From: an uncultured Acidobacteriota bacterium
GTDB lineage: Bacteria; Acidobacteriota; Polarisedimenticolia; J045
Assembly (NCBI GenBank): GCA_963702425.1
Contig: CAVPCQ010000006.1
Location: 288,001-352,000, forward strand
Direction of reading: 5' to 3'
DNA: 64,000 nt
Shown here: one piece after another, positions 1 through 64,000 of the stretch
Numbering within the stretch: the first letter of the stretch is position 1
Layout of the letters: the number at the start of each line of letters is the position of its first letter
The notes under the pieces: generated by a model
What the model saw: the letters and a program-made list of their open reading frames with translations, nothing else
What the model was told of the DNA's origin: nothing
Database searches by the model: none
Position numbers and translations under genes: made by a program

Positions 1-43
1 AAGCCGCTGCCGGGGCGGAATATAGGTTTCCGGGGGGCTCGGG

Positions 44-1495
44 TCAGCGGGCCGAAATCGTCGCCACGAGGTCCAGCGACCCCGCCGGCTGGCGGAGCGG
101 GGAGATCCGCAGTTCGGGGGGGAGCTTGCGGAACGCGTGGGAGTCTCCGACGACGACCGCGTGCCCGCCGTTCGCGGCGACCCAGGCCGGCAGGTCGGTC
201 AGCTCGAGGTCCGCGGCCGAACGGTCCTTCCGCGCGGCGCATCCGGGTGGTCAGGATCGGCCGCCGCAGGTAGAAGGCCAGACCCGGCGGGTACTGCGTC
301 CGGAGGACCACGACCGGGTCCTCGGGGCCAAAGCCGCCGGTCGTCAGCTCCTCCCGCGCCACGCGCGCCACGTCGGCCGAGTTCTCGATGCTCTTCGTGA
401 ATCGCTCGGGCTCCCGGCGCAGCTCCGCCAGCAGGGTCGCCAGCAGGACCACCACCGCGATGCCGGCGGCGCGCCGCGGCGGGGCCCACGCACGCGAAAC
501 GCCGCGCAACGCTCACCCCGGCAGGAACCGCGATCCCGAGGATCAGCGGGACGGTATAGAACGGCATCCGGCTCGTGCTCAGCGTGAAGACGGACCAGTC
601 CCGCCAGGATCCAGCCGACGAGCAACCGCCGCAGCGCCCGACCGCCGTCCACCGCGGGCGGCTCGCGCAGCGCCGCGAGACCCCACGGGGCCCACGGGAG
701 CGCCCCGCCAACGAGTGTCAGCAGCGGCAGCCAGACCGGGCCGGCACGGTTGAAGCGGTTCGTGAAGACGCGATCGATCACTTCCGCTCCGAGGAACATC
801 CGCAGCCGCGACGGATCGTCCACGATCATGGCCGCGTACCAGCCGAGCCCGACGACGGCGAAGAGGACCGCGGACACGGCGTCGATCCAGCGCTCGCCGG
901 TGCGCGGCCCGGCGCGCAGCGGCCAGGCCAACGCCACGCCCGCGAGTGGCAGCAGCCCGGGCGGCCCCTTCGTGAGGAACGCCGCGCCGAGCGCCAGCCA
1001 CATCCAGCGCACGGCCGCGCGGCGCGATGCCGGGTCGGTCAGCGCGCGCGCCGCGCAGGCGATCGCCACCGCCTCGGCGGCGGCGAGCACTGCATCGGTC
1101 GACAGCACGCTGGCGGCGGCGAACGGCAGCAGCGACGTGGCCAGCGCCAGCGCCGCGCCCGTTCCCGTGCGCGCGTCGCCGCCCCAGCGGCGGCCGAGGG
1201 CGAAGGCGGCGACGATCGACGTCGTGAACGCGAGCGCGAGCCCGGCCCGCGCACCCCACTCGTTCTGGCCGAAGAGCCCCATGCCCGCCGCCGAGAGCCA
1301 GTAGGTCAGCGGCGGCTTCGTCAGGTGCGGCCGGCCGTCGAGCGTCGGATACCAGGGGTTGCGCGCGACCAGCATCTCGCGGGACGCCTCGCCGTAGCGC
1401 CCTTCGTCCGGATCGGCGAGCGGGCGCGTGCCGAGGAAGAGCACGCTCCACCCGAGCGCCGCGAGGACCAGCAGCGCGGACCGCCGACGACTCAC
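44..1495 (-). CDS. ArnT/PMT-family (GT-C) membrane glycosyltransferase, reconstructed across several frameshifts
   Basis: GTG start overlaps the hemH stop. Motifs DPDEGRYGEASREM, LTKPPLTYW, AFLTKGP and many TM segments. The 3' part continues in other frames (VFTLSTSRMPFY; PPGLAFYLRRP). The stop at 44 is inferred. Confidence 0.8.
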
Positions 1496-2482
1496 GCTCG
1501 CGCCGCCCGCGATCGCTCGAAGCGCTCCGCGAGCGCGGCAACGAAGGCCGGGTGGTCGGTCACGGTCGGGACGCGGACGAAGTTCTCGCCGCCCGCGTGA
1601 TGGAAGGTCTCGGCCCCCTGCGCGCCGATCTCCTCGATCGTCTCGAGCCCTTCGGTCAGGAACCCCGGCGTGACGACCGCCACGGACCGGACCCCGCGCC
1701 GCGGCAGTTCCTCGAGCAGTGCGGCCGTCGCCGGCGCGAGCCAGCGTTCGGGACCGAACCGCGACTGGTAGGCCAGGGTCGCCTGCGCGGGATCCCACCC
1801 GAGCCGGGCCAGCAGCGCGTCGGTGGTGCAGGCGGCAGTCGGCCTGGTAGCGTCCCTTTCTCGCGCCGGTCGTAGCGCGCGGGGATCCCGTGGAACGAGA
1901 CGACGAGGTGCCCGGGGCGTACGCCGGCCGCAGCGAACGCCGCCTCGCAGCGCGCCCGCCTGGGCCTCGATGAAGCCCGGGGCGTCGGGCGCGACGAGCG
2001 ACCGACGGACCCGCGCCGGCCCGCCCCGCGCGCCGTTCTCGCGCGCCATCCGGGCCGCGAGCCGCAGGATCGTCCCGGTGGCCGAGCTGGTGCGGTGCGC
2101 GAAGAGCGGGACGAGGTAGATCTCGCGCTCTCCCTCCGCGAGGCCGCGCTCGAGCTCGGTCCGCGAGCGACGGCCGGCCGTAGCGGTAGGCGATCCGCAC
2201 CTCCGCCGTGTCGCCCAGCTGCGCCGCGAGCGCGTCGGCGACCCGCTGCGTGCCGACCGCCAGCGGCGAGCCCCCGGCCTCCCAGATCGTGCGGTAGAGC
2301 GCGGCGACGCGCGCCGGACGGCGGCGCAGGACGATGCCGCGCAGGACCGGCTGCCAGAACCACCGCGGGTAGTCGACGACGTCGGGATCCGACAGGAACT
2401 CCGCGAGAAACGCCCGGACCGCGTCCGCGTCGGGACGCTCCGGGGTGCCGAGGTTGACGACGAGGGCGAGCGGTCGATTCAT
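1492..2482 (-). CDS. hemH: ferrochelatase (frameshifted in this assembly)
   Basis: VVNLGTPERP..VRAFLAEFLSDPDVV, SFHGIP, YQSRFGPERWL, PGFLTEGLETIEEI, spread over three frames. Confidence 0.9.
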
Positions 2483-2552
2483 GCGTCGGGTCGCGGGATC
2501 GCAGCGCCTGCATCCGCTCGACCCGCTGCGCGCATCATGCCATTCTCGCGCC

Positions 2553-3050
2553 GTGCATGCTCTCGCGCTGTCGGCCGGACTGCTCCTCGCCGGCGCACTC
2601 CTCGCGGGGTGCGAGCCGCCGGCTCCCGCGCCCCCCGCGGCTGCAACGCCGGCCCCCGCTCCGTCACTCGCCCCCTCGACGCCCGCCACCGCGCCCGCGC
2701 CAGTCCCGAGCGCCGCGGTCGACGCCGCCGGGGCGCCGGTTGCGCCGGCCGATCTGGCGTGGCCGAAGGGGTTCGTGCTGCGGCGCAGCGGCGCGATCGG
2801 CGGCAGCGTCGCCCCCGCGGCGTGGTTCGAGTTCGCGGCCGAGAACTCGGGTCCAGTCGATGCGGCCCGGCACACGCTCGACGCCCTCGCCGCCGCGGCT
2901 GGACCGAACGCCCTATCGGACCTCGCGCCGGCGGCAGACGGCCGGAGTGCGATCGGGCAGGTCCGGGGGCCGAAGCTCTCGGCCGTGGTCGCAGCGTCCG
3001 CCGACGGGAGCGGCGCCACGGTGCGGGTCACGCTCGAGCCGCTGCGCTGA
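2553..3050 (+). CDS. hypothetical lipoprotein with Pro/Ala-rich linker
   Basis: Lipobox LLAGC after a hydrophobic stretch, PAPAP linker, small C-terminal domain. Confidence 0.6.
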   Translation: MHALALSAGLLLAGALLAGCEPPAPAPPAAATPAPAPSLAPSTPATAPAPVPSAAVDAAGAPVAPADLAWPKGFVLRRSGAIGGSVAPAAWFEFAAENSGPVDAARHTLDALAAAAGPNALSDLAPAADGRSAIGQVRGPKLSAVVAASADGSGATVRVTLEPLR

Positions 3051-3083
3051 GACGCGCCCCTGCGCGGCCGTCGCCAGCCGGCC

Positions 3084-4934
3084 TCAGCGCCCCAGCGTCC
3101 AGCCGCGCACGACCGCGTGCGTCGCTTCCAGGCGCGCGAGGACGTCGATCCACTGCTGGCGCTCGCCGGCGCGGTCGTGAGCCTGCCGCGCCGCGACCAG
3201 GTGCTCGCGTGCGCGGCTATACCGGCGCGCGTCCCCCTCGGCGAGCAGGCGCCCGGCGAGGTGCAGGTGGAGCCGCCCCGCGACGCGCGGGCTCCCCGCC
3301 TCGGCCACCGTGGCGGCCCGCGCCAGCGCCTCGGGCGAGGCCGCCAGCACGAACCCCGGCGAGTCCTCGAGGCGGTGCGCGAGCCGCTCGAGCTCGTCGG
3401 CGGCGAGGCAGACCTCGACGAACGCGGAAGCGTCCGACCCGGCCTCGGCGTGGTCGAGCGCACGACGGCGCCATTCGTGCCGCTCGTGCTCGTCGACGAC
3501 CTCGAGCAGACGCCGGTAGCTCGCCTCTCCCGGCTCGGCGAGGAACCCCTCCCACGCCGCTTCGATCGCCTCGCGCCGCCGGTCGAGCCGCGACAGCAGC
3601 GCGATCCGCAGGTCGTCGATCTCGGCCCGGGCGCTTCCGGTCGCGCGGCGGCGGCCCCGATCGACCCAGCGCAGCGCGTCCTGCAGCCGCCCCTCGTGCG
3701 ACAGCCGCGTCGCAGCGGCGAGGATCTCGGAGCCGTGCGCCCCCTCCGGGTCGCAGCTCTCGAGAAACGCATCGAGGTCGCTCCGGGCCTCCGCCACCTC
3801 GCGCAGGGCCGCGCGGACGCGCTGGGAGACGGGGTCGCTCCCGGCCTCGGCACCTTCCCCGAAGAGCGACCCCGAGCGCGTCGCCGAGCGTGCCTCGAGC
3901 ACGGGGCGCAGCAGCCCCTGCAGCGTCTCCAGCCCGATCGGCCCGAGCGTGTCGCGGGCCTCGAGGACCAGGCCGGCGAACGACCTCCCTCCGTCCTCCA
4001 TCAGCCAGCCGAAGATCTCGCGCGCCAGCTCCGGCCGGTCGCGTGCGGGCAGATCGGACCAGCGGCGGGACCAGTCGAAGAGGATATCGCGGGTCGCCAA
4101 CGCCAGAGCGCCGTCGCGGTCATCGGCTTCGTCGATCCGCTCCCAGGTCATCCACGCCGTCTCGAGCAGCAGCTCGAGCGCCAGCTCGGGCTGGCCGCCG
4201 ACGACCAGCCGCCCGACGGAGGCCGCGATCTCGCGCATGTCGGCCGCGACCCGAGGCGACTCCCAGCGCGTCAGCGGACGCCCCGGCCGCAGGGCCGCGC
4301 GTGCCGCCTGCCGGAACAGGCGCAGGTCGAGGTTGGCGGGATCGCCGGCGCGCGTCGTGAGCCGTGTCTCGAGCAGCGCGTCGGCGGCGGCGAGTTCGGC
4401 CAGGACCTCGCAGAGCTCGGCCTTGGGAAAGCCGAGCAGGCGGTCGCGCAAGACCCGCCACCGCTCGGCCCGCTCGGTGCGATCGACCTGGGCCTCGGAC
4501 GGGGCCTCTGGCCGCGGCGGCGGCACGAGCACCCCTTCCGCCTCCTCTCGCGCGGCCGGCACGGCGGCCGGAGTGCCCGGCCCTTCCGACTGCGGGGTCC
4601 CCCGCGACATCCCGGCGAGCCGCTCGACCGCCTCGGGGTCCCCGACCAGGGAGAGCAGCACCGCTCCGACGTGCCAGCAGGTCCCGCGGGGATAGGGGCA
4701 GGAACACTCCGCTTCGAGCTCTCCGTCGTGCAGCCGGATCACGCAGTGGTAGGGCACGTCCCGCGACCCGGCGACGTGCGCCCGCAGCGCGACCCCGTCG
4801 ACCCAGACCTCCTCGATCCGGCCGTCTTGCGCGTAGTCCGTGGCCCGCCGGGCGATGTGGTCCCGGCCCAGGAGCGCCGTGACGTCGGCCGCGGTCATCT
4901 GCTGGATGTGGCGGATCACCGGGTGGGACGTCAC
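3084..4934 (-). CDS. SWIM zinc-finger protein with helical/TPR-like C-terminus
   Basis: CSCPYPRGTCWHV (CxC-xn-CxH SWIM motif) preceded by the typical AHVAGS..PY segment. Confidence 0.8.
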   Translation of the reverse strand: MTSHPVIRHIQQMTAADVTALLGRDHIARRATDYAQDGRIEEVWVDGVALRAHVAGSRDVPYHCVIRLHDGELEAECSCPYPRGTCWHVGAVLLSLVGDPEAVERLAGMSRGTPQSEGPGTPAAVPAAREEAEGVLVPPPRPEAPSEAQVDRTERAERWRVLRDRLLGFPKAELCEVLAELAAADALLETRLTTRAGDPANLDLRLFRQAARAALRPGRPLTRWESPRVAADMREIAASVGRLVVGGQPELALELLLETAWMTWERIDEADDRDGALALATRDILFDWSRRWSDLPARDRPELAREIFGWLMEDGGRSFAGLVLEARDTLGPIGLETLQGLLRPVLEARSATRSGSLFGEGAEAGSDPVSQRVRAALREVAEARSDLDAFLESCDPEGAHGSEILAAATRLSHEGRLQDALRWVDRGRRRATGSARAEIDDLRIALLSRLDRRREAIEAAWEGFLAEPGEASYRRLLEVVDEHERHEWRRRALDHAEAGSDASAFVEVCLAADELERLAHRLEDSPGFVLAASPEALARAATVAEAGSPRVAGRLHLHLAGRLLAEGDARRYSRAREHLVAARQAHDRAGERQQWIDVLARLEATHAVVRGWTLGR

Positions 4935-5031
4935 AGGGCCTCCGGCAGAGCGTTCCGACCGCGCCGCGGCCGGGTCGGCGGGGCAAGCCTCCCGCAGAGC
5001 AGGAACCTATCTTCCCACGGGGCTGTTGACG

Positions 5032-7992
5032 ATGGCTCGTGTCCCTTCCGGCAAGGCCCAGTGGGCCGCCCTGCGTGGCGACTACGCCACGGCGGGTGAG
5101 CTCTATCGCCTCTCCGGCAGGCTCGACCGGGCGCTCGAGATGTACCAGCGCGCGCGCCAGCACCGGCCGGCGGCCGAAGTCGCGGCCGAGCTGGGCGAGC
5201 ATGCGGTCGCCTCGCGCGAGTTCGAGCTCTCAGGCCTGTTCCTCGACGCCGCCGAAGCGGCGCTGCGCGCCGGCGATCGCGAGCGGGCCGCGCGGATGTT
5301 CGTCGAGGCCGGCCAGGCGCGCCGCGCGGCCGAAATCCTCGAGGCCGGCGGCCGTCTCGCCGACGCCGCCGCGCTCTACGACCACGCCGGCGACCCGTTG
5401 CGCGCGACCCGCCTCTACCTCGACGCGCGCCAGGGGGAGAAGGCGGAGCGCACGCTCGAGGCCGTGCTGAAGTCCGGGACCGGGTTCCAGGAAGCGCGCG
5501 AGGTCCCCGCGCTCGCCGCCCGCTGCGGCCAGCTGCTGCTCGCGAGCGGGTTTCCCGATCGTGCGGCGCTCTGGTACGAGCGCGCCGGACGACCGGGGGA
5601 CGCGGCTCGGGCCTGGGAGCGCGCGGGGCGCCCGGCGGCGGCGATCGAGTCGCTGCTGGCCGCCGGCTCGATCGAGCGCGCCGTCGAGGTCGCGGAGACG
5701 ACCGGCCCGGGTGAGGTCGACTCCGCGCTGCTCGCCGCCGCTTTCCGCGCGGCCGGTCGTTGGGCCGAAGCCGCGTCGCTCTACCTGGAGGCGGGTCAGC
5801 CCGCGGTCGCCGCCGAGTGTCTCGAGCGGCTGGGATGCCTGGTCGAGGCCGCCTCGGCCTACGAGGCGGCGGGCGACCTGCTCGCGGCGGCCGCGGCGCA
5901 GGAGCGGACCGGGAACACCGAGTCCGCGGCCGATCTCTACCGGCGCCACGGCGCGCTGCACGACGCGGCGCGCTGCTACCGGACCTGCGGCCGGCTGGCC
6001 GAGGCGGCGGCGCTGTACGAGGAGGCCCGCGATCGGCTCTCCGCGGCCGAGGTGCTCGAGGACCTCGGGGACCCGGACCGCGCGATCCAGCTGCTGCAAT
6101 CGATCCCGGCCGACGACGATCGCGCCGTCGCCGCCTCATTGCAGCTCGCCCGCCTGCTCGAGAAGAAAGGGATGGACCCGCTGGCGGTCGACCACTACCG
6201 CCGGGCGCTCGCCGCGCAGCTCTCGCCGCGGCAGGCGGCCGACACCTGGTACCTCCTGGCTGCCAACCTCGAGCGCAATGGGCGCTTCCGGGAATCGACG
6301 CAGGCGCTGCGTCGTGTCCTGGCGCTCGACATCCACTACCGCGACGCCGCCACGCGGCTAGCGGCGCTGGAAGCGAAGAACGGCCAGACGGCCGGACCCC
6401 GCACCCCGCTGGCGGACCGCTACCGGATCGACGGCGAGCTGCCGCACCTCGGGCCGGGGCGCTCGCTCGTGGCGTGGGACGCCGTGATGGCGCGCCCGGT
6501 GATCCTCCGCCGACTCGGCCCCGAGACCGTACCCGAGGGACCGGCTACCGAGCGCGTGCTGGCCGACGTGCGCCGTACCGCGCGCCTGCATCACCCGATC
6601 ATCGCCGCGATCCACGAGGCCGGCCGTGACGAGCAGGGAGTGTTCATCGTCGAGGAGCACGTCGCGGGACAACCGCTGCGGCACCTTCTGCTTCACGAAG
6701 GGCCGCTCGATGTGCCGCGCGCGGTGCACCTGCTGACCCAGCTCGCCGAGGCGCTCGATTACGCGCACGGATTGGGGCTGCTGGCGCGGACGCTGCGCCC
6801 CGACACGGTCTTCGTCACCCCCGCCGGCGACGCGCGGATCGTCGACTTCGGCCTTGCGCTGAGGGCGGCCGAGGGGCAGTCCCCGGGGGCGGCCTATCGC
6901 CCACCCGAGGCTGGCCGCGCCGAGCGGATGGACCCCTCCTCGGACATCTACCTCATCGGGGTCCTGACCTGGGAGATGCTCTTCGGCTCGCCGCCACCGG
7001 TCCCGGCTCCCGGTCAGCTCGACCCGCCCCAAGTCCCGAATCTCCCGGAGCGCCCGCTGCCGGAGGTGCTGCGGCGGGTCCTGTCGGAGTGCCTCGCCCC
7101 CGACCGCGCGCAGCGGATCGGCTCGGCCCAGAAGCTGCTGGAGGAGCTGCACGGCACCAACCTGCTCCCCGGCGCACTGCTGGCCAACCGCTACGAGATC
7201 CGGCGCGAGCTGGGACGCGGCGGGATGGGGACCGTTTTCGCCGCGCGCGACCTCGTGCTCGACGAGCCGGTCGCGCTCAAAGTGCTGGCCGGTCCGCTCG
7301 ACGAAGGGACCGAGCGGCGCTTCGTGCAAGAGATCCGCCTGGCCCGTCAGATCAACCACCCCAATATCGTGCGCGTCCACACCCTCGAACGCTGGCGCGA
7401 GCTGCGCTTCATCGTGATGGAGTACATCGACGGGGTGGACCTGCGCCGGTGGTCGGCCGGCAAGCAGCCGATCCCGCTCGGCAAGGCGCTCGAGATCCTG
7501 GCCGGCGTCGCGGCCGGACTGTCGGCCGCGCACCGGCTGGGGATCGTGCACCGCGACGTGAAGCCCGAAAACGTGCTGATCGACCCCGACGCCCGGCCGC
7601 GGCTGGTCGACTTCGGGATCGCGCGGCAGGGCGATGTCCACCTGACCCGCGAGGGGCTCGTGATGGGCTCGCCGGCCTACATGGCGCCGGAGCAGATCCG
7701 CGGCGAGGCCGCCGACACCCGGGCCGACCTCTACGCGCTCGGCGTGCTGGCGTACTTCCTGATCGCGGGGCGCGAGCCGTTCGCCTCGGAGAACGTCGCC
7801 GAGGTCCTGCGCGACCAGCTGGAGACGCCTCCCCCGCCGCTCCACGCGCTGCGCCCCGGCGTGCCGCTCCCGATCGAGGAGCTGGTCGCCCGGCTGCTGG
7901 CCAAGGACCCCAACCGCCGCCCCTCGTCGATCTTCGCCTTCCTCGAGGAGCTGGCCGCGGTCCGGTCCGGAATGACGGTCGTCATGGCGTAG
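5032..7992 (+). CDS. TPR/helical-repeat Ser/Thr protein kinase with a tandem pseudokinase and kinase domain
   Basis: AAxLYxxAG repeats. Domain 1 is degenerate (ARTLRPDT, DFG). Domain 2 is canonical (GRGGMG, VALK, HRDVKPEN, DFG, YMAPE). Confidence 0.9.
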   Translation: MARVPSGKAQWAALRGDYATAGELYRLSGRLDRALEMYQRARQHRPAAEVAAELGEHAVASREFELSGLFLDAAEAALRAGDRERAARMFVEAGQARRAAEILEAGGRLADAAALYDHAGDPLRATRLYLDARQGEKAERTLEAVLKSGTGFQEAREVPALAARCGQLLLASGFPDRAALWYERAGRPGDAARAWERAGRPAAAIESLLAAGSIERAVEVAETTGPGEVDSALLAAAFRAAGRWAEAASLYLEAGQPAVAAECLERLGCLVEAASAYEAAGDLLAAAAAQERTGNTESAADLYRRHGALHDAARCYRTCGRLAEAAALYEEARDRLSAAEVLEDLGDPDRAIQLLQSIPADDDRAVAASLQLARLLEKKGMDPLAVDHYRRALAAQLSPRQAADTWYLLAANLERNGRFRESTQALRRVLALDIHYRDAATRLAALEAKNGQTAGPRTPLADRYRIDGELPHLGPGRSLVAWDAVMARPVILRRLGPETVPEGPATERVLADVRRTARLHHPIIAAIHEAGRDEQGVFIVEEHVAGQPLRHLLLHEGPLDVPRAVHLLTQLAEALDYAHGLGLLARTLRPDTVFVTPAGDARIVDFGLALRAAEGQSPGAAYRPPEAGRAERMDPSSDIYLIGVLTWEMLFGSPPPVPAPGQLDPPQVPNLPERPLPEVLRRVLSECLAPDRAQRIGSAQKLLEELHGTNLLPGALLANRYEIRRELGRGGMGTVFAARDLVLDEPVALKVLAGPLDEGTERRFVQEIRLARQINHPNIVRVHTLERWRELRFIVMEYIDGVDLRRWSAGKQPIPLGKALEILAGVAAGLSAAHRLGIVHRDVKPENVLIDPDARPRLVDFGIARQGDVHLTREGLVMGSPAYMAPEQIRGEAADTRADLYALGVLAYFLIAGREPFASENVAEVLRDQLETPPPPLHALRPGVPLPIEELVARLLAKDPNRRPSSIFAFLEELAAVRSGMTVVMA

Positions 7993-8016
7993 TAGACTGG
8001 CCTCCCTTCCCGGGAG

Positions 8017-9419
8017 GTGTCCCGCTTGAAGACGATCATCGAGCCGTTCCGGATCAAGTGCGTCGAACCGATCGGCATGAGTACCGCCGCCGAACGCGAG
8101 GCCGCGCTGGCGCGCGCGGCCTGGAACCTCTTTCGGCTGCGGGCCGCGGAGATCACGATCGACCTGCTCACCGACTCCGGCACCGGCTCGATGAGCTCGA
8201 CGCAGTGGGCGGCGATGATGCTGGGCGACGAGTCGTACGCCGGCGCGCGCTCGTGGGAGCGGTTCGAGGCGGCGGTGAAGGAGATCTTCGGCTTCGCCGA
8301 GGTGATCCCGACGCACCAGGGGCGCGCGGCGGAGCGGATCCTCTTCACGACCGTCCTGAAGCCCGGCGACGTCGTGCCGTCCAACACCCACTTCGATACG
8401 ACGCGGGCCAATATCGAGGCGACCGGGGCGAAGGCGGTCGACCTGCTGATCCCCGAAGGGCTGCAGCCGGGGCTCGATCCACCCCTTCAAGGGGAACATG
8501 GACGTGACGCGCCTCTCACAGCTGATCGACGAGAGCGGCCGCGAGAACGTGCCGCTCGTCATGCTGACGATCACCAACAACTCGGGCGGCGGACAGCCGG
8601 TATCGCTGGCCAACGTCCGCGCCGTCTCGGCGGTCTGCCGGACGCATCGGATCCCGTTCTACATCGACGCCTGCCGTTTCGCCGAGAACGCCTGGTTCAT
8701 CAAGACGCGCGAGGAGGGGCAGGCCGGGCGCTCGCCGCTCGAGATCGCGCGCGAGGTCTTCGCGCTGGCCGACGGCTGCACGATGTCGGCCAAGAAGGAC
8801 GGGATCGCCAACATCGGCGGGTTCCTGTGCACCAACGACACCGAGCTCGCGCGGCGGCTCAAGGACCTGCTGATCCTGACCGAGGGGTTCCCGACCTACG
8901 GCGGGCTCGCGGGACGAGACCTGGACGCGATCGCGGTCGGGCTGCACGAGGCGCTCGACGAGGACTACCTGCGCTACCGGATCGTCTCGACCCAGTACGT
9001 CGCCGACCACATCGCCGCGCTGGGGGTGCCGATCGTGCAGCCTCCCGGCGGCCACGCGGTCTTCATCGACGCCCGGGCGATGCTCCCGCAGATCCCCGCG
9101 CTGGAGTACCCCGGCCAGGCACTGGCCTGCGAGATGTACCGCGTCGGCGGGATCCGCAGCTGCGAGATCGGCTCGGTCATGTTCGCCTCGAAGGACCCGG
9201 CCACCGGCGCGGAACTGGCCGCGCCGATGGAGCTGGTGCGGCTGGCGATCCCGCGCCGCGTCTACACCCAGTCGCACATGGACTTCGTGGTCGAGGCGAT
9301 CGGCGAGGTCCAGGCCCGCAAGGACGCGGCTCCGCGGGGTGAAGATCGTCGAGCAGGCACCGTTCCTGCGACACTTCACCGCGCGCTTCGAGCCGCTCGG
9401 AGGACCTGCCGCAGGCTGA
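8017..9419 (+). CDS. tnaA: tryptophanase (beta-eliminating lyase), frameshifts near 8480 and 9335
   Basis: EPFRIK, DLLTDSGT, THQGRAAE, MSAKKD (PLP lysine), GFPTYGGLAGRD, EIGS and C-terminal LRHFTARF. These favour tryptophanase over tyrosine phenol-lyase. Confidence 0.85.
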
Positions 9420-9601
9420 CCGTCCGCGCGGCGCACCCCGCGGCCGGGCGATTGCCCCCGCGGGACGTCGCGCGGCAACGACGCCGGGCGCCCCCCGCCG
9501 CAGCATTGCGCCCGACGGCGGCCTCCCCCGGCTTCCCGGCACGCAGCCCCCTGTTCATCGCAGCCCGCACCGGCCACCCTCGCGCCCGGGAGGACGCTTC
9601 G

Positions 9602-10720
9602 ATGGCGCGACGGACCGACGACTTGCGGCAGGCGGTGGGAGCCGCCCTCCGGCGGCTGCGGAACCAGGGGCACTTTTCTCTCGACGACGTCCAGCACGGG
9701 ACCACCGAGCAGGGCGTGCGCGTCACGCGTTCCCACCTGTCGCGCGTCGAGACCGGGCAGGCCGAGCTCTCGCTGGCCCGGTTCCTGGCGCTCGTGCGGG
9801 TGCTCGGCGAGCCGGCCGGCGAGGTGACGGAATCGCTGGCGGCGCTGGTCGACGGGGCCCGCGAGCCGGACGCTCCGGACGACGACCGGATCGGACTGGC
9901 GATGCAGCTCGCCGATCCGGCGCGTGCGGCGATGCTGTTCCGGGCTGCGGTGGCCCGCGGCGCGGGGGAGTTGACCGAGGAGGTCCTGTCCCGCTGGGCC
10001 GACGTCGAGGCGGCGCTCGGCCGCTGGGCGGCCTGCGAGCGCGCCCTGTCGATGGCCCTCGGGCCGGCCACGCGCGGCGAGCCGCGCCGCCTGCTACGCC
10101 TCGCGGTGGCGCACCTCGGCGCCGGCCGGCCGGGACTGGCGTTCGCGCTCGGCCGGGCTTCGCGTGGCGGTTCCGCGGCCGGCCGCGCGCTCGAGGCCGC
10201 GGCGCTCCTGGAAGCGGGGCGCTGCGCGGAGGCGGCGGAGGGGCTCGAGTCCGGCCGCGACGGCGAGGCCGAGGGGTTGCACCTGCTGCTGCTCGGCGAG
10301 GCGAGGCGCCGCGGCGGGCAGCCGCGTGCGGCGCTGCACGCGCTGCGCGCCGCACTCGAGCGCGGCGTGGCCGACGTCGCGCGGGCCGAGGCCCTGATCG
10401 TCGAGGCGCGCGTCTTCGCGGACCTCCGCCGGGCCGGTCCCGGGCTGCGCGCGGCGCGTGAGGCGCGCACGCTCGCCCGGCGGCTCGGCCGCTCGGAGAT
10501 GCTGGCCCGGACGCACTTCGAAGCCGCGCGCCTGCACAAGCTCGCAGGCGAGCCCGACGAGGCGCGGGCCGCGCTGCGGGCAGCACGCGTGCTGCTCGGG
10601 AGGCTGGGCACCGACCGCCGCGCGCCACGCGCGCTGCCGCTCCAGGCGCTGTGGGCCGCGGGGCGGGCGGCGGACGAGGTTGGTCCGGCTGACCAGCGGG
10701 AGGACCCGGACGGCTCCTAG
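9602..10720 (+). CDS. XRE-family HTH regulator with TPR-like C-terminus
   Basis: GAALRRLR..FSLDDV..VTRSHLSRVETG HTH followed by Ala/Arg-rich helical repeats. Confidence 0.7.
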   Translation: MARRTDDLRQAVGAALRRLRNQGHFSLDDVQHGTTEQGVRVTRSHLSRVETGQAELSLARFLALVRVLGEPAGEVTESLAALVDGAREPDAPDDDRIGLAMQLADPARAAMLFRAAVARGAGELTEEVLSRWADVEAALGRWAACERALSMALGPATRGEPRRLLRLAVAHLGAGRPGLAFALGRASRGGSAAGRALEAAALLEAGRCAEAAEGLESGRDGEAEGLHLLLLGEARRRGGQPRAALHALRAALERGVADVARAEALIVEARVFADLRRAGPGLRAAREARTLARRLGRSEMLARTHFEAARLHKLAGEPDEARAALRAARVLLGRLGTDRRAPRALPLQALWAAGRAADEVGPADQREDPDGS

Positions 10721-11351
10721 CGCGCCAGGCCGAGCAGCGGGACCAACGCGGACAGCTCGTCGATCCGGGCATCCGCCTGGATGCGGTACCCGACGACCGC
10801 GAACGCCCGCCGCGCGCCCGGCGGCCACGTCGAGCTGGGTGTCTCCCACGAGCACGGCCTCGTCCGGCGCCAGGCCGAGCCGCTCGAGGGCCAGCAGGAC
10901 CAGCGCCGGATCGGGCTTCCCGCGCGGCACCTCGTCGCCGCCCGCGATCGTCCGGACGATGCGCCAGCAGCCCGAGCTGGGACAGCACGCGCCGGGTCAG
11001 CGCCACCGGCGAGTTGGTGACCACCGCGATCGGGACGCCGGCCGCCGCGATCGCGGCGACCGTCTCGGGCGCCCCGGCGATCGCGCGCACGAGCCCGAGG
11101 TGCTCCAGGAACCCCTCGTCGTACTCGCAGGCGAGGCGCGCGACCTCCTCGCCCGGAAAGAAGGTCCGCACGTCGGCCGCGATCCCCTGCCCCCAGGATT
11201 CCCGCACCGGAGCCGGACCGAGGGGCGCGAGGCCGCGCCGCACCCGGCAGCCGTCGAGCACGGCGACCCAGGCGTCGAAGCTGTCGGCCAGCACGCCGTC
11301 GAGGTCGAAGAGGACGCCCTTCGGGGGGCGCGGGAGAGCGGGTGCCGTCAC
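10717..11351 (-). CDS. HAD-family phosphatase (phosphoglycolate phosphatase-like), frameshifted
   Basis: VLFDLDGVLADS, VVTNS, GKPDP, VGDT motifs across frames. Confidence 0.8.
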
Positions 11352-11438
11352 GGCGGAGTCTCCATCGCCACGGTGGCGCCGTGGGTCGGCCATTCTGCAA
11401 TGCTGCGAGGCCGGTCGTCGCGCCCGCCCAATCGGGGT

Positions 11439-11477
11439 CGATTGGCTTAATCACCGGCTCGCATCGGTCGTTTCACC
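11439..11477 (+). promoter_or_regulatory. candidate tandem enhancer (UAS) boxes for a sigma54 activator
   Basis: CGATTGGCTTAATCACC and GGTCGTTTCACC about 100 bp upstream of a sigma54 promoter. They resemble the boxes at 31695-31734. Confidence 0.5.
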
Positions 11478-11536
11478 GGGTCCAGGCCGGCGCCGGAGGG
11501 GCAACGGCCACTCCGAAGAAGCGATAAGATCTTATA

Positions 11537-11549
11537 AATCAAATACTTA
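11537..11549 (+). promoter_or_regulatory. IHF-type binding site
   Basis: AATCAA-ATAC-TTA matches WATCAANNNNTTR in an AT-rich patch between the UAS and the sigma54 promoter. Confidence 0.65.
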
Positions 11550-11575
11550 TAGATTACAGTCGCCATTCTCGAAGG

Positions 11576-11591
11576 AGGCACGAAAGTTGCT
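11576..11591 (+). promoter_or_regulatory. sigma54 (-24/-12) promoter
   Basis: AGGCAC-GAAAG-TTGCT, 12 nt before the ATG at 11604. Confidence 0.75.
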
Positions 11592-11603
11592 TACCAGTAC
11601 GGC

Positions 11604-12287
11604 ATGGGGGATCTTCATCTACTCGTCGTCGACGACGACGATCTCGTCGCATGGGCCCTGGAGAAGGCCGCCGCGCAGCGTCACGCCGAGGTCTGCGTCG
11701 CCGCCACCGGCTCGGCCGCGCTCGCCAGGGTGCGGTCGGGCAGCTATGACCTGGCGTTCGTCGACATCCACCTCCCGGATGCGAACGGTCTCGACCTGTT
11801 GATCGAGATCCGCGACCTTTCGCCCGCCACCAAGATCGTCGTCCTCAGCTCGGACGCCACCCCGGGAAACCGCGAGTGCGCCTTCGCCCGCGGCGCGTGG
11901 CAGTTCATCGAGAAGCCCTTCGACCTTGCCGAGATCGCCCAGGTGCTGGGCGACTGCACGGGCCCGCTCGAAGAACGACGGGACGGCAAGCGGACCTTCT
12001 GCCGGCTGCCGATCCGGATCGACGTCGTGGACCCCCCAGCCGACCTGGCCTGCGCCGCCCCCTGCTCGTTCGAAGCGACGGCGACCGACCTCAGCGACGG
12101 CGGCCTCCGGATCCACACCGCCTTCGACCTGCAGCCCGGCCAATTCGTCCGGCTCCACGCGACGAAGACCGACGACCCCTCCGCGGTGATGCTGCGGACC
12201 GCGCGGGACGCGCAGGTCGTGTGGGTCGCGCCGGGAAGCCAGTTCCGGCTGGCGGGCCTCGCCTACACGGCCGACGCGCGCCCCTGA
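11604..12287 (+). CDS. response regulator receiver fused to a PilZ (c-di-GMP-binding) domain
   Basis: LLVVDDD, DIHLPD and EKPF receiver motifs; RDGKR (RxxxR) and DLSDGG (DxSxxG) PilZ motifs. Confidence 0.85.
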   Translation: MGDLHLLVVDDDDLVAWALEKAAAQRHAEVCVAATGSAALARVRSGSYDLAFVDIHLPDANGLDLLIEIRDLSPATKIVVLSSDATPGNRECAFARGAWQFIEKPFDLAEIAQVLGDCTGPLEERRDGKRTFCRLPIRIDVVDPPADLACAAPCSFEATATDLSDGGLRIHTAFDLQPGQFVRLHATKTDDPSAVMLRTARDAQVVWVAPGSQFRLAGLAYTADARP

Positions 12288-12321
12288 GCGCTTCCGTCGC
12301 GGGCTCCCCGGATGGTCTCCG

Positions 12322-13447
12322 TTAGTCGCCGTGGCACTTCGCGCAGAGCGGCTTCTGCCGGCCCCCGGCGGTCGTTTCGTAGGGGTTCGGGATCCGGTAC
12401 GAACCCGAGGCGATCCCCTCCTGGCTCCACAGCTCGATCTTGAAGTCCCACCGCCCCGACGCCGGCCCCGACGACGCGTGCGCGCGGTGGCACGACAGGC
12501 AGGTCACCCTCGCGGCGGAAGGGGTGGGGCCGCGTCGAGGCAGTCGTCAGCCCGGCCGCCTCGTAGGGCACGAGCGGCTCGTAGGATTCGCTCGCCACGC
12601 CGTCGCTGAACCCCGTCCCGCGGTAGGCGTTGTAGGTCCGGATCATCTCGGGTTCGAGAACCTCGTCGATCGGATGCACGAAGCTCGAGCCGCTCGCCTC
12701 GTCGTGGTAGCGGCCGTGGCAGTTCCCGCACCACGCGCTCATCCCGGCGCGGTAGGCGGTGTGGTTCGCCGGCGCCTCCGGCGTGCCGTCGAGATCGATC
12801 CCTGACGCATCGGGGGCGTCGGTCGTGAACTGGAAGACGTGGTTGTTCGCGCGGCTCGCATTGGAGTCGCGTCCGTACAGCAGGCGGAAGTGACCGAACT
12901 TGCCGTGCGGATCGTGACACGACGTACAGCCCATGGCCGCGGAGGGATAGCTGCCGCCCGGAGCGTTCGCGTGGAGCGAGTCGGCCGCCAGTCCGAAGTC
13001 GATCGAGACGAGATTGTGGCCCGCCGCGTCCCCGCGGATCCAGTTGCTCGGGACGGCGCCGCCCGGGCCGTCGTTCAGGTTGTCTTCGGTGAGGAAGATG
13101 AACGGCCCGCCACCGAATACACGGCCCGGCATCGTCGGGGACTGGCCCCAGCTGTTGCCGTTGCCCGTGCCGTGGCAGTTGAGGCAGATGTCGGTGGCGT
13201 TCGCGCCCTTCAGGAGGTAGTTCGTCGGGTTGAAGGCCTGCTGGGGATCGTGCATGGTGTGGCACCCGCCGCACGCCGCCACGCCGCCGGAGTGGAAGGC
13301 CGACGCCGGCTGGCTCGTCAGAGCGGCGAACGCAAGGAGCCCGGCGAGCCCCGCCTGGCCGGCCCATCCGGCGCAGAGGCCGCGAGTCGCACGCCGGATC
13401 GCCGCGCGCCTGCCGTTGACCAGCCTCGTCCGATCCGATCGCGCCAT
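12322..13447 (-). CDS. OmcS-like hexaheme c-type cytochrome, shorter paralog (frameshift near 12520)
   Basis: Signal peptide then FHSGGVAACGGCHTMH; CLNCH, CTSCHDPHG, WCGNCH, then CLSCHRAHAS and LCAKCH in the next frame. Confidence 0.85.
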
Positions 13448-13472
13448 CGTGACTCTCCGTGCTTCGGGCCCG

Positions 13473-14875
<1,403 letters not shown>

Positions 14876-14879
<4 letters not shown>

Positions 14880-16328
14880 GATGCGCTCTCCACCCCCGAA
14901 GCCCGTGCCGGCACGCGGACAGTGAAGACCGCGCCGCCGCCCGGGTTCTCCCCGACGCGTAGGGTACCACCCTGCTGCTCGGTCAGCTGACGCGAGATCG
15001 CGAGCCCGAGGCCGGTCCCCTTCCCCTTGGTCGTGAAGAACGGTTCGAAGATCTTCTCGCGATGCTCCGGCGCGACGCCCTTCCCGGTGTCCGCCACCTC
15101 GATTCGAACCATACCCACCCGCATCCGCGCCCGTGCGCACCGTGAGCGTGCCGCCCGCCGGCATCGCTTCCAGGGCGTTGAGCAGCAGGTTCACCAGCAC
15201 CTGCTCGAGCTGCGCCGGATCGGCCACCGCCACCGCGCCCCCGGCCTGCTCCCGGACCAGCCGGACCGGACGCGGGTGGTCGGGCGAGAGGCGCGGGTCA
15301 CGGCCGTACAGCGACAGGCTCGACGAGATCAGCGCGTCGAGGTCCACCTCGGCCGGCTGCGGGCGGGGCGGCCGCGCGAAGGTCAGGAAGCTCTTCATCA
15401 GACTCTCGACCCGCCCGACCTCCTGTCGCACCTTCCGCGCCACGTCGCGGTTCTCTTCCGTCATCGACTCCTCGCCGGCCAGGATCTCCATCGCGACCTT
15501 GATCCCGGCGAGCGGATTCTTGATCTCGTGGGCCAGGCCCGCCGACAGCCGGCCGAGGACCGCCATCTGCTCCGCACGCTGACGCTCCAGGATGTGCTCC
15601 TTGAGCGCCGACGCCATGGTGTTGAAGGCCTCTCCCAGCTGCCCGAACTCGTCCGAGAGGCTGGCCACCCGGTGATCGAGGTCGCCCGCCGAGAGCTTGC
15701 GCGTCGATTCGAGCAGCGTGCCCAGCGGACGGGTGATCCCGCGCACGAAGACGAAGCCGAGGCCGATCGACACCAGCGGGCCGGCGGCGAGCAGGAGCAG
15801 CAGAACGTAGGTCGTCAGGCGGATGCTCGCCAGCGCCCGTTGCGTGCTGGACTCGAGCCGCGCCCCGGTCAGCGCGATCATCTCGCTGACCTGCTCGATC
15901 AGGTCCTCCCCGACCTGAAATGCGTTGTCGCTCTCCGCGCGCACCCGCTCCTCACCGGCCCGGACCGTGATCACGCGGCTGATCGCTTCCTGGTAGTCCG
16001 TCGTGCGGTGCTCCAGGTCCTCGAGGCGGGCCGTGGTCGCTTCGTCGTGGTGGCAGTCGGAGCAGGTGCGCATCACGTGGCCCATGCTCTGGACGTGCGA
16101 AACGACCGTGTCGGCGTCGCGCGCGAAGCGCGTCCCGCGCAGCGCCAGGTCGGTCTGTACGCGCCGGATCTGGATCAGGTAGTGCTCGCGGAGAATCTCG
16201 ACCTGGTGCAGCATGATCAGGTTGTCCAGCCGGCTCGTCGTGCTCCCGATCAGGTGCAGCACGTAGAGGCCGCCCCCCAGGAAAAGGATGGCGTAGATCG
16301 TCAGGCCGACGATGATCTTGGTCTTCAT
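14876..16328 (-). CDS. membrane sensor histidine kinase with periplasmic CxxCH heme motif and HAMP domain (frameshift near 15120)
   Basis: Two TM helices flank CSDCH; HAMP; AHEIKNPL H-box; NLLLNA; DTGKG, FFTTKGKGTGLGL in ORF 14876..15124. Confidence 0.88.
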
Positions 16329-17275
16329 CGGCTGGTGTCGTACTCGTAGCGATCGAGATCCAGTCCCGCCTCCTTGGCGAAGCGGTAGACCGGCTCGTAG
16401 TCCTCGTCCCGGGTCTCGATGAACTTCACGGCGCCCAGCCGCTCGAGGGCGCGCCGCCCTTCCGGTTCCTCGTGCATCGCCAGGAGGGCGTCGCGCAGCC
16501 GCGCCCGCAGCCCCGGGTCGAGGTCCCGCCGGAGCGCGAGGCCGTTCTCGGGGACGTCCGGGGAGCGCGCCAGGAAGTTCAACTCCGAGATGACGCGCGG
16601 GTCCTCGCCCGCCATCCGCTCGAGCACGCTGCTCTTGGCGGCGCCCGCGTCCGCCCGGCCGTCGAGCACGTCGCGGACGGCGTCCTCGTGCGTCCCCGTG
16701 AAGTAGGTCTCGCCGAGGAAGGTGCGGTAGTCCTTCACGCCGTTCTTCGCCAGGTAGTCCAGCGGGAGCAGGTAGCCGGCGGTGGTCGCCTGGTCGACGA
16801 AGGCGAAACGCTTGCCGCGCAGCCCCTCGGCATCGTGGATCCCGCTGTCGCGGCGCACGAGGATCACGCCGAAGTAGGTCGACCGGCCGTTCTGCATCAG
16901 GGGCCGGGCGATGACATCGACGTCGAGCCGGCGATGGGCCAGGGCATAGGTGAAGCTGCCGAAGAAGGCGCCATCCAGCCCGGCGGACTTGAAGTTGGAG
17001 ACGATGTTCCCGTAGCGCGCCAGGATCGTCAGCCGGATCTTCGTCCCGCTGCGGGCCGAGAGGTACGCGGCGAGCGGCTCGTAGCGCTCGAGCTGCCGGA
17101 AGATGTTCCGCTCGGGGAGCAGGCCGATCACCAGCTCGCGGCGCTCGGCGGCGGGTTTCGGCTCGTTCGGCGCCGGCAGCGGGGTCCCGTGCGCACCCGC
17201 GGGGATCGGGTCGCCCTTGCCACAGGACAGGGCCAGCACACCGACGACGAGCGATGCCATGCGCCGCCAGGTCAC
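16325..17275 (-). CDS. PhnD/phosphonate-binding-fold periplasmic lipoprotein
   Basis: Lipobox LALSC; YEPLAAYLS, FAFVDQATTAGYLLP, GTHEDAVRDVLDGRADAGA. Confidence 0.8.
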   Translation of the reverse strand: MTWRRMASLVVGVLALSCGKGDPIPAGAHGTPLPAPNEPKPAAERRELVIGLLPERNIFRQLERYEPLAAYLSARSGTKIRLTILARYGNIVSNFKSAGLDGAFFGSFTYALAHRRLDVDVIARPLMQNGRSTYFGVILVRRDSGIHDAEGLRGKRFAFVDQATTAGYLLPLDYLAKNGVKDYRTFLGETYFTGTHEDAVRDVLDGRADAGAAKSSVLERMAGEDPRVISELNFLARSPDVPENGLALRRDLDPGLRARLRDALLAMHEEPEGRRALERLGAVKFIETRDEDYEPVYRFAKEAGLDLDRYEYDTSR

Positions 17276-18244
17276 GCTGAGCCCTCCTTCGCGGTCCCGG
17301 ACCGCCGCCGGCCCGCGCCTGCCCTCCGTTGCCGGCCTACTGGCGCGATCAGAAAGACCTGGACGCGATTGTTGTTCCGGTCGGCGATGTAGATCATGCC
17401 GCTCGGATCGTAGGCGATCGCCGACGGGTAGCGCAGGAACCCCTCCCGCACCCCCATCGTCCCCTGGCGGCCCTGGAACGAGCCGTCCGGACCGAGGATC
17501 ACGACGCCGTCGCCGTACTGGTCGACGATGAACAGGTGTCCCGAGTCGGCGGCGGCCAGGCTGGTCGCGAACTCCAGCTCCTGCTCGAGCGAGCCGCCGA
17601 ATGGCGCCACCTCGGCCGAGCCCGTGCGCACGACGTAGGCCTGGTTCCCGAGGCTGTCGACGAGGTAGAGGTTCCCGCGCGGATCGACCGCGAGGTCCGA
17701 GAAGAACTCTTTCCCGGTGCGGCAACGCGATCTCTCGCGCGAGCTTCCCGGCGCCGTCGAGCACGATCACCCGAGGCACCGACACGTCCAGTACGAAGAG
17801 CTCGTCCTGCCGGTCGACGGTGAACCCGCGCACGGCCGGAGCGCCGGAGACCGGGAGCTCGACGAACCCCTTGAACGCCCCGTCCGGCGAGAGCCGCGCG
17901 ATGCGGCGCGACCGGCCATCGAGCACCAGCAGATCGCCCTTCGCGGTGAACTCGAGCCGCGTCGGGTAGGGCACCTCGGCGAGCGTGAACTCGGCGACCG
18001 GCTGGATCCCGTCGGCCGCCGCACGGAAGGTCACGATCCGCCCGGCTCCGGTGTCGGCGACGGCGATCGTCGATCCCGGTCCGAACGCCACCCCTTCCGG
18101 CGCGCTGAGGGCTGCTCCCTTGGAGTCGGTGTAGAGCGGGGGCTGCGCGCGCAGCTTCAGCCCACCCGCCGCCTGCGCCGAAAACCACGCCCCCGGCAGC
18201 GCCGCCGCCAGCGTCAACGACAGAACGAAGTCTCTCCGCCGCAC
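17272..18244 (-). CDS. NHL-repeat beta-propeller protein (frameshift near 17720)
   Basis: PEGVAF..AVADTGAGRI and YPSAIAYDPSGMIYIADRNNNRVQVF NHL repeats; N-terminal RRRDF signal. Confidence 0.8.
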
Positions 18245-18248
18245 GGCC

Positions 18249-19520
18249 CTACCTCCTGAAGTCCTGGTGACAGGTGACGCAGAGGTCCATCTTCTTGTCC
18301 TGCCACGTGATGTACTTGTGCGCCGACCCGTGAGAGTCGTGGCAGCTCAGGCAATCGACACGCACGTTCTTGCTGCGCGGATCGACCACGTCCTTGCCGA
18401 TCGGGTGTGTCGAGTGTTCCTTCCAGTCGTGACAGGAGGCGCAGACGGCCGTCGAGTCCGCGGCGTTGAACAGCAGAACCGTGTTCGAACCGTGCGGTGC
18501 GTGGCAGGCGGAACAGTTCCCGTCGGCAACCGGTGCGTGCTTCGCGGTCGAGCCGAGCGCCTGTTTGACGGCGTCCGAGTGGCACGAGCCGCAGACCTTG
18601 ATCTCCGGACCCGCGAGCAGCTTCCCGGCCTTCGAGGCGTGGGGCCGGTGGCAATTGAGGCAGGCCTTCCGGTCGAGCACCGGCCAGTGGACGCGGTTCA
18701 GTCCCATGGTCTCGTTCACCAGCTCGCTGTGGCAACCGCGGCAGCCGTCGATCCCCGACTTCTTCACCTTGAGCGCGTCGGGCGAGGCGGCATCGAAGTG
18801 GCAGTTGGCGCACATCCGGTTGGCGACCGGCTGGTGGACGCTGGCCCAGAGGATCCCCTTCTGGCTCGAGCCGTGGGGATCGTGGCACGAGGCGCAGTCG
18901 GACTTGCCGACCGGGTAGTTCAGGTGCGCGGTCCGGAACGGCGCTGCGTCGGTCTTGTGGCACTCGACGCACAGCCCCGGGGTCGACTTCACCAGCAGAT
19001 GATCGGACTCCTTGGAACTGTGCGGGTTGTGGCAGCCGAGGCACGACTTGCTGACCGGGCCGTGCTTGAACGTCGCAGCCTCGACGGCCTTGCCAAGGTC
19101 GGCGTGACACTTGAAGCACAGGGCGGAACCGGAAGCCAGCAGTTGGTCCTTGCTCCCCGAGGCGTGGGGATCGTGGCACTTGGTGCACTGGCCGTCCACG
19201 GCGTCCTGGTGGGCGCTCTTCGCCCCCGCGGGGACGATGTCGGCGTGACAGGTCGCGCAGATCCGGTCCGGACTCTCCGCCAGCAGCTTGCCGTGCGAGG
19301 AAGCGTGCGGGCTGTGGCAGTCGCTGCACTCGCCGGCCCTGACCGGCGTGTGCACGAACGGCTGCTTCATCGTCTCCTGGAACTGCACGTGGCAGGACAG
19401 GCAGGCCTTGCCTTTCGCCCCGGGCTTCAGCTTGTACTTCGCCTCGTCGGTCTGACCCGCCGCCCCGGCCGCAGAGAGGGCCGCGAGGAGGACGAACGCG
19501 ACGATGAGTCGGGTCTTCAT
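18249..19520 (-). CDS. periplasmic multiheme cytochrome c, 16 CxxCH motifs
   Basis: Signal peptide; 16 CxxCH counted in repeating H-xn-CxxCH-xxH units. Confidence 0.95.
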   Translation of the reverse strand: MKTRLIVAFVLLAALSAAGAAGQTDEAKYKLKPGAKGKACLSCHVQFQETMKQPFVHTPVRAGECSDCHSPHASSHGKLLAESPDRICATCHADIVPAGAKSAHQDAVDGQCTKCHDPHASGSKDQLLASGSALCFKCHADLGKAVEAATFKHGPVSKSCLGCHNPHSSKESDHLLVKSTPGLCVECHKTDAAPFRTAHLNYPVGKSDCASCHDPHGSSQKGILWASVHQPVANRMCANCHFDAASPDALKVKKSGIDGCRGCHSELVNETMGLNRVHWPVLDRKACLNCHRPHASKAGKLLAGPEIKVCGSCHSDAVKQALGSTAKHAPVADGNCSACHAPHGSNTVLLFNAADSTAVCASCHDWKEHSTHPIGKDVVDPRSKNVRVDCLSCHDSHGSAHKYITWQDKKMDLCVTCHQDFRR

Positions 19521-19530
19521 GACTCGTCTC

Positions 19531-21504
19531 CTACCGCTTCGTCACGGTGTGGCACTCCTCGCAGGAGCCGCCGACGAAGGGAGCGTGGACCTCCGCCTGG
19601 AAGAGGTGCGGATCCTTCGAGGCGTGGGGGGCGTGGCAGCTGACGCAGTTCATCACCGCCGGGTCGATCGAGAGGTGCTTGTTGGCGAACGAAGCGTCCT
19701 TGACGTCGTGGCAGGTGGCGCAGAGCGTTCCCTGCGGCTCGGTGAGCAGCGCCGCCTGCGGACCCTCGTGGGGGCGGTGGCAGGTCTGGCAGTCGCTCTC
19801 GACGGGCGCGTGGACGGTGCCGGCCTTCATCGTCTCGGCGAGCGTCTTGTGGCACGACAGGCACAGGTCGGTGCCGGACGCGAGGAGCAGCTTCGGGAGC
19901 TTGGTCGCGTGGCCGCCGTGGCAGCCGGAGCACTGCCCGTCGGCGACCGGCTTGTGCTTGGCCCGGGCCGCCTTGACGGCATCGGTCACATCCGCGTGGC
20001 ACTCGCCGCAGACCTGGGTCTGGCCCGCCTTCATCAGGCCCGTGACGTTGGAAGCGTGGACCGCGTGGCAGGTGGCGCAGTCCCCGGCCTCGAACGGCGC
20101 GTGGACCGTCTGGCCCTCGGCCGGCTTCATCATCCCGCCGTGGCAGGTCGCGCAGAGGTCGGAGCCGGCCTTGACCAGCAGCTTCGGCTGCGCCGCGCCG
20201 TGAGCGGCGTGGCACGGCGAGCAGTTCCCGTTCATCACCGGCCCGTGGACGCTGGTCTTGGCGAAGTCGGCCTCGGCGTCGCTGTGGCAGCCGTAGCAGA
20301 CCCGGTCCTCGCGGTCGATCAGGAGGTGCGGCGCCTGCGAACCGTGGGGGTTGTGGCACGACGAGCACATCCCCTCCTGAAACGGCGTGTGCGCCACCTT
20401 GAAGGTCTCGGCCTTCTGCTTGCTGTGGCAGGGGTAGCAGAGCTCGGCGTCCTTGGCGAGCAGCAGCCCCTTCTCCTTCGCCGCGTGCGCACCGTGACAG
20501 GAGAGGCAGCCCTTCCCTTCGCCGACGGCCTTGTGCGCGACCGTCATCGACGCGGTCTGCTCCTTGTGACAGTCGGCGCAGAGCGCATTCCCGGACTTTC
20601 GGAGCAGGTCGGGAGCCTGCGAGGCGTGCGGATCGTGGCACGACGAGCACTTCCCGGCCGTGAACGGTGCGTGAACGATCTTCGCACCGCCGGTCAGCGT
20701 CGCTTCGTCGTGGCAGGTGGCACAGAGGGCCACGCCATCGCTCGTGACCGCGAACGGCTTGGCGTCCTTGGCGTCGGCGTGGCAAGCGCTACAGCTCCCC
20801 GACGCCACGGGATCGTGGGCGCTGACCTTCAGGAGACCCTTCTGCACCGAGGAGTGGGGGTCGTGGCAAAGCGAGCAGTCCGCGTTTTGAACCGGGTAGC
20901 CCTCGTGGGCCTTGCGGAACGGCTCCTTGCCGGCGTCGTGGCACTCGGCGCAGAGCTGCGCCTTCGGTTTGAGCAGCAGGTCCGGCTGGTCGGCGCTGTG
21001 GGAACCGTGGCACGCCGTGCAGCCCGTCGTCTCGAGCGGCGCGTGGACGACCGCCTGCTCGAACGGCTTGCGGTCGTGGCACTCGTAGCAGGCGGCCGCA
21101 CCCTGGGCCTTGAGCAGGTCCGCCCCCGCGCCGCCGTGCGGGTCGTGGCAGGCCGTGCACTTGGCCCGCTTCAGCGGGGTGTGCACGTGAGGCTTGCCGA
21201 GCCCCAGCGACTCCTTGGTGTGACACGATTCGCACAGGGCGTTCCCGTCCTTCTTGAGCAGCATCTTCGGAACCAGCCCGTGGCGGAGGTGGCAATCCTC
21301 GCACCGGCCTTCCTTCACGCCCGGGTGCGCGCTGGCGTAGGACTTCATCGTCTCGGCGAACTTCGAGTGGCAGTCGAGGCAACCCTTCTTCTCGACCTTC
21401 TTCTGGGCGAGCGCCGGCGGGGCGGAGAGCGCCGCCAACGTCAGGCCCGCGCAGAGCGCGAAAAGCGCGCGGGATGCCTTCGGGCCACGAGACTGAGGTC
21501 GCAT
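19531..21504 (-). CDS. periplasmic multiheme cytochrome c, 26 CxxCH motifs
   Basis: GGAGG SD before the ATG at 21504; signal peptide ending ALA; 26 CxxCH counted. Confidence 0.95.
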   Translation of the reverse strand: MRPQSRGPKASRALFALCAGLTLAALSAPPALAQKKVEKKGCLDCHSKFAETMKSYASAHPGVKEGRCEDCHLRHGLVPKMLLKKDGNALCESCHTKESLGLGKPHVHTPLKRAKCTACHDPHGGAGADLLKAQGAAACYECHDRKPFEQAVVHAPLETTGCTACHGSHSADQPDLLLKPKAQLCAECHDAGKEPFRKAHEGYPVQNADCSLCHDPHSSVQKGLLKVSAHDPVASGSCSACHADAKDAKPFAVTSDGVALCATCHDEATLTGGAKIVHAPFTAGKCSSCHDPHASQAPDLLRKSGNALCADCHKEQTASMTVAHKAVGEGKGCLSCHGAHAAKEKGLLLAKDAELCYPCHSKQKAETFKVAHTPFQEGMCSSCHNPHGSQAPHLLIDREDRVCYGCHSDAEADFAKTSVHGPVMNGNCSPCHAAHGAAQPKLLVKAGSDLCATCHGGMMKPAEGQTVHAPFEAGDCATCHAVHASNVTGLMKAGQTQVCGECHADVTDAVKAARAKHKPVADGQCSGCHGGHATKLPKLLLASGTDLCLSCHKTLAETMKAGTVHAPVESDCQTCHRPHEGPQAALLTEPQGTLCATCHDVKDASFANKHLSIDPAVMNCVSCHAPHASKDPHLFQAEVHAPFVGGSCEECHTVTKR

Positions 21505-21593
21505 ACGGTGCTCCACCTCCGAACCCCTGGATCGCGAGATGATACCGGGTTGAATGAAGCCGTGCAGCAAGTTTGTTAGTTTCGCTTGTAACT

Positions 21594-21621
21594 AGAGTAA
21601 TCGCTCCCAACGCCAAGTCAA
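21594..21621 (-). promoter_or_regulatory. candidate internal sigma70-type promoter
   Basis: TTGACT-16 nt-TACTCT on the minus strand in the AT-rich gap before the 26-heme gene. Confidence 0.4.
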
Positions 21622-21706
21622 CATCGGGTCCTGTCACCCTGCGGCGCGGCTCCGCAGTTCGTCCGGGCAGGAGGTGAAGATCAGGCGAACAATGCTGTCG
21701 GCTCGC

Positions 21707-23422
21707 TCAGCTGTCGCCCTGCAGGTCGCGCATGATCACCCGCTTGAGCTGATCGCCCGTGGCGAAAACCTCCACCTTCGAGGCCTTGCGCAGCGCCGCT
21801 GCGTTCGCGGCGATGGTCTTCGCGAGCTGCTCGGCGTACACCTTGTCCGCAACGACTTTCTTGACCGCGTTGAGTTCCTGGATCTTCGTGGGGCGGCGGT
21901 CCCGGAGGACGATGACCTCGAACGGTCCGCTCGCCGTCGCCTCGTAGAAGCGGTAGTCGCCCGAATTGGCCCCCTTGATCGCCTTCTCCGCCGCGTCCGG
22001 GAGGGTCGAGGTCACGACCAGTCCCTTCGGGAAGGACAACTCGTCCTGCTTTTCCTTCGGAACGCGCCCGGGCGCGTTGGCCTTCACCCAGTTCCAGTCG
22101 GCTCCCTTCTGGAGCTTCGCAAACGCGTCCTGGGCCTCGGCCCGGCCGCTGAAGACGAGCGCCTCGAGCTGCACCATCTCCGGCGTCGTGTAGTCCGCCT
22201 TGTGCGCGTCGTAGTAGGCCTTCAGGTCGTCCTCGGTGATCTTCACCTCGGGCAGGATCGCCCGCTTGACGTACAGCTCGAACAGGATCTGGTCGCCGCC
22301 GCGAGCCACACGCTCCTTGAACTCCGGTGTGTCGTCGATCTTCAGGACCTTTGCCTCGAGCGGAACGACCCGCCGGTTGATCACATCGTCGAGAACCGGG
22401 GCCTTCTCCGTGTTGACGTGTTTGGTCGAGTCCGACAGGGCCCTGTCGACGCCGTGGAAGAAGCGCCGCTCCATCCCCTTTCCCAGGTCGCCGACCGTCA
22501 CCGGGGCCTCCCCCTTGATCGTGGCCAGTGGCCGGGTGTCCTTGACCAGCTCGGCAATCGCCCCCTTCTTCTCGAAGTCGAGGGAGGCGAGCAGCTTCTC
22601 GTCGACCTTGGCGTACTTCGCGCGCAGCGCCGCAGAGTACCGCTTGATCGCCTCCTCGCGCTGGGACTCGAGAGCCTTCTCGCGCGCCGCCTCCCGGGCT
22701 TCCGGGTTCTCCGGGTACGCCACGGCAACGAAGTGGACGAACGCCCAGTCCTTCTCGCTCTGCATGATCGGCCCGGTCTGGCCCGGCTTCAGCAGGCCGA
22801 GCAGCTTGGCCACGCCCGGCACCAGTTCCGTCGCCTTGACCGCCTGCGCGGCCTCCGTCCCCTTGGCCTTTCCTGCGGCCATCGCCTGCCTGGCGAGTTT
22901 GAAGAAGTCGCCGCCGGCCTTGATCCCGGTCTCGAACTCCAGGGCGTCGATCTGCTTGGGGAAGGCAACCGAACCGATCGTGTACACGCGCACCAGGTCC
23001 TCGTAGAACTTCTCCACGCGCGCCGGATCGGGCTTGATGTTCTTCGTCTCGCGCTCGATGAGGATGTCGCGCATCACCGAGCTTTCGACGTTGCCGATCG
23101 CCGCGAGGTACTCCTCCTGTTCGTCAAAACCCGCAGTTCGCGCCTCCTGCGCGATCAGTTTGGCGGTGATCATGCGCTCCAGCAGTGCCGACGGGTCCTG
23201 TCCCATCGGTGCCGCCAGATCCGCTTCCATGTGGATCTTGGCGAGCTGACGCTCGACGTCGGCCAGCGGGATCGGCTCGCCGTTGACGACCGCCACCGCC
23301 TCGACCCCGTTGACCACGGGCAGGGGGGCGGATTTTGGACGTACCGGCGCGGGGGGCGCCGCGAGCGCCGGGACGAGCGAACCGAGAAAGAGCAGGCCGA
23401 ACGGGACCGAAGCGCGTCTCAT
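21707..23422 (-). CDS. SurA/PrsA-like periplasmic chaperone with duplicated parvulin-type PPIase modules
   Basis: Signal peptide; VAVVNGEPI..LLERMITAKLIAQEA; second module ITEDDLKAYYDAHK..PEMVQL. Confidence 0.75.
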   Translation of the reverse strand: MRRASVPFGLLFLGSLVPALAAPPAPVRPKSAPLPVVNGVEAVAVVNGEPIPLADVERQLAKIHMEADLAAPMGQDPSALLERMITAKLIAQEARTAGFDEQEEYLAAIGNVESSVMRDILIERETKNIKPDPARVEKFYEDLVRVYTIGSVAFPKQIDALEFETGIKAGGDFFKLARQAMAAGKAKGTEAAQAVKATELVPGVAKLLGLLKPGQTGPIMQSEKDWAFVHFVAVAYPENPEAREAAREKALESQREEAIKRYSAALRAKYAKVDEKLLASLDFEKKGAIAELVKDTRPLATIKGEAPVTVGDLGKGMERRFFHGVDRALSDSTKHVNTEKAPVLDDVINRRVVPLEAKVLKIDDTPEFKERVARGGDQILFELYVKRAILPEVKITEDDLKAYYDAHKADYTTPEMVQLEALVFSGRAEAQDAFAKLQKGADWNWVKANAPGRVPKEKQDELSFPKGLVVTSTLPDAAEKAIKGANSGDYRFYEATASGPFEVIVLRDRRPTKIQELNAVKKVVADKVYAEQLAKTIAANAAALRKASKVEVFATGDQLKRVIMRDLQGDS

Positions 23423-23509
23423 GGAGGGTATCCCCTGCGCGGGGACCCCGTGGGACCCCGAAGATGAGAAGAAGATAACGGACGCGGAACGATCGCGCTG
23501 CCCCGGTGG

Positions 23510-24616
23510 TCAGCGCCGGGCGGCGGCGAAAACCCCCCGGAGCATCTCGTCCGCCAGCCGGTCGGCGGTCCGGATCTCGCCGATGTCGAACCAGAAGACG
23601 CGATCCAGGCCGGTCGCGTAGGAGAAGGCCACCCAGGTCACCTGGCGCCGCCTGGCGTCGATGCCCGTCGTCGTGAAACCGACTACGGGAGCGGCGTCGG
23701 GCGTCCCCGGATCGTCGAAGTCGAAGACGGTCCCGGTGACCACCAGGTCGACGTCGAGCAACCCCCGCAGCAGCTCGGCCTGGGCGTAGGTGAGCCCCCC
23801 CTCCTGGATCAGCCGCGTCTCGAGCAGCACGCGCCGCACCTCGCCCGGCTCGACGATCGTCAGTCCGGGAATCCCCACCAGTGCCGCGATGCTGCGATTG
23901 CAGACGATCTCGCCCGCCTGGCGCCGGATGCTGTCGTTGGAGAACGGGAGCACGGCGACGCGCAAGGGCTCGCCACCCAGCGGCTCGGCCTCGGGGGCGG
24001 CGTGGAAGGCGCGCGGTTGGAATCGCTTCTGGGGAGCACGTCCGGCGTGCGGCACGACTCCCGTCTGGATGAACGCGCCGAGCTCATCCACCAGGCGCTC
24101 GAGCGCCCGTGCGGTCAGGACGCCGGGGTCCTCGACCAGCTTCAGCTCGAGCAGCCCGGGCTTCTCCTCGCCGGCCAGCGCAAAGGCGGTCGCCCAGAGC
24201 ACCTGCACGCCGTCCGGGCCCGTCCCGACGAGACGCGCGGAGAGCCCGATCCGGGGCGGGCTCGCCCCTTCGAACATGTCGAGGTTCGTCACCAGCACCG
24301 CGTTCGTGCGCTGCTCCTCCCAGAGCGCGCGCCCCAGCCCGGCGTCCACTCCTCCGACCCAGCGCGTGCGCCGCGACGCGAGCGCCGCGCGGAGCGACTC
24401 CCCGTCGAGCAGCGTGATGCCCCGTGCCGCGAGCATTCCGGTGAGTACGGTGTGGATCTCGTCGACCGGGGCGCTGCCGCCGGAGAGATTGTCGATCGGC
24501 AGGACAGCGAGCCGCAGTTCGGCGAACGGGCGGGCGGGCGGAGCGGCAGCGGCTGCAGCCGGCGACGCCATCGGCAGCAGCGCCGCGGCGGCGAGCAGGC
24601 TTCCGGTCATGGCCAT
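23510..24616 (-). CDS. exported protein with two CsgG/TolB-N-like domains
   Basis: Two RLAVLPIDN / RVAVLPFSN starts, each followed by a DLVVTGTV-type strand; start codon uncertain. Confidence 0.65.
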   Translation of the reverse strand: MAMTGSLLAAAALLPMASPAAAAAAPPARPFAELRLAVLPIDNLSGGSAPVDEIHTVLTGMLAARGITLLDGESLRAALASRRTRWVGGVDAGLGRALWEEQRTNAVLVTNLDMFEGASPPRIGLSARLVGTGPDGVQVLWATAFALAGEEKPGLLELKLVEDPGVLTARALERLVDELGAFIQTGVVPHAGRAPQKRFQPRAFHAAPEAEPLGGEPLRVAVLPFSNDSIRRQAGEIVCNRSIAALVGIPGLTIVEPGEVRRVLLETRLIQEGGLTYAQAELLRGLLDVDLVVTGTVFDFDDPGTPDAAPVVGFTTTGIDARRRQVTWVAFSYATGLDRVFWFDIGEIRTADRLADEMLRGVFAAARR

Positions 24617-24651
24617 CCAACGGCGCACGGCACTCGCTCCCGACCTGCCCG

Positions 24652-25278
24652 TTACTGGTAGATCTGGTCGATCAGGTCGCGCAGGGCATCCTCGGTGACG
24701 AGCTCCATCGGCTCGCCGCCGCCGCCGAAGAAGCGGTCGCTGGCGGTCACGCCGCCGGCGGTCGAGGACCCGCTCCAGACCACCTTTCCGCTCTCGGTCG
24801 CGAAGATCTTGACGCCGATCGCGATCGCGTTCGCGGTACTGTTGCCGGAGCGCACCTGGCCGTACTCCCTGACCACGCCGGTGACGACGACGTCGGCCTT
24901 CACCGCCGAGCCGACCGCGGTCACTTCCTCCGGGGAGGGCTCGTCGTTGCGGGCGACGCGGGAGCGGCCCAGCGCCTTCGCGACCTCGCCGGGCGGTACG
25001 ACGTAGACCGCGCCGGTCGCCTGCAGCATCGTGCTGAAGACGTCGCGCACCCGCTCGCCGGCCTTGTCGTCCGAGGTCAGGTTCGCGAACGGCATGACGG
25101 CGACCGTCTGGACCAGGCTGAGGTCGATCTCCGGGTCCTTGTAGGTCGAGTTCAGCCCGCGGGTGGTGCCGCACCCTGCCGCCGCGCCGACCAGCACGAC
25201 GGCGATGAGGACGACGACAGCCAGGAGCGTGGTGCTCCGGGGATCCGCGGGTCGGCTGGCCCTGTCCTTGCGATTCAT
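24652..25278 (-). CDS. CsgG-like (DUF799-type) outer-membrane lipoprotein
   Basis: Lipobox AAGC; TVAVMPFANLT, ADVVVTGVVREYG, SGKVVWS. Confidence 0.7.
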   Translation of the reverse strand: MNRKDRASRPADPRSTTLLAVVVLIAVVLVGAAAGCGTTRGLNSTYKDPEIDLSLVQTVAVMPFANLTSDDKAGERVRDVFSTMLQATGAVYVVPPGEVAKALGRSRVARNDEPSPEEVTAVGSAVKADVVVTGVVREYGQVRSGNSTANAIAIGVKIFATESGKVVWSGSSTAGGVTASDRFFGGGGEPMELVTEDALRDLIDQIYQ

Positions 25279-25291
25279 GGCGATCACCCCT

Positions 25292-27538
25292 TTAGAATCC
25301 CACTCGCAGCGTGGCCGCGAGCGTCTCGCGGTCGAACCGCTGCAGGATCGATTCCGTCTCGAACGACTCCCAGTACACCTCGAGGTACGAGATCGGATTG
25401 AAATACCAGCGCACGCCCGGCCCGTAGATCCGGGACTGGCTTTGAAGCAGCGTGTCGGAGAACTCCTCGTAGCGCAACGAGAGCCGGAGCGTACCCAGCG
25501 GGAAGGGCGACCAGTTGAGCGAGGTCGTCGTCAGCCGGCGGGGCTCCGGGACCTCGCTGGACTTCTCGATGCGATAGGATCCGAAGAAGTAGATCGACGG
25601 GACGGGCGTCCACGACAGCGAGATCTCCGAAGCGTCGAGGAAGGTGTTGCCCGCGTCGGCGATCCCACCTTTTTGATCGTTTCGCGTCCTGTCGTACCCC
25701 AGGAAGACGCTCAATGTCGGGTTCGGCAACAGTTCCAGTGCCACCCGCCCGGTCTGGCTGTCGACGGTTGAGCCGGGCAGGAGCTGACCGTTGCGGGCGG
25801 TGCCCGGCAGGAAGTCGGTCTGCGCGAGCCCTCCACCGAACTGCAGGTTGATCCCGGTGTAGAGGTTGGCCGTCGCGTTGAGGAAGAGGGACTTGTTGTC
25901 CTGGTCGAGGCCGTACTGGTAGCGCTCGCGCGAGCCGCTCGCGGTCAGGGTGGCGGAGAACGTGGGGATCGGCGTCGCCGTCGCGGCGGCGCCCCAGAGG
26001 GTCGCCGTGCGGCGCCCGTACACGGAACGGCCGGTCTCGTAGCCGACCCGGCCGTTGACGATCCACGCCGGATTGAAGCGATAGGCGAGCGAGAGAATGT
26101 TCGAAAGCGTGTCGCTGGCCAGCCGGCCGTCCGGAATGTTGGCGACGTAGGTCAGGTCGTAGGTCAGGCTCGGTTTCTCGAGCAGCAGGACCTGGGCGCC
26201 GGCGTAGATCCGCTGGTCGGTGGACGAGCTCTCGACCGAGTTGCCGGTCACCTCGCGGAACAGGAGCGCCTCCAGTTCCGTGACCTCGATCACCCGGTAG
26301 TCCTGCGCGTTCGGCGCCCCGGCTGCGAGTGGCGCCACGACGACCTTCAGGTAGCGCGCAGCGATCGCCGCGAAGCGCAGCTCGAAGTAGTGCTCGAAGG
26401 GCGCGAACGGGGCCGATCCCAGCGTCCGCTGCCGGGTCCAGCGCACGTTGTCCGAGCTGCTCCAGACCTCCCAGGTGAAGGTCCGCGAGATCTCGATCGG
26501 CAGGTCGCGGTCGACCCACACCCGAAACGAGCTGACCGCGCGAGGGATCTCGAAATCGAGCCCGATGTTGCGCAGGCGGCGGTCATCCGATGCGGGGGGA
26601 AGGCCCAGGTTGATCCCGGCCGCCGCTTCCCGGTTGCCGTCGATCAGGGCGGGATTCGGGGTCAGGGTGACGTTCGCCGGGAGATCGCTCAGCGCGGAGA
26701 GGCCACGGATCGCGATCACCGGCAGCTCGATCTCCCCCTGCCCCTGGGCGCGCGACTCGACCTGCCGCACCGAGACGTCGTAGCTGGCGGCGAGCGACAA
26801 CCGACCGCCCCAATAGCTGTCGCCGTAGAGCACTCGCGCGGCCTGGTTGAAGCTGTCGATCTCGGTCTCCCGCAGCTGGTCGTCCAGCCAGTTCCAGGAG
26901 CCGCGGTAGTTCAGCGTGAGCGGGTCGATCGGCCGGTAGTTGGCGTTGACGAGGAAGCGGTCGGTCTGCTGATCCAGCAGCTGCCGCTGGTCATCGCGGT
27001 CGTCGGTCCGGAAGTACGAAACGCGCACGAAGCTGGCTGGCTCCGGGTACCAGCCGAGCGAGATGCCGTAGGCGTCGCGGACCAGGGACCGCGTCGGGCC
27101 TCCGCCCGAGCTGGCCCGCGACTCGTTGCGCTGCCAGCCGATCTCCGCGATGTTGGTCGGGGTCTGCCAGGTCAGCGTGACGTAGGGGAGCAGCCTCGCC
27201 AAGGTCCCGGAGGTGGCGATGTCGGCCACTTCCGCCCGGCCGTGCTGCTGCTCGAACAGTCCCCCGACCTGCAGCGAGATGTTGGGCCACAGCTGCTGCT
27301 GGTAGGTGAAGCTGAGGCGCCCGAGCCAGCTGCGCGTCTGCGTCGTCGAGGCCGGAAAGGGATAGACCTCGTTCGTTTCGTCGACGCGGGTCGGCAGGAT
27401 CTCCACGTAACCGTTGAGGCTCTGGGCGCGGGCGGCGGGCGCCAGGAGCAGCAGCAGGCCGAGCAGCGCCCCGCAGGACGCCAGCGTTCGCGGACCGCGG
27501 GGGCCCCCGTCCGCGCCGGCCGGGCGGCGCTCGCTCAT
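25292..27538 (-). CDS. outer-membrane beta-barrel with an inserted discoidin/F5-8C-like domain
   Basis: Signal peptide, alternating aromatic beta-strands, C-terminal Phe (RVGF); internal WEVWSSSDNVRW..ARYLKVVV..TELEA domain. Confidence 0.75.
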   Translation of the reverse strand: MSERRPAGADGGPRGPRTLASCGALLGLLLLLAPAARAQSLNGYVEILPTRVDETNEVYPFPASTTQTRSWLGRLSFTYQQQLWPNISLQVGGLFEQQHGRAEVADIATSGTLARLLPYVTLTWQTPTNIAEIGWQRNESRASSGGGPTRSLVRDAYGISLGWYPEPASFVRVSYFRTDDRDDQRQLLDQQTDRFLVNANYRPIDPLTLNYRGSWNWLDDQLRETEIDSFNQAARVLYGDSYWGGRLSLAASYDVSVRQVESRAQGQGEIELPVIAIRGLSALSDLPANVTLTPNPALIDGNREAAAGINLGLPPASDDRRLRNIGLDFEIPRAVSSFRVWVDRDLPIEISRTFTWEVWSSSDNVRWTRQRTLGSAPFAPFEHYFELRFAAIAARYLKVVVAPLAAGAPNAQDYRVIEVTELEALLFREVTGNSVESSSTDQRIYAGAQVLLLEKPSLTYDLTYVANIPDGRLASDTLSNILSLAYRFNPAWIVNGRVGYETGRSVYGRRTATLWGAAATATPIPTFSATLTASGSRERYQYGLDQDNKSLFLNATANLYTGINLQFGGGLAQTDFLPGTARNGQLLPGSTVDSQTGRVALELLPNPTLSVFLGYDRTRNDQKGGIADAGNTFLDASEISLSWTPVPSIYFFGSYRIEKSSEVPEPRRLTTTSLNWSPFPLGTLRLSLRYEEFSDTLLQSQSRIYGPGVRWYFNPISYLEVYWESFETESILQRFDRETLAATLRVGF

Positions 27539-28944
27539 CGCTCTCCGGACAGTGCGACGAACCGCACGCCGGCGCCGGTCGTGACGACACCCTCGATGGA
27601 ACGCGACACGGGGCTGACGCGGACGATCTCTCCCGCTCTCGGCAACACGGCGACGAGATTGGCGAGCTCGCGGTCGATGGTCAGGTAGGCGACGTCGCCC
27701 GGCACCGGCAGGCGCTCGATCGCCAGCAGCGAGAAGGGATCGAACACCTCGATCGCCCCGGTCCCCCGGCGGGCGATGTAGATCCGGTCCGTTGCCGCAT
27801 CGACGCGGAGCGCCGACTGCCCGGGACCGACGAACGGGCGCTGGATGGCGGCCAGCGTCGCCAGGTCCCCGACGAGCACGTAGGGCGACCCTTCCTGGGC
27901 CACGTAGAGCCGATCCTGGGCGCGATTGAGCTGGACGCGGAACGGACCGGGATCGGTCGGGATCGCCCCCGCCGTCCGGCGCGATGCGACATCGAGCAGC
28001 ACGACCTGGTTGGCCAGGCGGCACGGGACGAACGCGCGCCTCCCCTGTCGATCGAGCAGCACGGCCACCGGCGACTCGCCCACCACCGCGCGCCCGATCT
28101 CCGCCAGGCCCTGCGTGGAGACGAAGGCGACGCTCGACGAGCCCTCGTTGGCGACGACGAGGGTCGTGCCGTCCGGTGTCAGCGCGAGGTCGACCGGGTG
28201 GTCCCCTCCCCGCAGCGGGCGGCGGTCGACGATCGTCCCCTGCTCGAGGTCGATCGCCACCAGCGCGTCGTCGCCGGAGACGGCGACGTAGGCCCGCTGC
28301 CGCGCGCTGTCGATGGCGAGCCCCACCGGCCGCGCCCCGACGGCGGTGATGCCGACGACCCGTCCGCTGCGCCGGTCGAAGGCCAGCACGATCCCGTCGT
28401 CGGTCAGCGTCGCGAGCCCGATCAGGCCGGTCGGTGGCCGGGCTGGGATCGCGGCGCGGAAGGCTGGAACGAAGAGGAACCCGTCGGCCAGCGCGGCCTT
28501 GAGATCCAGCGCGAAATCGACGACCAGCCCGCGGCGTTCCGTGATCGTGAACGGCAGCTCGACCCGGGTCGGGGTCTCGGGGACCCGCAGGTCGGAGGGG
28601 CCGTCCGGGCCGGTCAGGCTCGCTGCGGTCGCCGTCACCTCGAATCCCGTATACCTCCCGGGGGGGATCGAACCGGCCGCGATCAGCCGCTCGTGCCGCG
28701 GCCCCTCGCGCTCGACCTCGGGGTCCAGCAGCCGGAGCGGCACGATCCCGCCGTCCTCGCGCACGGCGCTGATCCCGCCGAGGCGGGCCCGCAGCCCCTG
28801 CGTCCCCCCCGGAGAGGGGTCGGCGTAGATCACGAGCGGGGCGGCGGAGGGATCGAACGCCGAGGTCGCCGGGACCCGGGCCGGCGTGGCACACCCGGCG
28901 GACAGGCAGACGGCGAGCGCGAGGACGATCCACCTGGAGTGCAT
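27535..28944 (-). CDS. YVTN/YncE-type beta-propeller lipoprotein with N-terminal domain
   Basis: Lipobox SAGC; repeats GARPVGLAID..RAYVA, GDHPVDLALTPDG..LVVAN, GESPVAV. Confidence 0.8.
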   Translation of the reverse strand: MHSRWIVLALAVCLSAGCATPARVPATSAFDPSAAPLVIYADPSPGGTQGLRARLGGISAVREDGGIVPLRLLDPEVEREGPRHERLIAAGSIPPGRYTGFEVTATAASLTGPDGPSDLRVPETPTRVELPFTITERRGLVVDFALDLKAALADGFLFVPAFRAAIPARPPTGLIGLATLTDDGIVLAFDRRSGRVVGITAVGARPVGLAIDSARQRAYVAVSGDDALVAIDLEQGTIVDRRPLRGGDHPVDLALTPDGTTLVVANEGSSSVAFVSTQGLAEIGRAVVGESPVAVLLDRQGRRAFVPCRLANQVVLLDVASRRTAGAIPTDPGPFRVQLNRAQDRLYVAQEGSPYVLVGDLATLAAIQRPFVGPGQSALRVDAATDRIYIARRGTGAIEVFDPFSLLAIERLPVPGDVAYLTIDRELANLVAVLPRAGEIVRVSPVSRSIEGVVTTGAGVRFVALSGER

Positions 28945-29012
28945 CTCGGCCTTCCCTGCCCGAAGGGCGCCGGCGGGCCACGGCTGCGAAGGGCGCGGGG
29001 ATCTTAGCAGAC

Positions 29013-29040
29013 GAGGGGGCTGGCTTGCGCCAGCCCCCTC
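29013..29040 (-). other. perfect 12-bp hairpin 3' of the omcS-like gene
   Basis: GAGGGGGCTGGC-GCAA-GCCAGCCCCCTC on the minus strand; no U-tract follows. Confidence 0.7.
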
Positions 29041-29071
29041 CAACCATCACGCGACGGGTGACTCCGTCACG

Positions 29072-30421
29072 CTAGTCCTGAGCGTGGCACTTGTTGCAGA
29101 GCACGCGGTCGTACGGACCGAAGTGCGTGGAGGCATCGCGGCCGTAGTACGCGACCTGCCAGTTGGCGATCGTCCGGCCGCGGGACTGGGCCGGGCCACG
29201 ACCGGTCGTGCCGATCGTCGGGTTGTCCGAACCGGGGTAGTTCCCGCCCTTGGTCATGAACTCGTAGCCGTAGTCCCAGCGCAGATCCTCGACGAAGCCG
29301 GAGGCGTGGGCGCGGTGGCAGGAGAGGCACATGACCTCGGCACCCGCTCCGGGGCCGCTGAGGAAGCTGTCGTTGATCTGGGCGTGCGACGCCAGCACCG
29401 CGATCGACGAAGTCGCCTCGGCGAACGGAACGAGGGTGCTGTAGGCCAGGGTGCTGTTGCCGTTGAGCCGGCCGGAGGAGACGTACGCGTTGTAGTTGGT
29501 CGCTTCGGAACCGGTCGACGAACCGACGGGGCCGACGCCGAGGGCCTCGCCCGTCGGGTGGTGCTCGTCGTCGCCGCCGGCGACGTTGAAGTCACCGTGG
29601 CAGGCGCCGCACCAGGTGCCCCAGTCGTTCGCCGAACCGGCGCCGCCGTAGGCCACGCGGGTCTGGTCGGTGTTCTCGTTGCGGTTGTAGGTCGACGGGG
29701 AGACCGCGACCGGGTAGCTGGTGTAGTTCGCACCAGCCGGCGGGTTCGGCGACGCCGGGGCCCACAGCAGGCGGTAGATGCCGACGGCGAGACCGGTCGG
29801 GGCGCCCTGGTTCTCCTGGCCGCCGCCGCCGTAGGTGTTGGCCTTCGGGACCGCGCCGTAGGAGCCGGAGGTGTAGATCGGCTCGCCGCTGCCCGTGCCG
29901 CCGAAGCCGCCGACGCCGTTGTTGTACAGCTGCCGGCCCTTGCCGTGCGGGTCGTGGCAGCTCTGGCAGCCGAGGACCGACGCGTCGAAGGTGCCGCCCG
30001 GGCCGTACGGCCGACGGGTGTCCGGCGCGAAGCCGAAGTCGGAGGCCACGATGCTGTGGCCGCGGGTGTAGCCGGGCTCGCTGTAGTTGGTCCCGCTGAG
30101 CACCCACGTGAAGTCGACCTTCAGCCAGCCGAAGTCGCCGCCCGGCGTCATCTGGACGGGCATCTTGGTCGTGGAGGCGTCGAGCGTGGCCACGTGGTAG
30201 CTGCTCGGTGCAGTGTCCACCGTGTTGCCGTGGCAGGACGGGTTGATGCAGGTCGAGCTGGCGTCACCGCCGAGCAGCAGGTTGCCGTCGGTCGAGGTCG
30301 CCTCGTGCATGCTGTGGCAGCCTTCGCACTCGGCAACGCCGCCGGAATGGAACGCGAACGCGTTCAGGCCGACTGCCGCGAGAAGCACCGCCAGTACTAC
30401 GATGATCCGGTTCCGCTTCAT
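29072..30421 (-). CDS. omcS: OmcS-family hexaheme c-type cytochrome (nanowire subunit candidate)
   Basis: Mature N-terminus FHSGGVAECEGCHSMH; PSSYH, QMTPGGDFGW, CHDPHGK, PSTYNR, TRVAYG, CLSCHRAHASGF, AYYGR and terminal LCNKCHAQD all recall Geobacter OmcS. Confidence 0.9.
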   Translation of the reverse strand: MKRNRIIVVLAVLLAAVGLNAFAFHSGGVAECEGCHSMHEATSTDGNLLLGGDASSTCINPSCHGNTVDTAPSSYHVATLDASTTKMPVQMTPGGDFGWLKVDFTWVLSGTNYSEPGYTRGHSIVASDFGFAPDTRRPYGPGGTFDASVLGCQSCHDPHGKGRQLYNNGVGGFGGTGSGEPIYTSGSYGAVPKANTYGGGGQENQGAPTGLAVGIYRLLWAPASPNPPAGANYTSYPVAVSPSTYNRNENTDQTRVAYGGAGSANDWGTWCGACHGDFNVAGGDDEHHPTGEALGVGPVGSSTGSEATNYNAYVSSGRLNGNSTLAYSTLVPFAEATSSIAVLASHAQINDSFLSGPGAGAEVMCLSCHRAHASGFVEDLRWDYGYEFMTKGGNYPGSDNPTIGTTGRGPAQSRGRTIANWQVAYYGRDASTHFGPYDRVLCNKCHAQD

Positions 30422-30437
30422 TTCTCACTCCTCCTTT

Positions 30438-30522
30438 CCCCCGGCAGCCCGGCCATCCTGACCATTCAGGACCCTCGGCTTTGTGTCCCCGTCTTGCGGC
30501 GGGTTTACCTTTCTCGGAGGGG
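30438..30522 (-). ncRNA. cyclic-di-GMP-I (GEMM-I) riboswitch in the omcS leader
   Basis: AAAGGTAAA-CCCGCC-GCAA-GACGGG-GACACAAAGCC..TCCTGA-ATGG-TCAGGA..GGCCGGGCTGCCG. Conserved GAC, AAAG and GNRA loop, covarying T-A pair, P1 CCTCCG/CGGGGG. Confidence 0.85.
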
Positions 30523-30623
30523 CGCTTGCGTTGGTTACATCTCGTACCCTGAAACCCCTGTTCTCTTCGTGTTCCGTTTCCTCTGCGGCACGCCGGCCTG
30601 CCGTCCCTCCTTCTCTCCCGGAG

Positions 30624-31589
30624 CTAGCCCCGCTCTCCGGAAGGCGAGAGCGTGAAGACCGCGACGCCGCGGTTCCGCAACTGCGATACGAACAACCGGC
30701 CGGCCGCCGAAATGGCCAGGTCGGCCGGCCTGATCATCTTTCCATCGGCGGTCCCGTACCCGCCGAACTCGGTGACGAACTGCAGGCCGCTGTCGAAGAC
30801 GTTGACCGAGCTGCGCAGCATGTCCGCGACGTAGATGTTCCCGGCGGCGTCGGTGGCGACCGAGCCGGCCAGGTTGAACTTGCCCGGCCGCGAGCCGGCC
30901 TCGCCGAAGCGGCGGACGGCGCCGTCGGGCGCCATCACGTAGACGCCGAAGTCGATCGGCACGCTGACGATCACGTTCCCCTGCGGGTCGACCGCCATCC
31001 CGGCGAAGTCGGCGTTCTTGCGGATCTCCTTCTCGTCCGGCAGGGACTCGGTGAAGTCCTTGACCTGCAGCAGGCCGGCGCGCTTGTTCAGCACCAGGAC
31101 CTGCAGCCGGTTCGACGCTCCGAGGTAGAACTTGCCGCCGGCGTAGATCACCGTGCTGGGCGAGAAGTCCTTCAGCCCATCCGGGATCCCCGCCGGCAGC
31201 AGCTTCTCCTGCGGTACGCCGCGGTAGTCGCAGCGCAGCAGGAAGAAGTCGCCGCCGCCCGGGCGCCGGATCGGTTCGTAGCCGAGGAAGTAGAGGTCGC
31301 CGGTCTCGTCGACCGCGACGTCGTAGATCGTCCCGGCTGCCGGGTCGAGCGGGAAGGAGTAGGTTTCCATCCCGGTCGGCCCGAAGACCCTGAGGAAGCC
31401 CTCGCTCAGGATGAAGGCCTCTTCCCGCACGGCGTCCAGCCGGACCCGCACGCCCATGAACGGCACCGTCCCCGTGAAGTCGGCGAGGTTGTACTCGAAG
31501 CGGGGGGCGATCTCCGCCGCGGGCGCGACGCCGACCGCAGCGACCAGCGTCGCTGCCAGAGCCAGAACCGTGTGGGGGACGCTCCTCAT
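30624..31589 (-). CDS. NHL-repeat exported protein
   Basis: Signal peptide; FGEAGSRPGKFN..VATDAAGNIYVAD and FGGYGTADGKMIRPADLAI NHL repeats. Confidence 0.85.
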   Translation of the reverse strand: MRSVPHTVLALAATLVAAVGVAPAAEIAPRFEYNLADFTGTVPFMGVRVRLDAVREEAFILSEGFLRVFGPTGMETYSFPLDPAAGTIYDVAVDETGDLYFLGYEPIRRPGGGDFFLLRCDYRGVPQEKLLPAGIPDGLKDFSPSTVIYAGGKFYLGASNRLQVLVLNKRAGLLQVKDFTESLPDEKEIRKNADFAGMAVDPQGNVIVSVPIDFGVYVMAPDGAVRRFGEAGSRPGKFNLAGSVATDAAGNIYVADMLRSSVNVFDSGLQFVTEFGGYGTADGKMIRPADLAISAAGRLFVSQLRNRGVAVFTLSPSGERG

Positions 31590-31604
31590 CGCGGCTTACT
31601 GAAG

Positions 31605-31620
31605 AGCAATACACGTGCCA
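31605..31620 (-). promoter_or_regulatory. sigma54 (-24/-12) promoter of the cytochrome operon
   Basis: TGGCAC-GTGTA-TTGCT, a perfect consensus on the minus strand. Confidence 0.85.
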
Positions 31621-31694
31621 GCCGTCGGAGCGGTGGAAGACGAACATTCACGGGCGGTTCCGATTGTGTAAGCGTGACGGCGGGCGCGCCATCT

Positions 31695-31734
31695 GGTGAA
31701 AAGCCCATAAACCAACTGGTAATTTCCCCGATCG
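31695..31734 (-). promoter_or_regulatory. candidate tandem enhancer (UAS) boxes
   Basis: Minus strand CGATCGGGGAAATTACC-N11-GGGCTTTTCACC, about 75-115 bp upstream of the sigma54 site. Confidence 0.5.
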
Positions 31735-31760
31735 GGCCGGCCAATCTCGCCTGAACTCGG

Positions 31761-33347
31761 TCAGTGGTGCGGCGGCCCGAGGCCCTTGGAACCGGCCAGA
31801 GACAGGGCCCGGCCGCGCGCCCTGGTGACCAGCGCCTGCCGCTGCGGGTCCCCGGCTCCGGCGTCGGCGCGGACGTAGTCGCCGTACAGCGCCGCCGCCT
31901 CGGCCGTCCGCCCCTCGAGCTCGGCGACCCGAGCCAGGTTGTAGAGCACCATCGCCTCCGCCGGATCGAGCGCGCGGGCCCGCTCGAAGTGCTGTCGCGC
32001 GAGCGGGTATCGCCCGGCCAGGGCGTAGGCGTTGCCGAGGTTGTTGTGGGCTCCGGCGTGCGCCGGGTTGACGCGGACCGCGGCCTCCCACGCCGCGATG
32101 GCAGCCGGGAGGTTTCCGGATGAGGCCTCGAGCTGGCCGAGGTTGTAGAGGGCCGAGGCGTTCGTCGGGTCGGCGGCGACCATGCTCTCGTAGAGCTGCC
32201 GATCGTCCAGCCAGACCTGCGCGCGGAGCGCTGAGCGAACTCCCAGGGCCGCGACGACGAGCAGGACGACCACCATCGCCAGGCGCAGGTGGCGTGCGGC
32301 GAGCGCGTGCCAACCGGCCGCGAGCAGGAGCACGAAACCGAGCAGCGGGATGTAGAGGTAGCGCTCGGCCACCGGCGCGCTCGGGATCGGAACGAGATTC
32401 GAACCGGGCAGCAGGGCGAGGAGCAGCCAGAGGCTCGCCGCGCGGAGCGGCTCGGGGGCGCGCCGCGCCACGGCCGCCCAGCCCAGCGCGCCGAGCGCGG
32501 CCAGAACCGCGGCCAGCTTCGGGATCGAGAACGCCGTCGCCGCGGGCCCGTACGCGGCGTTGAGCGGGACCGGCCACGCCAGGATCCGCAGCGACTCGTA
32601 GAGCGACCCCACGACCAGCCGCGCGTGCGCCGCAAGGTCGCCGGCCCCGGCCGCGGGCGCGACGGCGCCCAGCACCGCCGCACGCAGCAGCAGGTACCCG
32701 CCGAGCAGCGCGAAGAAGAGGCCGAGCACGGGGGGGCGCGTCTTGAGGCGGGGATCCCGGGCGAGCAGAGCGAGACCGAGCAGGAACGGCGGCAGGACGA
32801 CCGCCGGCTCCTTGCTCAGCAGCGCCGCGGCGAACAGCCCCAGCGCGGCCGCGGTCGCGAGCGGCGTCCGGCGCAGCAGCGCCAGCAGCGCCCCCAGCAG
32901 ACCCGCGGCGCACAGCAGGTTGTTGCGCGCGGTGACGAAGGCGACGGCCTCGACCGTCGCCGGGTGGACGGCGAAGAGCAGCGCCGCCACGAAGCCGAGC
33001 CGCTCGTCCCCGAAGGCCCGCGCCACCAGCGCATAGAGCAGGAGCACGACGGCCGCGTGCAGCAGCAGGCTGGTCAGCCGCCACCAGAAGGGGTCGAGGC
33101 CGAAGAGCCGATAGTTTGCGAGAAAGCTCAGCGTCGTCAGTGGGCGGTAGTAGGGCGTGGCCCCGTGGTAGAGCCCGGTGTCGGACGAGGCGAGGATCGT
33201 CGCCGCGCTGCCGGACGCGGCGAAGAACGGGGCCTTGGCGACGATCAGCTCGGCGTCGTCCCAGACGAAGCGGCCGGCGAGGCTCGCGCCGTAGACCGCG
33301 AGGACGACGCCGATGAGGACGAGGACGGGGAGGGCCCGGCTGCGCAT
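31761..33347 (-). CDS. TMTC-like GT-C glycosyltransferase with C-terminal TPRs (paralog 1)
   Basis: FVWDD, YYRPL, LLFAVHP..VEAVAFV, LLSKE, AERYLY, then TPRs. Confidence 0.85.
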   Translation of the reverse strand: MRSRALPVLVLIGVVLAVYGASLAGRFVWDDAELIVAKAPFFAASGSAATILASSDTGLYHGATPYYRPLTTLSFLANYRLFGLDPFWWRLTSLLLHAAVVLLLYALVARAFGDERLGFVAALLFAVHPATVEAVAFVTARNNLLCAAGLLGALLALLRRTPLATAAALGLFAAALLSKEPAVVLPPFLLGLALLARDPRLKTRPPVLGLFFALLGGYLLLRAAVLGAVAPAAGAGDLAAHARLVVGSLYESLRILAWPVPLNAAYGPAATAFSIPKLAAVLAALGALGWAAVARRAPEPLRAASLWLLLALLPGSNLVPIPSAPVAERYLYIPLLGFVLLLAAGWHALAARHLRLAMVVVLLVVAALGVRSALRAQVWLDDRQLYESMVAADPTNASALYNLGQLEASSGNLPAAIAAWEAAVRVNPAHAGAHNNLGNAYALAGRYPLARQHFERARALDPAEAMVLYNLARVAELEGRTAEAAALYGDYVRADAGAGDPQRQALVTRARGRALSLAGSKGLGPPHH

Positions 33348-33438
33348 CGGGCGCCATCTTCCCCGCCCTTCTGCGGCGGTGCCAGCACCGGACGGCCGCG
33401 CTCCTCGCATAGACTTCGCCTCGCACCCGGAGGCCGCC

Positions 33439-34752
33439 ATGAGCCGGTCCGTCCCCCGCCGCGCGTTCCTCGGTTCGATGCTCTACCCGGCCGCGCTGGC
33501 CCCGGTCGCGTTCAGCGCGACCGGGCTCGCGCGGGCCTTCGCCGCCGCCGCCGCGGCCGGCCCCGCGCCCGCCGGAGCCGATCCCCTCGCCGGCGACGAG
33601 GCCTTCTGGCGCGAGGTCCAGCAGGCCTTCGCCGTCGACCGCAGTCTGGTCAACCTCAACAACGGCGGCGTCAGCCCCTCGCCACGCCCCGTGCTCGACG
33701 CCCTGTTCCGCGACTGGAGCTACCAGAACACGCTCCCGCCCTACACGATGTGGCAGATCCTCGAGCCGCAGCGCGAAGGGGTCCGGCAGCAGCTCGCGCG
33801 GCTCGCCGGCGCGTCGCCGGACGAGGTCGCGCTGACCCGCAACGCCTCCGAGGCGCTCGAGACGGTCCAGCTGGGCCTGCCGCTGGCCGCGGGAGACGAG
33901 GTCCTGACCACGACCCAGGACTACCCGCGGATGATCACGACCTGGAAGCAGCGCGCGCGGCGCGAGGGGATCGTCCTGAAGCAGTTCCCTCTTCCCGTTC
34001 CGGCCTCCGACCCGGCCCGCGTCGTGGCGCTGTTCGAGGAGAACCTCACGCCGAAGACGAAGGCGATCCTGGTCTCGCACGTGATCTTCCTGACCGGCCA
34101 GGTCATGCCGGTGCGCGAGGTCGTGGCGCTCGGCCGCAGGCGCGGAATCCCCGTCATCGTCGACGGTGCGCACTCGTTCGCCCACCTCGACTTCACGCTG
34201 GCCGATCTCGACTGCGACTACTTCGGAACCAGCCTGCACAAGTGGCTCGCCGCGCCGCACGGGACCGGGATGCTCTTCGTACGGAAGAAACTGGTCCCCG
34301 GCCTCTGGCCGCTGATGCCCGCCGACGAGCAGCAGGACGGCGACATCCGGAAGTTCGAGGAGATCGGCACCCACCCGGCGGCGCCCTATCTGGCGATCGC
34401 CGACGCGATCGCCTTCCACCTGGCGATCGGGCAGCCGCGGAAGCTACAGCGCCTGGTCCACCTGCGCGACCTCTGGGTCGAGCCGCTGAGGGCACACCCG
34501 CAGGTCCGGCTGCACACTGCCCTGGGCCCCGGCCTTGCGGGTGGGATCGCGCTGTTCCAGGTCGAGGGGCTGGAGAGCGGCGAGCTGGTCAAGCAGCTCT
34601 GGGATCGGCACCGGATCTTCACCGTCGCGATCAAGCACGCCGACTTCGAGGGGGTCCGCGTCAGCCCGAGCGTCTACACGACGCCGGCCGAGGTGGAACG
34701 CTTCGTCGACGCCGTCCTGGCCGCCGCGGGAAGTGCACGGCGCGTGGTCTAG
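33439..34752 (+). CDS. class V PLP aminotransferase (isopenicillin-N-epimerase-like) with a Tat signal
   Basis: RRAFLG Tat motif; LNNGGVSPSP, VDGAH, SLHKW. Confidence 0.85.
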   Translation: MSRSVPRRAFLGSMLYPAALAPVAFSATGLARAFAAAAAAGPAPAGADPLAGDEAFWREVQQAFAVDRSLVNLNNGGVSPSPRPVLDALFRDWSYQNTLPPYTMWQILEPQREGVRQQLARLAGASPDEVALTRNASEALETVQLGLPLAAGDEVLTTTQDYPRMITTWKQRARREGIVLKQFPLPVPASDPARVVALFEENLTPKTKAILVSHVIFLTGQVMPVREVVALGRRRGIPVIVDGAHSFAHLDFTLADLDCDYFGTSLHKWLAAPHGTGMLFVRKKLVPGLWPLMPADEQQDGDIRKFEEIGTHPAAPYLAIADAIAFHLAIGQPRKLQRLVHLRDLWVEPLRAHPQVRLHTALGPGLAGGIALFQVEGLESGELVKQLWDRHRIFTVAIKHADFEGVRVSPSVYTTPAEVERFVDAVLAAAGSARRVV

Positions 34753-34767
34753 CCTGATCCGGTCCAG

Positions 34768-35592
34768 TCAGCGCGTCGCCACGGCGGCCCCGGCCACGGA
34801 CATCGCGGACGCCGGCTGCGGCGCGGGTCGTCCGAGCGCCTGCTGGACGTCCCAGCGCGGGTGGCCGATGTCGTGGCACCCGAGGCACAGCGCCCGCCGG
34901 CTCTCCGTCGTCGTCAGGGCGCGGTGCGAACCGTAGACGCGGTGGCAGCTGGCGCAGCTCACGCGACCCTCGACGAGCCGGGCCGACGGGCCGATCTCTG
35001 CGGCGGCGCGGTAGACGCCGCCGCGCGTCGGCCGCGCCGAGCCGTAGTCGATGAGCGGGTGCGAGTGGCCGACCTCGATCTGCGGAGGCATCCCCGGGAA
35101 GTCGGGGACCAGTTCGGCCCCGCCGTGACAGGCCAGGCAGCGTTTCGAGAAGTCGTCGACCTCCGGCTCCGTCCCGTCCAGGCCGGCCGGCGCGGGTCCG
35201 GCGAGCCGAGGCCCGCCGTGCACGGTGTCGGGGTACTGCGCGTGCGGCGTGTCCCACGCGCCGCTGGCCGCGCGGTGGCAGCGCGCACAGAGCTCGGGGA
35301 CGGTCACCCGCAGGAAGAAATCGGCGTCGGCGGCCTCGCGCCCTGCAGGGCCGTGCCCGGCGTGGCAGGTCAGGCACGTGACGCGCCCCGCGTCGAGCGG
35401 CAGCCCGGCTGCATCGCCGGAGACTCGACCGAGCACAGGCACGTCGATCGGGTGGGTGGGCATGTCCGACTGGGGGGCGCGCACGTGGCAGGTGACGCAG
35501 AGCTCGCTGCCGTCCGACGCGAGAGCGGGAAGCGGGGCGAGGGCCAGGGCGCACAGCGCCCCGGCGACCGCCACGCGGCCAAGGGTGGCCAT
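34768..35592 (-). CDS. exported hexaheme c-type cytochrome
   Basis: Signal peptide; CVTCH, CLTCH, CARCH, CLACH, CASCH, CLGCH. Confidence 0.9.
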   Translation of the reverse strand: MATLGRVAVAGALCALALAPLPALASDGSELCVTCHVRAPQSDMPTHPIDVPVLGRVSGDAAGLPLDAGRVTCLTCHAGHGPAGREAADADFFLRVTVPELCARCHRAASGAWDTPHAQYPDTVHGGPRLAGPAPAGLDGTEPEVDDFSKRCLACHGGAELVPDFPGMPPQIEVGHSHPLIDYGSARPTRGGVYRAAAEIGPSARLVEGRVSCASCHRVYGSHRALTTTESRRALCLGCHDIGHPRWDVQQALGRPAPQPASAMSVAGAAVATR

Positions 35593-35758
35593 GGGTAGGA
35601 AAGCCCCTCCGCGTCCCCGCAGGTCCGACCGTTTCCGACTGGACCGTCACCGAACTTAGGTCCCCGGCGGCGTGGGCGGCAACCGTGGAAACCGGCCGCG
35701 TCCCCGCCTTCCGTCGAGGCCGCGGCCCGATAATGTCCAGGACCCGCGGGGAGGAGCC

Positions 35759-36751
35759 GTGTCCGACGAGCCGCTGAGCGACGAACCGCGTCACCCGATC
35801 CAGGTCGTCGTGCGCCGGACCGGTGTCAGCCAGGACCTGCTGCGGGCCTGGGAGAAGCGCTACGCGGTCGTCGCTCCCGGCCGGACGCGCGGCAGCCACC
35901 GGCTCTACTCCGACGCCGACATCCACCGCCTCGGCCTGGTGCGCGAAGCGCTCGAGGCGGGCCGCCGCATCGGACAGGTCGCCGCGCTGCCGACCGACGA
36001 GCTGGCGGCCCTGGTCGACGCCGACCGGCGCGCGGCGTTCGCGGGGCCGCGGTCGAGGCTGCCGCGCGCGGCGGCGCCTCCGGCGCTGCCGGAGGACCTG
36101 CGCAGGCGCCACGTCGCCGCGTGCCTCGACGCCATTCGCGAGCTCGACGCTCCGCGGCTCGAGGCCGCACTCGAGGAGGCGCGGCTCGCGTTCAGCCTGC
36201 CGCACCTGCTCGAAGGGGTCGTCGGACCGCTGCTCGAGGCGATTGGCGAAAGCTGGCAGCGGGGCGAGCTGCGCCCGTATCACGAGCACATGGCGACCGC
36301 CGTACTGCGCGGCTTCCTGGCCGGGATGCGCGGCAGCTTCCTTGCGGCGGGCAATGCGCCCCTGCTGCTCGTGGCCCTCCCCACCGGCCAGTACCACGAG
36401 CTGTCCGCACTGATGGCCGCCCTCGCGGCGGCGGCCGAAGGGTGGCGCGTGACCCACCTCGGACCCGACCTCCCGGCGGATGACATCGCCGCCGCGGCCC
36501 GCCAGTCGGGCGCGCGGGCGATCGCCCTGGGACTGGTCTTCCCGGCCGACGACCCGGAACTGCCGGGGCAGTTGGAGCGGCTGCGGCGCGCGGTCGGCCC
36601 GTCGCTCCCCGTCCTGGTGTTCGGAGGGGCCGTTCCGGCCTACGCCCGGGCGATCGACGCCATCGGCGCCGCGCAGGTGGCCGGGGTCTCCGCCCTGCGG
36701 GTCGCTCTCGGACGGTTGCGCCGGCCTCCCGAGGTCAGCTCAAGTCGTTGA
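35759..36751 (+). CDS. MerR-HTH plus cobalamin-binding regulator (CarH/LitR-like)
   Basis: LRAWEKRY..RLYS MerR HTH; W-x9-EH-like segment (WQRGELRPYHEH); GQYHELS B12 motif; LGPDLP. Confidence 0.85.
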   Translation: MSDEPLSDEPRHPIQVVVRRTGVSQDLLRAWEKRYAVVAPGRTRGSHRLYSDADIHRLGLVREALEAGRRIGQVAALPTDELAALVDADRRAAFAGPRSRLPRAAAPPALPEDLRRRHVAACLDAIRELDAPRLEAALEEARLAFSLPHLLEGVVGPLLEAIGESWQRGELRPYHEHMATAVLRGFLAGMRGSFLAAGNAPLLLVALPTGQYHELSALMAALAAAAEGWRVTHLGPDLPADDIAAAARQSGARAIALGLVFPADDPELPGQLERLRRAVGPSLPVLVFGGAVPAYARAIDAIGAAQVAGVSALRVALGRLRRPPEVSSSR

Positions 36752-36806
36752 TTCAGAGACACTTGCTGGAGGATGCCGCGGCGAACCGCAATTCTCCTTG
36801 CCGTCA

Positions 36807-36834
36807 TGTGATCATAGTGATATCATTCTGATTG
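36807..36834. promoter_or_regulatory. TGAT(A)TCA palindrome cluster, likely operator of the SPFH-RHH operon
   Basis: tgtgatcatagtgatatcattctgattg, just upstream of the AGGAGG SD. Confidence 0.5.
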
Positions 36835-36853
36835 CTCACTAGGAGGGGCACCC

Positions 36854-37738
36854 ATGATCCGCGAGAAGGAAGTCCGTCCCGTCACCGGCCTGGCCGCGCT
36901 CGTCGTCCTGCTCGCCGCGCTCGCCGGCTCGATCTACCTGTTCGTCCAGGCGGTCATCGCGCTGGACCGCGGCACGGGCAGCATCCCGATGCTGATCCTC
37001 TGGATCGTGTCGATCGCGGTCTCGTTCATCCTGCTGCTCGGCCTGTTCACGGTCGCGCCGAACCAGGGGGTGGTCCTTCAGCTGTTCGGCCGCTACGTAG
37101 GGACCGCGCGGATCGAGGGGCTGCGCTGGACCAATCCTTTCTACACCAAGAAGAAGCTCTCGCTGCGCGTGCGCAATTTCGAAACCCAGCGACTGAAGGT
37201 CAACGACCTGATGGGCAATCCGATCGAGATCGGCGCGATCGTCGTCTGGCAGGTCGTCGACACCGCGGAAGCGGCTTTCGAGGTCGACGACTACCAGAAC
37301 TACGTCCACATCCAGAGCGAGTCCGCGCTGCGCAGCCTCACCACCCAGTACCCCTACGACGCCCACGAGGAGGGGGTGATGTCGCTGCGCGCCAACATCG
37401 TCGAGATCGCCGAGCACCTCAAGACCGAGATCCAGGACCGGCTGGCCAAGGCCGGCGTGAAGGTGATCGAGGCCCGGATCAGCCACCTCGCCTACGCCGC
37501 GGAGATCGCGGCCGCGATGCTGCAGCGCCAGCAGGCCTCGGCGATCATCGCCGCGCGGCAGAAGATCGTCGACGGCGCGGTCGGGATGGTCGAGATGGCG
37601 CTCGCGCGGCTGGCCGCCAACAACGTCGTGCAGTTCGACGAGGAGCGCAAGGCGGCGATGGTCAGCAACCTGCTGGTCGTGCTCTGCAGCGAGCGCTCGG
37701 CCCAGCCGATCGTCAACGCCGGCTCGATCTACCACTAG
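36854..37738 (+). CDS. SPFH/band-7 domain membrane protein
   Basis: Two TM helices; [46 protein letters not shown]. Confidence 0.9.
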
Positions 37739-37750
37739 CCGGAGGCGGCC

Positions 37751-37935
37751 GTGGGCGAGCGGAAGTCGTTCCTGCTGCGCGTCGACGGCGCGCTGCTCGA
37801 CGCGCTGCGCGCGTGGGCGGAGGACGACCTGCGCTCGCTCAACGGCCAGATCGAGTTCGTGCTGCGGGAGGCGCTGAAGCAAGAAGGGGCGCAGGGTCGC
37901 CGAAGGGCCCGCCGCCCCCGAACCCGGCGACGATC
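37751..37935 (+). CDS. small Arc/ribbon-helix-helix DNA-binding protein (3' end uncertain)
   Basis: RKSFLLRVD..WAEDDLRSLNGQIEFVLREAL; the stop is probably lost to an indel. Confidence 0.7.
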
Positions 37936-39766
37936 AGAAGCCCGCCCCGCGGATCGCGCGCGCCGCCTGCTCCCCGGCCTCTGCGTCGATCCCGGCGAGG
38001 GCCCGCTGCTCGCTCCACGCGAGGTCGGGCCGCCCCTCCCGGACCCGGGCGTAGACGAGCCCGAGGCGCGCTTCCGGATCGCCGGGCGCCAGCGCGATCG
38101 CGCGCTCGAAGGCCTGCGCGGCCCCCGACGGGTCGCCGGTCACGCCGCGGGCCCGGCCGAGCGAGGTCCACGCCGCGGCGAATCCCGGGCGCAGCGCGAC
38201 GGCCCGTTCGAGCGGCGGGATCGCATCCAGCGGCCGGCGCATCAGCAGGAACGTGTAGCCGAGGTTCGCCAGCGCCTCCGGGTAGTCGGGACGCAGCTCG
38301 AGCGCGCGCCGGAAGCTCGCGATCGACTCGTCCCATCGAGCCCTGGCGACCGCGGACCATCCCGAGCTTCATGTGGGCCCCTTCGAGAGCGGGGTCGAGC
38401 GCGATCGCCCGGTCGAGCAGGGCCGCGGCTTCGTCGTACCTCCCCTGCCCCTCCCGCAGGTGCGCCAGGCCGACGAAGCCGTCGGCGTAACGCGGCGAGC
38501 GCGCGACGAGTGCCGCGTAGAGCGCCTCCTCGTCGCGCCAGATCCTCGACTCCCCTGCGCTCAGTGCGGCGCCGGCCAGCGCCGCCACCCCGAGCAGCGC
38601 GGCCACCGCGCGCCGCGCGTGCGAACGCCGTGACCCGCCGCGGCCAGCGCGAGGATCGGCAGGCCGGCCGACGGCAGGTAGAGGAATCGCTCCGCCAGCG
38701 GTGCCCCCGCGTGCGCGGCGATTCCCGCGCTCGGCAACAGGAAGAGCACCGTCCAGGCCGCCGACAGCAACCCGGCGCGCTGCCAGCGTCGCCCCGCCAG
38801 GAGGCACCAGGCGACGACGACGAGGGCCGCGGCCGCAATGGTGAGCGCGCCGAGCCGGACCTGGTCCGGGGTGTGGTACGGCGAGAGCGGCCACGGGAGG
38901 ACCAGCAGCCGGAGCGCGGACAGCAGCACCGCCGGGGCCGCGGCGAGGCGTTCGCCGAGGGGAACCGCCGCGCCGGTCCCGGCGCCGGCCCCGAGCAGCG
39001 GCACACCCGCGACCGCGCCGCGAAGGAGCAGGACCGCGAGGAGCGCGGCGCCGAGACCGGCCAACCAGGCGAATCGGCCTCGCGTGCACCAGGCGCGCGG
39101 CGCGGCCGGCAGCAGCGCGTCCCACGCGACGAGCACGAGCGGCAGCACGAACGCGACTTCCTTCGAGAGGCAGGCCAGCGCGAAGAGGGCGCTCGCCGCG
39201 GCGATCGTCCACGGCCCGCCGCTCCGCTCCGCCGCGCGGTCGCGCAGCCACAGGATCACCGCGCCGAACGCGAAGACCGCGGCCAGCAGGTCGGTCCGCC
39301 CCGAGACGAACGCGACCGACTCGACGTGGACCGGGTGGACGGCGAAGAGCGCGGCCCCCGCCAGCGCGGCCCACGTCTCCACGCCGAGACGGCGCAGCAG
39401 CCGGAAGAGCAGCGCGCTCGCCAGCGCGTTGAGCAGGACGTTCGTGAGGTGGAACGGCCAGGCCGCCCCGCCGCCCAGGGCGCGGTCGAGCCAGAGCGAC
39501 AGCATCGTGACCGGCCGGTAGAAGCCCAGCGGCACCGCGGGATCGAGGCGGAAGTCCGCCCCGAGCACGGCCAGGAGGCCGCCCCCGAGCAGGCGCTCCT
39601 GGAGCACGCCGAGCAGCTTGGGATCGTCCCAGACCAGCCGGTAGCCGAGCGTCGGGGCGAACACGGCGATCGCGATCAGCCCGACGGCGAGCGGCATCCA
39701 CCAGCCGTCGCGAGCGGGGCGCGGGGCAGCCGGCTGCATCACGCTCGGAACCTCCACCTCCGCCAT
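37934..39766 (-). CDS. TMTC-like glycosyltransferase with TPRs (paralog 2), frameshifted
   Basis: LVWDD, FYRPV, LFAVHPVHVESVAFVSGR, LSKE, LAERFLYLPS; TPRs continue in other frames. Confidence 0.8.
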
Positions 39767-39817
39767 CGCCTCTCCGCGCTTCGCACCCGGGGCCGAGCGA
39801 TGATAGAAGAGTGCGGC

Positions 39818-41411
39818 ATGACCGGTAAACGACGCCTTTCCCGCACCTTCGTGGTGGCTGCCGCGCTGCTGTTCGCCGGAGCCCGGAGCGGCCTGGCCGC
39901 AACCGACCCCGGCACACGCGGCCCCTTCGCGACGGGAAAGCTCAACGCGAACATCCCCGTCACCGCCGGCGCGACGCTCAACGCGGACATCTACTACCCC
40001 GCGAAGGACGGCGGCGTCGACCCGGCCGCGGGCCGCCTGCCGGTCGTGATCTTCGGCCACGGCTTCTCCCGCAACAAGGACCGCTACGACCTCGGCGACC
40101 ACCTCGCGAGCCGCGGCTACCTGACGATCCAGGCCAACTACCCGTGCGGTTTCTCCGGCTGCGACCACTCGAAGAACGCCGACGACATGAGCGCGCAGAT
40201 CGACTGGATCTTCGCCCGGAACGCCGACCCGGCGTCGATCTTCTTCGGGCGGATCGACACCACGAAGGCCGGGACCTCGGGCCACTCGGCGGGCGGTCTC
40301 TGGGCGCTCACCGCGGCCGGGCGCGACCCGCGCGTGATCGCCTCCGCGCCGCTCGACCCGGTCGACAACAACGGGCTCGGCGCGGGCACCCTGCCGCTCG
40401 CGCGCGCGGCGATCGGGATCACCTACTCCGAGCCGTCGAGCTGCAACGCGGACGGCAGCGCCGCAGTCCTCTACGCCGCCGCCGTCCCGCAGAAGCGCGG
40501 CGTGAAGCTGGTCGGCGCCAACCACTGCGACCCCGAGAAGAACAGCGACTTCCTGGGCTGCGGCCTGACCTGCGGCTCCTGGAACGCGACACGCCACCAG
40601 CGCTACCTGCGCTACGTCACCGGCTGGTTCGAGTACTTCCTGCGCTGCGACCGGAGCTACGAGGAGTGGGTCCTCGGGGCCCGCGTCGAGCAGGACCTCG
40701 CCGCCGGGCTGATCACCTACGAAGCCGCGCTCGCGCCCGAACCGCCGACCGGCCTCGCGGCCGCGGCCGACGGCGCGGCGATCGCCGTCAGCCGCGCGGC
40801 GGCCGACCGGTGCGCGTCGATCGCCTTCTGGCGCCTCTTCCGCGGCGCGGCGAGCGGCGGCCCGTACGCGCTGCGGGCCGACGAGCTGCCGGCCGCTTCG
40901 ACCAGCTTCCGCGACGAGGCGGTCGAGCCCGGCCAAACCTATTTCTACGTCGCTCGCGACGTGGCCCGCGACTTCCGGGCGCTCACCGAAAGCCCGGACT
41001 CGAACGAGGCCTCGGCCACCGCCGGCGGCGGCGGGCCCGGTCCGGGCGAGGCCAGCCCGCCGGCGGCGCCGCTGACCGCGCGGCGCGGCAGCGGGGCGCC
41101 GACGGCGATCGAGGTCGCCTATGTCCCCCGCTCCCTGTGCGACCGACCACACGATCTATTGGGCGAGCCGCGCCGGACCGCTCGCCGGGCCGGCATCGTG
41201 GAGCGCGGCGAGCTGCCTGCTCGGCGCCGACGGCAGCGCCTCGTTCGATCCGGGACCGCTCGCTGCCGGCTCGTGGCTCTACTTCGTCGTCGTCGGCAAC
41301 GACGGCGCTCGCGAAGGGTCGTACGGCCGCGATGGGGCGGGCGGCGAGCGCTCGCCGGCCACGGCGCTGCCGGGCTGCGCCTACGCCTACGACCTCGCAC
41401 CCTGCCCGTGA
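39818..41411 (+). CDS. secreted alpha/beta hydrolase (chlorophyllase-like) with FN3 and a C-terminal accessory domain (frameshift near 41125)
   Basis: Signal peptide; FGHGF, GHSAGG, LDPVD, GANHC; FN3 PEPPTGLAA..TYFYV; tail YFVVVGNDGAREGSYG. Confidence 0.8.
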
Positions 41412-41415
41412 ACCG

Positions 41416-43224
41416 GTGAGCCGGCCGACCGCGAGGACGACCTGGCTCGCGGCCGCCCTGGTCGGGGCGCTCGCCGTCGCGGTCTACCTGCCGTCGCTCC
41501 GAAACGACTTCGTCTGGGACGACCCGATCGTGCTCGAGCGACAGCTGCCGTACTTCGACGGTCCGGCCGACGCCTTCTTCCCGCCCCGCGACGTCCCGCA
41601 GTGGAGCGCGCACTACTACCGGCCGCTGGTCGTCGTCTCCTACCTGCTCGACGACCTCGTGGTGCGGACGCTCTACCCACCGGAGGCCCGTGACGCGGGG
41701 CGCCGGCTCGTCTTCCACGCCTCGCCCGTGCTGCTGCACGGCGTGTCGAGCGCGCTGGTCGTGGCGCTCGGCGCCGCGCTGGCCCGGCGGTTCCGTGGAC
41801 AGCGGTCGACGCTCGCGGTGCCGGTCGCGGCCGGGCTGCTGTTCGCGGTCCACCCGGTCCACGTCGAGTCGGTGGCCTGGCTGGCGGGCCGGTCGGACCT
41901 GCTGTGCGCGGCCTTCGCCCTTGCCGCGATCCTGGCCTGGCTGCGCTATCTCGAGACGCGGCGCGCGGCCTGGCTGCCCGCGGCCGCGGCGCTCGCGCTG
42001 GCCGCGATGCTGTCGAAGGAGGTCGGGCTGGCGCTGGTCGCGCTGCTGCCGCTCTCGGCCCTGCTGCCTGGCCGCGACGCCGCACTTCCGGGGCACGAGG
42101 CGGCACGCGATGCAGGTCTCGCCGCGGCTGTCGTGGGGTTCGCTGCCGCCGTCGCGCTGGCGCTCCGGTGGGCGGCCGCTGCCCCGGGACCCGGCTCGGC
42201 GATCGCCTGGACCGATCCGGTGCGAACGATCCTCGCGGCCCTGGGCTGGTACGCGGCGAAGACGGCCTGGCCGGCGCCGCTCTCCGCGTTCGTCGACCGG
42301 GTACCCGGCTCGGTGGGTCTCGCGATCGCGGGGGCGTTCGTCGCCGGCGGGATCGGCGCGCTCGTGGGCGCCTCGCTGGCGCGCCGTCGCGCCGGCGCGG
42401 AAGCGTTCGCCGCGGCGCTCTTCCTGCTCCCGCTCGCACCCGCGCTGGCGGTCTCGGCCGGCACGATCGCCGCCACGCCGCTGGCCGAGCGCTACCTCTA
42501 CCTGCCGTCGGCCGGCGCGGTGCTCCTCGGGGCGTTGATCGTCGGAGAACCTCGCCGCAGCGCTCGGCTCAGCTTTCGGCCCACCGCGCGGCCGGCGGTC
42601 GTACTCGGCATGGCCGCGGCGATCGCTGCGGTCGCGCTGCCGGCGACCCTGATCCGGCAGCGGGCCTGGCGCGATGACCTCGCCTTCTGGTCCGACGCCG
42701 CCGAGAAGGCACCCGGCGGGCTGGCTGGTCCAGGACGCGCTCGGCACGGCTGCTGGTCGACGCGGGTCGGGCCCCGGAGGCGGAGGCGCGTTTCCGCCGC
42801 GCATTCGAGTTGGCCGACGCGGCCGATCGATCGCGCCCAGGCCCGCGCCAACCTCGGCTCGCTCTTCTCGCGCCAGCAGCGCTGGGACGACGCGATCGCC
42901 GAGTTCCGCGCCGCGCTCGCCGACGACCCCGGGCTCGACACCGCACACGCCAACCTGGCCCAGGCGCTGCTCGCCCGCTACGCCGCGCAGCCGGTTCCGG
43001 CCGAGAAGCCGGCCGTCATGGCGGAGGCGGCTGGACACTTCGACGCGGCCCGCCGGATCGATCCGCGCAAGGCCTCGCTGCACTTCGCCTACGGCATGCT
43101 GATGATCGAGCTGGGGCGGCCCGCCGAGGCGGCTGCGCCGCTGCGCGAGGTGATCGCGCTGGCGCCGGAGTCGCCCGAGGCAGCCACGGCGCGGCGCGCG
43201 CTGGAGCCGCTCGGGGCGCGCTGA
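41416..43224 (+). CDS. TMTC-like glycosyltransferase with TPRs (paralog 3), local frameshift near 42720-42820
   Basis: NDFVWDD, YYRPL, LFAVHPVHVESVAWLAGR, LSKE, LAERYLYLPS, TPRs. Confidence 0.85.
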   Translation: MSRPTARTTWLAAALVGALAVAVYLPSLRNDFVWDDPIVLERQLPYFDGPADAFFPPRDVPQWSAHYYRPLVVVSYLLDDLVVRTLYPPEARDAGRRLVFHASPVLLHGVSSALVVALGAALARRFRGQRSTLAVPVAAGLLFAVHPVHVESVAWLAGRSDLLCAAFALAAILAWLRYLETRRAAWLPAAAALALAAMLSKEVGLALVALLPLSALLPGRDAALPGHEAARDAGLAAAVVGFAAAVALALRWAAAAPGPGSAIAWTDPVRTILAALGWYAAKTAWPAPLSAFVDRVPGSVGLAIAGAFVAGGIGALVGASLARRRAGAEAFAAALFLLPLAPALAVSAGTIAATPLAERYLYLPSAGAVLLGALIVGEPRRSARLSFRPTARPAVVLGMAAAIAAVALPATLIRQRAWRDDLAFWSDAAEKAPGGLAGPGRARHGCWSTRVGPRRRRRVSAAHSSWPTRPIDRAQARANLGSLFSRQQRWDDAIAEFRAALADDPGLDTAHANLAQALLARYAAQPVPAEKPAVMAEAAGHFDAARRIDPRKASLHFAYGMLMIELGRPAEAAAPLREVIALAPESPEAATARRALEPLGAR

Positions 43225-43259
43225 ACCGGCTGACGGCGCGCCGGACGATCGGATCGCCG

Positions 43260-44339
43260 TCAGTCCCCGTCGCCGAGCGCCTCGGCCAGCAGGCCGTGGA
43301 AGTGATGGACGCCGTTTTCCCGGCGCGCCGAGTAGCGCCCGCTCTCCCACGCGCCCGATTGCAGGCCGCGCTGGACCGCCTCGCAGAGCGCGATGTCCTC
43401 GCGCTGCACTTCTTCGGAGAAGGCGAAGCTCTCGGCGAACTCCTGCTCCAGCCCGGGCCGGCCGGGATCGAGGAAGAACCAGAGGAAGACCGTGCGCGTG
43501 GGTCCGGTCCCTCGGGCAGCACGAGATTGAGCTGCACGTTGTCCGGGTAGACGTTGATCATCAGGTTCGGGAAGACCCAGTAGTAGAGCGCCTCGAGCGA
43601 GGCGCCGTCCGCCCGGTGCCGGGCGTAGAGCGAGCCCGGCCGCTCCTTCACCGGCGCCACCTGCTTCGAGTGCCAGCGCTGCGTCTCGACCCTGTAGCGC
43701 GGGTAGTCGATCTCGCGGAACAGCCCGGGTGCGCGACCGGGATGTGGTACCCCTCGAGGTAGTTGTCGACGTAGACCTTCCAGTTGCAGCCGATGACCCA
43801 GTCGTGGCGGCGGTGGAACCCCATCCGATCGAGCGGCAGGCGGGCCGTTTCGGAAGGGATCGCGCCGAGCAGATCGGCCAGCGGCGGGGCGGCGCCATCG
43901 AGGCAGGCGAAGACGAACGGGCCCCAGCTGTCGACGCGAACCGGACGCAGCGCCTGCGCGGCCGGATCGAAATCGAGCACCCCCTCCATCTCGGGGGCCT
44001 TGAGCAGCGGCCGTCGAGCCCGTAGGTCCAGCCGTGGTAGCGGCACTGCAGCGTCCGCGCCGGCCGGCTTCGCAGGCGAGCTCCCCGGCGCGGTGGCGGC
44101 AGACGTTGTAGAAGCCGCGCAGCGCACCGTCCTCGCCCCGCACGAGGACCACCGGGCCCCGCCGATCTCGACCGCCGCGTGCTCCCCCGGCGCGGCCACC
44201 GCGGAGAGCGGCGCGGCGTACTGCCAGGTGCGCCGGAAGATCCGCTCCCGCTCGCGGCGAGCTGCGCCGGTCGGTGTACCAGCGCGCCGGGATCGTGCGC
44301 GCGCGGGCAGTCGGGTCGAAGGGTAGGACGGGCCGGCAC
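43260..44339 (-). CDS. Rieske non-heme-iron oxygenase alpha subunit (choline monooxygenase-like), multiple frameshifts
   Basis: NVCRHR and CRYHGWTY Rieske motifs; NWKVYVDNYLEGYHIP; EDIALCEAVQRGL. Confidence 0.8.
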   Translation of the reverse strand: MPARPTLRPDCPRAHDPGALVHRPAQLAASGSGSSGAPGSTPRRSPRWPRRGSTRRSRSAGPGGPRAGRGRCAARLLQRLPPPRRGARLRSRPARTLQCRYHGWTYGLDGRCSRPPRWRGCSISIRPRRRCVRFASTAGARSSSPASMAPPRRWPICSARSLPKRPACRSIGWGSTAATTGSSAATGRSTSTTTSRGTTSRSRTRAVPRDRLPALQGRDAALALEAGGAGEGAAGLALRPAPGGRRLARGALLLGLPEPDDQRLPGQRAAQSRAARGTGPTRTVFLWFFLDPGRPGLEQEFAESFAFSEEVQREDIALCEAVQRGLQSGAWESGRYSARRENGVHHFHGLLAEALGDGD

Positions 44340-44351
44340 GGAGGCCGGCCC

Positions 44352-45608
44352 CTACGGATCCAGCTTCTCGCGCATGATCGCCAGGATCTCCGCGTCGACC
44401 GCCCGCATTCCCTTCGTCGCGATGCGGCCGAGGTTGGCAAGCGAGGCCTGGCCGTCGGCCCCGACGATGCCGTCGGTGGCCGGGATCCCGACGCCGGAGA
44501 GCGCGAGCGACGCCGCGCGGTGGGCGGCGTCGACGCCGGTCATCGACTTGAGCGCGCAGCCGATCTTCGCGCCGTCGCAGATCATCCCCGAGACGTTGCC
44601 GACCATGTTGGTCACCGCGGCGGAGAGCGCCGCCGCGTCGCCCGCCTCGAGGCGGACGAGCCCGGCCGCGAGCCCGATCCCGGCGGCGTTCGAGCAGCCG
44701 CAGACCGCGGAGAGCGCGCCCAGGCGGTGCGTCGTCGACGAGGTCACGAGGCAGGCCAGCGCCAGTGCCTCCTCGCGCAGCTCCTGGGAGGCGCCGAGAT
44801 CCTCGCCGATCACGGCGATCGGCAGCGCGACGGTAATCCCCTTGTTCCCCGACCCGGCCAGCGCCATGACCGTGAAGTCCTCGCCGCTCATCCGCGCGAA
44901 GACGCCGCCCGCGACGAGGCGCGCGGCGCGCGAGACCGCGTCGCCGGCCGAGCGACGGTGGAACGCCGCCGGCAGCAGCGCCTGTCCGTGCTCAGCGATC
45001 GCGGTGTTGAGCGCGGTGCCGTGCCGCAGGCGAGCCCGGTCGTCGTCGCCGAGCGTGCGCGCCAACGCCGCCAGCGCGTCGAAGTCGAGCGCCGCCAGCG
45101 CGCCGCGCAGGTCGGAGCCGGCCGCGGCGCCGGCCGCCGCGCCCGGCAGCGGCTGCGGGACGCCGTCGCGCTCGAGGCGCACGAGCCGGGTGTGGCTGCC
45201 TTCGACGATCGCCCGCCCTTCGCCGCCGGTGCGGCGCACCGCGACGTCCACGAACAGCCCGCCGCGCTGCGCGTCTACCTCGGCCAGCACCGCCCCGCGC
45301 GCAACGAGCTGCTCGGCTGCCGTCAGCCGTTCCGGGGTCACCTGGCGGAAGATCTCGAGCCCCGCGGACGAGTCGGGCGCGAGCGCGCCCAGCGCCCCCG
45401 CCCAGCGGATCCCGGCCTTGCGTCCCGAGTTCGGGATCCCGACGGCGTAGCAGTTCTTGTACATCCGCGGGTCGCAGGCGATCCGCACGCTGACGATCGG
45501 GCCGTCGGCGAGTGCGGCCGCACTGGCCGCGGCCCAGGCGATGCACGCCGGCTCCGTGCACCCGAGCGCCGGGCGCCACTCGCTGGCGAGGAACTCGGTG
45601 AAGGTCAT
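44352..45608 (-). CDS. L-cysteine desulfidase / serine dehydratase alpha-like (YhaM/CdsB, UPF0597)
   Basis: PALGCTEP, ARMSG, GSGNKG, LSAVCGC, GMICDGAKIGCALK. Confidence 0.85.
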   Translation of the reverse strand: MTFTEFLASEWRPALGCTEPACIAWAAASAAALADGPIVSVRIACDPRMYKNCYAVGIPNSGRKAGIRWAGALGALAPDSSAGLEIFRQVTPERLTAAEQLVARGAVLAEVDAQRGGLFVDVAVRRTGGEGRAIVEGSHTRLVRLERDGVPQPLPGAAAGAAAGSDLRGALAALDFDALAALARTLGDDDRARLRHGTALNTAIAEHGQALLPAAFHRRSAGDAVSRAARLVAGGVFARMSGEDFTVMALAGSGNKGITVALPIAVIGEDLGASQELREEALALACLVTSSTTHRLGALSAVCGCSNAAGIGLAAGLVRLEAGDAAALSAAVTNMVGNVSGMICDGAKIGCALKSMTGVDAAHRAASLALSGVGIPATDGIVGADGQASLANLGRIATKGMRAVDAEILAIMREKLDP

Positions 45609-45691
45609 CGGCCGGCCTCGATCTCCGGCGTCGCAGCGGCGACCCGGGGCGCCCGATGATAGCGTGGCCGGCCTCCGGAGACCGCTTTCCG

Positions 45692-46513
45692 ATGTCCACG
45701 ACCCCATCCCCCGCGCCGCTCTTCGACACCCACGCGCACCTCGACTTCCCGGGGCTCGCCGAGGACCTCGACGGACTGCTCGCGCGCGCGCGCGCCGCGG
45801 GGGTGACGCGGATCGTGTCGATCGGCGCCGGGCGCGGCCCGGGCTCGCTGGAGGGCGCGCTCGAGATCGCGCGGCGCCACCCGGGCGTCGTCTGGGCGAC
45901 GGTCGGCGTCCACCCGCACGACGCCTCGTGCCTGACGCCGGACGGGATCGACGCGCTCGCGGCGCTCGCCGCCGACCCGTTGGTGGTGGCGATCGGCGAA
46001 ACCGGCCTCGATTTCCACTACGACCGCTCGCCGCGCGACGCGCAGCGCGCCGCGTTCCGCGCGCAGATCGCGCTGGCGCGGGGCGCGGGCAAGCCGATCG
46101 TCGTGCACACGCGGCTGGCGCCGGACGAGACGCTGGAGATTCTCCGCGAGGAAGGGGCGCGCGACGTCGGCGGGATCATCCACTGCTTCTCCGAGGACGC
46201 CGCCTTCGCCGCGCGGGCGCTGGACCTGGGATTCGTCGCCTCGTTCAGCGGGCTGGTCACCTTCCCCAAGGCGGGACCGATCCGCGAGGCCGCGCTGAAG
46301 CAGCCGCTGGACGCGATCCTGGTCGAGACCGACGCCCCGTTCCTGGCCCCGGTCCCGCTTCGCGGCCGGCGCGCGGAGCCGGCCCACGTCGCGTACACCG
46401 CCGACGCGATCGCCGCCTGGCGCGGGATCGCGGCGGAGGAGTTCCGGCGGATCACGACCACGAACGGCTGCCGGGTCTACGGTCTGCCGGAGCCGTCGTC
46501 GCGCGAGCGGTGA
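45692..46513 (+). CDS. tatD: TatD-family nuclease
   Basis: DTHAHLD, GVHPH, IGETGLD, IHCFS, ETDAPFLAP. Confidence 0.9.
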   Translation: MSTTPSPAPLFDTHAHLDFPGLAEDLDGLLARARAAGVTRIVSIGAGRGPGSLEGALEIARRHPGVVWATVGVHPHDASCLTPDGIDALAALAADPLVVAIGETGLDFHYDRSPRDAQRAAFRAQIALARGAGKPIVVHTRLAPDETLEILREEGARDVGGIIHCFSEDAAFAARALDLGFVASFSGLVTFPKAGPIREAALKQPLDAILVETDAPFLAPVPLRGRRAEPAHVAYTADAIAAWRGIAAEEFRRITTTNGCRVYGLPEPSSRER

Positions 46514-46522
46514 CGGCGTCGA

Positions 46523-47473
46523 TCAGGAGTGCCCGCCCGCGTACTTCTTCTCTCCCGCCCGGACCGCGACGTCGAGCGCGTTCTCCTTCGGCGGAAGCGG
46601 GCAGGTGGCGAACGGGGTGAAGGCGCACGGCGGGTTGTACGCGCCGTTGAAGTCGAGCACGAAGCTGCCGTCGGGGCCGGGCGGGTCGGCGTCCAGGAAG
46701 CGGCCCGCACCGTACGTCTCCTCGCCGGTGGTCCGGTCCTTGAAGACGAAGAACAGCTCCCTGTCGTCCGGGCTGCCGCCGAGCGGGATCAGGGTGTGCT
46801 CGCGGCCTTCGAGCGTGAAATGCGCGACGCCGAGCGCCCACATCGGCTGCTCCACGCCGCCCGCGCTCGGTACGGTGACCTGCTTCGGCTCGGCGGCGCG
46901 CTCGAAGCGCGCGGGGACGCGCCAGGCCGGGTCGGGCGGGTACCAGGAGAGCCCCTGGAACTTCCCGAGCGCGGGGCTCTCCGGGTCCTTGGCGCGCACC
47001 CCCAGCCGATCGCCGCGGCGGATCACGGTCATCGAGACCCGGCCGGCCGTCACGACGTCGGGTTTTCCCGTCGCGTCGGGAGCGAGCGTCATCCCGTCCG
47101 TCGCGGGGGCGCCGTTGACGCTGACGGCGGCGTCCGGCGCGAGCCGCAGCGTGACGGTCTCGCCGTCGAGCACGAAGGCCCCCGCGCGGCCCGGCGCCGC
47201 GCCGGCCGGCAGCGCGATCGGCAGCGCCGGATCGCTGCCGAACGGGGTCTCCCCCGGCTGCAGCCACCACAGTCCGACCAGCGACATCCAGCCGTTGGGC
47301 CGCTTCAGACCCGTCTCGCGTTCCGAGCGCCACTTCTCGAGCTCCGGCTGCCAGTCCGCGGGAGGCGGAGGCGGAGGAGGCTGTCCGCAGGCGATCGCGA
47401 GCAGGAGCAGGGCCGCCGGCACGGCGAGCGCCACCGGTGGAACGCGGGAGGAGGACGACGGGAGAACGTGCAT
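46523..47473 (-). CDS. DUF1684 family lipoprotein
   Basis: Lipobox AIAC; FKDRTTGEETYGAGRFL, LDFNGAYNPPCAFTPFATCPLPP. Confidence 0.85.
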   Translation of the reverse strand: MHVLPSSSSRVPPVALAVPAALLLLAIACGQPPPPPPPADWQPELEKWRSERETGLKRPNGWMSLVGLWWLQPGETPFGSDPALPIALPAGAAPGRAGAFVLDGETVTLRLAPDAAVSVNGAPATDGMTLAPDATGKPDVVTAGRVSMTVIRRGDRLGVRAKDPESPALGKFQGLSWYPPDPAWRVPARFERAAEPKQVTVPSAGGVEQPMWALGVAHFTLEGREHTLIPLGGSPDDRELFFVFKDRTTGEETYGAGRFLDADPPGPDGSFVLDFNGAYNPPCAFTPFATCPLPPKENALDVAVRAGEKKYAGGHS

Positions 47474-47599
47474 GAGTCCTCGCGCGGGGACGGGCCGTTC
47501 GCCGCCGCGGCGTGGCCGCCCGACCGTGAGCCGCCTCTTTTACCAGCCGCGGCGGCGGCTGGATAGGCCCGCGGCCGTAGAATGCGCGCCGGTGCCCGC

Positions 47600-48817
47600 G
47601 TGACGACCCCACCCCTTCCCCGCAGCCTCTTCGACCTCGACCCGGCCCTGCTGTGGGTCATGCACTGCGCCGAGGGGCCGGTCCCCCGGGCCTCGGTCGA
47701 GGCCGCGACCGCCTTCCTCATCAAGGAAGCGCAGCCTTGGAAGATGACCTGGAACGAGGACTTCCAGGGCCTCCCCACCGTCCTCCGAGAGCAGGCGGCG
47801 GCGCTCGTCGGTGCCGACCCGGCCGACATCACCCCGACCCCGACGACCTCCTCGGGGCTGATCACGGTGGCACAGGGCTTCCCGTGGCAGATGGGCGACG
47901 ACGTCGTCGCCCCGCTCGGCGAGTTCCCGACCAACGCCTGGCCGTGGCTGGCGCTCGCACCGCGCGGCGTCGACTTCCGCGAGGCGCCGCTCTGGGACGG
48001 TCACCGCTCCGGCGCCGAAGCCTGGTCTTCCGAGCCACCTCCCGCCGCGGTCGAGCCGGAGGCCCGCCTGCTGGCCGCGATCGGCCCGCGCACGCGGATT
48101 CTCGCGGTCAGCTGGGTGCGGTTCCAGGACGGGCTCGCGCTCGATCTCGCGCGGCTCGGCGAAGGCTGCCGCGGGCGCGGCGTCGCGCTCGTCGTGGACG
48201 GGATCCAGGGGGCCGGGACGCGGCCGCTCCGCCTGCCCGCGACCGGCGCGAGCGCTTTCGCCTGCGGCGGGCACAAGGGACTGCTCGCCCCACAGGGGTT
48301 GGGTTTCCTCTGGACCGATCGCGTCTTCCGCGCACGCCTTGCGCCGCCCGGCGGCTGGCTGTCGGTCGAGGACGCGACCGACTTCTCCCGCCCGACGACC
48401 GATTTCGCGCGCCGTTTCGTCGACACCGGCACGGCGCTCGAGCAGGGGGTCCCGAACCTGCTCGGCATGGCCGCTCTGGCGGCCTCGCTCGCGGCGCTCA
48501 ACGCCGCGGGCGTTGGCGCGATCGCGGCCCACGTCGCCGCGCTGCAGGACGACCTGCTGGCCCGCCTCGCCGGGCAGCCCGCGTGGCGCGCCGAAGCCGC
48601 CCGCCTGGCCGCGCTGCGCGCGCGCGGCCGGCTGGGATCGATCGTCGCGCTGCACCACGGCGGGCGTGGCGAGGCCTTCCTGCACGACCTGCTGAAGCGC
48701 GGCTTCGAGTCCGGGATCCACGCCTCGATCCGCGAGGGCTACCTGCGGATCGCGCTGCACGGCTGGCACGACGAAGCGGACGTGGCGCACCTCGCGGCCT
48801 GGCTGGCGGCGGCGTGA
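47600..48817 (+). CDS. class V PLP aminotransferase / cysteine desulfurase-like
   Basis: EFPTN, SWVRFQDG, VDGIQG, GGHKGLLAPQG. Confidence 0.8.
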   Translation: MTTPPLPRSLFDLDPALLWVMHCAEGPVPRASVEAATAFLIKEAQPWKMTWNEDFQGLPTVLREQAAALVGADPADITPTPTTSSGLITVAQGFPWQMGDDVVAPLGEFPTNAWPWLALAPRGVDFREAPLWDGHRSGAEAWSSEPPPAAVEPEARLLAAIGPRTRILAVSWVRFQDGLALDLARLGEGCRGRGVALVVDGIQGAGTRPLRLPATGASAFACGGHKGLLAPQGLGFLWTDRVFRARLAPPGGWLSVEDATDFSRPTTDFARRFVDTGTALEQGVPNLLGMAALAASLAALNAAGVGAIAAHVAALQDDLLARLAGQPAWRAEAARLAALRARGRLGSIVALHHGGRGEAFLHDLLKRGFESGIHASIREGYLRIALHGWHDEADVAHLAAWLAAA

Positions 48818-48827
48818 CGAGGCGCTG

Positions 48828-49949
48828 ATGCAGCACGGCACGCGAACCGAGCCCCCTGCGCCCCGCACCAGCCTCCCGCGCCAGGTCCTCGACGACATCC
48901 GCCACGGGAACCTGCGCCGCGAGGTCGGCCGCGACCTGACCGAGCTCTACGGCTTCTTCCTCGACGACGAGCAGCAGCAGCGTGCGGCGACGATGGCGCG
49001 TCCCAAGCGCTGGTTCATGGTCCCGTGGTGGGCCCTGAAGAGCCTGCTGCGCCGCCTCGCCGCGCCGCGCCGCGTGCTGCTCGTGCTCGCGCTGATCTTC
49101 GCCGTCCTGGGGGAGACGCGGATCGAGTCGCCGGACGGATCGATCTCGATCGGCGGCGACCTGCAGCCGCTGGCGATCCTGCTGCTGCTGGTGATCCTGA
49201 TGCTCGAGCTGAAGGACAAGCTGGTGGCGCGCGACGAGATCGAGGTCGCGCGGCAGGTCCAGTTGGCGCTCCTGCCGCGGCACCAGCCGGTCCTCGAGGG
49301 CTGGGACATCTGGCTCTACACCCGCCCGGCGAACGACGTCGGCGGCGACCTCGTCGACTTCCTCGAGCTGCCCGGACGGCGGCTCGCGCTCGCGCTGGGC
49401 GACGTCTCCGGCAAGGGGATGGGCGCGGCGCTCCTGATGGCGAAGCTGCAGGCGACGCTGCGCGCGCTGGTCCCGCTGGACGCCGCGCTCGCCGACCTGG
49501 GGGCGCACGTCAACCGGATCCTGTGCCGCGACAGCGTCGAGAACCGCTACGCGACCCTGCTCTACGCCGAGCTGGGCGCCGACTCGGGGAGCGTCCGGCT
49601 GCTCAACGCCGGGCACCTGCTGCCGCTGGTCGTGCGGGCCGGCGCGCACGAGCGACTGGCCCCGATGGCGATGCCGCTCGGGATGTTCCGCGAGGCGGTT
49701 TTCGTCGAGCAGGAGGTCGCGCTCGGCGGCGACGACATGCTCGTCCTCTGCTCCGACGGGCTGTCGGAGGCGCAGGACCCGACCGGCCAGTTCTTCGGCG
49801 AGGCGCGCCTGGTGGCGCTGACGCCGTCGCTCCGCGGGCTGGCGGCGGCGGCGGCGGGGGCCGTCCTGCTGCGGGAGATCGAGCGTTTCCTGGCCGGGGC
49901 GCGGCCGGCCGACGACCTCTCGCTGGCGATCGTACGCCGGCTCCCCTGA
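48828..49949 (+). CDS. membrane-anchored PP2C/SpoIIE (RsbU-like) phosphatase
   Basis: ARQVQLALLP, VGGD, GDVSGKG, NAGH, SDGLSEA, DDLS. Confidence 0.9.
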   Translation: MQHGTRTEPPAPRTSLPRQVLDDIRHGNLRREVGRDLTELYGFFLDDEQQQRAATMARPKRWFMVPWWALKSLLRRLAAPRRVLLVLALIFAVLGETRIESPDGSISIGGDLQPLAILLLLVILMLELKDKLVARDEIEVARQVQLALLPRHQPVLEGWDIWLYTRPANDVGGDLVDFLELPGRRLALALGDVSGKGMGAALLMAKLQATLRALVPLDAALADLGAHVNRILCRDSVENRYATLLYAELGADSGSVRLLNAGHLLPLVVRAGAHERLAPMAMPLGMFREAVFVEQEVALGGDDMLVLCSDGLSEAQDPTGQFFGEARLVALTPSLRGLAAAAAGAVLLREIERFLAGARPADDLSLAIVRRLP

Positions 49950-49971
49950 CCCGCCGCTCCCCGGAGGCCCG

Positions 49972-51135
49972 ATGACCACGCGTTCCCCACGCCTCGAAAC
50001 CCGTCTCGTGCACGCCGGTGAGCAGCCGCGCGTCGACGGCGCGGTCACCCTGCCGATCTTCCAGTCCTCGACCTACGAGTCGGCCGGCGGCTCGAGCTAC
50101 CACGACCTGCGCTACATCCGGCTCAACAACACGCCGAACCACCGCGCGCTGCACACCAAGCTGGCCGCGCTCGAGGGGACCGAGACCGCGCTCGTCTTCG
50201 GCTCGGGGATGGCGGCGCTTTCGACGATGCTGCTCGCGCTGCTGAAACCGGGCGATCACCTGCTGGCCCAGCCCGGCCTCTACGGCGGGACGCACGAGCT
50301 GGTCACGAAGGACCTCGCCGCGCTCGGGATCGAGCACGACTTCCTCGAGCCCGACGACCCCGGGAGCTGGGAACGGCTGGTCCGGCCGACGTCGCGACTC
50401 GTCCACTGCGAAGCGATCACGAACCCCCTGCTGCGGGTGATCGACCTGCCCGCCCTCGCGGCGTTCGCGAAGCGCCGCGGCCTGATCTCGACGATCGACG
50501 CCACCTTCGCCACGCCGGTCAACTTCCGGCCGGCCGAGCACGGCTTCGACCTCGTCATGCACAGTGCGACCAAGTACCTGAACGGCCACTCCGACATCGT
50601 CGCCGGGACGATCGCCGGGCCGGCGGCCCTGGTCGACGCGATCCGACACAAGCTCAACCACCTCGGCGGCTCGCTCGACCCGCACGCCTGCTTCCTGCTG
50701 CAGCGCGGGCTGAAGACGCTGGCGGTGCGGGTGCGGGCCCAGAACGCGAGCGCGCTGGCGCTGGCGGGGCACCTGTCCGCCCATCCGGCGGTGGCCCGGG
50801 TCCACTATCCTGGCCTCCCGTCCGATCCGGACCACCCCCGCGCCTGCGGGCTTTTCTCCGGCTTCGGGGGAATGCTCTCGTTCGAGTTGGCGGGGAGCAC
50901 CGACGGCGTCGAGCGCTTCCTCGGTGCCCTCCGCCTGCCGATCGTCGCGCCGAGCCTGGGCGGCCCCGAGACCCTCGTCACGCTGCCGGCCCGGACCTCC
51001 CACTCGGGGCTCGATCCGGCCGCGCGCCGGGCGCTCGGGATCGCCGACGGGCTGATCCGCGTCTCGGTCGGGCTCGAAGCGGTCGAGGACCTGGTCGAGG
51101 ATTTCGATCACGCGCTCGCCGCCGCGCTGCGCTAG
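49972..51135 (+). CDS. Cys/Met metabolism PLP enzyme (cystathionine gamma-lyase/synthase-like)
   Basis: PIFQSSTY, SGMAA, DATFATP, HSATKYLNGHSD, SLGGPETL, RVSVGLE. Confidence 0.9.
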   Translation: MTTRSPRLETRLVHAGEQPRVDGAVTLPIFQSSTYESAGGSSYHDLRYIRLNNTPNHRALHTKLAALEGTETALVFGSGMAALSTMLLALLKPGDHLLAQPGLYGGTHELVTKDLAALGIEHDFLEPDDPGSWERLVRPTSRLVHCEAITNPLLRVIDLPALAAFAKRRGLISTIDATFATPVNFRPAEHGFDLVMHSATKYLNGHSDIVAGTIAGPAALVDAIRHKLNHLGGSLDPHACFLLQRGLKTLAVRVRAQNASALALAGHLSAHPAVARVHYPGLPSDPDHPRACGLFSGFGGMLSFELAGSTDGVERFLGALRLPIVAPSLGGPETLVTLPARTSHSGLDPAARRALGIADGLIRVSVGLEAVEDLVEDFDHALAAALR

Positions 51136-51165
51136 TACACTCGCTTCCCGGAAAGGACGGCCTCG

Positions 51166-52005
51166 ATGCTTCGCCCGAACTCGCCCGCTCTCACCCTGCT
51201 CCTGGCCTTCGCTCTCGCCGCAGCGCTCCCGGTCGCGTCGCCGGCCGAGGAGGCCGGCAACTCCCCGGCAGCGGCACCCGACCGCGTCCCGGTGCTGGTC
51301 GAGATGTACACCGCGCACGGCTGCCCCAACTCGCCCGCCGGGGAGTCGATCCTGACGCGCCTCGACCGGACCCAGCCGATCGCTGGGGTGAGGGTCGTGC
51401 CGCTCGCGTTCCACGTCCCCTACTGGGACAGCCCCAGCTGGCAGGACCCGTTCGCGAACACCAACAACCAGTGGCGCCAGAACCAGTACGCGAAGCAGGC
51501 CAAGAGCGGCGACGTCTACACGCCGCAGTTCATCATCGACGGCGACACCGGGGTGAGCGGCCGCAGCGAGGGAGCGGTCCGCAAGGCGATCGAGAAGGCC
51601 GCGAAGGTCCCGAAGGCGACGATCCGGCTCGAGATGCGCCCTTCGCTGGACGACGACCCGGCGCGGACGGTCCGGATCGGGATCGACCTCGCGGGGATCC
51701 CGGCCGAGCTGCGCGGGCCCGCGGGGCTCGAGGCGGCGATCCTGCTGGCGGTCGCCGAGCGGAACCTCGTCACCGAGGTCGGCGGCGGCAAGAACAAGGG
51801 GGCACACCTCGAACAGACCGGTGTCGTCCGCGCCTGGATGCCGCTGGGCCACGTCAACGCGCAGGGCGACGCGATCTTCCCGCCGGACTACCTGCTGACG
51901 CTCGACCCGACGTGGAAGCTGTCCGAGCTCACCGCGGTGGTCTGGATCCAGGAGAAGCCGATGGGACGGGTGCTGGCCCTGGGGACGCTGGCGCTCGGGA
52001 ACTGA
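51166..52005 (+). CDS. DUF1223 secreted thioredoxin-fold protein
   Basis: VLVEMYTAHGCPNSP, AFHVPYWD..WQDPF, VYTPQFIIDG. Confidence 0.85.
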   Translation: MLRPNSPALTLLLAFALAAALPVASPAEEAGNSPAAAPDRVPVLVEMYTAHGCPNSPAGESILTRLDRTQPIAGVRVVPLAFHVPYWDSPSWQDPFANTNNQWRQNQYAKQAKSGDVYTPQFIIDGDTGVSGRSEGAVRKAIEKAAKVPKATIRLEMRPSLDDDPARTVRIGIDLAGIPAELRGPAGLEAAILLAVAERNLVTEVGGGKNKGAHLEQTGVVRAWMPLGHVNAQGDAIFPPDYLLTLDPTWKLSELTAVVWIQEKPMGRVLALGTLALGN

Positions 52006-53614
52006 GGAGCCGGTCGAGGCCGTTGCGGGCCGCGGCCTCCTCCGGCCGGAGGGCCAGCGCGGCCTGGTAGCGCCGCGCGGCCATGTCGCGCCAGCCTGCG
52101 GCCTCGTACGCGTGCGCCGCGCCCAGTTGGGCCTCGAACGAGCGCGGGTCGAGCGCGATCGCGCGCTCGAACTTGAGGATCGCATCCTTCGGCCGGCCGC
52201 CGGCCAGGTAGCCCGCGCCCTGCTCGAGGTGGAACGCGACGATCCGCGGGTCGGCCACGCGGGCCTGGTCGAGCACCCTGCGTCCCTCGTCCCGCTGCCC
52301 CGCGGCGAGCAGCGCGGTGCCGTAGTGGAGGTAGTTCATGCCATCGGCGGGGTACTTCTCGACCGCGTCGGCCCAGAGCGTCAGCTCGCTGCGCCAGACC
52401 CGGTTCTGCCGCAGCGTCATGCCGGAGAAGACCAGCGCGACGAGGGCGGCTGCGACCCAGGCGGCGCGCGCCGCGCGCCCACCGCGAGCCGCCATGAGAC
52501 CGCTCGCGCACGCGACCACGATCGCCCAGCCGACCGACGGAAAGTAGAGGAAGCGCTCGCCGAACAGCTTCCCGAGCAGCGGGCGGAGACCGGGCAGGTA
52601 GAGCGCGGGCGCGAGCGTCAGGCCGAAGACCGCGACGCCGAAAAGCAGGGCGCGGTGGCGTCGCCAGCCGGCCCACGCGAGCCCCGCCGTCGCCAGCAGG
52701 ACGATGATCGCCGCGAGGCCGCGCCACGACGCCCAACTGTCCGGGGGAAGGGTGAAGGCCCCCAGGCTGAGGCGCGTCGGGACGAACATCGTGCGCACGT
52801 AGCGTGCGAACAGGTCGGCCGCGATCAGCAGCGAGCCGGAGAGGCCCGGCAGGTCGGGCCGCGCGTGCGGCGCCAATCCCCCCAGCGCGGCGGCGCGGAG
52901 CGCGAGGTATCCCCCCAGCACCGCGAACCACGGCGCCCAGCGAACGAGTGCTTCCCGCAGCGTGGATCGGCTCACGCCGCGGCAGAGGAGGTCGTAGAGC
53001 ACGAGCAGCGCCGGGAGCAGCGCCGCGGGCTCCTTCGCGAGCATCGCCAGCAGGAACGCACCGAGCCCGGCGACGAGCCGGACCCGGCCGCGCGCCGAGG
53101 CGTCGGCGCGGCGATAGAGATCGAAGGCCAGCAGCGCGAGCGCGGTGCAGGCGACGTCCATGATCCCCGAGACCCACGCCACGGCCTCGACGTGCGCCGG
53201 GTGGACCGCGAAGAGCAAGGCGCCAGCGAACGCCGCGCCGGTGGCGTACGGGGCCTCGGGCGGCGGGCGGTCCCGCAGCAGGTCCCGGACCAGCCGGAAG
53301 ACGAGGATCGAGGCCAGCGCGTGGAGCAGGATGTTGAGCAGCCGGTAGGCCCAAGGCGCGGTCCCGGCGGCGCGGTGGACGACCGTGAAGAGCAGCCCGG
53401 GCAGCGGCCGGTAGTAGTTCGTCTCCCCTTCCCCGCCGCGGCTCCACAGGTCGCCCGCGAAAGCGGACCACAGGCCTGAGCCGTCGCGGATGGCGGGGTT
53501 GAAGCGGACCAGTGCGTTGTCGTCGTAGACCAAGGCGTTGGGAAGCGCGTCGAGATAGACGAGGACGGCCGCCAGTCCCACCAGGAGGCCGAGCATCCGC
53601 TGTCGCGACCGCAT
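51929..53614 (-). CDS. TMTC-like glycosyltransferase with TPRs (paralog 4)
   Basis: LVYDD, YYRPL, LFAVHPAHVEAVAWVSG, LAKE, GERFLYFPS, TPRs; 3' end overlaps the convergent gene. Confidence 0.85.
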   Translation of the reverse strand: MRSRQRMLGLLVGLAAVLVYLDALPNALVYDDNALVRFNPAIRDGSGLWSAFAGDLWSRGGEGETNYYRPLPGLLFTVVHRAAGTAPWAYRLLNILLHALASILVFRLVRDLLRDRPPPEAPYATGAAFAGALLFAVHPAHVEAVAWVSGIMDVACTALALLAFDLYRRADASARGRVRLVAGLGAFLLAMLAKEPAALLPALLVLYDLLCRGVSRSTLREALVRWAPWFAVLGGYLALRAAALGGLAPHARPDLPGLSGSLLIAADLFARYVRTMFVPTRLSLGAFTLPPDSWASWRGLAAIIVLLATAGLAWAGWRRHRALLFGVAVFGLTLAPALYLPGLRPLLGKLFGERFLYFPSVGWAIVVACASGLMAARGGRAARAAWVAAALVALVFSGMTLRQNRVWRSELTLWADAVEKYPADGMNYLHYGTALLAAGQRDEGRRVLDQARVADPRIVAFHLEQGAGYLAGGRPKDAILKFERAIALDPRSFEAQLGAAHAYEAAGWRDMAARRYQAALALRPEEAAARNGLDRLLSSRAPASPGPAPVPSASPGSRPPR

Positions 53615-53658
53615 CGCCGGAGGTTGCCACGCCGCCCCCCGGCCCTGCAATGCCGCGG

Positions 53659-54372
53659 TCAGCCCGGACCGTCCTGGATCAGTCCGTCGACGATCCGGAT
53701 CACGCGCTGCGCGTGGGCCGCGACGTTGGGGTCGTGCGTGACCAGCCCGACGATGTGGCCCTGCGCGTTGAGCTGGTCGAAGACCTCGAGGATCTCCTGG
53801 CCGGTCTTGGTGTCGAGGTTCCCGGTCGGCTCGTCGGCGAGCAGGATCGTCGGCTTGTTCACCAGCGCGCGCGCGATCGCCACGCGCTGGCGCTGGCCGC
53901 CCGAGAGCTGCGAAGGCAAGTGCTTGGCGCGATCGGAGAGCGAGACCCGCTCCAGTGCCTCCTCGGCCCGGACGCGGCGCTCGGCGCGGCTCATCCCGGC
54001 GTAAGTCATCGGCAGCTCGACGTTCCGCAGCACGGAGGCTCGCGGCAGCAGGTTGAAGCTCTGGAAGACGAAGCCGATCCGCTCGTTCCGCACCCGTGCG
54101 AGCTGGCGCGGGCTCATCGCGGAGACCAGCTCGCCCGCCAGGAAGTACTGGCCCGAGGTCGGCACGTCGAGGCAGCCGATGATGTGCATCAGGGTCGACT
54201 TGCCGGAGCCCGAGGGTCCCATGATCGCGAGGTAGTCCCCAGCCGCGACGATGAGGTCGATCCCGCGCAGCGCGTGGACCTCGTTCTCCCCGGCGTCGTA
54301 GACCTTCCGCACGTCCTCGAGGCGGATCATCTCGCGGGGGTCGGCCAGGGGCCGAGCCGGCTGGGTGGCCAT
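53659..54372 (-). CDS. LolD/MacB-type ABC transporter ATP-binding protein
   Basis: [34 protein letters not shown]. Confidence 0.92.
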
Positions 54373-54518
54373 CGTCGCTCCTCGGTCCGCGGAGGCGCCC
54401 GCGTCCCGGTGACTATAGCGTCGGGAATCGCCGCCCCCTTCCGGGCGCCGCCAGTCCGGGCCACCGGCGGCCGCGGACGCGGCGCGAGCGGTCGCGAGAC
54501 CGTCCTAGAATGGCGGGC

Positions 54519-55094
54519 ATGAGCCGCAAGAAGAACCTCGCGATGTCGCCCCGTGACCGCCGGATCGCATTTGCCCTCGTGGTGGGCATGCTCGTCGTCG
54601 GCGGCCTCCTCGTCTCGACCGGCATCTTCATCCCGGCCGGTCCGCCGACCCGCTCGCCCGGTGCGATCCCGGGGGTCAGCAACCCCGCCTCCCTGGCCCG
54701 GGCTCCGCGACTCGAGGGTTACCCAGCTCCCGACCGGGCGCTGGGACCGGACGACCTCAAGCCGGACCAGGTGACGGCACTCCCGGAATCCGCGCGCGGC
54801 GAGCTGCGCTGGTCGCTGGGCTGGACGGGGCGCCGCGACGGGCTCCAGGTGCGGCTGCTGCTCTTCGCCAACTCGGAAGCGGCCAGAGCGTCGCTGGCTG
54901 CCGCACCGGGCGACCGCCCGCTCGAGGGGCTCGGCGAGGCGGCCGTCCGGCGCGGGTCAGACCGGATCCTGTTCGTCCGCGGCAGCGCCCTCGGGGTCGT
55001 CTCCGCCGCCGGGGCCCCGCCTCCCGAGGCCCTGTCGAACGCCGCACACGAACTCGACGACGCGCTGGCCCGGAGCTCGCTGGTCCTTCCCTAG
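54519..55094 (+). CDS. hypothetical single-TM membrane protein
   Basis: One hydrophobic helix followed by a soluble domain; fills the gap between neighbours. Confidence 0.55.
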   Translation: MSRKKNLAMSPRDRRIAFALVVGMLVVGGLLVSTGIFIPAGPPTRSPGAIPGVSNPASLARAPRLEGYPAPDRALGPDDLKPDQVTALPESARGELRWSLGWTGRRDGLQVRLLLFANSEAARASLAAAPGDRPLEGLGEAAVRRGSDRILFVRGSALGVVSAAGAPPPEALSNAAHELDDALARSSLVLP

Positions 55095-57002
55095 CGCTCC
55101 TTCGTTTTCTTGTGCAGGCGGTACGCGCGAATCTTCGTCGAGAGCGTGCGGCGGTCGAGCCCGGTCGCCTGCGCCGTGTCCTGCACCCGGCCGCGGTGGC
55201 GTTCCAGCGCGCTCCGGAAGTAGTGCTCTTCGAAGCGGTCGCGTGCCGTTCGCCAGGGGAGTGCGAGCAGTTCGTGCCACGGACCGTGCGGGGCGGCCGG
55301 CGGTGAAGTCGGTACAAGGTCGCCGGGCAGGTCGTCGAGGTCCACGATCCCGTCGCGGTCGAGCACCACCGCCCGCTCGATCACATTCCGCAGCTCGCGC
55401 ACGTTCCCGGGCCAGGCGTAGTCCGACAGCACCTTCACGGCGGCGGCGGAGAGCGCGCCGACGCGCTGGCCGTCCGGCCGCAGGAAGTGCTCGAGGAAGT
55501 GGGTGGCCAGCGGAACGACGTCGCCCGGGCGGTCGCACAGCGACGGCAGCACGACCTCGATCACGCGCAGCCGGTAGTAGAGGTCCTCGCGGAACGTGCC
55601 CTCCGCGACCATCTGCTCGAGCGGACGGTGAGTGGCGGCGACCAGCCGGACGTCGACGCGGCAGCGGCTGCCGCCGACGTGCGTCACCTCGCCGGTCTCG
55701 ATCACGCGCAGGATCTTGGCCTGGGCGGCAAGCGGCAGGTCGCCGATCTCGTCCAGGAAGAGCGTGCCGCCGTCGGCTTGCTCGAAGGCGCCGGCGCGCG
55801 CGCGGTCGGCGCCGGTGTAGGACCCGCGATCCGCTCCGAAGAGCTCGGCCTCGACGAGGCCCTCCGGCAGCGCCGCGCCGTTGAGGGCGACGAATGGGTG
55901 CTCGCGGCGCGGGCCGGCGCGGTGAGCGAGCCGCGCCAGCTCCTCCTTGCCGGTCCCGCTCGGTCCGCGCAGCAGGATCGTCGCGCGCGAGGGCGCGGCG
56001 CGGCGCACCGCCTCGACCGCGGCCTGGAAGGTCGGATCGTCCCCGATCAGCGGCGGCTCCGAGCCGGCCGGCGCCTCGGCTCCGCCGCGGCCGCGCCGCA
56101 GGAGCCGCTCGGCGGCCTCGCGGCGGCGGCGCTCGCGATCGAGCGTCAGCGCGCCCTCGACGAGGACGCCGGCGATCGCGCCCAGGCGCGTCGCGGCCGC
56201 CAACGCGCCGCCGCCCGGGACCCGCGTCCCCTCGAGGTACGCGACCGCCGCGAAGTCGGCGTGCGCGCCGCGCAGCGGCACCGCGGTGAGGACCGTGCCC
56301 GCAGCGTATTGATCGAGCGCGGTCTTCTCGTCGGCGTGTACGCGCAGCACGCTGGCCGGGCTCGCGGACCAGGCCTCGGCGCGCCCGCGCGCCGCCTCGA
56401 GAAAGCTCCGCGACAGGCAGACCGGACCGCTGCCGCCGCGCGAGCCGCGCAGCACCCAGCGCTCGCCCGCGAGCGTCACGAGGTAGCCGCGCTCGGCGTC
56501 GACCAGCGCGAGCAGCTCGGCCAGCAACCGCGGAGAAGATCTCGCGCCCCGCGCCGATCGCGGCGATCCGCTCGAGGGCGTCGAGCAGCGGCGGCTCCGT
56601 CCGTGCGGTCGGATCGGGAGCGTGGGCGTCGGCGAGCGTCGCGCCGAGCGGCTCCTCCTCGTCGAGCCACACCGCCTGATCGAGCGCCATCGCGGGAACG
56701 AAGCGGTAGGGTCCGACCAGCACGCGGTCGCCGGGCTGCAGCACGACCGACTCGTCCGGATCGAGGCGGCGCACAGAGGCACCGCGCTCGAGCCATGTCC
56801 CGTTGCGGCTCGAGAGGTCGCGCACGACGATCTGTTCGCCGTCCCAGATGACCTCGGCGTGGCGTGCCGTAACGCGCTGGTCGCCGAGGACGACGTCGCA
56901 GTTCCGCGAGCGCCCGAGCACCCGGGGACGCCGATCGCTCAGCTCGATCGCCTCACCCGAACCGGCGTGCCCCCCGCCGCCGACCATCCAGAGGGTGGAC
57001 AT
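55091..57002 (-). CDS. FHA-GAF-sigma54 enhancer-binding protein (frameshift near 56530)
   Basis: FHA LGRSRNCD..TARHA..SRNGT; GPSGTGKE, ELFGADRGSYTGA, LDEIG, WPGNVREL, HTH. Confidence 0.88.
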
Positions 57003-57102
57003 CGGAGCCCTCCCTGCCGTGAATGCGGGAAGCATACTTCCCGTCCCGCCCCGCAAGGGGAAGTACGCTTCCTCTTTCGGGGCAGAAGGGACCGGAAATG
57101 GC

Positions 57103-57118
57103 TGGCGCGCCATTTGCA
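57103..57118 (+). promoter_or_regulatory. sigma54 (-24/-12) promoter
   Basis: TGGCGC-GCCAT-TTGCA. Confidence 0.7.
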
Positions 57119-57128
57119 CTAGGAGTGG

Positions 57129-57252
57129 GCGCTTGGCCTGTTCTCGGGCGGGCACGAGCGGCGCAAGGCGGGCCCGATGTCACGTCATGGGGCAAGGGGG
57201 TGGCCGCCGGGGGGAGTGGGGGGAGTTCGCCGCTGGTGCCCGCTCTTCTTTT
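57129..57252 (+). ncRNA. candidate sigma54-dependent small RNA
   Basis: Lies downstream of the sigma54 site with no credible plus-strand CDS. An 18-bp stem (57146-57163 with 57228-57245) is followed by TTCTTTT. Confidence 0.45.
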
Positions 57253-57278
57253 CCCCCCGCCCCGGTCGAGAGGTCGGT

Positions 57279-57962
57279 TCAGCGCGTCGGGCGCGACCGC
57301 TCCGCCACCGGCCTTTCTGCCGCCCGGCCCTGCTCCGGCTCACTGCCGCCCACGAGCTGAAGGAAGCACTCGATCCGCGTCGCCTCGGCCGCGTCGCGCT
57401 GCGCCGACCGGTGCGCGGCGATCCGGCGCAGACCGAGGACGGCCTTCTGATCGCCCGGATCGCGCAGCACGAGCGCCGCGAGCAGCTTGACCGCCAGCGG
57501 CCACAGCGACGATTCGGCCAGCGCGCCCCCCAGCGCGAGCAGCTGCGCCCGCGACGCCCCGAGCGCCGTCGGCTCCGCGTCGAGCGCTTCGAGGAGCTCC
57601 GCCGCGAGCAGTCCCTGACGGGCCCGGAAGCAGAGCGGGAGCGCTTCGCGCGCGACCGCCACGGCAGCGGTCTCCTGCCCGGCGTTCCGGAGGGACAGGC
57701 AGAGCGCGTGGAGTACCCAGGGGTCCGGGGCGAAAGACGAGGAGACGGCCAGCAGTTCCGCCAGGGCGCCGTCGGGATCCTCGGCGGCCCGGGAGCGGGC
57801 CAGGGCCGCTCGCCGCGCCCCGTCCGGGAGGATCGGGCGCGGGAGCTCCTCGGGCGGCTCGCCGCAGAGCTCGCCGGACGAACGGGTCGACAGGCCCGCC
57901 GCGGGGCGCTCGGCGCGCGTGGCCGCCTCCCCGGCCTCCGGCTGCCTCCGGCGCCAGCGCAT
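57279..57962 (-). CDS. hypothetical TPR-like helical protein
   Basis: Helical repeat-like composition; start uncertain. Confidence 0.5.
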   Translation of the reverse strand: MRWRRRQPEAGEAATRAERPAAGLSTRSSGELCGEPPEELPRPILPDGARRAALARSRAAEDPDGALAELLAVSSSFAPDPWVLHALCLSLRNAGQETAAVAVAREALPLCFRARQGLLAAELLEALDAEPTALGASRAQLLALGGALAESSLWPLAVKLLAALVLRDPGDQKAVLGLRRIAAHRSAQRDAAEATRIECFLQLVGGSEPEQGRAAERPVAERSRPTR

Positions 57963-58102
57963 GCCGCTCTCCCGGGGCGCTCCCCGCCCCCGGGAGAAGG
58001 TCGCCGCGGAGGCCGGCGCTGTCGACCCGATCCGATTGGCAGGGTTCAGAAAAGTCGGGGAAACTGACTTCGTAGCCGTATTATTCCGTGGGGGGTAGAT
58101 CG

Positions 58103-61100
58103 ATGTCCGTGCCGAGACGTTGCACGAGGCGTCATGGGCGCCGAATTCCTCGGGTGCCGGTGCTGGCTGCCCTGGCGTTTTCGGCGCTGGCCGGCCTGAC
58201 GCCGGCCGCGTGGTCCGGTTCGGTCCAGCCCGAACTGGCGGCTGCCGTGATGCGGTCGCGCGCCGCGGACCGCGTCTCCGTCGTCGTTCGGCTGGAGCCG
58301 GCACCTCACGCTGCGCCGCTTCGCCTGCCGGAGAGCCGCGCCGAGCTCGTGACGCTGCGTCGCGCCCAGACCGAGACGTCGGCCGCGGCCGTGCTCGCGA
58401 TGCTGCGCCGCGCCGAGCGCGACGGGCAGGCCGAAGCGTGCGAGGTGCTGTGGGTCGCGCACGCGGTCACCGCGCGCATCGCACCCGAGCTGGTGCCGCG
58501 GCTCGCCGGACTCCCCGGCGTGCTCGAGGTCCGTCTCGACCGCCCCGTCGGCCCCGACGACGGCGACGGCGACACTTCCGGCCCCAGCCCCACCGCGCCG
58601 CGCACGGCGGCGATCCTGAAGCTGAACGTCGACGACGTCTGGGCCGCGGGCTACACCGGCCGCCACGTGCTGGTCGCCATCATCGACGACGGAGTGAACA
58701 TCAACCACCCCGATCTGGCCGACCACCTCTGGGCGAACCCCGGTGAGATCGCGGGCGACGGGATCGACAACGACGGCAATGGCAAGATCGACGACGTCCG
58801 CGGCTGGAACTTCGGCAGCAGCAACGCCAGCCTGACCGACCTGCAGAACCACGGCACGCCGGTGGCGGGCCTGGCGCTGGGCGACGGGACGGCCGGATCG
58901 CAGACCGGGGTCGCCCCGGATGCGGAGCTGATGGTCCTCAAGCGCGGTTCCACCGAGTCGACGATGTGGGCGGCCAGCCAGTACGCGATCGAGAAGGGGG
59001 CGCAGATCGTGCTCCAGGCCCGCTCGGTCCGGCGCTACGATCCGGCGGGCGTCCCCGACTACGGCAGTTGGCGTACCGTCACCGACAACGAGCTGGCCGC
59101 CGGCGTCATCCGCGTCAACTCGGCGGGGAACTGCTTCGGCTGCACCGAAGGCGCGCTCCCCGAGAACCCGCCCTACCAGGTCAACGCGCCGGCCAACGCG
59201 CCCCCGCCGCTGCTGCACGCCGCGCAGACGCTGATCGGCGGCGTCTCGTCGGTGATCGCCGTCGGCAACGTCGATCTCGGCGACAACATCGTCGGCACCA
59301 GCCGGCGCGGCCCGTCGGAGTGGATCGACTTGCAGGCCTCCGACCCGTCGTATCTCTACCCGATGCCGCTCGCCTACCGGGACTACCCGTACGCCGGCGG
59401 CGCGCAGCAGGGGCTGCTCAAGCCCGACGTCGCCTGCTACGGCGAGGGCTCGACCGCACCGTCGGCATTCTGGGAGACCGGGCCGGACTACAACGTCGGG
59501 ACGTTCAACGGCACGAGCGGCGCCGCCGGCCACGCCGCCGGCGTCGTCGCGCTGCTGCTCGAGGCCAAGCCGGACGCCACCCCGGCGCAGCTCGCCCAGG
59601 CCCTCTTCGGCACGGCGCGCGACCGCGGCGCACCGGGCTTCGACCCGTTCTACGGCGAGGGGATCGTCGACGCCTACGCTGCGCTGGCGGCGATCGGCGC
59701 GCCCTGTTTCGGTTTCGGCGGCGATGCCGACGGCGACGCGGTCTGCCAGGCGGCAGACAACTGCCCGACGGTCGTGAACCCGCTGCAGGCCAACCTCGAC
59801 GGCGACACGCTGGGCGATGCCTGCGACCCCGACCAGGACGGCGACGGCTTCAACGGCGGGACCGGCAACCCGGACTGCGACGATCGCAACGCCGCGATCA
59901 AACCGACCGCGGCCGAGCTGTGCGATCTCGTCGACAACGACTGCGACGCCTCCGCCGACGAGAACCCCGAGGCGGGCGCGAACAGCTGCGCCGACGGGAA
60001 CATCTGCACCGCCGACCTGTGCGGAGCCGGTGCGACCTGCACCGCCGCCGCGAGCGGCGCGTGCGGCATCACCGGTTCGATGACGTACTACCGGATCTCC
60101 GATGCCGACCGCAACGGCACCGCGGACGACCCGGCGGAGCTGACGGGCGCCGATCCGGTGCCGGGAGTGGCGATCGACCTCGTCGGCCTCGGCTCGCTGC
60201 CGGACGCGATCACGGGGAGCGATGGCAGTTTCTCGCTCCCGGCGCAGTTCGGCAACGTGACGCTGGTCCCGCTCGACCGGGTGAACGCGCCGCGGGCCGA
60301 GGGGGCCGCACCCGGCTCGATCAGCGGGTTCGACGCCGCGGCCGTGGCCAAGCACGCCGTCGGGCTCACGACGCTGACCAACCTGCAGCAGATCGCGGCC
60401 GACGTGTCGGAGAACGGGACGGTCAGCTCCTTCGACGCCTCGCTGATCGCGCAGTACGCGGTCGGGCTGATCGACTTCTTCCCCGTCCGCACGAGCCTCG
60501 GTTCGGACTGGGCGTTCGTTCGCTGCAACGGCGGACTGCCCGGAAACTGCCCGGCCTGGCCACCGCACCCGCCGACCGCGTCGTATGCCTGGACCCCGAT
60601 CGGGCAGCCCGAGTCCGCACCCTTCTTCGCCATCCTCTATGGCGACGTCACGGGAAATTGGCCGCTGGTCGCGGGGTTGGATGGCGGCGTGTTCACGGCG
60701 CAGGCGGCCCCTTCCAGGGACTCGACGAACGCCGCGAATCGGAGGCCGCGCGGCGCCTCGCCGGTGCTGCGCTCCGGGAGCGACCCCGCGCGGCTGGTCC
60801 GCATCGCCGGCCCGACCCGGGTCGGACCGCGACTCTACCGCGTCGTGCTCGGCCTCAAGCAGGCCGACGGCATCACGGCCCTCGATCTGTTCGCACCCGC
60901 CCCGAAGATGCCCGGGCTCCGGATCGTGTCGGTGCGCCCGGTCGGCCTGGCAGCCGCGTGGTCGGCCGCGCTCGGCCCGCTCGAGGCTGCCGGGCAGCGG
61001 ATCGCGCTGTACGGTGCCGGCCCCCTCGCCGGGCGCGGCGCGGTGCTCGAGCTCGTTTTCGAGGCGAGCGGCCCGCCGGAACGGGGACGCCTTCCGTTCC

Positions 61101-61144
61101 CGATCGAAGCCTCGGCCAACGAAGGCGCGATCCCGATCCGCTGA
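58103..61144 (+). CDS. secreted S8 subtilase with TSP3-like Ca-binding repeats, dockerin-like repeat and cohesin-like C-terminus
   Basis: VAIIDDG, HGTPVAG, GTSGAAGHAAG triad; DNCP..NPLQ..DGDTLGDACD; DCDD..ELCDLVDNDCD; DVSENGTVSSFDASLI. Confidence 0.85.
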   Translation: MSVPRRCTRRHGRRIPRVPVLAALAFSALAGLTPAAWSGSVQPELAAAVMRSRAADRVSVVVRLEPAPHAAPLRLPESRAELVTLRRAQTETSAAAVLAMLRRAERDGQAEACEVLWVAHAVTARIAPELVPRLAGLPGVLEVRLDRPVGPDDGDGDTSGPSPTAPRTAAILKLNVDDVWAAGYTGRHVLVAIIDDGVNINHPDLADHLWANPGEIAGDGIDNDGNGKIDDVRGWNFGSSNASLTDLQNHGTPVAGLALGDGTAGSQTGVAPDAELMVLKRGSTESTMWAASQYAIEKGAQIVLQARSVRRYDPAGVPDYGSWRTVTDNELAAGVIRVNSAGNCFGCTEGALPENPPYQVNAPANAPPPLLHAAQTLIGGVSSVIAVGNVDLGDNIVGTSRRGPSEWIDLQASDPSYLYPMPLAYRDYPYAGGAQQGLLKPDVACYGEGSTAPSAFWETGPDYNVGTFNGTSGAAGHAAGVVALLLEAKPDATPAQLAQALFGTARDRGAPGFDPFYGEGIVDAYAALAAIGAPCFGFGGDADGDAVCQAADNCPTVVNPLQANLDGDTLGDACDPDQDGDGFNGGTGNPDCDDRNAAIKPTAAELCDLVDNDCDASADENPEAGANSCADGNICTADLCGAGATCTAAASGACGITGSMTYYRISDADRNGTADDPAELTGADPVPGVAIDLVGLGSLPDAITGSDGSFSLPAQFGNVTLVPLDRVNAPRAEGAAPGSISGFDAAAVAKHAVGLTTLTNLQQIAADVSENGTVSSFDASLIAQYAVGLIDFFPVRTSLGSDWAFVRCNGGLPGNCPAWPPHPPTASYAWTPIGQPESAPFFAILYGDVTGNWPLVAGLDGGVFTAQAAPSRDSTNAANRRPRGASPVLRSGSDPARLVRIAGPTRVGPRLYRVVLGLKQADGITALDLFAPAPKMPGLRIVSVRPVGLAAAWSAALGPLEAAGQRIALYGAGPLAGRGAVLELVFEASGPPERGRLPFPIEASANEGAIPIR

Positions 61145-61283
61145 CCCGGATTCGCCTTACCGGGTAGCCACCGGGGGTTGCGCCCCGTACCGTCTCCGAG
61201 TGAGACGGCACCGGACCGGGATCTTGCCCGGCCGTGAGCAGCAAGTCTCCCGGGCAGAGCGGGTTGGCGCGCCGCGCCGGGGC

Positions 61284-61299
61284 GGGCACGCCGGTTGCT
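61284..61299 (+). promoter_or_regulatory. sigma54 (-24/-12) promoter
   Basis: GGGCAC-GCCGG-TTGCT upstream of the AGGAGG SD and the ATG at 61337. Confidence 0.6.
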
Positions 61300-61336
61300 T
61301 CCTATCAATCCGCTGCGCCCCACAGGAGGGAGAGTC

Positions 61337-61771
61337 ATGAAGACCACGCGAGTCGCGCTGGGCCTGCTGATCGCCGCGGTCCTGCTGATCTCCGTCGTTC
61401 CCAGCGCCCACGCGACGTCGATCAGCGCGCGCGTGGAGGGCCTGTTCGTCGTCGGCGACCAGATCTTCGACGGGGGCGACGTCGTCATCCGTTCGGTCGG
61501 AAGCGGTCTCCTCGCGATCCTGATCAACGGCCGTCAGGTCGCCCTCCTTCACCGCCAGGACTTCGGAGCCCGCCCGCCCCACTCGGTTCCGTATCTCGAG
61601 TTCCGGATTGACGACCAGGGTCTGCCGCACCTCGCCGCGGTCCGCTTCCGCTCCGAGCGGGGCGAGAGCACGGCGCTGATTGCGCTCAGGCCGGCCGCCT
61701 TGTCGCCGGGGCTGCTCACGCTCCCCTACCGCTTCCCGCAGTCCGAGCCGACGCTGCGCGCCGCGCGTTAG
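61337..61771 (+). CDS. small secreted hypothetical protein
   Basis: Strong SD; Sec signal MKTTRVALGLL..AHA. Confidence 0.65.
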   Translation: MKTTRVALGLLIAAVLLISVVPSAHATSISARVEGLFVVGDQIFDGGDVVIRSVGSGLLAILINGRQVALLHRQDFGARPPHSVPYLEFRIDDQGLPHLAAVRFRSERGESTALIALRPAALSPGLLTLPYRFPQSEPTLRAAR

Positions 61772-61789
61772 GCCGCGGAAGGGGCGACT

Positions 61790-63106
61790 TCACTCGGCCG
61801 GCGCGCGCGCGGCGAGCGCGCGCTGGCGCCGGCCGAGCCACGCCGCCAACCCGACCCAGGCCGCACCGAGCGGCAGCGACGCGAGCGCGAGGACCCCCGC
61901 ACCCGCCCCCAGCGCCGCCAACAGCCGGTCGGCCCAGGCGCCGACCACGTCCCCGCCGCGATAGACGAAGGTGTCGATCAGGCTCTTGGCGGTGTACTTC
62001 TCGTCGCGCGTCACGACGGTGAAGAGGACCTCGCGGGCGGGCCGGACGAGGGCGAACTCGGCGGCGCGGCGCAGCACCTGCACGCCCACGAGCACCGGGA
62101 CAGCCGGCACCAGCGCGAGCGCGGCGTACCCTCCCGCGCTGAGCAGCGGCATCACGGCCAGGCTCGCGCCGAGGCCGACCCAGCCGATGATCCGTCCGGT
62201 CAGGAAGACCTGCGTCGTCAGCGCGATCAGGTTGACCGCCAGGTCCATCCGCGCGAAGAACGCGACCCGCGAGGCGGAGTCGGCAAAAGCCGCCCGCGTG
62301 ATCCGGGCCTGCTCGAAGTAGAGGAAGGTCGAGCTGACCGCGTAGAGCAGGATGAACAGGCAGATCCCGGCGAGATACGGGGAGCGTGCGATCAACCGAA
62401 ACCCCTCGAGCCAGGCCCTCGGCCCGGTGAGCCCGATTTCGCCAGGCGGCGCCGGAACGCTCCGGGGCTCCGCGATGCGCGTCAGTCTCCGCACGGCCAG
62501 CACGGCACCCTCCAGCAGCAGCGCGGCGAGCAGCAGGAGCTGCGTCGCGCCGAGCGCGTGCACCAGGCCGGCCGTGAGCGCCCCGCCGGTGATCGCCCCG
62601 ACCGTCCCCCCCACCCCGACCAGTCCGAAGAGCCGCTTGCCCTGCGCCGCGCTCCAGATGTCGGCCATGAAGCCCCAGAAGACCGACACGGCGAAGAGGT
62701 TGAAGATGCTGACCCAGACGAAGAAGACGCGGGCCACCGGCAGCGCGGCGTCGGCCGGCATCGTGCGCAGCAGCACGTAGAAGACGAGCAGTGTCGCCGC
62801 GAGCAGGTGGTAGACCACCGGGATGAAGACCTGCCGCGGAAACCGGCGCACGAGCGCTCCGAACAGCGGGTTGAGCGCGACCGTCCCGGCGAGCGTCCCG
62901 ACGAAGAGCCAGCTCAGCGCGTCGTCGGTGCCGCGCAGCCCCATCTCGTCGCGCAGCGGACGGATGACGTAGTAGGAGGAGAGCAGCAGGAAGAAGTAGG
63001 CGCACGACCAGGCGAGGGCCCGCCCCTCACCCGGCTCGACGCGCGCCAGCCTGCCGAGCCGCGCCCCGAGGGCGGCGACGGGGCCGCGCGCGCCACCTGC
63101 GCTCAT
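61790..63106 (-). CDS. MFS transporter, NTP/ATP:ADP translocase (TLC)-like
   Basis: YYVIRPLRDEMG, VFWGFMADIW..KRLFG, RPAREVLFT..KYTAKSLIDTFVYRGGD. Confidence 0.85.
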   Translation of the reverse strand: MSAGGARGPVAALGARLGRLARVEPGEGRALAWSCAYFFLLLSSYYVIRPLRDEMGLRGTDDALSWLFVGTLAGTVALNPLFGALVRRFPRQVFIPVVYHLLAATLLVFYVLLRTMPADAALPVARVFFVWVSIFNLFAVSVFWGFMADIWSAAQGKRLFGLVGVGGTVGAITGGALTAGLVHALGATQLLLLAALLLEGAVLAVRRLTRIAEPRSVPAPPGEIGLTGPRAWLEGFRLIARSPYLAGICLFILLYAVSSTFLYFEQARITRAAFADSASRVAFFARMDLAVNLIALTTQVFLTGRIIGWVGLGASLAVMPLLSAGGYAALALVPAVPVLVGVQVLRRAAEFALVRPAREVLFTVVTRDEKYTAKSLIDTFVYRGGDVVGAWADRLLAALGAGAGVLALASLPLGAAWVGLAAWLGRRQRALAARAPAE

Positions 63107-63146
63107 CGGGCGCCCGCGAGCCGGCCGGGGCGCGGCGCGACCGGCC

Positions 63147-64000
63147 TCACTTGCCGGCGCCCGGCTCCGGTTTCGCCTTGGCCGCCTCGGCGCGCCACGC
63201 GGCCAGCACTTCGGCCTCGCGCGCGGCGCCGAGGCCTGCCCGCATCTTGGCGCGGCGCTCCTCCGGCACCGTCTTCCACCAGGCGAGCGTGTCGCGCACG
63301 GTGTCGTCGACCGGGCGGAAGGTCAGCCCGGCTGCTGTCCCCCGGGCGATGCTGACCCGGGCGAAGCCGGCCATGTCACCGACCGGTGGAACCCAGACCG
63401 GCATGTCGGACCAGGGCGCCACCTGCTGCGCCTCGAGGAACGCGTTCGGCACCCAGGTGAACGCGGCGTCGCTGCCGGACACCCGCTTGCAGCTCGCCAG
63501 CAGCTCGCCGATCGGCAGCGGCTGCTTCGGTCCGGTCGCGTTGTAGACCCCCGTGCGGTTCTTCTCGATCATCAGCACGATCCAGTTCCCGAGGTCGCGC
63601 ACGTCGATGAACTGGGTCGGGTCCTGCGGCGTGCCGGGGGCGAGCACCTCGCCGCCCTTCGCGACCCGAACCGGCCAGTAGGTGAAGCGGTCCGACGGGT
63701 CGTTCGGGCCGACGATCAGGCCCGGGCGAACGACGGTCGTCCGCCCCGGCATCGCCTTCTCGACCGCCTGCTCGCACAGCGCCTTCAGCGGCCCGTAGCT
63801 CTCGCCGTCCACCTTCTCGACCGTGGTGTCCTCGAGCGTGCCGACCGCCGCGGTCTCGTCTGCGCCGGGCTTGCCGTTGTCGGCGTAGACCGAGATCGTG
63901 GAGACGAAGAGGTACTGGCGCACGGCGGGAGCGAGCAGCGAGGCCGAGGCGAGGACCTGCCGGGGCACATACCCCGAGGTGTCGACGACGGCATCCCAGC
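63147..64000 (-). CDS. NAD-dependent epimerase/dehydratase (isoflavone reductase-like), 5' end outside the window
   Basis: YLFVSTISVY, YGPLKALCE, RPGLIVGPND..DRFTYW. Confidence 0.85.
   Translation of the reverse strand, partial: WDAVVDTSGYVPRQVLASASLLAPAVRQYLFVSTISVYADNGKPGADETAAVGTLEDTTVEKVDGESYGPLKALCEQAVEKAMPGRTTVVRPGLIVGPNDPSDRFTYWPVRVAKGGEVLAPGTPQDPTQFIDVRDLGNWIVLMIEKNRTGVYNATGPKQPLPIGELLASCKRVSGSDAAFTWVPNAFLEAQQVAPWSDMPVWVPPVGDMAGFARVSIARGTAAGLTFRPVDDTVRDTLAWWKTVPEERRAKMRAGLGAAREAEVLAAWRAEAAKAKPEPGAGK

Follow-up and report, generated by a model that had tools for sequence, protein, structure and literature searches.

OmcS filaments are the best-understood microbial nanowires, but nearly all work on how they are regulated comes from Geobacter, in which riboswitches for cGAMP are predominant. 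A GEMM element before omcS in Geobacter sulfurreducens has been in print since 2007 (PMC1950547). Specificity in these aptamers turns on base 20 of the Vibrio cholerae Vc2 numbering. Wild-type Vc2, which has G20, discriminates against cGAMP, and its G20A variant binds both ligands; as a rule, A20 admits cGAMP and often c-di-GMP too, and G20 excludes cGAMP (PMC6140456). The OmcST riboswitch of G. sulfurreducens is described as sensitive to both cGAMP and c-di-GMP (PMC6456294), and the premise of an earlier note on the DNA studied here, that the Geobacter omcS riboswitches are cGAMP-sensing, was thus too simple.

Judged by title, the matches listed for omcS, riboswitch, and c-di-GMP together are Geobacter studies or broad reviews. 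Among the matches listed there is no paper that joins OmcS, Acidobacteriota, and a riboswitch, and nothing relevant on c-di-GMP-I aptamers combined with anti-Shine-Dalgarno sequences. Here we analyze an omcS leader in a 64-kb stretch of acidobacterial DNA (the window). We read it as a predicted canonical class-I cyclic-di-GMP riboswitch (GEMM-I) that would act as a translational ON switch, and we put the probability of this reading at roughly 0.7.

The omcS locus

The window encodes an OmcS homologue of 449 amino acids on the minus strand (29072..30421), with an AUG start codon at 30421-30419, a signal peptide, five CXXCH motifs, and one CX4CH motif. Residues 24-449 align with residues 1-407 of the OmcS filament subunit (PDB 6ef8) with an E value of 9.8e-84. 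Full-length similarity to 6ef8 and six heme-binding motifs place the protein in the OmcS family, here from sequence alone. The genome contains one full-length omcS copy.

A gene for an NHL-repeat β-propeller lies upstream of omcS (30624..31589, minus strand), and a YNCE-like β-propeller gene lies downstream. An OmcS profile scan of one public genome per species returned 80 omcS loci, and tblastn across these loci showed that the NHL gene before omcS is conserved. Of the 80 loci, 63 contain an NHL homologue, as do 22 of the 27 that bear a riboswitch; in most cases it is upstream of omcS and on the same strand. The exceptions are loci L033, L068, L087, L074, L069, and L076, where it lies downstream of omcS, and L057 and L060, where it is on the opposite strand. 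NHL-omcS is a conserved gene pair across many phyla, also at riboswitch-free loci.

Multiheme cytochrome genes surround omcS and encode proteins of 686 amino acids with 26 CXXCH motifs, 430 with 16, 274 with 6, and 418 with 4. These genes are placed at 18252-21591, 34768-35592, and 12266-13519, all on the minus strand. The N-terminal part of the 418-residue product resembles OmcS residues 14-162 with 42% identity. No GEMM-I was found before the other multiheme cytochrome genes of the window. From its predicted gene content, the window looks like an extracellular-electron-transfer island. Two open reading frames of 1252 and 923 amino acids that overlap the region were treated as high-GC artifacts; they have no Pfam match, and their translations are Arg-rich.

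Identification of the aptamer

The gap between the NHL gene and omcS contains a full GEMM-I aptamer, as the earlier note had proposed, and covariance models place it where the note did. RF01051 matches 30519..30440 on the minus strand with 63.1 bits (gathering score 35; E = 1e-11) and covers model positions 1-87 of 87. RF03167 (c-di-GMP-I-GGC) scores 62.1 bits at the same place against a cut-off of 59 and wins the Rfam clan competition by E value; its match at 30518..30439 (minus strand, E = 3e-12) is the single Rfam match across the whole window. There is nothing surprising in kind here, and any Rfam-based annotation would call the aptamer.

RF01051, RF03167, and RNAalifold together define an aptamer at 30439..30519 (minus strand) that consists of P1, P2 with a GCAA tetraloop, and P3. 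The 5' strand of P1, CCUCCG, is located at 30520-30515 and the 3' strand, CGGGGG, at 30438..30443, both on the minus strand; the P1 pairs correspond to columns 15-19 with 102-106 of an alignment of 28 omcS-linked sequences. P2 of the window copy has a C.A mismatch beside the tetraloop. RNAalifold recovered 22 pairs from the 28 sequences, eight of which have compensatory changes on both sides, P2 and P3 included. The gap from the end of the aptamer to the omcS AUG is 17 nt.

The genome scanned is 5.1 Mb in 42 contigs (91% complete, 5.85% contamination, 71% G+C). RF01051 and RF03167, each run genome-wide, gave no second GEMM-I match, and c-di-GMP-II (RF01786) was not found in this 91% complete assembly.

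Alignment of four genomes of the genus shows a conserved block 15-36 nt upstream of the aptamer (30533..30554, minus strand). The block reads TTTCA.GG.ACGAGATG.AA.C in the four genomes, a pattern that may mark a promoter or leader element. A scan of 29000-31700 found no sigma-70-like promoter. Three terminator-like matches occur in the same interval, none of them placed to affect the omcS leader; one lies inside the aptamer on the opposite strand.

Metatranscriptome contigs from three runs (96-98% alike) carry the riboswitch whole (X16) or in part (X17 and X18). Together they span 30336-30714 and reach into the 3' end of the NHL gene; their strand and ends are not readable, and DNA is a possible source. 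The RNA runs matched 4-12% of the words of the stretch, with no run reaching half, and the uncovered parts are uninformative. These contigs weakly suggest that the riboswitch region is transcribed, perhaps by read-through from the NHL gene into the omcS leader.

Ligand-contact bases

The model alignment places G at position 20 (30509), the base that reads the first ligand base, A at position 47 (30482), and C at position 92 (30444), the Watson-Crick partner of the second ligand base, all on the minus strand. In the 28-sequence alignment, position 20 is column 26 and holds G in 23 leaders and A in 5, and positions 47 (column 53) and 92 (column 101) are A and C, respectively, in 28 of 28. The earlier note had also reported G20 and C92, and the model and the alignment bear out both identities. 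It placed G20 one nucleotide too far toward the 3' end, on the second G of AAAGG. The conclusion stands because both bases are G.

The register of position 20 is fixed by the spacing and by covariation in the adjoining helix. Six unpaired bases separate the G of P1 (30515) from pair 21:46 (G:C), which is followed by pair 22:45 (U:A). Among the 28 omcS-linked riboswitches, pair 22:45 is U-A in 15, C-G in 9, U-G in 3, and broken in 1. Pair 21:46 is flipped to C-G, as judged by eye, in three unrelated GEMM-I matches (L010, L014, and L015).

The contact bases predicted from this alignment, G20/A47/C92, are the canonical c-di-GMP signature. The A20 that characterizes GEMM-Ib cGAMP riboswitches is G in the window. 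Because of G20 and C92, the Vc2 rule for G20 (PMC6140456) predicts c-di-GMP rather than cGAMP as the ligand, which agrees with the earlier note.

The label that Rfam assigns raises a different reading, in which the aptamer belongs to c-di-GMP-I-GGC, an orphan variant class whose ligand is unknown. We take GGC in this name to stand for bases 20, 47, and 92. The 62.1-bit score passes the class cut-off, and the same label falls on 15 of the 28 omcS-linked matches. Position 47, however, corresponds to the conserved G at RF03167 model position 37, and we rejected the label because the window, like 28 of 28 aligned relatives, has A there. RF01051 also scores 1 bit higher and stands 28 bits over its own cut-off. 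The label seems to be due to shared helix sequence and not to the defining base, and membership in the orphan class is very improbable.

Predicted switching mechanism

The Shine-Dalgarno (SD) region of omcS, GGAGGAGUG, is located at 30426..30434 on the minus strand, and duplex and fold predictions identify it as the partner of an anti-SD sequence. The earlier note recognized that CCTCC in the 5' strand of P1 is complementary to the SD sequence GGAGG, and the positions of the two elements are 30520-30516 and 30434-30430, respectively. The 5' strand of P1 thus doubles as the anti-SD, and with its upstream bases the feature extends over 30515..30524 (minus strand). The duplex of 30524-30516 with the SD has a calculated energy of -12.1 kcal/mol and consists of 5 bp, one C.A mismatch, and 3 bp. 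Folds of 128 and 156 nt computed without ligand pair GGAGG with a probability of 0.91-0.99. The P1 state is 2.3-3.3 kcal/mol less stable than the SD-paired state, and forcing P1 costs 3.1 kcal/mol. In these fold models, the gap between the two states is small enough for ligand binding to overcome. When the leader is taken as 219 nt, from the NHL stop codon onward, the predicted fold argues against sequestration of the SD, which is then mostly unpaired, with a pairing probability of 0.01-0.33.

We infer the following mechanism. Without ligand, the 5' strand of P1 and the bases that precede it, GCGCCCCUCC, would mask the ribosome-binding site GGAGGAGUG by base pairing. Binding of c-di-GMP would close P1 by pairing CCUCCG with CGGGGG. 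Closed P1 would lock the anti-SD in the aptamer and free the SD, and OmcS would be translated. The direction of the predicted switch follows from this geometry. Closing P1 can only free the SD because the SD lies outside P1 and is paired with the 5' strand of P1, which makes the predicted device a translational ON switch.

An OFF switch or a transcriptional switch would require a different architecture. Terminators are used by other GEMM-I riboswitches, and one Nitrospirota omcS leader (L036:2341-2500) appears by eye to have a hairpin and a U-tract after the aptamer. Against such a design in the window, the 17 nt between the aptamer and the AUG contain no U-tract or terminator and are too short for one, and the SD sits outside P1 in a helix with its 5' strand. 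We give an OFF or transcriptional switch hardly any credence for the window. In L036 itself, where pair 21:46 is flipped to C-G, the predicted elements suggest control at transcription instead of an anti-SD.

Covariation of the anti-SD helix across omcS leaders

The proposed translational ON switch makes use of two mutually exclusive helices, and omcS leaders from other genomes were compared for both. The alignment set contains 28 leaders; it excludes the second copy in L079 and also L036, whose platform differs and resembles a terminator. The anti-SD helix was counted with our own anchored script, with the register set by best fit, because MAFFT did not align the SD region across the variable linkers.

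In the 28 leaders, the 5' strand of P1 plus 2-4 preceding bases can pair with the SD, and the helix shows exchanges on either strand. Examples of anti-SD/SD pairs are CUCCUCC/GGAGGAG, AUCCUCC/GGAGGAU, CAUCCUCC/GGAGGAUG, and CUUCC/GGAAG. Helix position 7 is A-U in 14 leaders, C-G in 7, U-G in 1, G-U in 1, and broken in 5, and position 8 has five pair types among the 28. The helix of L054 (Desulfuromonadaceae) is extended by ACGC:GCGU beyond a bulge. Cognate duplexes have a mean energy of -11.05 kcal/mol compared to -9.53 kcal/mol (sd 0.33) for permuted ones, and 0 of 10,000 permutations were as low in a test that ignores relatedness. Four or more anti-SD:SD pairs are present in 25 of the 28 ligand-free minimum-energy folds, and the cost of forcing P1 ranges from 0 to 11.5 kcal/mol. 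The alternative helix expected of a translational ON switch is found in these leaders: it is exclusive with P1 and is kept by covariation. The covariation, the permutations, and the folds strongly support the anti-SD idea put forward in the earlier note.

The same comparison bears on whether the window copy could be a decaying or constitutive relic, in which P1 closes even when ligand is absent, or binding has been lost, and omcS is expressed constitutively. Two of the four genus genomes fit such a description. In L016 and L012 the 5' strand is CCCCCC, the SD helix is poor, and a perfect CCCCCG:CGGGGG P1 is already present in the minimum-energy fold, which also counts against the ON-switch reading. 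The riboswitch at L012:1501-1580 (genome G003) scores only 48.2 bits, its pair 22:45 is U.U, and its base 48 is G; on these sequence features, the G003 copy may be decaying. The C.A mismatch in P2 is a blemish in the window copy itself. On the other hand, the window copy scores 63 bits with all contact bases intact, both alternative helices are retained in the window and in its nearest relative, and covariation accompanies the conservation of the riboswitch-omcS unit across phyla. We consider it quite unlikely that the window copy is a relic, and a ligand-responsive ON switch remains the preferred reading.

Distribution of the riboswitch-omcS unit

A GEMM-I clan match is present at 27 of the 80 omcS loci. 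The 28 matches divide into 15 labeled RF03167 and 13 labeled RF01051. The next open reading frame is OmcS-like and lies 14-82 nt downstream in 28 of 28 leaders (the 27 loci plus the G003 relative, with the second L079 copy left out). The riboswitch hosts include Acidobacteriota, Nitrospirota, several Thermodesulfobacteriota families, Desulfuromonadales/Geobacter, a Deferrimicrobium metagenome-assembled genome (MAG), and others, with MAG labels that may be loose. No GEMM-I match at the gathering score was found at the remaining 53 of the 80 loci, which include those of Geomonas, Citrifermentans, and Anaeromyxobacter; many of these still have the NHL gene.

Closer to the window, three of the four further genomes in its genus have an orthologous riboswitch, and so does a second genus of the family; these matches sit between the NHL gene and omcS. 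A GEMM-I match occurs in 11 of 41 genomes of relatives, most of which have none. A Desulfuromonadales MAG contains identical riboswitch leaders 1.8 kb apart (L079:2320-2404 and 4168-4252), each before an omcS-like gene. This pair is a tandem duplication of the riboswitch-omcS unit.

Position 20 varies within the omcS-linked set. G20 is present in 23 of 28 leaders, and the five A20 leaders (L025, L054, L059, L079, and L082) comprise three from Desulfuromonadales, one from a Deferrimicrobium MAG, and one from a Nitrospirae MAG. The L019 (G20) and L025 (A20) omcS leaders are near-identical. On an unrooted tree of 29 OmcS proteins, A20 needs at least three changes, and the window falls inside a well-supported, G20-only clade of nine. 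The tree cuts across taxonomy, with Acidobacteriota, Nitrospirota, and Thermodesulfobacteriota interleaved. Because the OmcS tree departs from taxonomy, the sequences suggest that the riboswitch-omcS cassette spread by horizontal transfer.

The earlier note held that the nanowire gene had kept riboswitch control and now listens to a different messenger. That account presumes a Geobacter-like ancestor and fits poorly with an acidobacterial host, a G20 majority, a G20-only clade around the window, and repeated changes to A20.

Candidate cGAMP synthases in the genome

The genome was searched for Hypr-type GGDEF proteins, a check that the earlier note had suggested and that does not come out clean. 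According to the eLife paper, Hypr proteins are marked by Ser348 plus a GGDEF motif; Arg at the cross-dimer site is associated with increased output of c-di-GMP, and Tyr, Ser, Ala, or Gln there with a product that is mainly cGAMP (PMC6456294). The genome has eight GGDEF-domain matches, three of which have Ser at the position of GacA Ser348 together with the GGDEF motif. A GAF-GGDEF protein on contig C20 has the Hypr domain of Geobacter GacA (PDB 6d9m) as its best match with 160 bits, well ahead of the diguanylate cyclases, and the next best match scores 106 bits. It contains GHMAGS, GGDEF and not GGEEF, and N-A-R aligned to N-Y-R of 6d9m, so that Ala occupies the cross-dimer site. A Hypr enzyme is expected to have Ser or Thr at position 348; with Ser348, GGDEF, and a non-Arg cross-dimer residue, the C20 protein is a candidate cGAMP synthase. 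Its orthologues in two sister genomes are 97-99% identical. Contigs C6 (7061-7528) and C42 (5165-5632), both outside the window, carry near-identical 708-residue open reading frames with a Ser-type GGDEF. These two have Ser and GGDEF but N-R-R, with Arg at the cross-dimer site. The C6/C42 pair may reflect a genuine gene duplication; alternatively, as contamination of the MAG is put at 5.85%, it may be an artifact of assembly or binning. A c-di-GMP toolkit is also present and consists of canonical Asp-type Rec-GGDEF proteins, an HD-GYP-GAF-GGDEF protein, and a PilZ domain. Judging from these proteins, the host lineage may well make cGAMP, though its single GEMM-I carries G20.

A cell of this kind could in principle use the omcS leader as its cGAMP receptor. 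Despite its G20, the aptamer would then respond to 3',3'-cGAMP, perhaps alongside c-di-GMP, with a Hypr GGDEF as the source of the cGAMP. The three Ser-type GGDEF proteins, the closeness of the C20 protein to GacA with Ala at its cross-dimer site, the conservation of that protein in sister genomes, and the presence of only one GEMM-I in the genome all fit this scheme. It conflicts with the known role of G20 as a c-di-GMP determinant and with the rejection of cGAMP by wild-type Vc2 (PMC6140456), and other receptors could serve cGAMP. The occurrence of candidate synthases across genomes gives it little help. The same query detected a Ser-type GGDEF in 5 of 5 A20 genomes but also in 5 of 10 other G20 genomes, three of which are closely related to that of the window; these counts come from incomplete MAGs. 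A Ser-type GGDEF does not predict the riboswitch base because it also occurs in this half of the other G20 genomes. We regard a response of the window aptamer to cGAMP as unlikely, and c-di-GMP remains the predicted ligand.

Discussion

The comparative data can be joined into one tentative picture, which we judge somewhat less probable than its negation. A cassette of the NHL gene, a GEMM-I ON switch, and omcS would cross phyla, and position 20 would have flipped between G and A at least three times. The host of the window is probably cGAMP-capable, yet its sole GEMM-I keeps G20, which would tie nanowires to c-di-GMP and insulate them from cGAMP. Control by cGAMP would then be derived.

If this is true, nanowires tied to c-di-GMP reverse the Geobacter wiring, and cGAMP control of extracellular electron transfer is lineage-specific and not the rule. 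The predicted switch suggests that c-di-GMP, the universal biofilm messenger, gates omcS translation in Acidobacteriota and several other sediment lineages. Natural, near-identical G20 and A20 aptamers such as those of L019 and L025 are possible specificity controls for biosensor design, and G20/A20 pairs could help to predict when uncultured bacteria make nanowires. The new points are modest and come from comparison: omcS leaders in many phyla share the anti-SD design, G20 is the common state, G and A have replaced each other repeatedly at position 20, and the switch co-occurs with a GacA-like protein.

The C20 GAF-GGDEF protein resembles the Hypr proteins GacA and GacB in its Ser348, its GGDEF motif, and its non-Arg cross-dimer residue, with 6d9m as the closest PDB entry. 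Its GAF-GGDEF architecture is that of Myxococcus xanthus GacB (10.1101/600031). The C20 protein is a candidate by sequence, encoded on another contig than omcS in a MAG with the contamination given above. The c-di-GMP-I-GGC aptamers (RF03167) are very similar to the window aptamer in their helix sequences and differ from it at position 47, where the window has A and not G.

The closest described class is c-di-GMP-I (GEMM-I, RF01051), represented by Vc2 of V. cholerae. The window aptamer shares with it the three-helix fold, the G20/A47/C92 bases, a GNRA-type tetraloop on P2, and a score far above the cut-off. It differs from the Vc2-type example in its acidobacterial host, its omcS target, its anti-SD in the 5' strand of P1 at 17 nt from the AUG, and the C.A mismatch in P2. 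The Geobacter GEMM-Ib riboswitches of pgcA (Gs1761) and omcS-omcT resemble the window element in their fold, in their extracellular cytochrome targets, and in ON logic, which is predicted for the window. The pgcA riboswitch acts through a terminator (PMC6456294), unlike the predicted anti-SD switch of the window. The Geobacter GEMM-Ib riboswitches have A20 and the window has G20. The Desulfuromonadales omcS leaders L054, L059, and L079 have the same anti-SD design as the window.

Follow-up and report, generated by a model that had tools for sequence, protein, structure and literature searches.

A 64,000-nt stretch of DNA from an uncultured Acidobacteriota bacterium (GCA_963702425.1, contig CAVPCQ010000006.1, positions 288,001-352,000 of the forward strand; hereafter the window) carries a candidate gene for a structured small RNA that lies divergent from the gene of a sigma-54 activator. 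In our best reading, which we hold with roughly even confidence, this gene gives a trans-acting small RNA of about 120 nt that depends on sigma-54 and on the activator, and its layout is that of qrr1-luxO. The promoter, the stem, the U-rich tail, the G-tracts and the gap without a coding sequence were all present in the window sequence where the original prediction had placed them. The locus was compared with two related acidobacterial MAGs (L001 and L005) and with two distant orthologous loci (L002 and L004), and the whole module of activator, palindromes, promoter and RNA element is retained in L001 and L005.

Sigma-54 promoter and candidate enhancer sites

The promoter TGGCGCGCCATTTGCA (57103-57118, plus strand; GG at 57104-57105 and GC at 57116-57117) has one mismatch to TGGCAC-N5-TTGCW, so it is near-consensus as predicted. 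Matches with at most one mismatch were enriched in the window (4 versus 0.67 expected, and 0 of 100 shuffles reached 4), and all four of them lie immediately upstream of a co-oriented feature; matches with at most two mismatches were at chance level (13 versus 12.6 expected). The counterparts of the promoter are TGGCCCGCCGTTTGCA in L005 and TGGCCCGCCGTTTGCT in L001, and both keep the GG and the GC.

The promoter faces away from the activator gene, as had been proposed, and candidate enhancer sites (UAS) are also present. These are the palindromes GGAAGCATACTTCC (57028-57041, site 1) and GGAAGTACGCTTCC (57059-57072, site 2), the only two perfect GGAAG-N4-CTTCC sites in the whole window. Site 2 starts 31 bp after site 1 and about 43-44 bp before the promoter, and the two palindromes sit 58-101 bp upstream of the predicted transcription start (+1). 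Site 1 is 93-100% identical in L005 and L001, and the flanking spacers are 52-76% identical. The start-to-start spacing was 30-31 bp in all four loci in which both sites were matched (window, L005, L002 and L004); site 2 of L001 has a variant half-site, which was missed by the regular expression. Among the six loci that include the upstream region, five (window, L001, L005, L002 and L004, not L003) have two palindromes about 31 bp apart and a promoter beside the orthologous activator gene. In L002 and L004, where paired half-sites likewise stand upstream of the sigma-54 promoter, the homologous enhancer-promoter module drives a 503-aa ORF and a histidine kinase gene, respectively, so that, depending on the lineage, one cassette would serve either a histidine kinase gene or a non-coding RNA. 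The paired arrangement is kept even in orthologues with only 37-42% N-terminal identity, and GGAAG-N4-CTTCC pairs 30-31 bp apart are the predicted DNA site of this FHA/GAF activator family. Since the two sites are also 26-70 bp upstream of the start codon of the activator gene, binding of the activator probably regulates its own gene as well.

Divergent activator gene

The activator gene (55091-57002, minus strand) was delimited by Pfam, orthologues and a structure model, and it codes for an FHA domain, a domain of GAF fold, a sigma-54 AAA+ domain, a lid and a Fis-type HTH. In this genome an additional base near 56526, which L001 and L005 do not have, splits it into two frames: the FHA reading frame starts at the ATG at 57002, and the GAF/AAA+/HTH reading frame begins at about 56530 and ends with the stop at 55091 (both on the minus strand). 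Unless this frameshift is an assembly error, the promoter may be inactive or misregulated in this genome. The orthologues (628-636 aa) have FHA and AAA+ within one frame. Pfam analysis gave matches to FHA (E = 5.7e-15), Sigma54_activat (E = 2.7e-62), AAA_lid_14 and HTH_8, and the loop motif of the AAA+ domain reads GSYTGA in place of GAFTGA. No sigma-54 factor (rpoN) was found among the window ORFs scanned with Pfam.

No Pfam GAF model matched the middle domain. Its AlphaFold model (residues encoded by 56051-56527) had a pLDDT of 88.8, and the best PDB matches in Foldseek were mostly GAF domains (3cit, 3k2n, 4g3v and others; best E = 6.9e-4, TM 0.5-0.66), with 3k2n and 4g3v being GAF domains of sigma-54 regulators. 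The GAF domain named in the original prediction was thus recovered as a modelled fold and not as a Pfam sequence family. In the FHA domain, G30, R31, S45, H48, N67 and G68, which we take to be the phosphothreonine-binding residues, are invariant across 19 orthologues. Control by Ser/Thr phosphorylation had also been proposed; the FHA domain is present, and phosphorylation control itself would follow from this domain only. A TPR-kinase gene (4840-7992) and a PP2C/SpoIIE phosphatase gene (48828-49949) lie at distances of about 50 kb and about 5 kb, respectively. Neither is adjacent to the activator locus, and a link to a Ser/Thr kinase by gene neighbourhood was rejected for that reason.

Conserved candidate RNA element with a long stem and a U-rich tail

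By the sigma-54 promoter rule, transcription is predicted to start at 57129 (plus strand), 12 nt past the GC of the -12 element. This position opens an invariant 5' block GCGCUUGGCC (57129-57138), which is identical at 10 of 10 positions in L001 and at 10 of 11 in L005 (one gap column); the preceding 10 nt are 50% identical and the following 8 nt 50-62%. The long basal stem comes next on the same strand, with GGGCGGGCACGAGCGGCG (57146-57163) as its 5' arm and CGCCGCTGGTGCCCGCTC (57228-57245) as its 3' arm, 18 nt each with one mismatch and one G-U around a 64-nt interior (57164-57227). TTCTTTT begins right after the stem, and the U-rich tail UUCUUUUCCC (57246-57255) is the likely 3' end, judged by its T-richness and by the drop of conservation there. 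The tail is U-rich in the relatives too (UCUUUCUA in L005 and UUUUCCUG in L001). Across the plus strand of the 64 kb, 8-mers with at least six T form just six clusters, the tail included. The predicted stem with one mismatch, one G-U and a U-rich tail behind it is therefore found at 57146-57255.

A custom count (18 nt, at most one mismatch, at most one G-U, loop 3-120) returned this stem as the sole one of such quality on either strand of the window. But four of ten first-order Markov simulations gave at least one such stem, so the stem alone is not beyond chance. A T-rich tail behind the window's only stem of its quality supports termination. Two generic programs did not list it, both for reasons of their settings: an inverted-repeat finder with a 9-nt seed missed the stem because its longest exact run is 8 nt, and a terminator scan of 56400-58400, L005 5450-6010 and L001 5550-6010 gave 0 sites because the interior exceeds its 8-nt loop limit. 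The unit is bounded by its own promoter and its own terminator-like stem and tail and falls within the 50-300 nt of a small RNA gene.

Conservation follows the element closely. The conserved span begins at the predicted +1 and ends at the tail. Identity to L005 in 57147-57247 was 89 of 101 positions (88%), versus 0.634 in the adjacent gene, counted at 287 fourfold-degenerate sites. Both UAS sites, the promoter, the 5' block and the region from stem to stem are 81-100% identical, whereas the spacers, positions -11 to -1, the linker and the DNA behind the tail are 30-76% identical, with 37-54% past the tail. A permissive search of 56500-57800 against Rfam 15 gave no family match; the eight matches at E <= 10 were all far below gathering, the best of them to a microRNA model with 24.1 bits versus a gathering score of 82. 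Rfam 15 has no family for the element, in agreement with the claim that the RNA is undescribed. A covariance model (R1) of the three homologues was used to search the window and 12 loci (171,016 bases). It matched only the three source copies (144-147 bits), the next match was 20.8 bits on the reverse strand at the same place, and no paralogues were found in this search.

Folding and covariation

The reality of the element rests on conservation and not on folding energy. The single-sequence fold of the plus strand was no stabler than shuffles (z = -0.19; 76 of 200 shuffles were as good), and the ensemble probability of the long stem was 0.00-0.15 in the window sequence versus 0.92-0.97 in L005 and L001. 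The minimum-energy fold of the window pairs the G-tracts with CUCUUCUUUUCCCCCC, but it was not accepted as the conserved fold, since this C-run is missing from L001 and L005, which form the long stem. In the RNAalifold consensus, examined together with pair counts, the interior has an inner helix (57167-57175 with 57198-57208), an apical hairpin (57178-57195) and an unpaired purine tract GGGGGGAGUGGGGGGAGUU (57209-57227). The 5' block is single-stranded in the consensus; an alternative partner for it is offered by the 5' arm of the long stem.

Counted over the three sequences, the consensus structure has 102 pair cells, and every one of them is a standard pair. Within these three sequences, which come from one narrow clade, 30 of the 34 consensus pairs are invariant, and the other four vary, always compatibly, two of them on one side and two (46:76 and 52:69) on both sides. 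With only three sequences from one narrow clade the covariation is not significant, and 114 of 500 shuffles scored as high. Thus, when homologues beside orthologous activators were compared, as the original prediction had suggested, the structure was kept in L001 and L005, but covariation was weak.

Proposed mechanism

In the proposed mechanism, the FHA/GAF/AAA+ activator encoded by the divergent gene would dock on both GGAAG-N4-CTTCC palindromes and so trigger sigma-54 RNA polymerase to make a non-coding RNA of about 120-125 nt, from 57129 to about 57252 (plus strand). The FHA domain could sense phospho-threonine partners, and the GAF fold a ligand. The 18-bp GC-rich basal stem and the U-rich tail would act together as an intrinsic terminator that sets the 3' end. 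In its mature form the RNA would consist of the invariant 10-nt 5' end, probably single-stranded, a closed stem of three tiers, and an exposed purine tract (GGGGGGAGU, then GGGGGAG). It would relay the signal of the activator in trans to other transcripts or to an RNA-binding protein. As for possible targets, the complement of the 5' block occurred at chance frequency in the window (18 versus 17.8). When the 5' end and the purine tract were each tested by RNAduplex against the -80 to +30 regions of 33 predicted genes, no outlier emerged in this GC-rich genome; the best values were -22.9 and -36.9 kcal/mol, and the medians -16.3 and -27.3 kcal/mol, respectively.

Alternative readings

The main rival arises from the genes downstream. 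In L001 and L005 the element stands upstream of a co-oriented S8 subtilase gene, which makes a role as leader or attenuator a real rival, although we consider it rather unlikely. By this account the element is the cis-acting 5' leader of the subtilase gene and the sigma-54 promoter is the regulated promoter of that gene. The element would then be a conditional terminator, with read-through set by a factor on the G-rich interior or by an alternative 5' hairpin, and the terminated product could additionally act in trans. The subtilase is the next gene in both relatives, starting about 115 nt past the tail in L001 and 233 nt past it in L005 (76% identical over 1013 aa), and in L004 and L002 it is protein genes that this enhancer-promoter module drives. 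Promoter-proximal structure and a stem with a U-tract before a co-oriented gene, here in two of three genomes, are also seen in attenuators and riboswitch leaders. In the nascent 40-60 nt, an alternative hairpin of -16 to -19 kcal/mol could be drawn in all three homologues. In this hairpin, positions +2 to +10 pair with part of the 5' arm of the terminator, which excludes the terminator, and the variable linker forms the loop. However, the hairpin was not beyond chance: shuffled 5' segments folded equally well in 8-9% of trials, and shuffled 10-mers matched the arm as well as the 5' block in 6-19%. Also, the long stem closes the entire element, with no separate expression platform as in attenuators, no riboswitch, leader family or known aptamer matched in Rfam, and the 40-60 nt past the tail are poorly conserved, with indels. 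A conserved A/T-rich box (TATTAT/TATCAT) and a sigma-70-like match toward the subtilase in L005 suggest from the sequence that the subtilase has its own promoter.

In the window itself, the ATG of the subtilase gene (58103-61144, plus strand; Pfam Peptidase_S8, E = 2.4e-39) comes 848 nt after the tail, with a convergent gene in between, yet the element and the subtilase ORF are both intact. The convergent gene is a 227-aa ORF (57279-57962, minus strand) whose codon-position GC fits a minus-strand gene; it has no Pfam family, but besides the window's own protein its homologues form six clusters at 57-79% identity. It is context outside the RNA. The segment of about 739 nt that carries it (57294-58032) is absent from L001 and L005, and for a leader one has to assume that this segment was inserted between leader and gene here. 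The promoter had been called an orphan, which fits this genome and does not fit L001 and L005, where the subtilase follows the element at 115-233 nt. The conserved block might also act as DNA or on the minus strand, as the promoter or operator of the activator gene or as its long 5' UTR. It does lie upstream of the activator gene, whose own promoter was not located, and an inverted repeat folds on either strand. But conservation starts exactly at the predicted plus-strand start and stops at the plus-strand U-rich tail, while the sequence behind the stem on the minus strand is GAGAACAGG, which has no U-tract. Moreover, the plus-strand G-U pairs 21:119, 46:76, 52:69, 54:66 and 55:65 become A-C mismatches on the minus strand, and the minus-strand fold was weaker than shuffles (z = +0.72), which leaves this option improbable. 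Still less probable, to the point of being negligible, is a small protein translated from the sigma-54 transcript. All three plus-strand frames are open across the gap in this genome with a GC content of 72.6%, and there are ATG codons at 57177 and 57187. Against this, 57140-57280 showed no codon-position GC periodicity, and none of the ORFs across the gap could be assigned to a Pfam family. The homologues differ within the element by a 1-nt indel, starts, frames, lengths and stops differ among the three genomes, and the sequence fully diverges past the tail. An ORF shared by the three genomes is thereby ruled out, and the small-ORF reading was rejected; the gap holds no credible coding sequence, as first described.

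Comparison with known systems

CrcZ of Pseudomonas is a small RNA that depends on CbrB and sigma-54 and is encoded beside the activator gene, downstream of cbrB. It is about 400 nt long, carries several A-rich motifs and sequesters a protein on repeated short motifs. By analogy, the tandem GGGGGAG purine tract of the element could sequester a protein in much the same way.

The small RNA favoured here is closest in layout to qrr1-luxO, in which the small RNA gene and the gene of the sigma-54 activator that controls it likewise point away from each other, with the sites in the shared intergenic region. According to PMC8043402, qrr1 and luxO run in opposite directions, qrr1 being 151 bp upstream of luxO, and there are sites for LuxO-P and sigma-54; the predicted start of our element is 127 bp from the ATG of the activator gene. 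Like qrr1, the element would give an RNA of about 100 nt with a terminator hairpin at its end. However, it has no sequence or structure similarity to Qrr and no Rfam match to Qrr at E <= 10, its activator has FHA and GAF-fold inputs, unlike LuxO, a response regulator with a receiver domain, and its host belongs to the Acidobacteriota and not to the Vibrionaceae. The pxr gene of Myxococcus xanthus has its own sigma-54 promoter and stands next to nla19, and Pxr is also a sigma-54-driven multi-stem small RNA beside a sigma-54 activator gene, with lineage-limited conservation (PMC5568312). The pxr gene is downstream of nla19 and not divergent, and Pxr folds into three stem-loops; unlike Pxr, the element has no Rfam-level match.

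A literature search on acidobacterial sigma-54 small RNAs returned only a paper on Leptospirillum biofilms and gave no described RNA of this kind. The layout is known from other bacteria, but no description of the RNA itself was found. Regulation in Acidobacteriota is little studied. With its activator, candidate enhancer sites, sigma-54 promoter and structured RNA, the conserved module offers a concrete, testable entry point, and it predicts a direct output of the FHA/GAF activator family in one clade, within a narrow distribution (three MAGs) and an uncultured host.

G-tracts and a possible quadruplex

The G-tracts GGGG, GGGGG, GGGGGG and GGGGGG lie at 57189-57223 and are separated by loops of 3, 8 and 3 nt. 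Four runs of at least four G with loops of at most 8 nt occur only here on either strand of the window (0.07 expected from 30 Markov simulations), and this four-tract motif is kept in L001 and L005; motifs with runs of at least three G were at chance level in the window (13 versus 13.5 expected). G4-aware folding could place a quadruplex inside the stem in all three homologues. The ViennaRNA G4 model preferred the quadruplex by 5-7 kcal/mol in five of six folds (three homologues at two transcript lengths), the exception being the full-length fold of the window sequence, which was without G4. Quadruplex formation is thus possible according to these models. On the other hand, the sequence changes at pairs 46:76 and 52:69, which vary on both sides, fit better with an inner helix of Watson-Crick pairs, which would take up G-tracts 1 and 2. 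The G-quadruplex-like loop of the original prediction was therefore upheld as a conserved motif unique in the window, while the few covarying pairs speak for the helix.

RNA G-quadruplexes (rG4s) were reported to regulate bacterial mRNAs in PMC6974567, the main text of which has 0 occurrences of the term sRNA. The element is like bacterial rG4s in its four tracts of 4-6 G kept in three genomes, and it differs from a plain rG4 in that tracts 1 and 2 double as the 3' strand of a helix with compatible substitutions. A bistable regulator, in which a conserved four-tier rG4 competes with the Watson-Crick helix within the terminator stem, seems to us a long shot. If it were true, the sigma-54/FHA-GAF pathway in Acidobacteriota would yield a G4 switch sensitive to cations or proteins, which would choose between release of a trans-acting small RNA and read-through toward a secreted subtilase. 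An rG4 would then form the basis of a naturally occurring bacterial small RNA or attenuator. Being conserved and locally unique, the four-tier motif makes this a tractable question in vitro.

Locus organization and sigma-54 promoter

The G+C content of the window was 72.6% and all six reading frames carried long ORFs, so genes were called by codon-position GC and Pfam; the closest relatives of the encoded proteins were Acidobacteria/Acidobacteriota MAG proteins. The activator gene, on the minus strand, has its ATG at 57002, and it was followed by a 276-nt intergenic gap (57003-57278), a 227-aa ORF without Pfam family (57279-57962, minus strand) and an S8 subtilase gene identified by Pfam on the plus strand (ATG 58103, end 61144). 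Every item in the original prediction's description of the locus was found in the sequence.

The near-consensus sigma-54 promoter said to face away from the activator was borne out: TGGCGCGCCATTTGCA (57103-57118, plus strand) has one mismatch to TGGCAC-N5-TTGCW. The window has four sites of this quality where 0.67 would be expected, and none of 100 shuffles reached four, whereas the number of two-mismatch matches in the window was at chance. This one-mismatch class looks functional in this genome, because the other three sites each lie just 5' of a co-oriented predicted gene, namely a response regulator with PilZ domain (site 11576-11591, plus strand; gene 11604), the NHL-repeat protein gene that comes first in a multihaem cytochrome cluster (31605-31620, minus strand; 31589) and a 158-aa ORF without family (61284-61299, plus strand; 61295). 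A second activator gene (HAMP-HisKA-REC-AAA+, 13473-16328) is located near the site at 11576.

Two perfect GGAAG-N4-CTTCC palindromes, and no others, occur in the window: UAS1 GGAAGCATACTTCC (57028-57041) and UAS2 GGAAGTACGCTTCC (57059-57072). They start 31 bp apart, and UAS2 starts 44 bp before the promoter. Binding sites of dimeric Fis-type HTH activators are expected to be symmetric and so placed relative to the promoter, and judged by position and symmetry the two palindromes are likely enhancer sites of such an activator.

Conservation of the element in related genomes

Full-length activator orthologues (628-636 aa; 89, 87, 86, 85, 82, 66, 56% identity and below) all contained FHA and AAA+ domains. 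Their first 370 residues were aligned, the alignment was searched against species-representative genomes, and 121 pattern matches yielded 13 confirmed relatives in 12 loci. Five orthologous loci included the upstream region: L001 and L005, with 88-93% and 80-85% DNA identity to the window, and the distant L002, L003 and L004, where the N-terminal part of the protein is 37-42% identical. L006 ended inside the gene, and the other six loci matched a short AAA+ stretch only.

The whole module of UAS pair, promoter and RNA element was present in L001 and L005. Identity of the window to L005 and L001, respectively, was 93% and 100% in UAS1, 86% and 86% in UAS2, 88% and 81% in the promoter, 50% and 50% in the 10 nt from -11 to -1, 91% and 100% in the 5' block GCGCTTGGCC (57129-57138), 50% and 62% in the following 8-nt linker, 88% and 89% in 57147-57247, and 37-42% and 53-54% after the tail. 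By this block-wise pattern, the conserved and presumably transcribed block begins exactly at the expected +1, which lies 12 nt past the -12 GC, and runs to the U-rich tail. Fourfold-degenerate sites of the activator gene, used as yardstick, were 63.4% identical in L005 (n = 287) and 82.5% in L001 (n = 302). Because its identity exceeds this yardstick, the element is clearly constrained relative to L005; the L001 comparison says little.

In L002 (5790-5945) and L004 (5800-5945), two GAAG-N4-CTTCC sites were spaced 30-31 bp and accompanied by a sigma-54 promoter that points away from the activator gene; the L003 upstream region had neither sites nor promoter. The promoter leads to a 503-aa ORF without Pfam family and then a hybrid kinase in L002, and to a histidine kinase gene in L004, so the outputs of the cassette would differ among lineages. 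Since these distant loci keep the cassette in front of protein genes, it predates the RNA, and the RNA is confined to the clade of the window. Searching the window and the 12 loci with a model of the three element copies gave no further copy.

The prediction that the gap holds no credible CDS stood up: no codon-position GC signal was found in it, the element contains a 1-nt indel among the three genomes, and the ORFs that can be drawn across it start and stop at different places, in different frames and with different lengths, so that none is common to the three.

Secondary structure and G-tracts

Both the predicted stem and the U-rich tail were present, with two 18-nt arms, 57146-57163 and 57228-57245, that pair with one mismatch and one G-U across 64 nt, and with TTCTTTT directly 3' of the stem. 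The stem was the sole example of its quality on either strand of the window, yet 4 of 10 Markov simulations gave at least one. Along the 64 kb of the plus strand, no more than six clusters of 8-mers with at least six T occurred. G-U pairs, tail and promoter direction agree and point to reading of the element from the plus strand. The single-sequence folding energy was unremarkable (z = -0.19).

The RNAalifold consensus of the window, L001 and L005 has three paired parts, namely the long basal stem, an inner helix built of GGCGG/CCGCC and GCCC/GGGU, and a small hairpin at the apex; the purine tract GGGGGGAGU(G/U)GGGGGAG is single-stranded. Each of the 102 pair cells held a standard pair, and 4 of the 34 pairs varied, each compatibly: 21:119 (G-U/A-U), 46:76 (G-U/A-U/G-C), 52:69 (U-A/G-U) and 55:65 (C-G/U-G). 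The single long-stem mismatch, 30:110, varied and was never paired. On the proposed covariation check among homologues, three sequences give weak support: 114 of 500 column shuffles scored as high. The ensemble probability of the long stem was 0.92-0.97 in L005 and L001 and 0.00-0.15 in the window, where a window-specific C-run 3' of the tail gives the G-tracts another partner.

The four predicted G-tracts, at 57189-57223, are kept in all three genomes and form the only motif of four G>=4 runs in the window (0.07 expected). Folding with the G4-aware option of ViennaRNA put a quadruplex inside the long stem in 3/3 homologues, favoured by 5-7 kcal/mol. However, tracts 1 and 2 also supply the 3' side of the inner and apical helices, in which the compatible substitutions fall, and this sequence evidence slightly favours Watson-Crick pairing that leaves tracts 3 and 4 exposed. 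The G-quadruplex-like loop of the prediction is possible, and a switch between the two modelled forms may occur.

Relation of the element to the subtilase gene

L001 and L005 align on both sides of 57294-58032 without this ~739-nt segment, which carries the convergent 227-aa ORF and may have been gained in the window's lineage or lost in the others. The next gene 3' of the element in both is the co-oriented subtilase, starting ~115 nt (L001) and 233 nt (L005) past the tail, compared with 848 nt in the window. The promoter is an orphan, as predicted, in this genome only, and its orphan state is a local accident. Homologues of the 227-aa ORF in six clusters (57-79% identity, plus the window's own protein) show it to be a real gene family. 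An apparent direct repeat of ~24 nt, imperfect and gapped, was seen by eye on either side of the segment (~57255-57277 and ~57981-58004).

We consider it an even call that the element is a stand-alone small RNA. That it is instead a cis-acting leader of the subtilase gene is rather unlikely, even though the subtilase comes next in two of the three genomes, the same cassette has protein targets in distant loci, and a conserved alternative hairpin pairs +2..+10 with the terminator 5' arm, with the variable linker as its loop. Shuffles do as well as that hairpin in 6-19% of cases, the DNA 3' of the tail is unconstrained, and in the window a convergent gene lies between, yet element and subtilase are intact. 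The subtilase also has a conserved A/T-rich box just 5' of it (TATTAT in the window and L001, TATCAT in L005), and in L005 a sigma-70-like match, GTGAAA-16-TATCAT, is aimed at it. The box, which the consensus scan read on opposite strands in different genomes, closes a conserved block (window 58030-58102; L001 5635-5705; L005 5640-5700) in the order CGATTGGC, hairpin and box. The hairpin stems of the window (AAGTC...GACTT) and L001 (AGATC...GATCT) differ by two compensatory pairs, and the block probably serves the subtilase as its own promoter or operator. Besides the stand-alone small RNA, the terminated product of a leader might also act in trans. The L001 subtilase (2594-5634) matched the window protein in four pieces alternating between two frames, which suggests several frameshifts, by assembly errors or in a pseudogene; the L005 copy was intact.

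The activator

The FHA-GAF-sigma54 label held for the FHA domain, which was found by Pfam and has invariant G-R, S-x-x-H and N-G positions in 19 orthologues. The 159-residue middle domain had no match among Pfam models, but its predicted structure (pLDDT 88.8) had mostly GAF domains as best PDB matches, including those of two sigma-54 regulators. The sigma-54-contact motif was GSYTGA in the RNA-bearing clade, comprising the window (55091-56530) and the closest orthologues (P0004-P0009), with GAYTGA in P0008 and P0009, and GAFTGA in distant orthologues without the RNA, except P0013 (GAFTSA).

An extra base near 56526 (window 56515-56530, minus strand; CCGCGGTTGCTGG vs CCG-GCGTGCTGG in L001/L005) puts the FHA domain and the GAF/AAA+/HTH part of the gene in different frames, and a 478-aa entry of the public protein set is 100% identical to the GAF/AAA+/HTH frame. 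The base may reflect an assembly error, or it may be a true mutation that leaves an activator lacking FHA. Control by Ser/Thr phosphorylation is inferred from the FHA domain only; the closest kinase gene lies at a distance of ~50 kb and the closest PP2C phosphatase gene at ~5 kb.

Comparison with known systems

CrcZ-CbrB is among the known systems compared with the element. An Rfam 15 search gave no match near a gathering score, in agreement with the expected lack of a known family. The layout of element and activator is shared by qrr1-luxO (PMC8043402), and pxr-nla19 (PMC5568312) is a less exact likeness. Bacterial rG4s are reported in mRNAs (PMC6974567). A literature search for acidobacterial small RNA and sigma-54 gave one paper, on Leptospirillum biofilms, in which each term occurs once. 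The RNA is outside all compared families, and its proposed kind, a sigma-54-dependent small RNA encoded beside its activator, is already known. The original observation is confirmed, and its interpretation is partly supported.

Elsewhere in the window, several multihaem cytochrome genes (17272-21570, 29072-31589 and 34768-35592) with up to 12 doubled CXXCH motifs neighbour NHL-repeat and beta-propeller genes, and together they point to a set of genes for extracellular electron transfer in this acidobacterium.
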